A model generated the notes under the pieces. It had not been told where the DNA came from, ran no database searches, and was given only the letters and a program-made list of their open reading frames with translations. Shown piece by piece: positions 1-30,994 of a stretch of DNA of 30,994 nucleotides. Both the position numbers and the translations under genes were made by a program. How positions within the stretch are numbered: the stretch's first letter is position 1; every line of letters begins with the position of its first letter. Origin of the DNA: a virus; the IMG/VR virus record IMGVR_UViG_3300010239_000001, positions 1 through 30,994 of that record; one strand, written 5' to 3'.

Positions 1-14
1 CCAGTGATCCAGTC

Positions 15-179
15 TTAGAGGTTGTCTTTGACATAGACGATGGTCCAGTGCACGGCAGGAACCTCAGAGACTACATCAGAGTCTCCAAGCATCCAAAGAG
101 CAACCTGCAGAGATTTCGCCGCCGCTACGGCGACCTCCCAAAACCCGGGATGGTCGTCGAAGTCTACCCAGACCCCCAC
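15..179 (-). CDS. small hypothetical protein (tentative; GTG start at 179 chosen rather than the ORF-track start at 209)
   Basis: Open frame on the same strand as all other genes; GAGGAGG (197..191) lies 11 nt upstream of an in-frame GTG. No recognisable motif. Confidence 0.3.
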   Translation of the reverse strand: MGVWVDFDDHPGFWEVAVAAAKSLQVALWMLGDSDVVSEVPAVHWTIVYVKDNL

Positions 180-228
180 TATTACAAAATCCTCCTCTGA
201 TCCCCCCACTTTTTTCTTTTTTTTTAGC

Positions 229-696
229 TCATTTTGGTTTTATTGATTTTATGATGTTTTCACTCTCATCGCTAAGCGTTACGTGCGAGAACACGACAAA
301 AGTCATCCCTTGCTTCTCGAAGATGTAAGCACATTTGTCCAGTGTGTCATCGTAGTAAAATCTGCACGTTACCCCGTCGACATCTTCCCTCGAAGGACCC
401 TGCAACTCTGTGCCGTATTCCGCGGACAAATTAGCCAGCACCAGCTCAGCAAACTCGGGAGGCGAATCCGTAGCGATAACCAAGATAGCATCACCCTCGA
501 AATCCCTCAGTATCACATATTCTACGCCTTCTTCGCCTGGCGGATCATATTCTGTGACGTTCAGATAGTTGGCGTATTCGAATGTCATCCATTTGCCATC
601 GAAGGTCTTTGTTGCAGTCAAAGCTTGGTAGCCCATTACTGCTACTGCTGCTATAAAGATGATCGCTATGATTGCGAGCGCGCCCTTCCAAGACAT
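229..696 (-). CDS. membrane-anchored/secreted protein with N-terminal hydrophobic helix and acidic extracellular domain (possibly PsbP/Mog1-like)
   Basis: Perfect RBS GGAGGTGA upstream; N-terminus MSWKGALAIIAIIFIAAVAVMGY is a signal/anchor helix. The fold guess is from memory of methanogen proteins only. Confidence 0.7.
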   Translation of the reverse strand: MSWKGALAIIAIIFIAAVAVMGYQALTATKTFDGKWMTFEYANYLNVTEYDPPGEEGVEYVILRDFEGDAILVIATDSPPEFAELVLANLSAEYGTELQGPSREDVDGVTCRFYYDDTLDKCAYIFEKQGMTFVVFSHVTLSDESENIIKSIKPK

Positions 697-780
697 TATC
701 TTTTCACCTCCTTTTTTTTTTTCGGTTTGTAATGTGTTTTATCGTTTTTTCTTTATGTCTTTTGCGGTCCCCTGTGTGGA

Positions 781-853
<73 letters not shown>

Positions 854-900
854 AATCCCTTTTTCTGTTAATGATGATTATCAGAACATCTGAAGATGAT

Positions 901-920
901 AAAAAAATATAAGATTTGCA
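901..920 (-). promoter_or_regulatory. T-run terminator of the peptidase gene overlapping a possible BRE/TATA promoter for the tRNA
   Basis: Minus strand reads TGCAAATCTTATATTTTTTT just after the peptidase stop and about 55 nt upstream of the tRNA 5' end. Confidence 0.4.
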
Positions 921-923
921 AGC

Positions 924-1814
924 TTATTCTTCAAAATCAATCTCAGAGAACATGTCAATCTTGATTATGCTCCAAAAATCCCCCGCGAGATTCCTCCGAA
1001 CATACTCATAATCAAGGTAGCCGTGTCCACGGTCTCCCCAGTCCTCCCCCCAGCTGTTCCTGATTATCAGAGCCCCTTTAGTGTCGTCGTAGCCGACTGC
1101 GAGGACTGCATGGCCCCCGGCCTGCGAATCATGAGTGCTTGGAGGTTTTATGTATCCTCCGCGGGCCGCATCAGTTATGGCATCTCTATACACTGTGAAG
1201 CCAAAGAGCACGGGCTGTCCAGCTGCAAGGTGCCTCTTCACATCCCATAGAATCTCCTCTTGACTTCTGCCAATGCCATCATAGTTGTACCATGCATCCA
1301 CGCGATATTCATCCGCAAGAGCGTAAACGACGGGCTCATAGCTTCTGTCAAAGTCTCCCGTATCATAGTGCGTATTATACTTAGGATCCTCTTCTGGTGC
1401 CCCGAATCGATGCAGGGCCTGCATAGTGTGCTTTATTGTTGCTCCAGTGTCACCATTTTGGATTCCCATCAGATAGCGGTTGTGTTTGTAGATGAATAGC
1501 CTTGAAGGCGTCTTAGAATATTCCATCCCCTTGTTTTGATGATACCATCGCCTCTGATAATATTCAAGGGCCCCGGCGGCCGTGTTAGCTGTGCAGGAGC
1601 CCAGCTCGCCCTGATCGTAGACTGGGGGGAAATGTGCGCGCAGATCTACCCTCCTGGGGAGCGTGGAGGCGTCCTCGGGGACGTTGGTGTTTGTCCGTTC
1701 TTTGAGTATCTTTTCGGCTGTGAAGGCTCGAGGGTCGTCTTTTCGGATAGGGGAGGGTATCCAGCCGTAGAGCTTGTATTTGCGGCCGTTATATTTGATT
1801 TCCAAGCTCTTCAC
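924..1814 (-). CDS. papain-family (C1A) cysteine peptidase, candidate endolysin
   Basis: RVDLR..PPVYDQGELGSCTAN (oxyanion Q, catalytic C), GGHAVLAVGYDD (catalytic H), IIRNSWGEDWGDRGHG (catalytic N). The GTG start overlaps the stop of the upstream two-TM gene (GTGA). Confidence 0.92.
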   Translation of the reverse strand: MKSLEIKYNGRKYKLYGWIPSPIRKDDPRAFTAEKILKERTNTNVPEDASTLPRRVDLRAHFPPVYDQGELGSCTANTAAGALEYYQRRWYHQNKGMEYSKTPSRLFIYKHNRYLMGIQNGDTGATIKHTMQALHRFGAPEEDPKYNTHYDTGDFDRSYEPVVYALADEYRVDAWYNYDGIGRSQEEILWDVKRHLAAGQPVLFGFTVYRDAITDAARGGYIKPPSTHDSQAGGHAVLAVGYDDTKGALIIRNSWGEDWGDRGHGYLDYEYVRRNLAGDFWSIIKIDMFSEIDFEE

Positions 1815-2062
1815 TTCCCTATCTGTGCCCTGATTTTCTTTTTAGCTCTTAGGTAGTTGTAGACATATCCTGCAAGGACGGTTGCGATTCCAAGGCTAAA
1901 TAAGTCCATCCTGTCAGGCTGTTTGACGAAATCCAGGAGTACATAGGTTCCAAAGGCTATTAGGGTCGCTGCAATGCTCTGCCCTTTAAATACGTGCTCC
2001 AAAACGTACCTTGCGTATCTTTCGGCTTCCTCGGGGCTTATTTTTACTTTACCATCTTTCAT
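1811..2062 (-). CDS. small two-transmembrane protein, holin-like
   Basis: 83 aa, two hydrophobic segments (SIAATLIAFGTYVLLDFV; LFSLGIATVLAGYVYNYL), basic C-tail RAKKKIRAQIGK; translationally coupled to the peptidase; RBS GGAGG. Confidence 0.6.
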   Translation of the reverse strand: MKDGKVKISPEEAERYARYVLEHVFKGQSIAATLIAFGTYVLLDFVKQPDRMDLFSLGIATVLAGYVYNYLRAKKKIRAQIGK

Positions 2063-2081
2063 TTTAGATCCTCCTAGCTTC

Positions 2082-2429
2082 TTATTGGATATAGGCTTGT
2101 TTCTCTTTTGTTTCGTGCCCTTTGCGAAAGGATTTTAGGAGTAGGCGTAGTTGGGAGGCGTAGGGTCTGATAATGTGGTCTTTCTCTCCCAGTTTGTCGC
2201 CAACGTAGTAGGACCAGGCCCTCAAGACTTCTAAGCAAAAGAAGAACTCTTTAAGGTCGTCTGGCAGCTCTTGTGAGATGTAGATTCTCGTGTCTAAGGG
2301 ATCCCAATAGGAGTAGCGATTTCTCCATCCGCTTACTCCTATCTCTTTTAGAGTGGTTTTGAGCTTTCCCTCCTCTATTAGGACGATTTCATAGCTTATC
2401 CCAGCGATATTCACGCGTTTAGGCATCAT
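2082..2429 (-). CDS. hypothetical protein, possibly a degenerate zincin-like (ImmA/IrrE-type) fold
   Basis: Pattern RVNIAGISYEIV..RIYIS..L..LEVLRAW resembles phage zincin-like proteins, but HExxH is replaced by LEVLR. Confidence 0.5.
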   Translation of the reverse strand: MMPKRVNIAGISYEIVLIEEGKLKTTLKEIGVSGWRNRYSYWDPLDTRIYISQELPDDLKEFFFCLEVLRAWSYYVGDKLGEKDHIIRPYASQLRLLLKSFRKGHETKEKQAYIQ

Positions 2430-2452
2430 CTGTGGTTCCTCACCGTTTTCAA

Positions 2453-3160
2453 CTATAGTTCGTAGATTTGATAGTGTATGTCATCCTCTCTTGCTTCTAT
2501 TCGCACGAAGCCAGGCGGAGATGGTGGATACAGGCGGATTAGAGCGTATTCTGGTGTCCTGGCAAAGAAATGGCCGGTGCATGCGAGGCATTTCGGCCTT
2601 GGACGGCCCATATCGTTGATATACTTTTTGTAGGCTGTGAGGTAGTGTAGATGACCGTATAGGACGATGTCAGCCCGCGTATCCTTGGTATCATTGTAGA
2701 TCTTGGAGATTGCTGTTTCTACCCTCTTTGCGCCTCCGAAACCGTGCGTAGCAAACACACGATACCTCCGTTCGCCGACGCGGATGTTGTCATGGCATTG
2801 TATCGTCACATCGCATCCGAGACGTCTGCTGATGAGCTTAGCGACGTTCAGATTGTAGTCTCGTAGCATCCGACGCTCGTGGTTTCCGATACAGTAACTC
2901 CCGATATGCTTTCTGATTGGCTTGAATAATTCGACGACAGTCTCTATTTGCTCGTCTAAAGCCATGTCTTGATGGTATACGCTGTCCCCGACCTTCTTAT
3001 CAGCCGCTTCGACCAGATCCCCAAGGAGGTAGACTCGTTTCGGATTTGGGTCGATTCTGATGGCCTCGACTGCAAGTTTTGCTTTTTGCAAGTCGACGTC
3101 CTTGTGCCCGCAGTGCAAGTCTCCAATACCGTACAGGTTCAGCTTCTCCAGACTATCCAC
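2453..3160 (-). CDS. calcineurin-like metallophosphoesterase
   Basis: All five motifs are present: GDLHCG, LLGDLVE, IGNHE, ATHG, YGHLH. Confidence 0.9.
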   Translation of the reverse strand: MDSLEKLNLYGIGDLHCGHKDVDLQKAKLAVEAIRIDPNPKRVYLLGDLVEAADKKVGDSVYHQDMALDEQIETVVELFKPIRKHIGSYCIGNHERRMLRDYNLNVAKLISRRLGCDVTIQCHDNIRVGERRYRVFATHGFGGAKRVETAISKIYNDTKDTRADIVLYGHLHYLTAYKKYINDMGRPRPKCLACTGHFFARTPEYALIRLYPPSPPGFVRIEAREDDIHYQIYEL

Positions 3161-3200
3161 CTCTTTGTGCCTTTTTCATGTTCATAGCTTTACGGGGTGG

Positions 3201-3216
3201 TATTTAAGCTTTTCGG
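3201..3216 (-). promoter_or_regulatory. archaeal promoter (BRE + TATA box)
   Basis: Minus strand CCGAAAAG-CTTAAATA: purine-rich BRE directly followed by a TATA box, immediately after the stop of 3218..3607 and about 40 nt upstream of the phosphoesterase start. Confidence 0.7.
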
Positions 3217-3217
3217 T

Positions 3218-3607
3218 CTACCCCTTCTTCTTAAGGCGCCTGGCGAGGGATTCGTATATATGTTCTTCGATTTCGCGTGTGAAATGATCTGCAATGTCTT
3301 GTTTGAGTGCAGATATCACTCGTTCGTTACTCTCTCGCATAGCTTCGCTAATAAGATCTAATTCCTCTTCCTTCTTCTGTATTTTGTGAATGTCGCCCGC
3401 ATAATTGACTATAAAGCCGAGGGCGACGGTAAATACACCTAATCCAATCAGCCAGGGGCTTAGAGGCTTTGTTACAAACCCATTCTGGATCAGAATAAGC
3501 CCGGCGGCTATAAGAGTGCTGGAGGTGCTTGTCTTCACCATATTCGTCCTCAACATCGTTTTACGATAATGTTGGAGAATCTTGTCTTTGTATTCTTTGC
3601 CTATCAC
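3218..3607 (-). CDS. two-transmembrane protein with C-terminal coiled coil (second holin-like/lysis accessory candidate)
   Basis: Hydrophobic segments TLIAAGLILIQNGFV and WLIGLGVFTVALGFIVNYA, followed by a charged helical tail; RBS GGAGG/GGTGA; directly downstream of the fibre gene. Confidence 0.6.
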   Translation of the reverse strand: MIGKEYKDKILQHYRKTMLRTNMVKTSTSSTLIAAGLILIQNGFVTKPLSPWLIGLGVFTVALGFIVNYAGDIHKIQKKEEELDLISEAMRESNERVISALKQDIADHFTREIEEHIYESLARRLKKKG

Positions 3608-3621
3608 CTTCTCTACCCTCC

Positions 3622-6147
3622 TTATGGTCTGTGTGCGAATTCAGCTGTGTAAATGTACACGCCGCTGTTTGAATCGTCCCGCTCACACTTTATGGCGAGC
3701 CTGAGCGTTTGGTCTCGGATGTTTGGCGTGTAGATGACCTCAATCGTGCTGCCAATAGATGGGGGCTCGTCAAATGTTATTTGGCCGGTAGCGTAGTCGA
3801 CTGTAAAGCCCACATCTTCAATTAGATCTTGATCGTTGACTTGGACCAGGGAGATCGGCATGATCGGCACGTAGGGCAACTGGAACGTTGTCGTTGTGCC
3901 GTCGCCGACAGACGTCCACTTCTGAGTGTCGAGCCTGGCTGGTAGCGTGCCGTCACTAGCGTTTAAGCCTGAGACGATCAATGGCAGGTAATTGATTGTT
4001 AGAGTTCCTGCAAATTCTTTATAGAGCGTTATCTTCGCGTTTTCGTGATCTACATAGTAATCGTCATATTCATAGAGCGTTTCTAATTCGCCGCTACCAG
4101 AATCGAGACTCGCACTAACAGAGCCTTCTAAGACCTCGTTCGCTGGCAGATCGACCTCTGCGATGCTGTAGCTGATTTCTATCGTAGCTCCGTCTCCAGG
4201 CGCTGATGTAAACACCACTTCACCAGCAGAATAGTCTATCGTATAATCTGTGCCCCTAGTTTTCGTCACGCCGTCAACCGTGACCGTTTCGCTGCCGTTG
4301 AACACAGGAGTGTTAGCAACTGTGAACGTTGTAGTCGTGCCATCGCCTGTGAACGTTTCAGTGTAATTTGCGGGCTCCTGGTAGCTTATGAGCTCATCTT
4401 TGGCCACCGCTACGCTAACAGACGCGCCAGGATCCACATAGTAGTCAGAATCGACAGAAGACCAGACATTAGCACACAGTATTCCAAAGGCTGGCGGAGT
4501 GTACGGCTTTGTGACAACAAGCATCTCAGAGGCCGGCTCCATTTCAAAGGAGAGCTTGAGTTGCGAAATGCTTGGTGTCGCGCTTGAATCCGAGGTCTGG
4601 AGGCGCGCACGGAACAATAGAACGTCCGCTGAGGTGGAGAATGACTGATGATAGTTGTTCGAGGAATCGAGGGTGTACCATGCGATGCCAGACGGACTGG
4701 GCACGCCTACTTCGTAGGTTATGCTTGTGCCATCAGGTTGCGTGTCCGTTGCCTCAAGGGTAACCCCAGAGATCGGATTTAGGCGAACGGGCTTCAGATA
4801 AATGTATTTGTTATCGGAGTATTTTGTGACCGTCGTTGGGACTTGGGCAGGATACCAATAGTCGTATGTGTATTCTACCTCTTTTGGGACCAGGACTGTG
4901 CTGTAGGTTGGATATGATACGTCCACTTCCTCGTAGACTGTCTTGTGTACGTATTCTATCCATTCCTTCACGACTTCTTTGGGCGTTTGCACTTTTGTGA
5001 CACCGTCGATGCGGAAACAGATCGAACCGGTCACACCACACCCGTTTCGGGTCCCTGCGAGCCTCTGCCAGCCCACACGTTGATTCCAGTACATCCACGC
5101 CTGCCCAATCGTATTACCCGAGCTGTCTTTGATCGTATTTTTGTCTTTGACGCCGAGGATCCTCCAACCGTCGGCTGACTGCTCCTCCTCGGTCCAAATA
5201 ACAATAGCGTAGAAGTTATCTTTCTTGATTGGTGTGGAGAAGTCGAGCTTAGCTACCTCGCCCTGAAAGCCATTAGCAGCGTCCTCAAGCTCATGATATT
5301 CCAGGAGGCCTGACAGTTCGAGCCCTGGACACTTGTGGTCTACGACCTGGACATCTGGGATGCCGCTAGACTTTACTTTCGCCAGTCCAACGTAGAGCGG
5401 TTTCCCTTCACCTTTTGGCCTCTTCACGCAAAGGTAAATGTTCTTTACGGTCGTGTCGTATGGTGCTTTGAAGGTCTGGGCGAGTATAACCGTGTTCTTG
5501 CACCAACTCTTGCATCCAGGCCTCCAATCGACGTTAGAGCCCCTTGTAATGTCTTCTGTCTCGGGCCAACCAAAAATTGGAGTTAAAACGTCCTTTTCTT
5601 CCGTCGTATAGTAAACGTCGCGATGTGTGATCGGGATTTCAACTTCGCGGGGCACTGACTCCGTCACCCACTGTGTGCCGTCCCAGACCTGCGTCTCCAC
5701 GTAGACAACTTTCTTCTCGGAGCGGATTTCATGTTGCAAAACCTCCACGATCTCTGTCTCCTCATAGTCTGGCAGTCGAGCCTTGCCTTCCTCCGTGGCT
5801 ATCTCTGCGTCCGTCCTGCGAAGATCTACATATTCTCGGACGGTATTATAATCGCTGAAGTCCAAAATAATAGATGCGCTTGTCTCATTGTTAAATTTGT
5901 AGGCGCTCTTGCCCTCGTACGTCCCAATGCTGTACCCATATGAGTATTTTGAGTCATGGAAGGCGGGCGTAAAGACTTTCGTGATCTGTGGCCCGGTCTT
6001 CGCGTCGATCAGCTCAGTTTCATCTTTAAGGTAGCAGAGGGCCCGATGGTACCGTCTGAGCATGTCCTCTGTGACTTTGCGCTGACTGCCGTAGCTTGTG
6101 TCCCAGTCGGGCAGGCTGAACTCCTTTTCGGGGCATTGGCCGGTCAA
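3622..6147 (-). CDS. tail fibre/adhesin-like structural protein with C-terminal Ig-like repeats
   Basis: 841 aa, beta-rich; two clear and one diverged repeat of the type GDGTTTTF..V.V....DYTIDY..G.V.F..P..G.TI.I.Y; follows baseplate genes; TTG start with GGAGG 7 nt upstream. Confidence 0.7.
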   Translation of the reverse strand: MTGQCPEKEFSLPDWDTSYGSQRKVTEDMLRRYHRALCYLKDETELIDAKTGPQITKVFTPAFHDSKYSYGYSIGTYEGKSAYKFNNETSASIILDFSDYNTVREYVDLRRTDAEIATEEGKARLPDYEETEIVEVLQHEIRSEKKVVYVETQVWDGTQWVTESVPREVEIPITHRDVYYTTEEKDVLTPIFGWPETEDITRGSNVDWRPGCKSWCKNTVILAQTFKAPYDTTVKNIYLCVKRPKGEGKPLYVGLAKVKSSGIPDVQVVDHKCPGLELSGLLEYHELEDAANGFQGEVAKLDFSTPIKKDNFYAIVIWTEEEQSADGWRILGVKDKNTIKDSSGNTIGQAWMYWNQRVGWQRLAGTRNGCGVTGSICFRIDGVTKVQTPKEVVKEWIEYVHKTVYEEVDVSYPTYSTVLVPKEVEYTYDYWYPAQVPTTVTKYSDNKYIYLKPVRLNPISGVTLEATDTQPDGTSITYEVGVPSPSGIAWYTLDSSNNYHQSFSTSADVLLFRARLQTSDSSATPSISQLKLSFEMEPASEMLVVTKPYTPPAFGILCANVWSSVDSDYYVDPGASVSVAVAKDELISYQEPANYTETFTGDGTTTTFTVANTPVFNGSETVTVDGVTKTRGTDYTIDYSAGEVVFTSAPGDGATIEISYSIAEVDLPANEVLEGSVSASLDSGSGELETLYEYDDYYVDHENAKITLYKEFAGTLTINYLPLIVSGLNASDGTLPARLDTQKWTSVGDGTTTTFQLPYVPIMPISLVQVNDQDLIEDVGFTVDYATGQITFDEPPSIGSTIEVIYTPNIRDQTLRLAIKCERDDSNSGVYIYTAEFAHRP

Positions 6148-6173
6148 TGGTAGCCCTCCACGCTAACAAGTTC

Positions 6174-6662
6174 TTATGCTCTTGCTAATGAGATTTCGTA
6201 GGTCACATCCATCGTAAATCCGTCTGGGATTTGCACTGCGGGGTCCAGGACTTTTCTCGCGATCATCTGACCGCCGCTGCTTGCATTGAAGACACCTACT
6301 TCTTGTGTTCCGTTGATCTCGGAAGATGTGAAGCTTGCTGAAACTTCTACTTTGTAATCGCTTGTGTCTACGGAAACGGTGGCTGTTTTTCTCAGTGTTT
6401 CGTCTCCGAGGCCGGTCTGTGTTGCTGATTCGGCTGTGTTGCTTGTTCCAATGGCAAGATGGGATATAGCGGCGTATGATGTGTCTTTTAGCCTTGTGAG
6501 GGTCACTATAAGGCCCCTGTTTGTCACTATGTTCTTCCCATAGCCTATTTTCATTTCACGGTCCATAAACATGTTCTGAACGTGTATAACCCCATATACT
6601 TCCCCTTTGATGCGAAGGGGCTGTTTTTCGCTTATCTTTTGTTCAGTCGTATTCGTCATCAT
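6174..6662 (-). CDS. tail-collar/fibre attachment protein (resembles the N-terminal domain of myovirus tail fibres)
   Basis: Motifs NIVTNRG, ISHLAIGTSNT, TQTGLGDETLRK and EVGVFNASSGGQMIARKV match the fibre-anchor pattern; position between wedge and fibre genes. Confidence 0.6.
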   Translation of the reverse strand: MMTNTTEQKISEKQPLRIKGEVYGVIHVQNMFMDREMKIGYGKNIVTNRGLIVTLTRLKDTSYAAISHLAIGTSNTAESATQTGLGDETLRKTATVSVDTSDYKVEVSASFTSSEINGTQEVGVFNASSGGQMIARKVLDPAVQIPDGFTMDVTYEISLARA

Positions 6663-6705
6663 TTCCCTCCAGAAAGCTTTTTTTTTAGACAGAAGATTTT
6701 TTTTT

Positions 6706-9057
6706 TTAGAACGTTCTTGAAATGCTGATGTAGTGCTTTATATAGTCTATTGAGGGTTTGGAGGAGGTTCCACTCTTTATTTGGAATATGAAGTTGAATG
6801 AATCTGAGGACGATGATACTGATATTTCTGAAAGGTCTATATTGTTTGTTCCGCTCGCTAATGACCCTGATTTCACAGTCGTATTGTTTTTCTTCACTGT
6901 GTAGGAAATGGAGCCTTCTGGTATGTCGCATGACACCGTCAAGGTGCCAAGGTTGTTTTCCACACCAATATCGGACCCGGTGAGGGTGTAGGAGGCTGTG
7001 CCGATTGTTGCGACCTTGTAATACACTTTCACGTAAGCACAGTCCACGTAGAAAGTTGCCCCGGCATCAGAATAGTTATCTTTTGCTGAGAGGTCCAGAT
7101 AAAGCGTATCGATATTAGAGGGGGTTACGTTGGAAAGCTCCCAGAGATCTCCATTACCTCCGTAAGTCTCTGTAGTGTAGGATTGAGGCCAGTACGTGGA
7201 TGTATCGGCTTTGTTCGCAGAATTAACGCCGCCAACGTTGATTCTGACAAGCTGGTCGACCCTGTTCACAGTACCGCTCTGCCTTCGTCTAATGGCTACT
7301 TGAATGCCTGTGATCTCTGCATTTGATGGGACATCAAAGCTGAAGCCGTCAAATCGAAGGATATCAGTATAACACGGAGTTTTTGTTGTATCGGCTTTTG
7401 CGCCCGTGTCATCACATGAAAGAGCGTCGCTTTTGTCGTACCAGTAGCCCCAGCCACTAGCGCAGTTGCTGTAGTCCACGTTGGTGGTTGAGGTGGGGTA
7501 TTTATCCCCAGTGTCTTCTGCGCTAGGGTCGTTGACTGTTAGAACGGCTGAGGTGTCGGTTCCGGAGATTATCGTGCCGGAGCGCGACATCTGCTGAAAT
7601 TCTGTATCAGTATCAAAGACGCGAATATAGCCTGACGATGAGCATGAACCCCCATCACTGGCCTTCATAGCGTTAGAGGCGACACCGCTTACCGAACCAG
7701 AGGTAGTGTCGCTTGTTGCGGTGGCATCAGAGCTTGTAACCTCCGTGCTGCCAGTCACAGTATCAGAGGCTCTTAAAGAGTTTGTCACAGTCCCAGAGGA
7801 GCTCATGCTAATGCTATCATTTGCTGTCGCCCCATCTCTGATGCCTTCGACCAATGCTAACGCTACGTCATCGGATGCGACGACAGCAGAATCAGAGTAG
7901 ATAATATTTGAAGACCCTGAGACAGAATCGTTGGCTTTTACGTTCTCGGATGCTGTGCCGCTACCAGCAAGAGCAAGATTATCATTGGCGTTTATAACGT
8001 CTGCTACCGTGCCAGAGCCCGTGCCAGCCTGAGTATCGGAAGCTTTGAGGCTGTCAGGAGTATTGCCGCCACCTTCCCCAGCTACGGAGTCGGAAGCTAT
8101 GAGACCTTCTAATATTGAGCTTAACGACCACTTCAAGTTTTCCTGGCCGATCAAGAGGTTGTCTGCAGCTGTTGACTGCTCAGACTCTACGATGTATCGG
8201 AATTTTTTGGAAGGCGAAAGGGCGTCTGTTAGTTCTTGTAATTCGCTTTCGCCCCATTGTATATTTATGGGCAGCTTCTCTTTATCTACGGATATGAGGA
8301 ATAGGGCTGGATTCTCCTCCTTTGTGAGCATATACTTTTGATCTTGATAGCTCACATCCTGTTCGCAGAGCAGACGCCAGTATCCTTCAATCATGGGTTC
8401 TGTGCCCAAGTATTTGTAGAGTGAGGCAAAGATAACGCCTTTTTCGCGGAGATAAGTAACGTACTTCTCCATCCGAGTCTCATAATAATAATCTGGCTCA
8501 AGGCTCTGATCATGGAAAGGAGGGTAGACACGGTCCAGATGATGATAATCAACGCTCCTGAAAGCGAAACGTGGACAACTCAGAATTTTGCCCTTTAGAT
8601 CGAGCAGCAAGTCCGGGTCGAAGGCGTTTCCCGTGATTTCGTCGTTTTCGGGGATTCCCTTCTCGAAAACGTTCCCATGATAGTCCTCTACTTCAACGCG
8701 GTATGTAGATTGTGGTATCGTGTAATCTGAGGTCAAGAAGAGCTGTTTTTTGTAACGGTCGACGCCAGCGCCGAGCACACCAGAATCGAAGATTTTCTTG
8801 TTGTCCTCGTATAATCTGATACGACGTATGTCCTCCAAGGCAACATCCACGTTGATACTGTATTCTTTTGGGCGAACCTGGTGTCTCCAGAGCCTCAAGG
8901 GACGTCTTGGCATAAAGATAGTCTCTATCAGCTTCTTGGCTGTTTCAGCTTCTTGCAATTCCTCTGCGACGGTCTGAAGGTGGGCGATCGTGTTGCTAAT
9001 TGGTGAAAACGTAAGGAACCAAGGTATCCGGTCTTTCAGGCGTCTAGCAACTCTCAT
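6706..9057 (-). CDS. baseplate wedge-like N-terminus fused to an 18-aa repeat stalk and a C-terminal jelly-roll/receptor-binding-like domain
   Basis: Follows the baseplate J-like gene; central A[SN]D repeats; C-terminal FDGFSFDVPSNAEITGIQVAIRR..YGGNGDLW beta-sandwich pattern. Confidence 0.6.
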   Translation of the reverse strand: MRVARRLKDRIPWFLTFSPISNTIAHLQTVAEELQEAETAKKLIETIFMPRRPLRLWRHQVRPKEYSINVDVALEDIRRIRLYEDNKKIFDSGVLGAGVDRYKKQLFLTSDYTIPQSTYRVEVEDYHGNVFEKGIPENDEITGNAFDPDLLLDLKGKILSCPRFAFRSVDYHHLDRVYPPFHDQSLEPDYYYETRMEKYVTYLREKGVIFASLYKYLGTEPMIEGYWRLLCEQDVSYQDQKYMLTKEENPALFLISVDKEKLPINIQWGESELQELTDALSPSKKFRYIVESEQSTAADNLLIGQENLKWSLSSILEGLIASDSVAGEGGGNTPDSLKASDTQAGTGSGTVADVINANDNLALAGSGTASENVKANDSVSGSSNIIYSDSAVVASDDVALALVEGIRDGATANDSISMSSSGTVTNSLRASDTVTGSTEVTSSDATATSDTTSGSVSGVASNAMKASDGGSCSSSGYIRVFDTDTEFQQMSRSGTIISGTDTSAVLTVNDPSAEDTGDKYPTSTTNVDYSNCASGWGYWYDKSDALSCDDTGAKADTTKTPCYTDILRFDGFSFDVPSNAEITGIQVAIRRRQSGTVNRVDQLVRINVGGVNSANKADTSTYWPQSYTTETYGGNGDLWELSNVTPSNIDTLYLDLSAKDNYSDAGATFYVDCAYVKVYYKVATIGTASYTLTGSDIGVENNLGTLTVSCDIPEGSISYTVKKNNTTVKSGSLASGTNNIDLSEISVSSSSDSFNFIFQIKSGTSSKPSIDYIKHYISISRTF
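7650..8097 (-). repeat. about nine tandem 18-aa protein repeats (A/T-S/N-D start) within the 783-aa gene
   Basis: ASDSVAGEGGGNTPDSLK / ASDTQAGTGSGTVADVIN / ANDNLALAGSGTASENVK / ANDSVSGSSNIIYSDSAVV / ASDDVALALVEGIRDGAT / ANDSISMSSSGTVTNSLR / ASDTVTGSTEVTSSDATA / TSDTTSGSVSGVASNAMK / ASDGG. Confidence 0.75.
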
Positions 9058-9063
9058 GGGCGA

Positions 9064-10200
9064 TCACTCGAACGTCACTTCTATTATACCACTCGTAGCC
9101 CGCTCATTATCACCAATAACGACCTTTTTGGTAGGATATTCAAAATCAACATCCTCTAGTTCTGGGTAGAGATCGGCGAGGTAATTCATAAGCTTGAACG
9201 GGCTGAAATTCTCACCAATACCGAGCCCGTCTACAATCTGGCCGTTAGAAGCTCTTCCACCATCAATATAGGCGCGAATATCCTTCTCCAGATAGTACTC
9301 AAGGTTTTCTCTCCGTTTGCCGCCGAGGAGGGCCCCTGCGGTCTCAAAAGTTGCGACACAATGAACATTGACAACCTTTTCCTCCACCCCTACGACCTTA
9401 ACGTCTTCGTCTGCTGCTTGCACATCAACTATAGCGTCACGTGCAAAGTCTACAACGACATTGGAGGGCGGATCTACGATCACTTTGACAGTGCCGGGCC
9501 CATCCCAACGCGGGATGATTTTGAAGTTCCGAAGACCAGCCACTCTGTTCAAGGCTGACTCATAAGCGGTGTAGGTTCCCCGCTGCTGCTCAAAGGGCCA
9601 CATTCTGATCCTCCGCGCAAGAGAATTGTCATCTTCAGCGCTGTTGCCTCCAGTCGACGCTTCATGGTTAAAGACGGTAACTCCTTCGACCTGGTCCACG
9701 AGGACCGTCAGTTCTCCGGCGCCGATGCGTGTTTCCGGCCCAGCGCCCGCAGAAATGGCGTAGGTCGTGGCTTGGAGTTCGTCAGCGGCGATCACAGCCT
9801 CATACATTGTGGAGTAGATTATCCCGGATTCTGTGGCTATTCTTGTGTTAACAGGGACTAGGATTTCTTCGTCTTGAGCTGATTCGAGCTTTTCGAAGGT
9901 AATAGGTGCAATTGATCTCGTAGGCCCGAGGCGTTCTAAGCCGACCAAACTGGCTAAGCGGTCCAGATCAGAGCCCGTTGCCCTATCCACATCAAAAGAG
10001 TCCAGCAATGATTGGAGATCTTGATAATATTCAGCGAGGATGTCTGCGAAGGACGCTAAGAAGAGCACATAATTGTTCTCGATTGATTCACCCCGCGTTA
10101 TCCTGTCAAAGAATCCAATATCATCAGATAGAAGTCCTCGCTCATATGCTTTTGTTATTAGTCCAGCAAGTATTTCACGATGACTTTTTAGTCTGAGCAT
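9064..10200 (-). CDS. baseplate J-like wedge protein
   Basis: ATGSDLDRLASLVGLER, STGGNSAEDDNSLARRI, RGTYTAYE and PRWDGPGTVKVIV are characteristic of the baseplate J family. Confidence 0.88.
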   Translation of the reverse strand: MLRLKSHREILAGLITKAYERGLLSDDIGFFDRITRGESIENNYVLFLASFADILAEYYQDLQSLLDSFDVDRATGSDLDRLASLVGLERLGPTRSIAPITFEKLESAQDEEILVPVNTRIATESGIIYSTMYEAVIAADELQATTYAISAGAGPETRIGAGELTVLVDQVEGVTVFNHEASTGGNSAEDDNSLARRIRMWPFEQQRGTYTAYESALNRVAGLRNFKIIPRWDGPGTVKVIVDPPSNVVVDFARDAIVDVQAADEDVKVVGVEEKVVNVHCVATFETAGALLGGKRRENLEYYLEKDIRAYIDGGRASNGQIVDGLGIGENFSPFKLMNYLADLYPELEDVDFEYPTKKVVIGDNERATSGIIEVTFE

Positions 10201-10203
10201 GGC

Positions 10204-10752
10204 CTATTCACCACCCAACGTCACAGTGAAGTATTCTTCTCCGCCCTCTATTGTTACAACACCAGCCTCGATAATCACGCCTTCGTCCTCGGCACGATAT
10301 GCTTTTACACCCAGAACCTCTTTGATACGGTCCATTTCGTCCAAAGCCGCCCACACAGCATCCTCCAAAGCTCTCAAGGACGCAGAAGAGAATCTCTCAT
10401 AGATTTGCTTGTACACGTCGCCCCCCCATCCCTCGAATGGGGGATATTCAAGCTCCCCTCTGATTGTGAGTAATTTCAAAACAACGCCTGATATGACTGA
10501 TTCAAGGTCCTCGGCGACTATGATGTCCCCGTTTTGATATGCGACGTCCCAGACGCGTTGTTTTGGGTCATAAGGGTCCCCTGGGAAGGTTACGTCAGCG
10601 TTGATTTCCGGGTCGTATCCGACCATCCCACGCGCTACGACGAGCGGTTCGTCGATTGCGCCCGTGCCGTCAGTGCTCCCCTCTGCCAGGAGCGTCTCAT
10701 AGGAGTAAACCATGAATGCGATGTTTTTGTCGAGCCTTGGGTAGTTTCCCAT
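10204..10752 (-). CDS. baseplate wedge protein, gp25/W-like (XkdS-like)
   Basis: NGDIIVAEDLESVISGVVLKLLTIRGEL..P.EGWG..LEDAVWAALDEMDRIKEV; immediately upstream of the J-like gene. Confidence 0.75.
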   Translation of the reverse strand: MGNYPRLDKNIAFMVYSYETLLAEGSTDGTGAIDEPLVVARGMVGYDPEINADVTFPGDPYDPKQRVWDVAYQNGDIIVAEDLESVISGVVLKLLTIRGELEYPPFEGWGGDVYKQIYERFSSASLRALEDAVWAALDEMDRIKEVLGVKAYRAEDEGVIIEAGVVTIEGGEEYFTVTLGGE

Positions 10753-10753
10753 T

Positions 10754-11332
10754 CTATTTTACCTCTTCTCCATTGATATAGACTTTTCCGCTGATTTCAA
10801 CGCCGTTGTCAGATATTGTGATCTTATTGTCGCAAACACCCAATTCTATTTTTGGCTCTGGGGCGATGCGGATCTTAGCACGGCCAAATTCGAAAGTCCA
10901 CCCATCTCCGAGGGTCCCGCTCGAAGAGATCAGCTGATCATCCCTTTTCACAAATCCGAGGATATATGCCCCCTTTTTGTCCATCTCGCCCTCAACTGCG
11001 AGCGTCACCGCAAAAACATCATTCTCAGGCACCACATAGTTGCCGTAGGCGTCTACGCCCTTCTTACCCCTAGGGGTGCATGCTAAGATTGTGTCATTGT
11101 CAAAGAAGGGGTAGGTGAAGCGAACAGGGTAAGGGTCAAAGCGTGGGTTCTCTATTTCACGGAAGGGTTTCACAAAGGCGACTCCTCGATCAGGGTAGAT
11201 CTTATAGACTTTCACAAGGCGGAGATAGATGTCTCGTTTGTCAAGGGGTGGTTTGCCTGGCTCTCCTCTCATCCGACCCCCCAAGAGCCTGCGAATGCTC
11301 TTCTCCACATCACCAGCGGTTATAACAGTCAT
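10754..11332 (-). CDS. baseplate central spike (gpV/gp45-like)
   Basis: OB-like N-terminal part (LVKVYKIYPDRGVAFVKP), beta-helix-like C-terminus (ITISDNGVEISGKVYINGEEV); sits between hub and wedge. Confidence 0.6.
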   Translation of the reverse strand: MTVITAGDVEKSIRRLLGGRMRGEPGKPPLDKRDIYLRLVKVYKIYPDRGVAFVKPFREIENPRFDPYPVRFTYPFFDNDTILACTPRGKKGVDAYGNYVVPENDVFAVTLAVEGEMDKKGAYILGFVKRDDQLISSSGTLGDGWTFEFGRAKIRIAPEPKIELGVCDNKITISDNGVEISGKVYINGEEVK

Positions 11333-11348
11333 CTTTTACCCCTCCAGC

Positions 11349-13454
11349 CTATTTTTGGCTTTGTTTGATGACAGTCAAGTTAGGCCTCTGAGATGTGGTG
11401 CGGAAAAGCTGGTTAAAGCCGTATTCACGGTATGGGATGTCCACCCATTGCCCGTCCAGGTAGATTTGGACTGTGCGGTGCTGGGGGGATTGTCCGGTGG
11501 CGTATTGTATGACTCTGGCCTGGAAACCAGCCTCGGTTAATCTGTTGAAGAGATAGTCGGACATGGCCCGGCAATCACCACATCCGCGTTTAACAAGGCA
11601 GTTAGCGTCTGAACAGCCTGAACAATATCCAAATTTCGCGGCGTCGCGGAGAATCTGATCGAGCTTCGTTTTATCACCGCTTCCTCCTTTTTTTTCCGTG
11701 CCGCTAGTCTGCGCTGGAGGCTTCCAAAGCGACATCTCCAAGCTTGTAGTGTAATCATCCGCCTGGATTTTGTGGGAAATTCCCTTTAAGTAGAGGAAAT
11801 CGGTGTAATCTTCTGGTTGGTTTTTCACATGCACCCAAGAGCCTGGAAAGAAGCCAGGATCTGCTAAAACCTCGCATGTGACGGTCTCGGCGGATTCCAC
11901 GCGTTGCACTTCTCTCAGAGCCTTTTTGCCAATCAACGCAGCATCCTTACCGTCCAATTCGGGCCACGTAACATCTACGATTCCTGGATAGCGAGTTTCA
12001 GGATATTTGGTGATATCTTTGTCGTAGATCACATTTCCTTTATTTTTTGATCCGCCGTCAGCAAATTTGATCCTGATCCCTGAAACGATCGGAGCTTTCC
12101 CTTCTGTCATATCAAACGTCTCATGTATCATGTTATGGTCAGACCAGGCCACAAAGACCTCCTTAGCCTCTTCAGGCATCGGTATTTCTTCTATATAGAC
12201 TGTGTCGCCCCTAACATAGACGTGCACGTCATTCTCCCATTTCTCGAGGACTTTGTATATCGCATCCCAGATCGTCATTTCTTGCACCGTTGTCGATTCG
12301 CCGCCCTCTCCACTTGCGGATTCGCTGGACGTCCCACTACAACTAGTCTTCAAATATCTAGGCCACGGAGCTTCGTGGACAGCACCGCAGCCGCAATAAT
12401 CTCTGTCGCAATTGCAGCAGAAAAAGTGTCCTTCTGGGAATATGTTTGCGCCGCCTTGTGCTGTGCTCGCATCGGTATCGCCCGGGCATTTGTTGACGTT
12501 ACAGTCTGGGGGGCATCGGTTGTACGCTATTCTGTTAGATCCGCACGCACAAGGGCCCACAGCTGTGCACGTCGCCCATTTGCCGCTTCCGCTTGGTGGG
12601 AGGGGACAGTCGCTCCTTCCACATGATTTCTGGAATTGTCCGCTTGCGCTGCCGCCGCCCCCTCCTTTTTTCTCGGCTTGGAGCGTAACTTTCGTTTCGA
12701 GGATTTTCCTGCTGAGGCGGATGTCCCCTTTGAGCCCGCTATTCTCGATGATATCAACCAGGATCTCTTCAACGGTCTTGTCAACGTATGAGAATGATTT
12801 TTTCTGTTCAAGGAGAACGCCCGTATCCGCAAAACTCACCACGATCTCTCTCTTTGTCTTTTTCACTTCTGCTACAAGCGCCTTGAATGCTTCCCTCATA
12901 ATCTCCCGCGTCTTCTCCCCTGTTTTAGGATCTAGGACCTCATTAGGATACCTATAACCAAATTTGAAGATCAGCTCGTCCCCCTGGCCTATCCGGTCGA
13001 ATCTCTCTTTTGAATAGACGAGTGTAAGGGAGCCAGTGCCTGTAGGCTCGTTTATCTTTTTGTCGAAGCTTATTGAGATGATATCTTTGAGCTCGTAACG
13101 GTCTATGATCGGGCAACGATTCATATACTTGTAAATGCCGAATAGGGCAATATTATCAAGCATGTAGTCTTCGATGGACCCAGGGCCGCTGCTCTCCTCA
13201 GCTCCGCCCTCTGCGGTCTCCTCCGCGGTTTCCGGCGCCCCGGCTTCGCTTGCTTCAGCTTCTGTACTGTCTTGCTTTTCTGATGATTTTTGGGGGGCTG
13301 ACGACGTCTCTACTGCGGTGAAGTCTATTGCCATGCTTGTCGGATACTGCCAGCGCTTCAGTGCTTCGCACATTTTCCTCCTGACCAATTCTACTTTGAC
13401 TATTGGCTGCGCGCCGGCCCGAAGTGGGAGATTAGCCACTTCCAAGCTCATCAC
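11349..13454 (-). CDS. baseplate hub protein with a Cys-rich insertion and a C-terminal transglutaminase-like (Cys-His-Asp) peptidase domain
   Basis: Hub-like segments (DIISISFDKKINEPTGTGSLTL, DKTVEEILVDII, TIWDAIYKVL, GFFPGSWVHV..LYLKGISHKI..YTTSLEM); C-terminal GDCRAMS..QHRTVQ..WVDIPY triad. Confidence 0.75.
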   Translation of the reverse strand: MMSLEVANLPLRAGAQPIVKVELVRRKMCEALKRWQYPTSMAIDFTAVETSSAPQKSSEKQDSTEAEASEAGAPETAEETAEGGAEESSGPGSIEDYMLDNIALFGIYKYMNRCPIIDRYELKDIISISFDKKINEPTGTGSLTLVYSKERFDRIGQGDELIFKFGYRYPNEVLDPKTGEKTREIMREAFKALVAEVKKTKREIVVSFADTGVLLEQKKSFSYVDKTVEEILVDIIENSGLKGDIRLSRKILETKVTLQAEKKGGGGGSASGQFQKSCGRSDCPLPPSGSGKWATCTAVGPCACGSNRIAYNRCPPDCNVNKCPGDTDASTAQGGANIFPEGHFFCCNCDRDYCGCGAVHEAPWPRYLKTSCSGTSSESASGEGGESTTVQEMTIWDAIYKVLEKWENDVHVYVRGDTVYIEEIPMPEEAKEVFVAWSDHNMIHETFDMTEGKAPIVSGIRIKFADGGSKNKGNVIYDKDITKYPETRYPGIVDVTWPELDGKDAALIGKKALREVQRVESAETVTCEVLADPGFFPGSWVHVKNQPEDYTDFLYLKGISHKIQADDYTTSLEMSLWKPPAQTSGTEKKGGSGDKTKLDQILRDAAKFGYCSGCSDANCLVKRGCGDCRAMSDYLFNRLTEAGFQARVIQYATGQSPQHRTVQIYLDGQWVDIPYREYGFNQLFRTTSQRPNLTVIKQSQK

Positions 13455-13461
13455 CGTTCAC

Positions 13462-14235
13462 TCATTTTCGCACGGGCTTGGAGACGTTCGTGATCCTGTA
13501 TTTTTCAGCTCTCTTCCTGTTCCAGACTTTTTCGCGGCCGCAGACGCCGCAATAATTTGCACCACACTTTGTGCAGTGGAGTTGTGCTTCGGGGATTCTC
13601 GAGCTGATTTCGCGGATAAGCTTACCCCCACAGTGCTTACAAACCATTTCCCAAGCCACAACATACCAGACATACTTGTAGCCGTCATATTTCATGCAGA
13701 ATGCGCAAGAAGGCTTGTACTCACCTGTTTCGCCTTTGGGGGTGGTTGTCGGCACTTCATTCTTGGTTTCAGACTTCTGTTCCTCCTCTTTCTCCTCCGC
13801 TGGGAGCTGGACGTCATCTAGGGGTTCAGCCGTCTCTTTGACCTCGAAAGCGATCTCGCCAAGGCCAAAGTGGTCCTTAGCATCATGGTCGTAATATCCA
13901 CCCTCCGATGGCTTGAACTTGACCTCAACGGTCGTGAAGCCTTTCATACACCCGTCTAAATGCGGCGAACAGACTGTAACAATCTTTCCGTCAAGATTCT
14001 TAACATAACGGTATGCTTCACGGCTCAACTCAATAAACTCGCATGAAAATTTGGCTTCACGCGCCCGTTTCGGCCCAAGTAGGATAATTTGGCCTCTTTC
14101 GACTACTTTTTTCTCTATTGGCTCGAATCCGCTATTAGATGCGGGTTTGACTTCGAAGTCTTTCACTATGAAGGGGATTCCGTCAACGGTGACTGTTGCA
14201 CGGTCCTTGTCCTTCTCCCAATGACGAATAACCAT
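13462..14235 (-). CDS. tail tube initiator/distal-tail-like protein with a C-terminal Cys-rich domain
   Basis: Directly after the tape measure gene; C-terminal CAFC..CKHC..CTKC..YCGVCG. Confidence 0.55.
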   Translation of the reverse strand: MVIRHWEKDKDRATVTVDGIPFIVKDFEVKPASNSGFEPIEKKVVERGQIILLGPKRAREAKFSCEFIELSREAYRYVKNLDGKIVTVCSPHLDGCMKGFTTVEVKFKPSEGGYYDHDAKDHFGLGEIAFEVKETAEPLDDVQLPAEEKEEEQKSETKNEVPTTTPKGETGEYKPSCAFCMKYDGYKYVWYVVAWEMVCKHCGGKLIREISSRIPEAQLHCTKCGANYCGVCGREKVWNRKRAEKYRITNVSKPVRK

Positions 14236-14253
14236 GAAATCACCAGAGGCGGA

Positions 14254-16818
14254 TCATAGTAGGGCTTCTTTTGCTGTCCAGTAACGGAGGCCCTTCGCGA
14301 CTATCCTTGCGGCTTCCTCTTCAGTCTTATCACGGGCATCAACCTGCACGGCACCCTTCTCGAAGACAATCACCTTTGAGCCGGCGCCAGCGGGCGCCCC
14401 GGCTTCAACCCGCACCGTTTTCGCAGCAGCTGCGAGAGAGGCAAGGCTTTCAGCCCGATCGAGCGTACGCCCTACCCTTGCAATGTTTGCAGGGTCCAAG
14501 TCAGGGAATTCCATGATAGTATGCCCGGCTGCTTTCACCCTGAGGGGGCTCTCTCTTCTCCACGTGATCGGAATGTCGATTCTGATAGGTGTCCCTGGTA
14601 TCCCTATTGGAAATGAGGGTGTTCCTGATGTCGCTGGTCTCCCTGTCAGGCTCATGGAGGGTCCACCCTTTCCTGTGGAGCCTCCTCCACCTCCACCTGC
14701 GCCACCAGTGGAACCTGGCGTCTTGTTTTCGACAGGGATTCCGTTCCAGGCGAGGAGAGCGTTGACAGCGTCCCATATTTTCCCTGCTACCTTGTCCCAC
14801 GCGTCTTTCAGTTGACTGAGGAAATCTAGGAGAGGTTTGATCTTGTCTGTGACCCATTGGATTGCGTCCCGGACCGCGTTCCATGCTGCCACTAGAGTGC
14901 CCCATATGAAGCTAGCAATCTTTGAAAATATTTCCCAAACGCGTGAGGCGGCATTTCTCAGTGCATTCCAGGCTGCTACCAGGACTCCCCAGATGAACGC
15001 TCCGACTTGCTTCAGGGCCTCCCAAAGGCGGAGCACGGCCGCTCTGAAGCCTTCGTTTGTCTTCCAAAGGTATAGGAGGATTGCTATGAGCGCTACGATT
15101 GCTATGATGATGATTACGATGGGGTTGGCCGACATGGCCGCGTTTAGGAGCCATTGGCCAGCTGCGGCGATCTTGGAAGCAGCCCCGTAGAGAAAGTTCT
15201 TGACTGCTCCTGCGGCGGTCGCAGCAGCATTCTTTATCGAAGAGCCGATGCTTGCAAGGGTGGCTCTGTTTAAGCCCCACTGTGCGGAGGTCGCACCAGT
15301 TATAGAATCCTTTAAGCGGCCAAATGATGATACAACGCCCCCAGGGACGCCCTTTATCCTGGATATGGCCCCGCTAAGCCGCGCGGACAACCCGGACGTG
15401 TCAGGAAGGGTTACGCGTCCCCGGATGTCAGGAAGGCTTATGCGGCTGAAAGCGTCCTTGGCTTTGCTTCCTATGCCAGATAGAGTGTCTTTGATGCTTG
15501 AGAGTTTGCCTTTCACTTCGTCGAGGGGTGGTAGGGCGTCTCTGATCTTCCCGGGGATTTTGCCCGCAGCGTCCTTCACTTTTCCAAACGCATCCTTTAG
15601 TTTGTCAGTGAGCTTGATCTTATCACCTATTTTTTTGCCAATGCTGATAAAGGGGTCAAAGGCGGTCTTCACAACTGACGCGATCAGGCTAAGGGAGCCT
15701 AGGAATGCGACAATCCCTCCGAAGCCCACTAAGATTTTAGTGGACCACCCGCCAGTTGCTTTGTGAATATCGTCGAATACTTTGAGTATTGTTGATAAAA
15801 CTGGCAGTAAAGCCTCGCCGATGTCTTTGGTGACTTCTCTTATCTTGTCTTGCACCTCGCTCCACTTGTTTACCGTCGTATCCAATTGGCTAATACCTTC
15901 GTACCCCATCTTCCTCAGGATGGGACGTAAAGCCATGGCTCGCTCGAAGGGGCTCTTATCCTTGTATTTTTCCAATTCTTCGACATATGGTGCAAATGGG
16001 CTATCTCGCTTAATCGTCGTGGTTTCTCCTTTGAGAATCCAGTCTATCAGCTCTCTCTTGGCTTCAACTTCAAGTTGCCCGTATTCCATCGAAACTAGGT
16101 AGTAATCGCTGGCTACGGCGGCTACATCTTCAATTTGTTTCTTAGTTAGCTTTGATTGCATCATCATGGGACCAAGAATCATATCAAGGAACTCAGTAGG
16201 CACTGGGCTTCTCTCTACTGCGGATCGCATTCCGCCTAGCATGTTATTAGCTGTTTCTTCCCCCCATCTGCGAGTGAGAATCGTCCTCCGCATCTCCCTC
16301 TGCATTGCACCCCCTACTCCAATGCTCAGCATCTCCATGAGCCCAAAGCCTGCTATGACGCTGCCAATGGCATCTGATAGTCCCTCCATCGAAGCTATTG
16401 CACTTGAAGCCGCGGATTTGACGCTGGAGAGTGCTGAGGTCCCAACGGATCTGAGGGTTTTAAAGGAGCCGCCCGTAGCCGTGGCAGTTGTGCTCAAGGT
16501 CTTGGTAGAGGTGGTTGTTGTGGTGATCGATCCCCTGACGCTTGTTAGCGCTGAGTTGGCCGTCCGTGACGATGAGGCAAAGCTTGTCCCGACTGTTGTG
16601 GCTTCGGCGCTTGCCTTGCGCGTGGCGGTTGTGTTCGCTTGCAGAGCTGCTTGTACTTTTGCTAGGGAGGACGTAGCTGCATTAGATGATGCTGCAAATT
16701 GGGAGCCCATTCTGGAGGCTCTTGAGGTTGTTGAGTTGATTGCTGCGTTTATTCTGTGGAGTGCGGCGCTCACATTCTCAGTTGCGCGGATCCGAACGAG
16801 GAGGTCGGTTGCGGGCAT
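14254..16818 (-). CDS. tail tape measure protein
   Basis: 854 aa, Ala/Ser/Thr-rich helical N-terminus, ANPIVIIIIAIVALIAILLYLWKTNEGFRAAV..W motif, Trp-periodic repeats; position after the chaperones. Confidence 0.9.
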   Translation of the reverse strand: MPATDLLVRIRATENVSAALHRINAAINSTTSRASRMGSQFAASSNAATSSLAKVQAALQANTTATRKASAEATTVGTSFASSSRTANSALTSVRGSITTTTTSTKTLSTTATATGGSFKTLRSVGTSALSSVKSAASSAIASMEGLSDAIGSVIAGFGLMEMLSIGVGGAMQREMRRTILTRRWGEETANNMLGGMRSAVERSPVPTEFLDMILGPMMMQSKLTKKQIEDVAAVASDYYLVSMEYGQLEVEAKRELIDWILKGETTTIKRDSPFAPYVEELEKYKDKSPFERAMALRPILRKMGYEGISQLDTTVNKWSEVQDKIREVTKDIGEALLPVLSTILKVFDDIHKATGGWSTKILVGFGGIVAFLGSLSLIASVVKTAFDPFISIGKKIGDKIKLTDKLKDAFGKVKDAAGKIPGKIRDALPPLDEVKGKLSSIKDTLSGIGSKAKDAFSRISLPDIRGRVTLPDTSGLSARLSGAISRIKGVPGGVVSSFGRLKDSITGATSAQWGLNRATLASIGSSIKNAAATAAGAVKNFLYGAASKIAAAGQWLLNAAMSANPIVIIIIAIVALIAILLYLWKTNEGFRAAVLRLWEALKQVGAFIWGVLVAAWNALRNAASRVWEIFSKIASFIWGTLVAAWNAVRDAIQWVTDKIKPLLDFLSQLKDAWDKVAGKIWDAVNALLAWNGIPVENKTPGSTGGAGGGGGGSTGKGGPSMSLTGRPATSGTPSFPIGIPGTPIRIDIPITWRRESPLRVKAAGHTIMEFPDLDPANIARVGRTLDRAESLASLAAAAKTVRVEAGAPAGAGSKVIVFEKGAVQVDARDKTEEEAARIVAKGLRYWTAKEALL

Positions 16819-16822
16819 AAGC

Positions 16823-17032
16823 TCACACGTTTAATTTGCTCTTTAGCTTTTTTCTCTCCTTTTCGAGCTTTTTATGCTCCTCGGCTTCACGTAAGAGCCT
16901 GAAATAATGGTAAGCGTAAAGTGCGAGGATATCTTTCTCATATTTGTGCTTTATGACCTTGGCCGGCCGCCAGCCAAGGTCTCGGCAGATTCTGCGGATA
17001 ACCTCAAATTCTGCTGACTTTGTTAAGGCGAA
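16823..17032 (-). CDS. tail assembly chaperone C-terminal extension (GT-like), reachable only by a +1 frameshift from 17004..17774; not in the ORF track
   Basis: Open frame 17071..16823 has no ATG/GTG/TTG start apart from a GTG at its last sense codon; translation FALTKSAEFEVIRRICRDLGWRPAKVIKHKYEKDILALYAYHYFRLLREAEEHKKLEKERKKLKSKLNV; ends 5 nt before the tape measure start. Confidence 0.7.
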   Translation of the reverse strand, partial: FALTKSAEFEVIRRICRDLGWRPAKVIKHKYEKDILALYAYHYFRLLREAEEHKKLEKERKKLKSKLNV

Positions 17033-17774
17033 ACAACTTGTCTGTTTCGTCTTTGGATAATCCGAGGGCTTCTAGGGTTTTGATTAAGGCAACGGATTGT
17101 AGGGCTGTTGATTGAGCCTTCCAAAACTCCAAGGCCTTCTTTTTGTCATCGGGCGGTGATAGGAAGGTTGCGAGGAATTTGGCAACGTTTTCGGTTTCTT
17201 TTGCGAGGCTCTTCATTCTGAGTTGGTCAAGCTTGAACATCAGTTCTAGGTACTCTTCTTCCTCTTTTTCGTTTTTGAGCATGCCTGTCATGCCTTTTCG
17301 CAGTTTCACGCGTTCAGCAGCCGTTAGCTGTTCGAGGATGCGCTCATCCATGTTCACCATCGATAGATCATCCCCGGGCTCTATGGGCTTAACTCTGAAT
17401 TCTAGGATGTATTCGCCCGTATTTATCCTAATCCTCTTCTCTCGATCAGGCTTGAAGACCTCAAGGAGCTCACGCTCTGTCTTCAGAACGGCCTTGAAGT
17501 TCTCAAGATCCTCCAGCGTTTTCTCGAGTCTGTTCTTTTGCTTTTTGCTCTTGATCGTCTTATCGATCTCATCTTTATATTTGACGAAGAGCTCGCGCAG
17601 ACGCTTGATTTTCAGATCATCAGAAGCCTTGATCTCGCTCTCTTCAAGCTCCTTGACAAGCTCTTGCTCATCCGCGGCCAATTTGAGTTTCTTCAAGGCT
17701 GGAAGGAACTGGTTCTTTGCAAGTTCTAGGAGCGCTTCTTTTGCGATTTGTTCGTCTGTCTTAACCTCTGCCAA
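17004..17774 (-). CDS. tail assembly chaperone (G-like)
   Basis: Helical, charged 256-aa ORF between the tube and tape measure genes; TTG start with GAGGAGGGG RBS. Confidence 0.7.
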   Translation of the reverse strand: MAEVKTDEQIAKEALLELAKNQFLPALKKLKLAADEQELVKELEESEIKASDDLKIKRLRELFVKYKDEIDKTIKSKKQKNRLEKTLEDLENFKAVLKTERELLEVFKPDREKRIRINTGEYILEFRVKPIEPGDDLSMVNMDERILEQLTAAERVKLRKGMTGMLKNEKEEEEYLELMFKLDQLRMKSLAKETENVAKFLATFLSPPDDKKKALEFWKAQSTALQSVALIKTLEALGLSKDETDKLFRLNKVSRI

Positions 17775-17806
17775 AAGATAACCCCTCCTCTAAGGTTGTA
17801 GGGTGG

Positions 17807-17830
17807 GGGAGAAGCTCGGGGGCTCCTCCC
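17807..17830 (-). other. intergenic RNA hairpin after the tail tube gene
   Basis: mRNA GGGAGGAGC-CCCCGA-GCTTCTCCC forms a 9-bp stem (one G-U pair). Confidence 0.5.
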
Positions 17831-17840
17831 TTCAACGGGT

Positions 17841-18326
17841 TTAGGTCTGGAAGGCTGGTGATTCCTCGATTAGTTGGGGTGCGAGGACTTCGAAGCCATG
17901 GTGAGCCTTTAATTTCCACTTTTGAGAGCTTGGTTCGTTTATCGTGAATTCTGTGTCGATGTCGACGCTGCTGCATCCGTAAAATCGCATGGCCTCGACG
18001 AACTGGGCTTGGCTTTCAGAATAGGCCCACACTGAGATCGTTAGATCGTGATTGTCGGCCATCTGTTCGAGCTGGCGCTTGTAGGGGAGCTCATGGACGA
18101 GCATGTCGTCAAATTCGAGCTCTATCTCCCATTTTCCGTCGACGACAAGGGATGGGAAGGGGCCGTTTGTGTAGACTGCTTTTTGGTCTTTCTTGGAGGA
18201 GATTTTGAGTTTGCTTGCGTGGACTTGTATGGCTTGATCTTGTGACTTGGCGACGAAGTAGGCGAGGCCCCCGCCGTATACGACTTTGGGGAGTTGTGCT
18301 TTTGCGGTTGTGACCATTATTGTCAC
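17841..18326 (-). CDS. tail tube protein
   Basis: 161 aa beta-rich protein directly after the sheath; pattern LKISSKKDQKAVYTNG..GKWEIELEFD..RFYGC. Confidence 0.75.
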   Translation of the reverse strand: MTIMVTTAKAQLPKVVYGGGLAYFVAKSQDQAIQVHASKLKISSKKDQKAVYTNGPFPSLVVDGKWEIELEFDDMLVHELPYKRQLEQMADNHDLTISVWAYSESQAQFVEAMRFYGCSSVDIDTEFTINEPSSQKWKLKAHHGFEVLAPQLIEESPAFQT

Positions 18327-18345
18327 CGTATTCGGTTAATTTAGC

Positions 18346-19569
18346 TTAACTTGTGACGTATGAACCTTGTGCGGTGATCGTGGTCGTTATTCTGACTTGT
18401 TCAATGCTCTCGGGCGGTATTAGGTTCATTTCGAGGTCTAGCATGTTTGGTGAGTCTGCGTTGACGTATGCGTCGATTGTTCCACCGGCGATGGTCCCTA
18501 AGCTCGTCTCTCGGGCTATGATCGCCTCTCCACCGCTCTTGACCATGTTGGCAGCGTCCTCTGTCGCCATCTCATATATCATGCCGGCTGCCATGTCCAT
18601 GATCCTCTTGGCGACGTAGTCGCAGGCGACTCTTGCATAGATCGTCGAATCAACGGGCCTTTGACCGTTGGGGTCCTTTCGATAAGACGTTAGCACTGGC
18701 CAGACCGGACCGTAGCGGACTGCGCTCCTTGGCTTAAACAGCCAATCGCAGTTTATACCGGCTTCTTTTAACTGTACGAGCTCTGACCATGGCCTCTCAA
18801 GAATGTAGTCGTCTGTTATGGTCTTGTATGTGTGTTTGCCAGGGTTCTCCCATGGGTACGTGCCTGCAATGAGCCCAGCGAAGCCCGCCAGGTTGTTAGG
18901 GTTGTCATAGAGGCATATACGGGAAGAGCGGATATATGAGAGCTCGCCAGTGTTTGTTGGATCTGTGAGGTCTATGAGCTCAGCGACGGTCGCAGAGGAT
19001 GGTGTTGGGGCATAGGCGATCGTTGGCCTTGGGAAATTGGAGTAGCCAAGTGATGGGTCGCCGTGGAGCATCTTGTAGAGATGATCGTCGACCTTGTTCA
19101 AGAAGTAAGTGAATGCGTTGGGGTACGTAGTTGTGTCGATTGTAAGTTGGTCTATTCCGATTTGGTCGCCCGCATCAAGGTAGATTTCCATGTCGATCTG
19201 GTCATTGACGTCTGCGAGGAGATCAGCTGCGTGCAAGTACCTGTTTATGATGTCTTCGACCGTTAGGGCTGTTGTGTCGCCGATATCAACCACATAGACG
19301 TGGTTTACGGGGCATCGCTGAATGTCGTGGCATATTCTGGCCTCAAAGAAGAACTGCTTGACCGCTGCGACCAGTCGCCCACCCTCTTCCTCGCTTGTGT
19401 AATTTGCGACGACGTCTGGGAAGTATTCGACTCTTTCAACTGTTATATTGTCTGGGTTGGTTATTTCGACGTTGGATGAGCCTATTATTGCGGCTGTCTT
19501 GCCCTCGCCTTGGCAGCGAGGAACCAGCTCAACCTCCTCGGGGCTGTAGATCACTCCGGGAAGTCCCAT
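18346..19569 (-). CDS. contractile tail sheath protein
   Basis: N-terminal MGLPGVIYSPEE, C-terminal LKEAGINC..STIYARVACDYV..LDLEMNLIPPESIEQVRITTTI, typical of sheath proteins. Confidence 0.85.
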   Translation of the reverse strand: MGLPGVIYSPEEVELVPRCQGEGKTAAIIGSSNVEITNPDNITVERVEYFPDVVANYTSEEEGGRLVAAVKQFFFEARICHDIQRCPVNHVYVVDIGDTTALTVEDIINRYLHAADLLADVNDQIDMEIYLDAGDQIGIDQLTIDTTTYPNAFTYFLNKVDDHLYKMLHGDPSLGYSNFPRPTIAYAPTPSSATVAELIDLTDPTNTGELSYIRSSRICLYDNPNNLAGFAGLIAGTYPWENPGKHTYKTITDDYILERPWSELVQLKEAGINCDWLFKPRSAVRYGPVWPVLTSYRKDPNGQRPVDSTIYARVACDYVAKRIMDMAAGMIYEMATEDAANMVKSGGEAIIARETSLGTIAGGTIDAYVNADSPNMLDLEMNLIPPESIEQVRITTTITAQGSYVTS

Positions 19570-19606
19570 TTTGCTTTCACCTCATAGGTTTCCAAATTTT
19601 CTCATT

Positions 19607-20257
19607 TTATGCGTTCGCGACTTTGAAATTGGTGTAGAGTGGAGCCGTGTCCTTGTCAGTTTCTTTCACGGTTATTATCATCTCCTGCCGTCCAATATAA
19701 ACAGGGGGCTTATGATCAGCGTCAAGATCATGATCCCAGCGCCCAATCTGCACACTGAAGACATTGAAGTCCAGGAAGGGTGAGGTTGGACCTCTGTAGT
19801 GCGGATCTTCTTCATCTGTGATGTTCCAGTACGGGCAGCGTGCGAACGGGCTATCGGGGGAATATGTGGTGCGCGCATCGCATTCCTGGCCCGTTACGGT
19901 GCAATTCGGATCTTGATAGTTCCTACAGAAGGTGTAGTGGCTTCTTTGTGCTTTTCGGGTTAGGTCTATGACTTGTTGGAGGATTTCATCTCGCTCCTTT
20001 ACGCTATTAGAGTATATGAGCACGTCTATGGTGTATTCGTGGAGCCTCATCACACTTCTTTCAACGTCGGTGTCGCTCACAACGCGAAAGGATGAAATGC
20101 GATAGGGCAGCTGCCTATTATGCGTTAGATGGAATGTGACGAATGGAAGCTCGATTTGCTCTTTGAGTTTTATGATAACAGGTATTATCCGATCATCTAC
20201 CGCGATCCTGTCCTTGAAAATGTACTGAAAGAAGAGGAGAGGGTCCAGCTCGGCCAT
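19607..20257 (-). CDS. tail terminator/completion protein with a four-Cys insertion
   Basis: LPFVTFHL..YTIDVLIYSNSVKERDEILQQV pattern; last gene before the sheath. Confidence 0.65.
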   Translation of the reverse strand: MAELDPLLFFQYIFKDRIAVDDRIIPVIIKLKEQIELPFVTFHLTHNRQLPYRISSFRVVSDTDVERSVMRLHEYTIDVLIYSNSVKERDEILQQVIDLTRKAQRSHYTFCRNYQDPNCTVTGQECDARTTYSPDSPFARCPYWNITDEEDPHYRGPTSPFLDFNVFSVQIGRWDHDLDADHKPPVYIGRQEMIITVKETDKDTAPLYTNFKVANA

Positions 20258-20724
20258 TAGAACAATCTCCTCTTAAATTCTTCTAATTTGGTCCGTAGCT
20301 TGCCCCTTGCAATGTATTCGTTCACGATGCGTTGGTGGTATGGTCTTGGAGCGACTCTACCAGGTCCGCCAGGAGCCCGGCGTGAATAGGAGCCTCCATA
20401 CACTCTATGCAGCAGGTAGAACCAGTACCTCCGCTGTCCAGGCGTTACGAGCGTTCTATGCCCCCTGATGACTAGCCAGGCATGGTGGTATTGTCCGAGC
20501 ATTTTCCGGGAAACGACGCCCGCGGAGCCCCCGCCAAGGTTCACAGCTTGATGCGAGGCCCGTAAACCACCAGTGTCCTTGGGGACGTGTGGAGAAAAGC
20601 GGAAATCCTTAGCTATGTCACTTGCGATGTCGTAGGCTAGCTTGTCGGCGGCCGTTTTGGCTTTCGAGGCCATAGCATTGATTTTTTCTTTTCCTATGAT
20701 TTCTATCTGTACTTGCATTGACAA
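20257..20724 (-). CDS. neck/tail-completion protein (HK97 gp10-like)
   Basis: VPKDTGGLRAS..H.WLVIRG..G..PRPY motif pattern. Confidence 0.75.
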   Translation of the reverse strand: MSMQVQIEIIGKEKINAMASKAKTAADKLAYDIASDIAKDFRFSPHVPKDTGGLRASHQAVNLGGGSAGVVSRKMLGQYHHAWLVIRGHRTLVTPGQRRYWFYLLHRVYGGSYSRRAPGGPGRVAPRPYHQRIVNEYIARGKLRTKLEEFKRRLF

Positions 20725-20739
20725 AGCCGGACAGCCCTC

Positions 20740-21093
20740 CTACAGCATCCTACTTGGTTTATTTTCCTCCTGGCGTTGTAAGGTCACCCGTTGATAGTTT
20801 AGGAGCTTGTAGTGGTGAGGTTGTGAGCTTACGCGGAGAGTAAAGTCGTATCCGTCGACTTTCACACGATCATCGTAGCGTATGTCCACATCGGCAGGAA
20901 GGAAGAGACGATACAGGCTTATCTCCTTGTCACCATACTCTTGTAACTTCTCTCTGTCTCCCATGCGCTGAAAGTCTCCCTCGACTTCAGCGACGAGCTG
21001 TAAAGCGTCCTCTCCTTCATTGTAGTATGTGCTGCTAGAGTCCTCAACGAGCCGGTAAATCCGGATTTTGTGGGTTTTGAAGGCTGGGATCAT
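20740..21093 (-). CDS. head closure (stopper) protein, SPP1 gp16-like
   Basis: YRLFLPADVDIRYDDRVKVDG pattern; position in the head-tail joining cluster. Confidence 0.7.
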   Translation of the reverse strand: MIPAFKTHKIRIYRLVEDSSSTYYNEGEDALQLVAEVEGDFQRMGDREKLQEYGDKEISLYRLFLPADVDIRYDDRVKVDGYDFTLRVSSQPHHYKLLNYQRVTLQRQEENKPSRML

Positions 21094-21099
21094 CTTATT

Positions 21100-21384
21100 C
21101 TACTTGTAGACGATTTTCACGCGCTCCATGATTGGTAGAGTTACTGGGAAGCGTAGAATACCGTCCTCGTAGATGTAGTCGGCGACTTCGAGGCCCTGGG
21201 GCCGGCCCTTGGGGATTACTTTGACAGAGACGATCTCCTTGGCGTCTAATTCGAGCCCTGAGCCATCAGTGCGGACGATGATGGTTTTCAACTTCTCTTT
21301 TGCTTTCTTGCTTTTGGCTTTCTTCCCTGCTTTTGCTTTTTCAGCCTTCTTCTTTTCTGCTTCTTTTATTTTCTTTTTGGCCAT
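21100..21384 (-). CDS. hypothetical protein with a Lys/Ala-rich basic N-terminus
   Basis: MAKKKIKEAEKKKAEKAKAGKKAKSKKAKEKLK followed by a small beta domain; co-directional and tightly packed. Confidence 0.6.
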   Translation of the reverse strand: MAKKKIKEAEKKKAEKAKAGKKAKSKKAKEKLKTIIVRTDGSGLELDAKEIVSVKVIPKGRPQGLEVADYIYEDGILRFPVTLPIMERVKIVYK

Positions 21385-21407
21385 CTTATCATAGCCCCTG
21401 GCTTGTT

Positions 21408-21842
21408 TTATCTTACGACTTGTGGTGTGAGCTCAATCACGCTGATTGTAACGGGCAGATTGACCATTTGGAAGTTTATCTGCGTCACATCAGTCAAATC
21501 AAAGACGTACGTAGTCAATGTGGGCAAAGTAGCGTAGTTTGTTTGATCGTCGAAATTCATCTGAAAGACTTCGTCGTCGCCGCTTCCCACTATAATGACC
21601 CGTGTGGGGTTCTCTGGTACAGCAAGAGTATAGGAGTCGGTGGGTGATGATTCTGTGAGCGTAATGGTGCTAGGCTCTGATGGTGTGGAGTATACGATCC
21701 CCGCGTTGACTTTCAAGTTGCCTCCACTGTCCTTTTGGAACAGGCCGAGCTGGTCGTCCAGGATCGCGTAGACGCGGCCCCTGCTGTCGATCTTGATGGG
21801 TCTGAAGGTGCTTGGGCTCTCCTCCCCTCCTACAAGTGGCAT
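21408..21842 (-). CDS. hypothetical (probable virion) protein
   Basis: Beta-rich 144 aa; RBS GAGGGGGTGA; lies within the head-tail cluster. Confidence 0.65.
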   Translation of the reverse strand: MPLVGGEESPSTFRPIKIDSRGRVYAILDDQLGLFQKDSGGNLKVNAGIVYSTPSEPSTITLTESSPTDSYTLAVPENPTRVIIVGSGDDEVFQMNFDDQTNYATLPTLTTYVFDLTDVTQINFQMVNLPVTISVIELTPQVVR

Positions 21843-21862
21843 ACAATCACCCCTCTGATGTT

Positions 21863-22324
21863 TTATTCTTCATCGTCTTCGAAGAACTCAGTCCAGTCAA
21901 ATCCGACTCTCTTCGTTGTCCCGTCGCTAAGAGTCCACGTTGTTCCGCTTGTGAAGGCCTTAACGCCGATTATCTTCCTTAAGTACTTCTTGTATAGCTG
22001 GTGATAGTCGAAGGAGGTGTCTGGGGCCTCTGTTCTTGTTTCCTGTTCGGAGGCGTAGGTTATGGTTATGTCGCCCTCTTTGATCGACTTTACCCTTGAA
22101 AGAGTCTGATGTTCAAGTATATCATTGTACTGGAGCCATGCGAGCGTCCCATAGACGACACACATCTTAGCGTTGTAATCTGAGTCTGGGAGGGAAGGAT
22201 TGATCCTCCTTATCTGTGTCTCAATGTCATTCATCTTCCATTCGATTGCGGCCTGGTTTTCAGTGACGAATTCGTCTGAGAGACGCCCGGCAGCCTTCAC
22301 ATCATCTATCGTGGCGAATGGCAG
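21863..22324 (-). CDS. head-tail adaptor (gp15/gp6-like); probable CTG start at 22324 (ORF track starts at GTG 22300)
   Basis: RVKSIKEGDITITYA motif; the extended N-terminus (M)PFATIDDVK matches adaptor N-termini; GGAGG sits 8 nt before the CTG; in-frame TAG at 22342..22340. Confidence 0.7.
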   Translation of the reverse strand: MPFATIDDVKAAGRLSDEFVTENQAAIEWKMNDIETQIRRINPSLPDSDYNAKMCVVYGTLAWLQYNDILEHQTLSRVKSIKEGDITITYASEQETRTEAPDTSFDYHQLYKKYLRKIIGVKAFTSGTTWTLSDGTTKRVGFDWTEFFEDDEE

Positions 22325-22354
22325 CTTCCTCCCCTCCCCCTACTTTCACTCAGG

Positions 22355-22840
22355 TTAGGATTTGAGAAGAACAACGGTATACGTGACGCTGTTACCGTCT
22401 CCGGGCGCAGAATCGACTTCTATATCGACTTCGCTGTTTGCTGTGTCGATGGAAAGTGATTTAACGGCTATGCCGCCGGCTGTTCCGGATGCGGCTGACT
22501 GGAAGACCCCGAGAATCTGTGCGCTCGTGTCTGAGATCGCCGCTGACCCTGCGGTGGCTGTTCCTGAGATTGTCACGTCCACGGCTTCAAGGCTGGCTTT
22601 GGCTTTGGTTACTGCGCCGTCAGCAAGTCTTACAGTGGTTACGCCGCCTTCAGCGATCTTTAATGCGGTCACAGCACCGTTAGCTATTTTTGCACCGGTG
22701 ATTGCTCCGTCTTTGATGTGCTCTGTGGCTACGGCGCCAGCATCTAGCTCTACCCCGCTTTCGAGGTCTTTGAGGAAGTCTATAACTGCCTTTATTCTCC
22801 CTTTTCTGCTGAATAAGAATTTTTTGAGGCTTGCGTCCAT
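22355..22840 (-). CDS. capsid decoration/head-fibre-like protein with decapeptide repeats
   Basis: Directly after the capsid gene; IKDGAITGAK/IANGAVTALK/IAEGGVTTVR/LADGAVTKAK repeats. Confidence 0.6.
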   Translation of the reverse strand: MDASLKKFLFSRKGRIKAVIDFLKDLESGVELDAGAVATEHIKDGAITGAKIANGAVTALKIAEGGVTTVRLADGAVTKAKASLEAVDVTISGTATAGSAAISDTSAQILGVFQSAASGTAGGIAVKSLSIDTANSEVDIEVDSAPGDGNSVTYTVVLLKS

Positions 22841-22888
22841 TGTTATTCCCTCCGGGGCTGTCAGATGTTTTGAAATAGGCCTTAGCGT

Positions 22889-22912
22889 TTCCCTGTCTAA
22901 AAAATTGAAAAG
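22889..22912 (-). terminator. oligo-T terminator after the major capsid gene
   Basis: Minus strand CTCCCGCCTTTTCAATTTTTTAG immediately after the capsid stop. Confidence 0.5.
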
Positions 22913-22920
22913 GCGGGAGT

Positions 22921-23946
22921 TTAGGGGGCGGTTGGTGCTTCTATCTTAGCCACGACTGCGCCGTTGACATCGGCGTACGTACAGTCGGCCCTCATTGATA
23001 GGACGTGCTCAACTCTTCTCGCGCTTGGTATCTTCTGAGATTCCACTGTTATTTCTCTGTAGACGCCCCAGACCATGTTATTTGGCCTGGAGAGCATAGC
23101 TACGCGCCCTACGTGAGCTGTGGCCGTTGCGTCGTCAAGCGTTGGCACGTGGACGACTGGAATACCGTCAAATGTGAGCTGCCTCTGGCCGAGAAGGGCT
23201 TCGTCGCCGATAACAGTCTCCCGGGCGGCTACCTGGTCCCTGTATGCCCTGTGGGTTTCCCAGTCAACGTAGAACCTGACGTCGCCCCGCTGGATGAGGT
23301 ATTTTTTGTCTATGGCCTCTAGCATGGCGTCAAACATGTTCATTGGGAAGTCAGCGGCGGATGGGTCAAAATCGGCAGGCGTGGAGTTGTGCTGATAGCC
23401 GTAGACCGTATTTCCGGCGAGTTTGACCCAGCCATCTGTTGCCTTCAGGATCAGAGGAGGGCTCGAAGTTGCTAGATCTGTGTCACCAAAGACGAAAGCC
23501 CTCTCTAAGTCGAGAGAGGCGCTTTCACCAAGCATTCTGACGATTCGGTCCTCGAATCTGGGGCCTTCTATCGTGTCCTCGAGTGTGTCGTAGTCTATGA
23601 CGGCACGGAGGACGAACTCCTTGGCATTTAGCATGTTCTGCTGTATGTAGCCGCTAAGTGAGAAATCGTCGACGTTCTCAGTTTCTCCTGGGATTACTTT
23701 GACTTCTTGGCCGCTAACGGTTATTCTGCCGGGATAGAGGTACCCAGTGGGCATGTCGATGGCTGCTATCTCTTTTTGGTAGCTTTTCATCCTTTCCATT
23801 CGTGCTTCGTTGAGAATAGTAGCTTCCCGCTGGACAACCTCGATAAACTCTGCTAGCTGCTCCATTGCTTTTAATCCACCAGCAATCTCGGAGTTATCGA
23901 CGATTTTAAACACTTTATTCGCTTCAAGGTATTCGTGTATGTTCAT
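22921..23946 (-). CDS. major capsid protein (HK97 fold)
   Basis: 341 aa; EQLAEFIEVVQREATILNEAR, IDYDTLED, DLERAFVFGD, DGWVKLA, LTFDGIPVVHVP, NMVWGVYREITVE..EHVLSMRAD. Confidence 0.9.
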   Translation of the reverse strand: MNIHEYLEANKVFKIVDNSEIAGGLKAMEQLAEFIEVVQREATILNEARMERMKSYQKEIAAIDMPTGYLYPGRITVSGQEVKVIPGETENVDDFSLSGYIQQNMLNAKEFVLRAVIDYDTLEDTIEGPRFEDRIVRMLGESASLDLERAFVFGDTDLATSSPPLILKATDGWVKLAGNTVYGYQHNSTPADFDPSAADFPMNMFDAMLEAIDKKYLIQRGDVRFYVDWETHRAYRDQVAARETVIGDEALLGQRQLTFDGIPVVHVPTLDDATATAHVGRVAMLSRPNNMVWGVYREITVESQKIPSARRVEHVLSMRADCTYADVNGAVVAKIEAPTAP

Positions 23947-23971
23947 ATCCGATCACCAAGAAGAACCAATT

Positions 23972-26900
23972 TTATTGTTTTTTGAGTCTTCTGCCGAATG
24001 GATCTCGGCCTATTTTAGCATAGAAATCCTCTGCTCCTTCCTCTCGGGTTGTTTCTTTTAGTTTTTGGGTTTCACCCGTAGCGAGGAATTTTTTCTCGAC
24101 TTCTTCGATTTCCTCTCTAATTTTTCCGATTTTTTTGTCCAGTTTCTTCATTGCTTTCTCTATTTGTTTGGTGACGATCTTGTCGAGATTCTCTTTGGGT
24201 TTGGGCTTCTCTTGTTTCTCTGTTTTCTCAGGGGCCTTGGGCTGCTTCTCCTCTTTAGCTTCGGTGGCTTTTTCCTCCTCTTTTTCTTTCTTGGGTGCTG
24301 GGTAGGCGTCCCCACCCCTGAGAAACTCCAGAATCTTCTTGGCTGCCTCTTTAACTTCTTTTGGAGCGTCCTCAGATTCAACGATCTCCTTTAGTGCGTC
24401 TTCCAATGCTTTGCCACCTTGTTTTTCTTCTTTTTTGGCTCCTTTCTTTTCTGGTGGTGCGTAGGCATAGCCCATCACTGCAGACTCCACTTGCGCCATC
24501 GCCTGTTCTATGAGCTTCATCGCCTCTTGCAACAACTTAAGGGCGTCAACGCCCCTAGCGGCTTGTTTCTCTTTCTTTTCGGGCACATTTCTCACCTCAT
24601 CCTTGTCTCTTTTCAGTATGAGCCATTGAGCGTCAGGCACGGCTGGATTGTCGACCAGTGCAACCTCAAAAACCTTCAAGTTTTTTAGTTCGCGGGGCTC
24701 TTCGTCATCCCCGGATTCTTTGGTTTTCTTTTGGGATTTTTCGATTGCAAATTTTGGTTTGGGATTGCAGCCCATGCAGTAGCCTCCAATCGAGATACCT
24801 TTTATCTTGCCTTTTTTGACCTCTTCCCAAAGGCTGTCGTCGTAGATTTTGAATCCGAGCATCCACGTGCCTTCTGGAAGCTCAACGCCGCCTGCCTTCA
24901 AAGGTTGGCGGAGAATATACGATTCTACGATCGCAATGTCTTTTTTCTCGATGGGGATCTCGTGCATGTATGTGACCATTTGGTACCAGGCCATGAAGTC
25001 GTGTGCGGTCTCTTCGATCTCCTCTGCGGTGATGAATTCCCCATCCTTGTCTATTTTGTTTGGGACGAGCGCTGGTGCGAGTGCGAAGCGTTTCTCCTCG
25101 TCTACTTTAATTATTGGTGCGATAAACTTTTTATTGTTGGTTTTTGAGCGTTTCTCGATCTCAAATTTGTCCACTTCTATCAACTCCGGCCGTTTGCCAG
25201 GCTTAGCCCAAATCAAGTACTTCTGGCCTTTCTTTTTCAACTCTTTAACGACATCTTCGAGCTTGTGCTTATCAGCGTACGGAGTTTCGTCCGCTGGCTT
25301 ATCTATGAGCCAAACGCGTCCCCTGCCCTCCAATTCGGCGTATTGTATGATATACCGGCCTTTCAGCCTCTCTCCGTGAAGAAATACTTCAAAGGCGTGC
25401 TCTCGCCACACGCCCATTTCATAGGAGCCCCTATCGAAGAGGAAAAACTTGGAGTACTTCTTTGAGGTGCTCCCTACCTCCAAGGGCTCCGCAACGTACG
25501 GCTTTCCAACTCCAACCTGCAACCATTCCTTCGGTTGGGGTAATTTGAACTGTCCTTCGAGCTTTCGGTCAGGTTTTTGTAATAGAAGCAGTTGAGAGCC
25601 GCCGGCCTTCTTGTTCTCCTTAGGCTCGCCAAGGAAGACTGTGAAGCCCCACAAGTGGTCATTAGCGGTGAATCTGAGGTCGGCGTGGACTGAATGGCCC
25701 GTTTCAAGGAGTTCTTCATGGGAAAGCTTAGTTTCTTCTTTGGATAACCCTCTCCAGTGATGCTGGGCCACGAATTCGCCCTTGCCGGATTCTGGGTAGT
25801 TCTTCCACCAATTCTCGGCCCAGTATTTGGCCGCTCGCTCACCACGAGTCTCTCCTCCCTCCGATTCATCAGAGAGCTCTACGATAGCATCAGGACCAAA
25901 AAGATCATAATTGAACTTCATAATGTGTTTCATCCTATGTCTGGCCTTCTTGTCCTTTGCGAGGCGCGTGTAGAGCTTCTTGTAGAGCTTAGCCTCTTCT
26001 GAGACCGGTTCGTAGGATTCGAGAAATTCGAGCTTGTTTTGGTCAAACGTCCAATCTGCTTTAAGTATCTTCTGAATCGCTTTCTCTCTGATCTGCTTCT
26101 GTTTTTTTGGTTGTGATCTGGCATCGTTTAGGACGCCGGCCCGTTCAGCCAAGTCTATGGCTTGTCCTGCAGTATATGGTTCCTCCCTTGTCTTGTCAAC
26201 GTCAACAGGAACGGCCGCAGTCCAGCTCAACTCCTCCCCACCTTTTGTTTCGCGGATTATAATCTCCTGGGGCTGCACTGTGATTATATCGCCCGGCTTG
26301 GCCTGGAATATGGCGTTCATAGTCAGTTTCATGTCCACGTACGTCTCGCCCTTGAATTCTACCGTATTCTGGAAATTCAAGGAGCCTGGTAAGAGACCGC
26401 AACGGAACGAGTAAGTTCCGTTCTTGTTTCGCCGAGATTCTATCACTATGACCTTCAGCTCGACAACGTGTTTGATTTTGGCGAGCACATCAGAAGCGCC
26501 TTCGATATAGGATGCTGTTTCATCTTTGAGGACGATCCCTTCGCTCATGTCCATATTAGCGAGCTTATCCCACGCCTTTTCCAAATCTGTAAGATTTCTG
26601 ACTTTCATTTGAGTGGAGAGGTCGAAAAACTTGTTATCTTTTAAGTATTTGTTGTAGAATTCTTCGAGGAGCTTTCTGCGTTCTCTGAATGGTTTTTCAT
26701 GGAGGTCGCCGCCTTTCTCGTCCCAGTAGATGATGTCGAAGGCTGTGAAGATTGGATAGGCGTCGTCTGGGAGCGTGACCTCTTTTCCTGTTAGAGCCAT
26801 GATCCTAACCCGCGGCCAGCGCTTTCCAGCTTCGACAACGCCTATATCACCGTCAAGAATGAAATCGGCGGGTATTTTCTTGGCAGAATAGGGGATATTT

Positions 26901-27754
26901 GGTATTTGCTTGGATCGTTCTTTCTTAGCATCTTCGAAGTACAAACTCACCTTGTCCTTCTTTTTCTGCAGGATGGCTCTGAATCCGTTGAGCTTGTTCT
27001 CAGCGACGGCCTCAGGGTGCTTCTTCAGCCAATCCTGGAGCTCCTCTGGCTTGAATGCTTCAGTGCCCGCATGATACAATCCCATCCTTGGTTTGGAGGT
27101 CTGGAACGAGTAGGTTATAGGCTCCCATTTTCCTTTTGTTAATTTGGGAAGGGACTTCTTAAATTTGTTTATCATCGATGAGATGCTCTTCCGGACCTTC
27201 CAGAAAGGATTTAAGCGCTGAACATCCCTGGTTTCGCTTCTAACAAGCGCTAAGTCGTAGAGCGGCAAGTGATTCGTGAATGCGCCTTGGGGATTGTTTA
27301 TTAGGTGAATCGGAATCTCCTTGTCCGGATCTAAGGTTAGGCGGATAGGAACGTACACATTCTCAAATTTCAGCTGGTAAGCGTCCCCTTCGAGGTTGGC
27401 GCGCACGAGAATGTCTAAATCGTTGTAATCTTCCCGCCTAACCGCCGATCCAACCAATTCGATGAAATCAGGGACTATTATGATCTTCTCGGGGAGGTCG
27501 TCGAGGGAGATTGGGATATTGCTTTTCTCTTTCAGTTCTTTGTCGAGTCCATCGTGCTCGTTATGTTCCATGCCCCTCCGTTGCATCTCCGCAACTATCA
27601 AGTGATGAGCGTTGACCAGATCCTCCAGATTGATCTCTTCGCCACCCTCCTCCCTGATTTGAGGATATAACTGGTGGCAGCGGCGGTGCAGATTCAAAAG
27701 CTCTTTATCGTCGACTTCTTTCAGCCAATCTGGGGTGATTTCTTTGATTTTCAT
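23972..27754 (-). CDS. head-maturation polyprotein: helical N-domain + Pol-beta-type nucleotidyltransferase motif + ATP-dependent DNA ligase + LigD 3'-phosphoesterase-like domain + XkdF-type prohead serine protease + scaffold
   Basis: LVGSAVR..NDLDILV (aa 100-117); ENKLNGFR (K254), ILDGD, TAFDIIYW, SEGIVLKD, LAKIK, then OB-like region; FVAQHH..HADLRF..WGFTV..FDRGSY..FLHGERLKGRY (aa 661-801); ALVPNKIDKDGEFIT..MH..IVESY..PEGTWMLGFKIYDDSLWEEVKKGKIKGISIGG (aa 895-991); charged coiled-coil tail; between MuF and capsid genes. Confidence 0.85.
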   Translation of the reverse strand: MKIKEITPDWLKEVDDKELLNLHRRCHQLYPQIREEGGEEINLEDLVNAHHLIVAEMQRRGMEHNEHDGLDKELKEKSNIPISLDDLPEKIIIVPDFIELVGSAVRREDYNDLDILVRANLEGDAYQLKFENVYVPIRLTLDPDKEIPIHLINNPQGAFTNHLPLYDLALVRSETRDVQRLNPFWKVRKSISSMINKFKKSLPKLTKGKWEPITYSFQTSKPRMGLYHAGTEAFKPEELQDWLKKHPEAVAENKLNGFRAILQKKKDKVSLYFEDAKKERSKQIPNIPYSAKKIPADFILDGDIGVVEAGKRWPRVRIMALTGKEVTLPDDAYPIFTAFDIIYWDEKGGDLHEKPFRERRKLLEEFYNKYLKDNKFFDLSTQMKVRNLTDLEKAWDKLANMDMSEGIVLKDETASYIEGASDVLAKIKHVVELKVIVIESRRNKNGTYSFRCGLLPGSLNFQNTVEFKGETYVDMKLTMNAIFQAKPGDIITVQPQEIIIRETKGGEELSWTAAVPVDVDKTREEPYTAGQAIDLAERAGVLNDARSQPKKQKQIREKAIQKILKADWTFDQNKLEFLESYEPVSEEAKLYKKLYTRLAKDKKARHRMKHIMKFNYDLFGPDAIVELSDESEGGETRGERAAKYWAENWWKNYPESGKGEFVAQHHWRGLSKEETKLSHEELLETGHSVHADLRFTANDHLWGFTVFLGEPKENKKAGGSQLLLLQKPDRKLEGQFKLPQPKEWLQVGVGKPYVAEPLEVGSTSKKYSKFFLFDRGSYEMGVWREHAFEVFLHGERLKGRYIIQYAELEGRGRVWLIDKPADETPYADKHKLEDVVKELKKKGQKYLIWAKPGKRPELIEVDKFEIEKRSKTNNKKFIAPIIKVDEEKRFALAPALVPNKIDKDGEFITAEEIEETAHDFMAWYQMVTYMHEIPIEKKDIAIVESYILRQPLKAGGVELPEGTWMLGFKIYDDSLWEEVKKGKIKGISIGGYCMGCNPKPKFAIEKSQKKTKESGDDEEPRELKNLKVFEVALVDNPAVPDAQWLILKRDKDEVRNVPEKKEKQAARGVDALKLLQEAMKLIEQAMAQVESAVMGYAYAPPEKKGAKKEEKQGGKALEDALKEIVESEDAPKEVKEAAKKILEFLRGGDAYPAPKKEKEEEKATEAKEEKQPKAPEKTEKQEKPKPKENLDKIVTKQIEKAMKKLDKKIGKIREEIEEVEKKFLATGETQKLKETTREEGAEDFYAKIGRDPFGRRLKKQ

Positions 27755-27773
27755 GATCAGACGCCCTCCTATC

Positions 27774-28721
27774 CTATCTTCGTGGCAGCTGGAGCCAGCT
27801 AGTGTCTTTTGGGGCTACGGGTACTATCGTACATCTACAGTTGGGATGCATTGGGATTAGAGTCTTTAGTATTGGATCGGAGGCGTTGAAGATCCTCCCT
27901 TCGTATTTTAGGCATCGTCCGCAGACTTTGGAGTCACCTGCGGTCACGTACATGACCTGTGAGACTCCAGCGGCTTGGAAAGCCTCTAATTTGGCTGTTT
28001 GGGTTGCTGCTGCGAGCTCTGTCCTTGCAATCCGCTCAAACTGGTATGATACTTTTGTCCATTCTTCTCCGCCGGGTTTTAGCCTGGACAAGATCCTTTG
28101 GGCGATGTCTTGGGCTGCGACTTCTCGCGTTTTGAGTTCGGCGATTGTGTCCCCGAGATTTTTAGCCATTCGTCGGGGGAAGGCTTGTAAGGCCGGCCTG
28201 GCATATTCTTGGAAGCGTGCGTTGATCTTTCGCGGATCAACGTCTGGGATTTGGTAGGCTGATGGTCTAAGGTTCAATGATCGCAGTAATGATTCGAGGG
28301 AGGATGTGTAGGTTTTTTCCAGCGTGCCGGCCATTCGAGTTCTGAGGGTTTGGTCCATGCGGGTCATTCTGCGGTCGTATAGGCTTGCAATCGCAAGAAT
28401 CAAGAATATGTCTTCTCTATCGAGATCAAGAAGCTCCAGCTCTCCTATGAGGCTTTCATGTTCTTCTGTTTCTTCTGTTTCTTGTTTTTCTGTCTTGATC
28501 TGGTTTCGGGCCCATCGGTTAACAAGTTCTTCGATGGCGGGGTAGATTTCTGCAGCCATCTCTTCGACAGCAGCCAGGATCTCTTTGGTTCCTTGTATGA
28601 CGAGTTGCCTGGTCCTGCGGTAATCGGTGGATGGTCTGATGAGCGGTTTGGCCTTGCTGCGCATTGCGATGATCTTCAATTCGCGGATGGCGTCGTTTAT
28701 GTCATCTATCAACTCTATCAT
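27774..28721 (-). CDS. MuF/SPP1 gp7-like minor head protein
   Basis: ERIARTE..A..LEAFQAAGV..YVTAGDSKVCGRC..GRIF..PMHPNCRCTIVP. Confidence 0.92.
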   Translation of the reverse strand: MIELIDDINDAIRELKIIAMRSKAKPLIRPSTDYRRTRQLVIQGTKEILAAVEEMAAEIYPAIEELVNRWARNQIKTEKQETEETEEHESLIGELELLDLDREDIFLILAIASLYDRRMTRMDQTLRTRMAGTLEKTYTSSLESLLRSLNLRPSAYQIPDVDPRKINARFQEYARPALQAFPRRMAKNLGDTIAELKTREVAAQDIAQRILSRLKPGGEEWTKVSYQFERIARTELAAATQTAKLEAFQAAGVSQVMYVTAGDSKVCGRCLKYEGRIFNASDPILKTLIPMHPNCRCTIVPVAPKDTSWLQLPRR

Positions 28722-28730
28722 GGATTCTCC

Positions 28731-30203
28731 TCAAAGCCTCTTCTCGATCCGAGATTTCAAGGTTTCAAGGGTTTCGATTATCTTGTTGACGGCTTCTTCT
28801 TCTCTTGGAGCCTCTACTGGCTGGCCTCTGATGTAATGGCAGTCCATGAGCGGGTGATCTGATGGTTTGATGTTGTATCGGCCGCTGAAACGCTTGATAA
28901 GCTCGTTGGGCGTCATAGCCCCAGCATCGAACAATTTCAGACAGTTTTGCAGATCCTGATCATCCTTCTCAACGTCAACGTTTCTGAACCTGAACTCCCA
29001 GTCGGCTGTGTTGAAGCCTCTGGGGTCCCGGATTATGTAGCGGTTGATTGCCTCCTCCCAAAGGCGTTGTCTGTGCTGTATGATGCCTTGTTTGTAGTTG
29101 ATCCTTGTCATCTGGGCTGTGTTGCCTCCGAGGGCGCCTACTTGCATGACTCCAATCCTGTAGGGGTCGACTCCATGCGCTGTGATGATTTCGTCGCGGT
29201 TATCCATCCCGTATAGGCGGAAGCTGGCCTCCTTCGTCTCCACTGATAATTTCTCAAATTCTACTTTGATATTGGAGTTTTTCTCGCCCGGAATGGCGAG
29301 TATCAGGGGAGTGTGGGGATTTCTGACGATTTCTTTGAAATGGCGTTCTATAGCTTCTTGCAGGACAGTAGAACCCGTTGGTTGCCCGTTCTCGTCCAGG
29401 ATCGCCTCATCTTCAAAATCTCCAGTAATGAAGACCGCATAGGACGGCACACCATAGTTTTTGAAAAATGAGATATTATAATCTTTGCGGGCCTCTTCGG
29501 CCGCTATACTGTGAATAGCAGGCACATAATCAGGCACACCGTAATAGGAGCTGCGAGTGGAGTAATTATGAATCATGATGAGTTCGTTGGCGGCCACGTC
29601 GCCGGACAAGCTCCCAAGGGGATACTCTTCACCAGTGTCCATATGCACGTCTTTTTCATAGCCAAAACGCTTGAACCAACGGTACTTAATACCATCCCAG
29701 CTTTGTGCGTACTTGTTCTCGCTTTTGTGGATCCGTATGGTTGCGGCCGGCACATGCTCCAACGATTTGATCTTCCCATGGTGTATGCCACCGTATCTGA
29801 CTATTTCAAGGCAAGCCCAGCCCACTTCTTCAAAATCTTGCGCAGCTTTCAAGAGTGTGGTCTCGAATGAAGGATATAAGCTCTTAAAGAACTTCTCGAT
29901 CTCTTTGCGCTCCTCTTCGTCGGCCTCGTCGGAAACGGCGACCAGTTCCCAGCCTTGGCCCACGGTATCGACTGCTTTCGTTGCGCAGCAGCGGGCATGG
30001 AATGTGTTCTTTTCTGAGAGGGATGCGAGGCCAAAGGGATTGTATGGGGGCTCTACAAGGCCTTTCCTCGCGTATTTGCCTCTGAAGGTGTCGGATTTCA
30101 GTTGCTTGGATTCTCCGGCGATTTCGTACTGTTTTAGGACTGATTGGGACACGAATCTGCCGCCTTCAACCACAACACCGAACGGTATCCTCTTCCTGGT
30201 CAT
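28731..30203 (-). CDS. portal protein (PBSX-like)
   Basis: GLVEPPYNP..HARCCATKA..HVPAATIR..ELIMIHNY...YYGVPDY..YNISFFKNYGVPS..HGVDPYRIG..GAMTPNE. Confidence 0.92.
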   Translation of the reverse strand: MTRKRIPFGVVVEGGRFVSQSVLKQYEIAGESKQLKSDTFRGKYARKGLVEPPYNPFGLASLSEKNTFHARCCATKAVDTVGQGWELVAVSDEADEEERKEIEKFFKSLYPSFETTLLKAAQDFEEVGWACLEIVRYGGIHHGKIKSLEHVPAATIRIHKSENKYAQSWDGIKYRWFKRFGYEKDVHMDTGEEYPLGSLSGDVAANELIMIHNYSTRSSYYGVPDYVPAIHSIAAEEARKDYNISFFKNYGVPSYAVFITGDFEDEAILDENGQPTGSTVLQEAIERHFKEIVRNPHTPLILAIPGEKNSNIKVEFEKLSVETKEASFRLYGMDNRDEIITAHGVDPYRIGVMQVGALGGNTAQMTRINYKQGIIQHRQRLWEEAINRYIIRDPRGFNTADWEFRFRNVDVEKDDQDLQNCLKLFDAGAMTPNELIKRFSGRYNIKPSDHPLMDCHYIRGQPVEAPREEEAVNKIIETLETLKSRIEKRL

Positions 30204-30994
30204 ATTATTACTACCCCGCCGCCTCTTCTCCTAATCACGACCTTCATGGTCTCATACACGAATCCACCATCATTTTTGGCTTCGCAGCGCAAAGCAACCG
30301 GCACAGGACCCTCCGTACTGTTAACCCACTTGAGTCTGAACTTCTTCCACTCATTCACGGATTCTCCGGGGAGTATGGCTTCGGCAAGCTTACCGTCGTC
30401 CCCCGCGAAGTAGGGATCTTGTGTGGCGTTGAATAGGTATGCGCGGGGCGCATATTCCATTGTAGTGCTTTTGCGAAGCCATACGTCAACCATAACCTTT
30501 TTCCCGGGCTCTATGGTGCCAAGATGGATGGTGCGGCGCACAGGAGACACTGAATTGGTTAAAGTGTACTGGTAAGCCCTGGTTTTGCCTGGTGGGGTCA
30601 CGTCGCTCTGGGATTGGACAGTGCCGCCGCGATACCAAGCCATGTACGCTCCGGGGACTTGGTTGTGGTTGAAAGACTCTATGGCTCCCTCTCGGGTAGT
30701 GACGGTAGGATACTTGATCGTTATAGTTTGTGCGACGCAGTTATAGAGTCTATGATGGTAAGACAGTTGATTTGCGGGCGTAAATGACCCGAAGTCCATG
30801 TCCCAACAAGTTATTCTGTGAGGCCAGTGCCCATAAGCCCCAGTTTGGAGGTTGCGGGCCTTACAATCCTTATGGTAACTAGATCCCTGACCTACGGTTG
30901 GGCCCTTGGAAACCACGGCCTTTGCGTTCTGGAACCAGCAACTGTCGAACACAGCTCCCGCAGAATGAGTTACAAAGCCTTCGTTAGTGGATTC
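30200..30994 (-). CDS. 5'-truncated protein, probably a right-handed beta-helix/adhesin C-terminus with a terminal jelly-roll domain
   Basis: The frame stays open to the window edge (ESTNEGFVTHSAGAVFDSC...), so the ORF-track start is artificial; the stop overlaps the portal ATG (ATGA). Confidence 0.5.
   Translation of the reverse strand, partial: ESTNEGFVTHSAGAVFDSCWFQNAKAVVSKGPTVGQGSSYHKDCKARNLQTGAYGHWPHRITCWDMDFGSFTPANQLSYHHRLYNCVAQTITIKYPTVTTREGAIESFNHNQVPGAYMAWYRGGTVQSQSDVTPPGKTRAYQYTLTNSVSPVRRTIHLGTIEPGKKVMVDVWLRKSTTMEYAPRAYLFNATQDPYFAGDDGKLAEAILPGESVNEWKKFRLKWVNSTEGPVPVALRCEAKNDGGFVYETMKVVIRRRGGGVVII

Follow-up and report, generated by a model that had tools for sequence, protein, structure and literature searches.

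Organization of the tail gene cluster

The window, a 30,994-nucleotide stretch of viral DNA (IMG/VR record IMGVR_UViG_3300010239_000001), carries a cluster of tail genes on its minus strand. Around the gene for a 701-aa protein, P0001, the genes follow the order tape measure, 257-aa protein, hub, 192-aa protein, gp25-like protein, and Baseplate_J (Table 1). The 192-aa protein matched nothing in Pfam, PHROG, or NCBIfam searches. Within the tail-fibre-like protein, residues 564-704 are 37% identical to ORF39 of virus PhiF1, and residues 109-231 match the Methanobacteriales virus vir080. The two ORFs at the sheath and tube positions (407 aa and 161 aa) had no PHROG match, and the 407-aa ORF also had no Pfam match; we therefore infer a contractile tail from the baseplate genes.

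Table 1. Positions of the tail genes and of the features within the hub gene (window coordinates)
Feature	Position	Strand	Basis or remark
783-aa tail-fibre-like protein	6706..9057	-	Matches PhiF1 ORF39 and vir080
Baseplate J-like wedge protein	9064..10200	-	Pfam Baseplate_J, 92.3 bits; PHROG 6, 5.9e-39
gp25-like sheath-initiator/wedge protein (weak)	10204..10752	-	Pfam Sheath_initiator, E 0.11; PHROG 261, E 0.072; position
192-aa protein at the XkdR/spike position, immediately downstream of hub	10754..11332	-	Position
Baseplate hub gene P0001	11349..13454	-	701 aa; GTG start; stop codon included
Transglutaminase/papain-like cysteine-peptidase domain, aa 594-698	11361..11675	-	
Asp672 codon (WVDIPY), candidate third triad residue	11439..11441	-	Family conservation
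His659 codon (QHRTVQ), predicted general base	11478..11480	-	Start of strand 70-77 in domain model
Cys628 codon (GDCRAMS), predicted nucleophile	11571..11573	-	N-terminus of helix 39-52 in domain model
Gly/Ser/Lys-rich flexible linker, aa 576-593, hub-peptidase tether	11676..11729	-	pLDDT <50 at residues 583-593, full-length model
Cys-rich hub insertion, aa 275-372	12339..12632	-	Cys residues invariant among homologues
257-aa protein with C-terminal Cys-rich ribbon, between tape measure and hub	13462..14235	-	Weak zinc-ribbon Pfam matches
Tape measure protein	14254..16818	-	PHROG tape-measure families, down to 5e-22

P0001 is a baseplate hub with a tethered C-terminal domain

Sequence searches with P0001 gave matches to the Pfam YQBQ-like family (22.8 bits against a cut-off of 27 bits; E, 7e-5), to PHROG 400, a tail protein (E, 3e-6), and to PHROG 196, a baseplate hub (E, 0.019), while an NCBIfam search returned nothing useful. 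YQBQ was also matched by 10 hub-length relatives (best E, 2.9e-11). When the full-length structure model (pLDDT, 78) was compared with known structures using Foldseek, the hubs of diffocin, CIS, Mu (gp44), T4 (gp27), and phi812 were retrieved at E values of 1e-15 to 1e-9 (8v3w_H, 1.4e-15; Mu gp44 1wru, 9e-12; T4 gp27 1k28_D, 1e-9; 9euf_E, 1.6e-9), and the matches also included 7b5h and 7aef. The modelled fold and the gene order thus agree, confirming that the core of P0001 is a baseplate hub, as the sequence-only reading had proposed.

The hub and the C-terminal domain are encoded in a single ORF with a disordered linker between them, the architecture of a putative tail-associated wall hydrolase. 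The linker differs in both length and sequence between homologues. The Cys-rich insertion in the hub is probably metal binding; related modules occur at the C terminus of the neighbouring 257-aa protein, where residues 171-255 share 42% identity with the insertion of the PhiF1 hub, and in the PhiF1 hub itself.

The domain has a transglutaminase/papain-like fold and conserved Cys and His residues

The same reading had the hub ending in a transglutaminase-like domain, and this held up in a confident fold model and in Cys and His residues kept across 163 family instances. The AlphaFold2 model of aa 594-698, built from a 40-sequence alignment, has a pLDDT of 93.6. All of its leading structural matches (Foldseek and VIA-align) are transglutaminase-like or papain-like Cys enzymes, among them 3isr, 4xz7, PNGase, LapG, TglA, NAT, and factor XIII. 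The model shows a transglutaminase/papain core fold, with the Cys at the N terminus of a helix and the His on the following beta-sheet.

At the sequence level, the domain alone matched Pfam Transglut_core (PF01841) at 18.2 bits (E, 0.003), below the gathering score of 23 bits, and 11 of 130 relatives matched PF01841 at an E value of ≤1e-3 (best, 5e-6). Judged from these scores, its kinship with Transglut_core is a similarity at superfamily level only. A search of PDB sequences with the domain and its 40-sequence profile found nothing meaningful; the matches, at E values of at least 0.04, were to proteins such as a tyrosine phosphatase and a designed PPR protein. Matches from phmmer to very large Ig-like or "tandem-95" proteins of bacteria (Paludibacter, Halobacillus, Photobacterium) were set aside as repeat artefacts because they span only query residues ~60-109, repeated 6 to 14 times, and the family HMM recovered none of these proteins at 1e-5.

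To describe conservation, 262 family matches at an E value of ≤1e-3 were drawn from 1.84 billion representatives, and residues were counted in 163 instances. The position of Cys628 holds Cys in 160/163, that of His659 holds His in 162/163, and that of Trp670 holds Trp in every instance (163/163). Position 672 is more variable, with D in 121/163 and N in 17/163, although among hub-length proteins D is found in 72 of 82. One of the residues D, N, E, or Q stands at 672 or 674 in 140 instances, and at neither position in the other 23. Across four clusters of homologues at 50-96% identity, Cys628, His659, and Asp672 are all invariant. The motifs GDCRAMS, QHRTVQ, and WVDIPY are not a chance set. The Cys codon had been placed at 11573..11571 within GDCRAMS, an exact match to the translation. 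The triad had also been called complete: all three motifs are present and Cys and His are near-invariant; for Asp, the least conserved of the three, "complete" is a provisional description.

The domain family is distinct from the Pei endoisopeptidases

The domain had been likened to PeiW and PeiP, enzymes in which this kind of fold hydrolyses pseudomurein isopeptide bonds. PeiP (psiM2) and PeiW (psiM100) belong to Peptidase_C71 (PF12386; MEROPS C71; PDB 8z4f and 8jx4). They resemble the domain in having a Cys at a helix N terminus and a His on a strand, in being encoded by Methanobacteriales viruses, and in a layout of pseudomurein-binding repeats (PMBR) plus catalytic domain that recurs among relatives of the window's domain. 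The motifs differ: GDCWAMS...HRxVQ...WVD (GDCRAMS in the window gene itself) stands against NCTD...GH...WxxxD in Pei, with the Asp two residues after the conserved Trp in the former and four in the latter. The domain is fused to a structural hub and presumably acts at entry, whereas PeiP and PeiW are soluble lysins with PMBR that act in lysis.

At an E value of ≤10, no part of the window matched Peptidase_C71 (cut-off, 22 bits), nor did a Pfam scan with the hub detect this family, and a search of the window for PMBR at the same threshold found none. Related AT-rich viral contigs, when searched in the same way for Peptidase_C71, do encode it (36.8 bits), but in a separate gene. Because the Peptidase_C71 model is not matched, we place the domain in a family different from PeiW and PeiP. 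In hhalign comparisons with the Pei catalytic domains, the probabilities were 1.8% and 14.6%; Cys628 was aligned with the Cys of the PeiP NCTD motif. When language-model features are compared, the closest cluster in ESM Atlas is a Pei/Peptidase_C71 cluster of Methanobacteriota (score, 0.94). The description as a PeiW/PeiP-like endoisopeptidase thus stands as to the transglutaminase/papain-like fold but not as to membership in the C71 family. Both kinds of gene can occur in one virus: besides the tail-borne domain, a Pei-type enzyme is encoded separately in PhiF1 (the PeiP-like ORF48) and in vir249 (a Pei gene).

Relatives of the domain are linked to the methanogen cell wall

Pfam domains found in 130 family members included PMBR (12 members), PG_binding_1 (8), PG_binding_3 (3), and PG_binding_2 (2). 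P0025, which comes from Methanothermobacter sp. and is named a "pseudomurein-binding repeat-containing protein," is 52% identical to the domain (E, 7e-29), and the clusters of PG_binding_1 forms are 100% Archaea/Methanobacteriota. Organism names were available for only a few family members; as far as sequence similarity goes, the closest cellular relatives carry PMBR or PG_binding_1 and come from Methanobacteriota. These cellular proteins, such as the group III "TG-type" adhesin-like proteins (PMC11532034), belong to one domain family with the window's domain at ≤52% identity and share the conserved G-D-C, H-R-x-V-Q, and W motifs. They differ in being proteins of the cell surface rather than the virion, with wall-binding repeats and often a membrane anchor or signal. 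Roles proposed for them include adhesion and the cross-linking or remodelling of the wall (PMC11532034, PMC10117817). Of eight other virus records tested that have the domain or a hub relative, seven encode Peptidase_C71 or PMBR, six of them above the family cut-off; the eighth (G010) encodes neither.

The virus is related to viruses of Methanobacteriales

Compared with 50,697 phage records, the hub matched only Methanothermobacter virus PhiF1 and the Methanobacteriales gut virus vir249. The capsid protein is closest to those of psiM2, psiM100, and Drs3 (34-36% identity; 1e-45 to 1e-53), with the best bacterial phages at 29%, and the portal is 37% identical to the psiM2 portal (1e-77). A blastn search of 7 kb against the phage records yielded only a 73-bp chance match to a Gordonia phage tape measure gene.

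ORF35 of Methanobacterium virus PhiF1, a cultured virus of Methanothermobacter thermautotrophicus, is a true homologue of the hub, annotated as a hypothetical protein (QGH71191.1). Like the window hub, it consists of a hub core with a Cys-rich insertion and a C-terminal domain, with the motifs GDCYGMS...HRSVQ...WVD (BLASTP, 1e-32), and its gene likewise lies after the tape measure gene and before Baseplate_J. It is also the best structural match in BFVD (598 aa; 40% identity; TM, 0.88). Overall identity is ~23-25%, and ORF35 is without the N-terminal acidic low-complexity region of the window hub; the 74-kb PhiF1 genome has another head module.

The window is a fragment (CheckV, 36%) without host flank, and for this reason we infer the host rather than observe it. 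From the kinship of its proteins, a pseudomurein-walled methanogen of the order Methanobacteriales is the almost certain host, and the genus is probably Methanothermobacter. The suggestion of an archaeal, methanogen virus is thereby upheld, the relatives of hub, capsid, and fibre being Methanobacteriales viruses. The C-terminal domain had been regarded as the best clue to the host; its relatives do lie in Methanobacteriota, but the psiM2-like capsid and portal are at least as good a clue. It is very unlikely that the host is a bacterium of the Synergistaceae and that the domain cuts murein. This reading draws on the NCBI members of the hub cluster, which are labelled "MAG: Synergistaceae bacterium," on a 24,093-bp contig (JBFXIQ010000019) that is 96-98% identical and was deposited in that MAG, and on the occurrence of Synergistaceae in oil fields, digesters, and landfill. 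However, the contig is shorter than the virus and has no host flank, so that binning is the sole link to Synergistaceae, and among 79 Synergistaceae genomes the hub is present in one, namely, the MAG with this contig. A scan of genome contigs returned only this Synergistaceae-binned viral contig and no integrated copy. All similarity to phage records is to Methanobacteriales viruses, and the relatives of the domain are of Methanobacteriota origin. The label of the near-identical contig looks like mis-binning. The habitats of the sequencing runs (landfill, oil field, subsurface, and digester) do not discriminate between the hosts, as they fit both Methanothermobacter and Synergistaceae.

A candidate virion-borne cell wall peptidase

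With some confidence, we read the domain as a virion-borne cell wall peptidase, a hub-tethered transglutaminase-fold Cys-His(-Asp) enzyme of a methanogen virus. On engagement of the baseplate with the cell, the domains on their tethers would reach the pseudomurein sacculus. There, Cys628 may attack a bond, peptide or isopeptide, in the cross-linking stem while His659 serves as the general base. The resulting local opening of the wall would allow passage of the tube and DNA, and exit from the cell would rely on another enzyme. A bacterial parallel in architecture is the hub of Staphylococcus phage 812/phage K with its C-terminal CHAP "cleaver" (PDB 9euf; PMC13433997), to which the window hub model is matched (9euf_E); the cleaver domain degrades cell walls in zymograms (PMC13433997). 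The cleaver differs in being a CHAP domain with a Cys-His-Glu triad that acts on bacterial murein of a Gram-positive host, and it has no sequence relationship to the window's domain. A saposin-like clamp domain is a further element of the phage 812 hub; the window hub instead has the Cys-rich insertion.

Two other functions were weighed against that of a wall peptidase. The domain could be a transglutaminase or wall anchor that attaches to the pseudomurein stem peptide, through an acyl-enzyme or other covalent bond or noncovalently, and locks the baseplate irreversibly while penetration is mechanical. Both the fold and the subthreshold Pfam match point to a transglutaminase core, and the top structural matches include TglA and a bacterial TGase. 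It has been postulated that transglutaminases cross-link pseudomurein (Leahy 2010, cited in PMC10117817), and the family's cellular members, which are surface proteins equipped with wall-binding repeats, are grouped with adhesin-like proteins (PMC11532034). We nevertheless consider such an anchor improbable: known papain-like domains borne on phage hubs or tips, such as the phage 812 cleaver, are hydrolases, as are PeiW and PeiP acting on pseudomurein isopeptide bonds with such a fold, and cross-linking at the tail tip would be an obstacle to the tube, not an aid to its passage. The acceptor and donor specificity of the domain cannot be inferred. A protease acting on proteins, either in maturation of the virion tail (hub or tape measure) or on a host surface protein or receptor, would fit structural neighbours such as LapG, which cleaves a surface adhesin, the vasohibins, and the CPR-C4 proteases, and would fit a window hub without a wall-binding repeat. 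Set against this are the repeated fusions of the family to pseudomurein- or peptidoglycan-binding modules in Methanobacteriota, which argue for the wall as the substrate, and the retention of the domain, C-terminally or internally, in tail proteins of two different architectures; a protein-directed protease is, in our judgment, slightly less probable than the anchor.

Wider implications of the family

To our knowledge, the mechanism by which archaeal viruses pass through the pseudomurein wall is unknown, and the characterised pseudomurein hydrolases PeiW, PeiP, and PeiR are all exit enzymes. In a 2024 review covering how archaeal viruses enter and leave their hosts, Pei enzymes are mentioned only for exit (PMC10791045), and cleavage of the epsilon-Ala-Lys isopeptide bond in pseudomurein by PeiW and PeiP has been assayed on sacculi or synthetic Glu-gamma-Ala-epsilon-Lys peptides (PMC4592898). 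No description of the tail-borne domain was found in the literature searched. With a homologue in PhiF1, a cultured Methanothermobacter virus, the putative action of a hub-tethered peptidase at entry is open to direct experiment.

A broader interpretation, which we put forward as speculation that may well prove wrong, is that the domain defines an uncharacterised pseudomurein-active transglutaminase-fold family distinct from Pei/C71. Its cellular members would include the postulated cross-linking or remodelling enzymes, and viruses would have captured the domain more than once, in myovirus hubs and in siphovirus-like tip proteins, for use as an entry hydrolase. If this were true, a single family would open up both the entry mechanism and the final, still missing step in the synthesis of pseudomurein. 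A new pseudomurein-active family would bear on the enzymology of pseudomurein cross-linking and would be relevant to efforts to lyse or inhibit rumen and digester methanogens. In AT-rich viral contigs, a module related to the Cys-rich hub insertion lies immediately upstream of the peptidase domain in tail proteins of ~1,040 aa.

The hub gene and its baseplate neighborhood

In the single 30,994-bp viral record, all long open reading frames (ORFs) lie on the minus strand, and a CheckV completeness of 36% marks the window as a fragment, without replication and integration genes. The sequence-only reading had described the product of one of these ORFs, P0001 (701 amino acids [aa]), as a baseplate hub ending in a transglutaminase-like domain with a complete Cys-His-Asp triad. 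All three motifs named for the triad were found in the P0001 translation, with the Cys628 codon exactly where it had been placed, and the whole C-terminal region, including Cys628, His659, and Asp672, was kept in all four homologue clusters (96, 69, 64, and 50% identity). The hub gene is flanked on one side by genes for the tape measure and a 257-aa Cys-rich protein, and on the other by genes for a 192-aa protein, a gp25-like protein (weak match), and a Baseplate_J protein (clear match, 92 bits). This is the PBSX/Mu-type baseplate order.

Hub family models matched P0001 weakly (YQBQ-like, E value of 7e-5; PHROG 400, 3e-6; PHROG 196, 0.019). A full-length model was built with AlphaFold2 from a 30-sequence alignment (pLDDT, 78) and searched with Foldseek. 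Matches included the diffocin hub (1.4e-15), the hubs of contractile injection systems from Anabaena, Algoriphagus, and Streptomyces, the hub of Haloferax tailed virus 1, Mu gp44 (9e-12), T4 gp27, and the Staphylococcus phage 812 hub. Because the full-length model matches hub proteins, the hub assignment holds. The model contains a Cys-rich insertion at aa ~275 to 372 and a disordered linker (aa 583 to 593) preceding the C-terminal domain. An acidic stretch at aa 38 to 91 was also disordered (pLDDT, about 35); its length varies among close homologues, with an 8-aa deletion in the homologue P0002, and it is lacking in ORF35 of Methanothermobacter virus PhiF1.

Neither the 407-aa ORF in the sheath position nor the 161-aa ORF in the tube position matched a PHROG family or resembled the annotated PhiF1 sheath, and the former also had no Pfam match; contractility is therefore read from the baseplate genes only.

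Features of the window and of related viral contigs
Feature	Position	Strand	Remark
Hub gene P0001	11349..13454	-	701-aa ORF
Cys628 codon	11573..11571	-	in P0001
His659 codon	11480..11478	-	in P0001
Asp672 codon	11441..11439	-	in P0001
Acidic Glu/Ala/Ser/Thr-rich low-complexity stretch, hub aa 38-91	13182-13343	-	near N-terminus
Cys-rich ribbon, hub insertion	12339-12632		window
Cys-rich ribbon, C-terminus of 257-aa protein	about 13465-13720		window
Tape measure gene	14254..16818		PHROG matches down to 5e-22
ORF in tube position, 161 aa	17841-18326	-	position
ORF in tail-sheath position, 407 aa	18346-19569	-	position
Papain-family peptidase, 296 aa	924-1814	-	Pfam Peptidase_C1 58 bits, Peptidase_C39_2 27.9 bits; PHROG 16701
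Head module (capsid, portal, protease-scaffold region)	22921-23946, 28731-30203	-
Cys-rich ribbon, related viruses	L003:8351-11413; L008:8477-11602; L026:8371-10164		PhiF1 hub and tail proteins of AT-rich Methanobacteriales viral contigs

Fold and predicted catalytic residues of the C-terminal domain

The isolated domain scored 18.2 bits against Pfam Transglut_core, under the cutoff of 23, and no PDB relatives were found by sequence with a single query or a profile. A full HMMER scan of 1.84 billion representatives yielded 262 relatives at an E value of ≤1e-3 and 140 at 1e-10. With the domain model (40-sequence alignment; pLDDT, 93.6) as the Foldseek query, every top PDB match was a Cys enzyme of the transglutaminase-like type, in agreement with the proposed fold: 3isr (6e-4), a bacterial TGase, PNGase, LapG, arylamine N-acetyltransferases, and TglA. 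PeiW and PeiP stood at ranks 37 to 39.

Giant bacterial Ig-like or "tandem-95 repeat" proteins (P0028, P0036, P0052, and similar) reached phmmer E values of 1e-21 to 1e-28 against the single domain. These matches were 6 to 14 short repeated alignments over domain residues 60 to 109 only, and the family HMM did not recover them; they were rejected as repeat-driven false positives, a caution for reading phmmer lists.

The triad was upheld in part. Trp670 was invariant among 163 domain instances; the Cys was present in 160 of them and the His in 162. Position 672 was Asp in 121 and Asn in 17, and in 23 neither 672 nor 674 was an acidic or amide residue. Given this conservation, the Cys and His are secure, and Asp672 as the third residue is provisional.

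The suggested kinship with the pseudomurein endoisopeptidases PeiW and PeiP found no family match. A search of the window with PF12386 (Peptidase_C71) gave nothing at an E value of ≤10, and profile-profile comparison of the domain with five Pei catalytic domains reached a probability of at most 14.6%. By sequence, the domain is not a member of Peptidase_C71, and "endoisopeptidase" is a name by analogy. Language-model features placed the domain nearest a Pei/C71 cluster of Methanobacteriota in the ESM Atlas (0.94; 164/256 features), which is a lead only.

Host of the virus

Against 50,697 phage records, the hub matched only PhiF1, a virus of Methanothermobacter thermautotrophicus, and Caudoviricetes sp. 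vir249, whose host belongs to the Methanobacteriales. PhiF1 ORF35 shares architecture and gene order with P0001 and has the C-terminus GDCYGMS...HRSVQ...WVD (BLASTP, 1e-32). The terminase also matched PhiF1, and the fiber matched PhiF1 and vir080. The capsid protein was nearest those of psiM2, psiM100, and Drs3 (34 to 36% identity; 1e-45 to 1e-53), compared with 29% identity to the best bacterial phages, and the portal was 37% identical to that of psiM2 (1e-77). The head module is thus nearest siphovirus psiM2, and hub, fiber, and terminase are nearest myovirus PhiF1, a clear sign of module mosaicism among Methanothermobacter viruses. The GC content of the window is about 50%, as is that of Methanothermobacter genomes. 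Habitats with the sequence (oil field, subsurface, landfill, and digesters) fit such a host but do not discriminate. On these comparisons, we conclude that the virus almost certainly infects Methanobacteriales with a pseudomurein wall, probably Methanothermobacter.

Near-identical sequence to positions 9000 to 18999 occurred in metagenomes of at least eight studies (landfill, oil field, crude oil, subsurface, and digesters), and two digester metatranscriptome runs contained about 40% of the sampled words of this region.

A bacterial host is very improbable. It would fit the placement of a 24-kb contig, 96 to 98% identical to the virus, in a Synergistaceae metagenome-assembled genome (JBFXIQ010000019.1; 24,093 bp). 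The virus is longer than that contig, and of 79 Synergistaceae genomes, only that metagenome-assembled genome contained the hub; the placement is therefore probably mis-binning, by which archaeal-virus proteins are labeled bacterial in NCBI.

A candidate tail-associated wall peptidase

The best reading of the domain is a virion-associated wall peptidase. The tail-tube tip would carry three tethered Cys-His peptidase domains that cleave pseudomurein locally, in its peptide part. Mechanistically, the nearest precedent is the hub of phage 812: its CHAP "cleaver" domain, also C-terminal, degrades the walls of staphylococci and has been proposed to clear a path for the tube (PMC13433997). That the domain is instead a cross-linking or anchoring transglutaminase is unlikely, even though transglutaminases have been proposed as pseudomurein cross-linkers (PMC10117817) and cellular relatives of the domain are classed among adhesin-like proteins (PMC11532034). 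A protease directed at proteins is a likewise unlikely reading of the same Cys-His domain.

The wall peptidase reading can be set beside the domain content of relatives. Of 130 family members scanned, 12 carried pseudomurein-binding repeats (PMBR), 8 PG_binding_1, 3 PG_binding_3, and 2 PG_binding_2, and 10 were YQBQ-type hubs. Clusters of the PG_binding_1 forms were 100% Archaea/Methanobacteriota, and a close relative from Methanothermobacter sp. (52% identity) is named "pseudomurein-binding repeat-containing protein." The domain is also internal to tail proteins of ~1,020 to 1,041 aa in AT-rich viral contigs. The same records encode either Peptidase_C71, as a gene of its own, or PMBR proteins, and in PhiF1 too a PeiP-like gene, ORF48, stands apart from the hub where the structural module ends. 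Viruses that infect this host group therefore pair a Pei-type exit lysin with the tail-borne domain, as would be expected were that domain to act at entry.

No Pei/C71 gene was found in the window. Its 296-aa papain-family peptidase, encoded where the structural module ends, occupies the position expected of a lysin. Since PeiR, the pseudomurein lysin of phi-mru, is of the C39 type (PMC6189367), this peptidase may be the exit enzyme.

PhiF1 ORF35 and its vir249 counterpart, vir249_00030, are annotated as hypothetical proteins. In the literature searched (an entry/egress review, a lytic-protein survey, and others), the 2023 methanogen-virus compendium excepted, pseudomurein hydrolases appeared only as exit enzymes. 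We class the design as a candidate lysin on the tail of archaeal viruses, from a transglutaminase-fold family of its own and with pseudomurein as the putative target.

The Cys-rich ribbon module

A Cys-rich ribbon ending in a C-x-C-D-x-D-Y-C-G-x-C-G-like motif is present twice in adjacent baseplate genes of the window, and also in the PhiF1 hub, whose insertion is 42% identical to the 257-aa protein. AT-rich Methanobacteriales viral contigs encode ~1,040-aa tail proteins in which the ribbon directly precedes the peptidase domain; the two modules seem to travel together.

Follow-up and report, generated by a model that had tools for sequence, protein, structure and literature searches.

A viral head-assembly polyprotein joining DNA ligase, 3'-phosphoesterase and putative nucleotidyltransferase domains to a prohead protease: a possible capsid-carried repair kit

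In an uncultured virus of anaerobic microbes, a single open reading frame (ORF), P0001, encodes a probable nucleotidyltransferase (NTase), an ATP-dependent DNA ligase and a LigD-type 3'-phosphoesterase (PE) ahead of an XkdF-type prohead protease and a scaffold-like tail. We propose, with a probability of about one half, that this is a head-assembly polyprotein that would load repair enzymes into the prohead, where they would be cleaved apart and kept, to be ejected and then seal viral DNA. If this is true, the capsid carries the enzymes, which reach the next host along with the DNA. Such a design falls within the known theme of polyvalent, capsid-delivered effectors, and hundreds of undescribed relatives share its combination of repair enzymes and head protease.

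Locus and domain architecture of the polyprotein

The window analyzed here is the whole 30,994-nucleotide stretch of IMG/VR record IMGVR_UViG_3300010239_000001. The ORF call and the profiles of the neighboring genes bear out the first-pass annotation, which had placed an uninterrupted 1260-residue ORF in the protease slot between MuF and capsid (Table 1). The XkdG-like capsid protein is 34-36% identical to those of psiM2, psiM100 and Drs3. Continuity of the ORF had been named beforehand as a test, and the ORF recurs at ~99% identity in two independent assemblies, a GenBank MAG contig (L088; 98.9% nucleotide identity to the window across 11.5 kb) and Logan SRR6318356 (L094). Because it is unbroken in both, with its neighbors unchanged, misassembly is unlikely. 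All domain calls of that annotation proved right, that of the NTase having the weakest evidence.

Table 1. Coordinates of the polyprotein, its domains and the neighboring head genes in the window.
Feature	Position	Strand	Basis or remark
Portal protein gene	28731..30203	(-)	Pfam Phage_portal; PHROG 12
MuF-like minor head protein gene	27774..28721	(-)	Directly upstream of P0001; Pfam Phage_Mu_F, 51.6 bits; PHROG 115
Whole polyprotein ORF P0001	23972..27754	(-)	1260 aa, no internal stops
Residues 1-81, helical domain resembling T4 endonuclease V (Pyr_excise)	27512..27754	(-)	Pfam PF03013, fold, hhalign
Residues 88-180, probable minimal Pol-beta-type NTase core (VGS 101-103, DLD 112-114)	27215..27493	(-)	Motif, weak fold matches
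Residues 230-432, ATP-dependent DNA ligase adenylation domain	26459..27067	(-)	Pfam, PDB, NCBIfam
Residues 433-545, ligase OB-fold domain with motif-VI-like D-x-D-K-x-R	26120..26458	(-)	Conserved D520, R523; family alignment extends through region
Residues 546-635, helical low-confidence linker	25850..26119	(-)	pLDDT <50 at start of model m8bed7a7ad6df
Residues 636-862, LigD-type 3'-phosphoesterase fold	25169..25849	(-)	Foldseek, conservation, relative P0030
Residues 875-993, XkdF-type prohead serine protease domain	24776..25132	(-)	Pfam PF14550, PHROG head maturation protease profiles
Residues 994-1260, K/E-rich helical scaffold-like tail	23975..24775	(-)	Covered by PHROG 34096 and 80 (head-protease/scaffold profiles)
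Major capsid (XkdG-like) gene	22921..23946	(-)	Directly downstream of P0001; PHROG 1623, E 3e-66

The C-terminal third is a protease and scaffold, as first annotated, by Pfam, PHROG and homology to psiM2 alike. Residues 881-992 match Peptidase_S78_2 (PF14550) with 82.6 bits against a cut-off of 24, D902, H931 and S988 are conserved at 97% or more, and residues 857-1260 are 38-39% identical to ORF12 of psiM2 and psiM100. In psiM2, a cultured relative, ORF12 (351 residues) occupies the same slot and consists of protease and scaffold alone, so the remainder of P0001 is an N-terminal accretion of cargo. The scaffold tail is an ORF of its own after XkdF in three relatives (L018, L030 and L090). A start-site scan of P0001 found candidate internal starts, an ATG at M994 preceded by GGAGG and a GTG at residue 1057 preceded by GAGGTGA, both of which may be in use.

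The ligase carries motifs I (KLNGFR), III, IIIa, IV (SEGIVLK) and V (KIK) and is followed by the OB region, all as previously annotated, with the K254 codon at 26993..26995 where it had been placed. Residues 238-428 match Pfam DNA_ligase_A_M with 72.2 bits (cut-off 26.2), the PDB sequence match is the archaeal DNA ligase 3gde (E 5.5e-8), and the best NCBIfam match is an NHEJ ligase domain (E 2.3e-16). K254 is kept in 209 of 211 homologues and the EG of motif IV in 215 of 216; the KxK of motif V is likewise under family-wide constraint in the homologue alignment. The third position of motif I is N in 60% and D in 40% of the family. In relatives P0009, P0027 and P0032, the linker beyond the OB domain is the insertion site of UDG or 2H modules.

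The PE-like domain was confirmed by structure comparison. With an AlphaFold model of residues 601-875 (pLDDT 88.6) as the Foldseek query, all seven significant matches were LigD or archaeal PE structures (probability 1.00), among them 3n9b, 3p43 (TM-by-target 0.81), 3p4h, 5dmp and 2lj6. Pfam LigD_N stays below threshold on P0001 itself (16.9 versus 31.1 bits) and is cleared by relative P0030 (44.2 bits), which is 48% identical. H666, H690, D692 and R694 are invariant in 248 homologues. The domain forms a divergent subfamily that differs from the LigD PE by an insertion of ~20 residues and by Q740 and W744, which align to what we take to be His84 and Tyr88 in LigD PE numbering. Together with the N-for-D exchange in ligase motif I, these residues may indicate substrates or chemistry different from those of the canonical enzymes.

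For residues 88-180, the GS..DxD motif of the earlier NTase call is near-invariant (G102, S103, D112 and D114 conserved at 97-99% in 213 homologues), and the predicted model has the beta-GS-helix-DxD-beta topology. The fold matches, by contrast, are weak: the modeled alpha/beta core (residues 92-169) resembles ESM-Atlas Pol-beta/NTP_transf_2 clusters (PF18765/PF01909) at TM-by-target 0.47-0.57, Foldseek matches to MNT/HI0073 are weak, and Pfam and PDB sequence searches with the region gave no match. A Pol-beta-type NTase is thus probable, albeit not proven. Its core of ~95 residues has no finger or thumb domains, and it may not be a DNA polymerase.

The N-terminal endonuclease-V-like domain is an addition to the domain list. 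Residues 1-81 score 20.1-20.8 bits against Pfam PF03013, or 24.3 with neighbors included (cut-off 23), and the family is matched in 9 of 21 homologues. A Pyr_excise cluster heads the ESM-Atlas fold matches (TM-by-target 0.52), and hhalign with a bona fide Pyr_excise protein (L095) gave E 0.0015. In this alignment R25 pairs with the Glu of HRE, placing an arginine at the position of the catalytic glutamate; the domain is therefore probably a non-catalytic DNA-binding module. Its homology to a DNA glycosylase family points to a DNA substrate.

Relatives in other head modules

The order NTase-ligase-PE(-XkdF) recurs in head modules, at 139 or more IMG/VR loci and in >281 clusters formed at 50% identity. 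The initial remark that no characterised example was known and that homologues might exist was correct but understates the size of this family, on which we found no publication; no relative of the cargo was found in the 'phages' collection. Among 66 untruncated IMG/VR loci selected by the PE domain alone, 47 encode NTase, ligase, PE and XkdF in a single ORF and 61 have NTase, ligase and PE at the locus. MuF flanks the polyprotein on one side and the scaffold or capsid genes on the other, even with a capsid of a different PHROG. Where XkdF is unfused, as in some relatives, the gene that follows codes for a protease of the S78 type or for a capsid-fusion protein. Two complete relatives have direct terminal repeats; in both, the only recognised XkdF/S78/ClpP-type protease and the only recognised PF01068 (ATP-dependent) ligase are those of the polyprotein. 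Two mini-fusions, P0181 and P0182, join the NTase core alone to XkdF. Relatives often add Dam, Dcm, SAM methyltransferase, UDG, 2H or MBL modules, which either act on DNA or resemble counter-defence functions.

A proposed role in the capsid and its alternatives

The arrangement suggests how the enzymes may reach the DNA. The XkdF-scaffold part, an ordinary prohead protease-scaffold of the psiM2/PBSX type, would co-assemble with the capsid protein and bring the 860-residue N-terminal cargo into the prohead. The first-pass annotation held that the protein must enter the prohead; the domain order at 47 of the 66 loci and the sole recognised protease of the two complete relatives strengthen this, and capsid loading, while inferred, is well supported. 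If every scaffold copy carried cargo, the prohead would be very crowded, so that the model needs internal initiation or a low copy number. The cargo would be a four-part DNA strand-break repair kit, in which the endonuclease-V-like domain, devoid of its catalytic glutamate, would bind distorted, nicked or damaged DNA, the minimal NTase would extend a 3'-OH by a single nucleotide or a few, perhaps ribonucleotides, the ligase, possibly loaded as ligase-AMP, would seal, and the Mn-dependent PE would strip 3'-phosphates or surplus 3'-ribonucleotides. During head maturation the XkdF protease would cleave the polyprotein, and the folded enzymes would stay with the packaged DNA and leave the head together with it. 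Prohead proteases and their fragments often exit the head; the model assumes that the cargo is retained because folded enzymes are too large to pass the shell. In the new cell, nicks, gaps and cohesive breaks of the viral genome, arising from damage accrued in the particle or from host nucleases, would be cleaned, filled and sealed before viral gene expression.

The earlier analogy with LigD and end joining holds for the logic of adding, healing and sealing. Ku-type double-strand-break joining is less well supported than sealing of nicks, gaps and cohesive ends, because no Ku was found in the records of five relatives, two of them complete.

The same fusion and head-module evidence fits enzymes that are loaded but act in the prohead or during packaging, in the producing cell rather than the next host, sealing nicks, trimming or filling ends, or maintaining the genome in the capsid with ATP diffusing through the shell. 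Their genes sit in a late structural operon, and the data do not discriminate the site of action. We nevertheless consider this unlikely, if the most credible of the alternatives: the DNA methylases, UDG, 2H and MBL of the relatives are most readily understood as countering host defences at entry, and enzyme mobility would be low in densely packed DNA. To our knowledge, the capsid-internal phage enzymes (T4 Alt and internal proteins, N4 virion RNA polymerase, P1 Dar) all act after ejection, and the framing of PMC5512222 agrees.

Somewhat less likely still, the cargo could repair or modify RNA, such as tRNAs cut by host anticodon nucleases or HEPN RNases, or the NTase could, like minimal NTases of the MNT type, nucleotidylate a protein while ligase and PE act on RNA ends. 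The nearest-fold minimal NTases are MNT-like, a few relatives carry 2H (LigT-like) phosphoesterases, and 3-4 of 21 homologues have weak sub-threshold Pfam matches to RNA_ligase and capping enzymes; LigD PE, moreover, acts on 3'-ribonucleotides. Against this, the ligase belongs to the DNA-ligase clade and finds its best matches there, the NHEJ ligase domain among them; the commoner accessory modules (Dam, Dcm, UDG) act on DNA; residues 1-81 are kin to a DNA glycosylase; and no relative examined has the 5'-kinase domain that nuclease-cut RNA needs. RNA repair, raised as an option at the outset, is thus disfavored.

It is improbable that the fusion merely couples expression, with unpackaged enzymes freed late in the cytoplasm to serve replication, recombination or genome-end processing. 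Replication might need the sole recognised ATP-dependent ligase of the two complete relatives, but one supplied from a late head operon alone would come too late. Prohead proteases generally become active within the assembled prohead, and both the strict N-terminal attachment to the protease across very divergent phages and capsid types and the NTase-XkdF mini-fusions argue for targeting. Least plausible of all are catalytically dead domains serving as structural or DNA-binding filler, such as internal head proteins with a role in condensing or piloting the DNA: the missing endonuclease-V-like glutamate, the D-to-N exchange in ligase motif I and the Q/W pair of the PE would fit, but the ligase lysine and motifs IV and V, the metal/phosphate residues of the PE and GS/DxD of the NTase are near-invariant in >200 diverse homologues, as is not expected of filler, and N/D alternation at motif I within the family indicates that N is tolerated rather than a mark of decay.

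Comparison with known systems

The psiM2 and PBSX XkdF protease-scaffolds are the homologous counterparts of residues 857-1260, in the same slot ahead of an XkdG-like capsid gene; psiM2 ORF12 differs in having no N-terminal enzyme extension. Bacterial LigD and the archaeal NHEJ set (Ku, ligase, AEP polymerase and PE; PDB 3n9b, 3p43, 5dmp) likewise combine an ATP-dependent ligase, the same PE fold and a nucleotide adder. There, the adder is an AEP primase-polymerase, whereas here a minimal Pol-beta-type NTase follows an endonuclease-V-like domain, the order is NTase-ligase-PE, and a capsid protease is attached to the entire set, with Ku not found in the five relatives.

The P1 Dar proteins (including the DarB methyltransferase-helicase), T4 Alt and internal proteins, and the N4 virion RNA polymerase are packaged in heads and travel out with the DNA, either protecting it or initiating infection, a behavior proposed here too. 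P1 Dar is anti-restriction (PMC12810830). The targeting devices differ, being capsid-targeting peptides, DarA/Hdf or portal-proximal assembly. Among these P1, T4 and N4 enzymes there is no DNA ligase/PE/NTase set and no fusion to the prohead protease. The repair enzymes of African swine fever virus are also present in the particle. This virus directs a minimal Pol-beta-family Pol X, an ATP-dependent ligase and an end-processing enzyme to damaged viral DNA (PMC8450572), a similar viral combination for base excision repair, yet one that a eukaryotic virus encodes in separate genes, using an AP endonuclease instead of a PE.

For polyvalent proteins and effectors fused to MuF, found in phages and conjugative elements, delivery from phage heads has been proposed (Iyer, Burroughs, Anand, de Souza and Aravind 2017; PMC5512222). 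As in P0001, unrelated enzymatic domains share one head-module polypeptide with a built-in peptidase able to separate them, and delivery with the DNA and action in the first moments of infection are predicted. In the available text of that study, by contrast, the hub peptidase is a zincin-like metallopeptidase and the anchors are of MuF, portal or DarA type rather than a prohead serine protease; XkdF and the LigD-type PE go unmentioned there, the only ligases mentioned are ATP-grasp RNA ligases, and Pol-beta NTases are assigned only to conjugative-element proteins. In P0001 the cargo is a ligase/PE/NTase repair set. A phage ATP-dependent ligase as counter-defence has a parallel in PhiKMV gp17, which, according to the abstract of a preprint, mends nuclease-induced breaks of the phage's DNA and makes it less sensitive to CRISPR (Cas12a) and restriction (EcoRI) cleavage (bioRxiv 10.64898/2026.09.21.753257); it is a stand-alone gene with neither PE nor NTase partner, and the abstract does not mention virion packaging.

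The polyprotein gene and its protease-scaffold part

The window is an entire IMG/VR record (30,994 bases). IMG/VR lists it as a linear sequence, and by the CheckV estimate it amounts to about 36% of a genome. The first-pass annotation had placed one uninterrupted reading frame of 1260 amino acids between the MuF and capsid genes and had named misassembly as one risk to this reading. Two further assemblies speak to that risk. The same uninterrupted frame with the same neighbours is carried by a GenBank MAG contig (L088, JBFXIQ010000019.1), which is 98.9% identical to the window over 11.5 kb, and by a Logan assembly of run SRR6318356 (L094), whose protein P0002 is 99% identical to the polyprotein. 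Because both loci agree, an assembly artefact is unlikely. Homologues at 55-58% identity have the length and layout of the polyprotein.

Coordinates of the polyprotein gene, its neighbours, candidate internal starts and other genes of the window
Feature	Position	Strand	Remark
Portal gene	28731..30203	-	upstream of the MuF-like gene
MuF-like gene	27774..28721	-	adjoins the polyprotein ORF directly
Polyprotein ORF	23972..27754	-	1260 codons, all open
Candidate start, M994	24773..24775	-	in frame, GGAGG, just past the XkdF domain
Candidate GTG start, residue 1057	24584..24586	-	in frame, GAGGTGA, just past the XkdF domain
XkdG-like capsid gene	22921..23946	-	adjoins the polyprotein ORF on the other side
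ORF in tail-chaperone position	17004..17774	-	
Calcineurin-like metallophosphoesterase gene	2453..3160	-	among tail-fibre and lysis genes
Papain-family (C1) cysteine peptidase gene	924..1814	-	near the end of the structural module

Residues 881-992 match the XkdF protease family (PF14550, Peptidase_S78_2) with 82.6 bits against a cut-off of 24. The domain sits before the capsid gene and is homologous to ORF12 of phage psiM2, as expected of the XkdF protease that had been assigned to this slot, and its D902, H931 and S988 are each kept in at least 97% of the family. In psiM2, a cultured relative, the same slot is filled by a 351-amino-acid XkdF-scaffold protein that lacks the enzyme block, or cargo. 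We therefore regard the 860-residue enzyme block of the polyprotein as an N-terminal accretion on an ordinary protease-scaffold. A tblastn search of 50,697 cultured phage records matched the protease part alone (in psiM2 and psiM100) and the cargo in none of them. The scaffold, too, is part of the fusion in this virus. If used, the two candidate starts just past the XkdF domain, which have Shine-Dalgarno-like sequences, could produce a cargo-free scaffold nested in the polyprotein, by analogy with lambda C/Nu3.

Enzyme domains of the cargo

The ATP-dependent DNA ligase is recognized by its adenylation domain (PF01068, residues 238-428), which scores 72.2 bits against a curated Pfam cut-off of 26.2. 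It matches the archaeal DNA ligase structure 3gde in the PDB and an NHEJ-ligase domain in NCBIfam, and a profile of the ligase family retrieves dozens of DNA ligase structures from the PDB (best E 6.8e-24). Motif I reads KLNGFR and contains the lysine nucleophile K254, the residue singled out in the first-pass annotation, which is kept in 209 of 211 homologues. Motifs III, IIIa, IV and V follow in this order ahead of an OB region that contains a D-x-D-K-x-R motif, so that the ligase is found with all the elements it had been credited with. The EG of motif IV is kept in 215 of 216 homologues, and the KxK of motif V is conserved. The domain departs from the canon at two positions: motif I has an asparagine where KxDGxR has an aspartate, and the acidic residue of motif III is D rather than E. 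Across the family, 60% of members have N and 40% have D at the third position of motif I, and since both occur we take the asparagine to be tolerated and not a sign of decay. We considered a ligase killed by the D-to-N exchange and rejected it, because the two residues alternate in the family while the other catalytic residues are invariant. In P0016, a homologue of 1435 amino acids, the ligase is split at about residues 581-937 by an insertion of about 355 residues that contains a LAGLIDADG domain and looks like an intein or a homing-endonuclease insertion.

The polyprotein misses the Pfam threshold for the LigD-type 3'-phosphoesterase (PE; LigD_N, PF13298), with 16.9-17.8 bits against 31.1, but the fold of the proposed PE-like domain is borne out by structure prediction. 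The AlphaFold model of residues 601-875 has a pLDDT of 88.6, and each of the seven Foldseek matches at E <= 0.001 is to a LigD or archaeal PE structure, with a probability of 1.00 and TM scores by target of up to 0.81, in keeping with the PE beta-barrel fold. A relative that is 48% identical, P0030, reaches 44.2 bits over positions 6-106 of the LigD_N profile and thus clears the threshold. H666, H690, D692 and R694 (a His and a His-x-Asp-x-Arg) are invariant in 248 homologues, and we take them, by motif alignment rather than superposition, to correspond to LigD His42, His48, Asp50 and Arg52. Aligned in the same manner, Q740 and W744 presumably occupy the places of Pseudomonas LigD His84 and Tyr88; the former position is Q in 74% of the family and the latter W in 100%. 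H786 and E789 are conserved additions in the PE and could take over the role of His84 and Tyr88.

The Pol-beta-type nucleotidyltransferase (NTase) is the weakest of our domain calls. The GS..DxD signature that had suggested it stands: VGS at residues 101-103 and DLD at 112-114 conform to hG[GS] x9-13 Dh[DE]h, these residues are 97-99% conserved over 213 homologues, and the predicted topology fits the beta-turn-helix-beta element. Sequence searches did not add to it, with no match for the region in Pfam or in profile searches of the PDB, and a profile of 46 N-domains found nothing meaningful among PDB sequences. Foldseek against the PDB gave weak matches (E 0.5-2) to MNT, HI0073 and 2rff. In an ESM-Atlas shape search 5 of 10 rows were PF18765/PF01909 clusters (residues 92-169, TM by target 0.28-0.49), and in VIA searches the matches were dominated by a helical hairpin. 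D167, a candidate for the third catalytic carboxylate, is commonly kept and is S in some members. A protein-language-model search with residues 80-205 returned mostly unnamed viral clusters at scores of 0.82-0.85, which we treat as a lead only. Of the 11 proteins retrieved when stand-alone N-domains were sought by profile, none carries a Pfam name. In two homologues, P0181 (277 amino acids) and P0182 (349 amino acids), the NTase core with an intact GS..DLD is joined straight to XkdF, so that the NTase is also found as a cargo anchored to the protease when both ligase and PE are lacking.

A conserved helical domain at residues 1-81 was absent from the first list of domains. Against Pyr_excise, the pyrimidine dimer DNA glycosylase family of T4 endonuclease V (PF03013, cut-off 23), these residues score 20.1-20.8 bits alone and 24.3 bits with neighbouring stretches, and the N-terminal domains of 9 of 21 homologues match the family. 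The top ESM-Atlas fold row is a Pyr_excise cluster (TM 0.52 by target), and hhalign pairs the domain with a bona fide Pyr_excise protein at E 0.0015 and a probability of 16.5%. In this hhalign comparison the catalytic glutamate of PF03013 is not present at the aligned position: the glutamate of the HRE motif (Glu23 of T4 endonuclease V) aligns with R25, and the position is Arg in at least 90% of the polyprotein family. An active pyrimidine-dimer glycosylase that would complete a base-excision pathway was rejected on this ground. Rather, residues 1-81 are probably a glycosylase-derived DNA-binding module. This speaks for DNA, rather than for RNA or protein, as what the adjoining NTase acts on. 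The bona fide Pyr_excise protein used in the hhalign comparison has 114 amino acids and an intact catalytic HRE; a complete relative encodes it as a separate protein in another part of its genome (L095, G005:C1:15855-16199).

The core catalytic residues of the polyprotein are nearly invariant across more than 200 diverse homologues, and for this reason the ligase and PE domains look functional; they appear to form a distinct subfamily whose exact substrates are not to be read off from LigD.

Distribution and domain order of the family

At E <= 0.001, an exhaustive HMMER search with residues 1-870 returned 1055 cluster representatives, and 281 of them reach E <= 1e-30. Most have three matched stretches and lengths of 400-2000 amino acids, and the family amounts to hundreds of clusters at 50% identity. 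At least 139 loci are present in IMG/VR, and 80 of these were fetched. The 66 untruncated loci used in the following counts were picked via the PE domain alone. In this sample, a census of XkdF fusions of the kind that the first-pass annotation had called for finds NTase, ligase, PE and XkdF in a single ORF and in constant order at 47 of the 66 untruncated loci, and NTase, ligase and PE together at 61. A seeming exception, L059, does end in an XkdF domain, though a divergent one; at others the very next gene encodes an S78 protease or a large capsid-domain protein. At two loci (L028:7216-9636 and L091:6786-9206) an enzyme ORF without XkdF is followed by an 807-amino-acid protein, which may be a protease/scaffold-capsid fusion; in L028 a capsid domain (Phage_capsid_4) makes up the last 300 residues of this protein and is preceded by a 500-residue N-terminal part. 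Even in diverged loci with another capsid family (phrog_1005), the polyprotein gene still lies between MuF and the scaffold/capsid genes.

The polyprotein joins five or six domains in one ORF, and relatives join up to about eight. Class I SAM methyltransferase inserts occur in about half of the closest 31 relatives, and further inserts between the core domains include Dam, Dcm, UDG, a 2H phosphoesterase and a metallo-beta-lactamase fold. Two relatives have complete genomes with direct terminal repeats, and in both of them the sole recognizable prohead protease among XkdF, S78 and ClpP and the sole PF01068 ligase lie within the polyprotein. Ku (PF02735) was not found in the records of five relatives, two of them complete, and Pfam and NCBIfam scans of the polyprotein found no AEP primase-polymerase domain.

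The capsid and protease are nearest to those of Methanobacteriales viruses (34-39% identity). This signal conflicts with the nearly identical contig L088, which is binned in a Synergistaceae MAG. Contigs of relatives lie in MAGs of Dehalococcoides, Desulfobacteraceae, Chloroflexota, Methanothrix and Thermogutta, although the placement of a viral contig in a bin is weak evidence of its host. Anaerobic bacteria, and perhaps archaea too, appear to be among the hosts of the family.

A proposed route into the capsid and its alternatives

A prohead protease must sit inside the prohead, and its fusion to the enzymes is conserved over wide divergence; the N-terminal fusion to XkdF is therefore best explained, as far as sequence can tell, as a device for loading into the prohead. 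The same loading logic is proposed for MuF-fused and polyvalent effectors (PMC5512222). The cargo would be loaded through its attachment to XkdF, and after cleavage the folded enzyme domains of 10-40 kDa would be trapped with the DNA and would exit via the tail at infection. In the new cell, the PE would clean 3' ends, the NTase would add a nucleotide, and the ligase, possibly pre-adenylated, would seal. Because Ku is absent from the five relatives, two of them complete, we consider it more likely that the kit repairs nicks, gaps and cohesive breaks than that it joins ends in the Ku manner. A role of the cargo in counter-defence is plausible by analogy, since a stand-alone phage ligase suffices to blunt Cas12a and EcoRI attack, according to a recent preprint (bioRxiv 10.64898/2026.09.21.753257).

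On the most far-reaching reading of these observations, tailed viruses that infect anaerobic bacteria, and possibly archaea, would include a widespread class, so far undescribed, in which the prohead protease serves as a loading hook for self-contained strand-break repair. The kit would combine an endonuclease-V relic that binds lesions or nicks, a minimal Pol-beta NTase, a pre-adenylated ligase and a 3'-end cleaner. Ejected with the genome, it would mend virion-acquired damage and nuclease cuts before any gene is expressed. It would act as a counter-defence at the level of proteins, independent of sequence, and as a viral counterpart of LigD that needs no Ku and has a Pol-X-like enzyme in place of the AEP, as eukaryotic end joining does. 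We give this full reading a probability of roughly three in ten.

Four alternatives were considered. The enzymes may act within the capsid or during packaging, which would equally involve the conserved fusion to a protein of the prohead interior. Alternatively, the fusion may provide expression coupling alone, with the enzymes left unpackaged; the best explanation of the fusion, as a loading device, speaks against this. An RNA-repair or protein-nucleotidylation kit is weakened: on the side of RNA repair, the ligase falls in the DNA-ligase clade, a kinase is present in no relative, the accessory modules that occur more often (Dam, Dcm, UDG) are enzymes that act on DNA, and residues 1-81 resemble endonuclease V. 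That the enzyme-like domains are dead structural domains is contradicted by the conservation of catalytic residues across homologues.

The closest published concept to loading through XkdF is that of polyvalent proteins, or head-fused effectors, which likewise unite disparate effector domains in one polypeptide with a processing peptidase and are encoded by phages or conjugative elements. In the polyprotein this peptidase is XkdF, whereas in the published set it is typically a zincin MPTase. The paper on polyvalent proteins makes no mention of XkdF or a LigD-type phosphoesterase, has ATP-grasp RNA ligases as its only ligases, and assigns Pol-beta NTases to conjugative elements alone (PMC5512222). 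The closest functional analogue of the cargo is LigD, which, unlike the polyprotein, has another polymerase type (AEP), depends on Ku and is not a capsid protein. We found no description of XkdF-fused ligase/PE/NTase proteins in the literature searched, which did not cover the RNA-repair survey of Burroughs and Aravind 2016. Neither the XkdF anchor nor its ligase/PE/NTase cargo is described there; the family is large, and its proposed function is plausible.

If the cargo is truly packaged and injected, these viruses enter the cell with a DNA repair pathway already in place. Such a pathway would counter restriction enzymes, CRISPR nucleases and damage outside the host in a general way, and it would need neither gene expression nor a specific inhibitor. 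The XkdF prohead protease would then be a natural modular device that carries large enzymes into capsids, of practical interest in phage and capsid cargo engineering. The compact ligase with its KxNG motif I, the divergent 3'-phosphoesterase and the NTase of about 95 residues may be useful reagents, and given the size of the family, one well-chosen experiment would annotate many metagenomic genes.

Elsewhere in the window, the ORF in tail-chaperone position has a sub-threshold ParE-toxin match in Pfam (18 bits, cut-off 23) that is probably due to chance. The papain-family peptidase gene, which has a weaker C39-like match, lies where a lysin would be expected.
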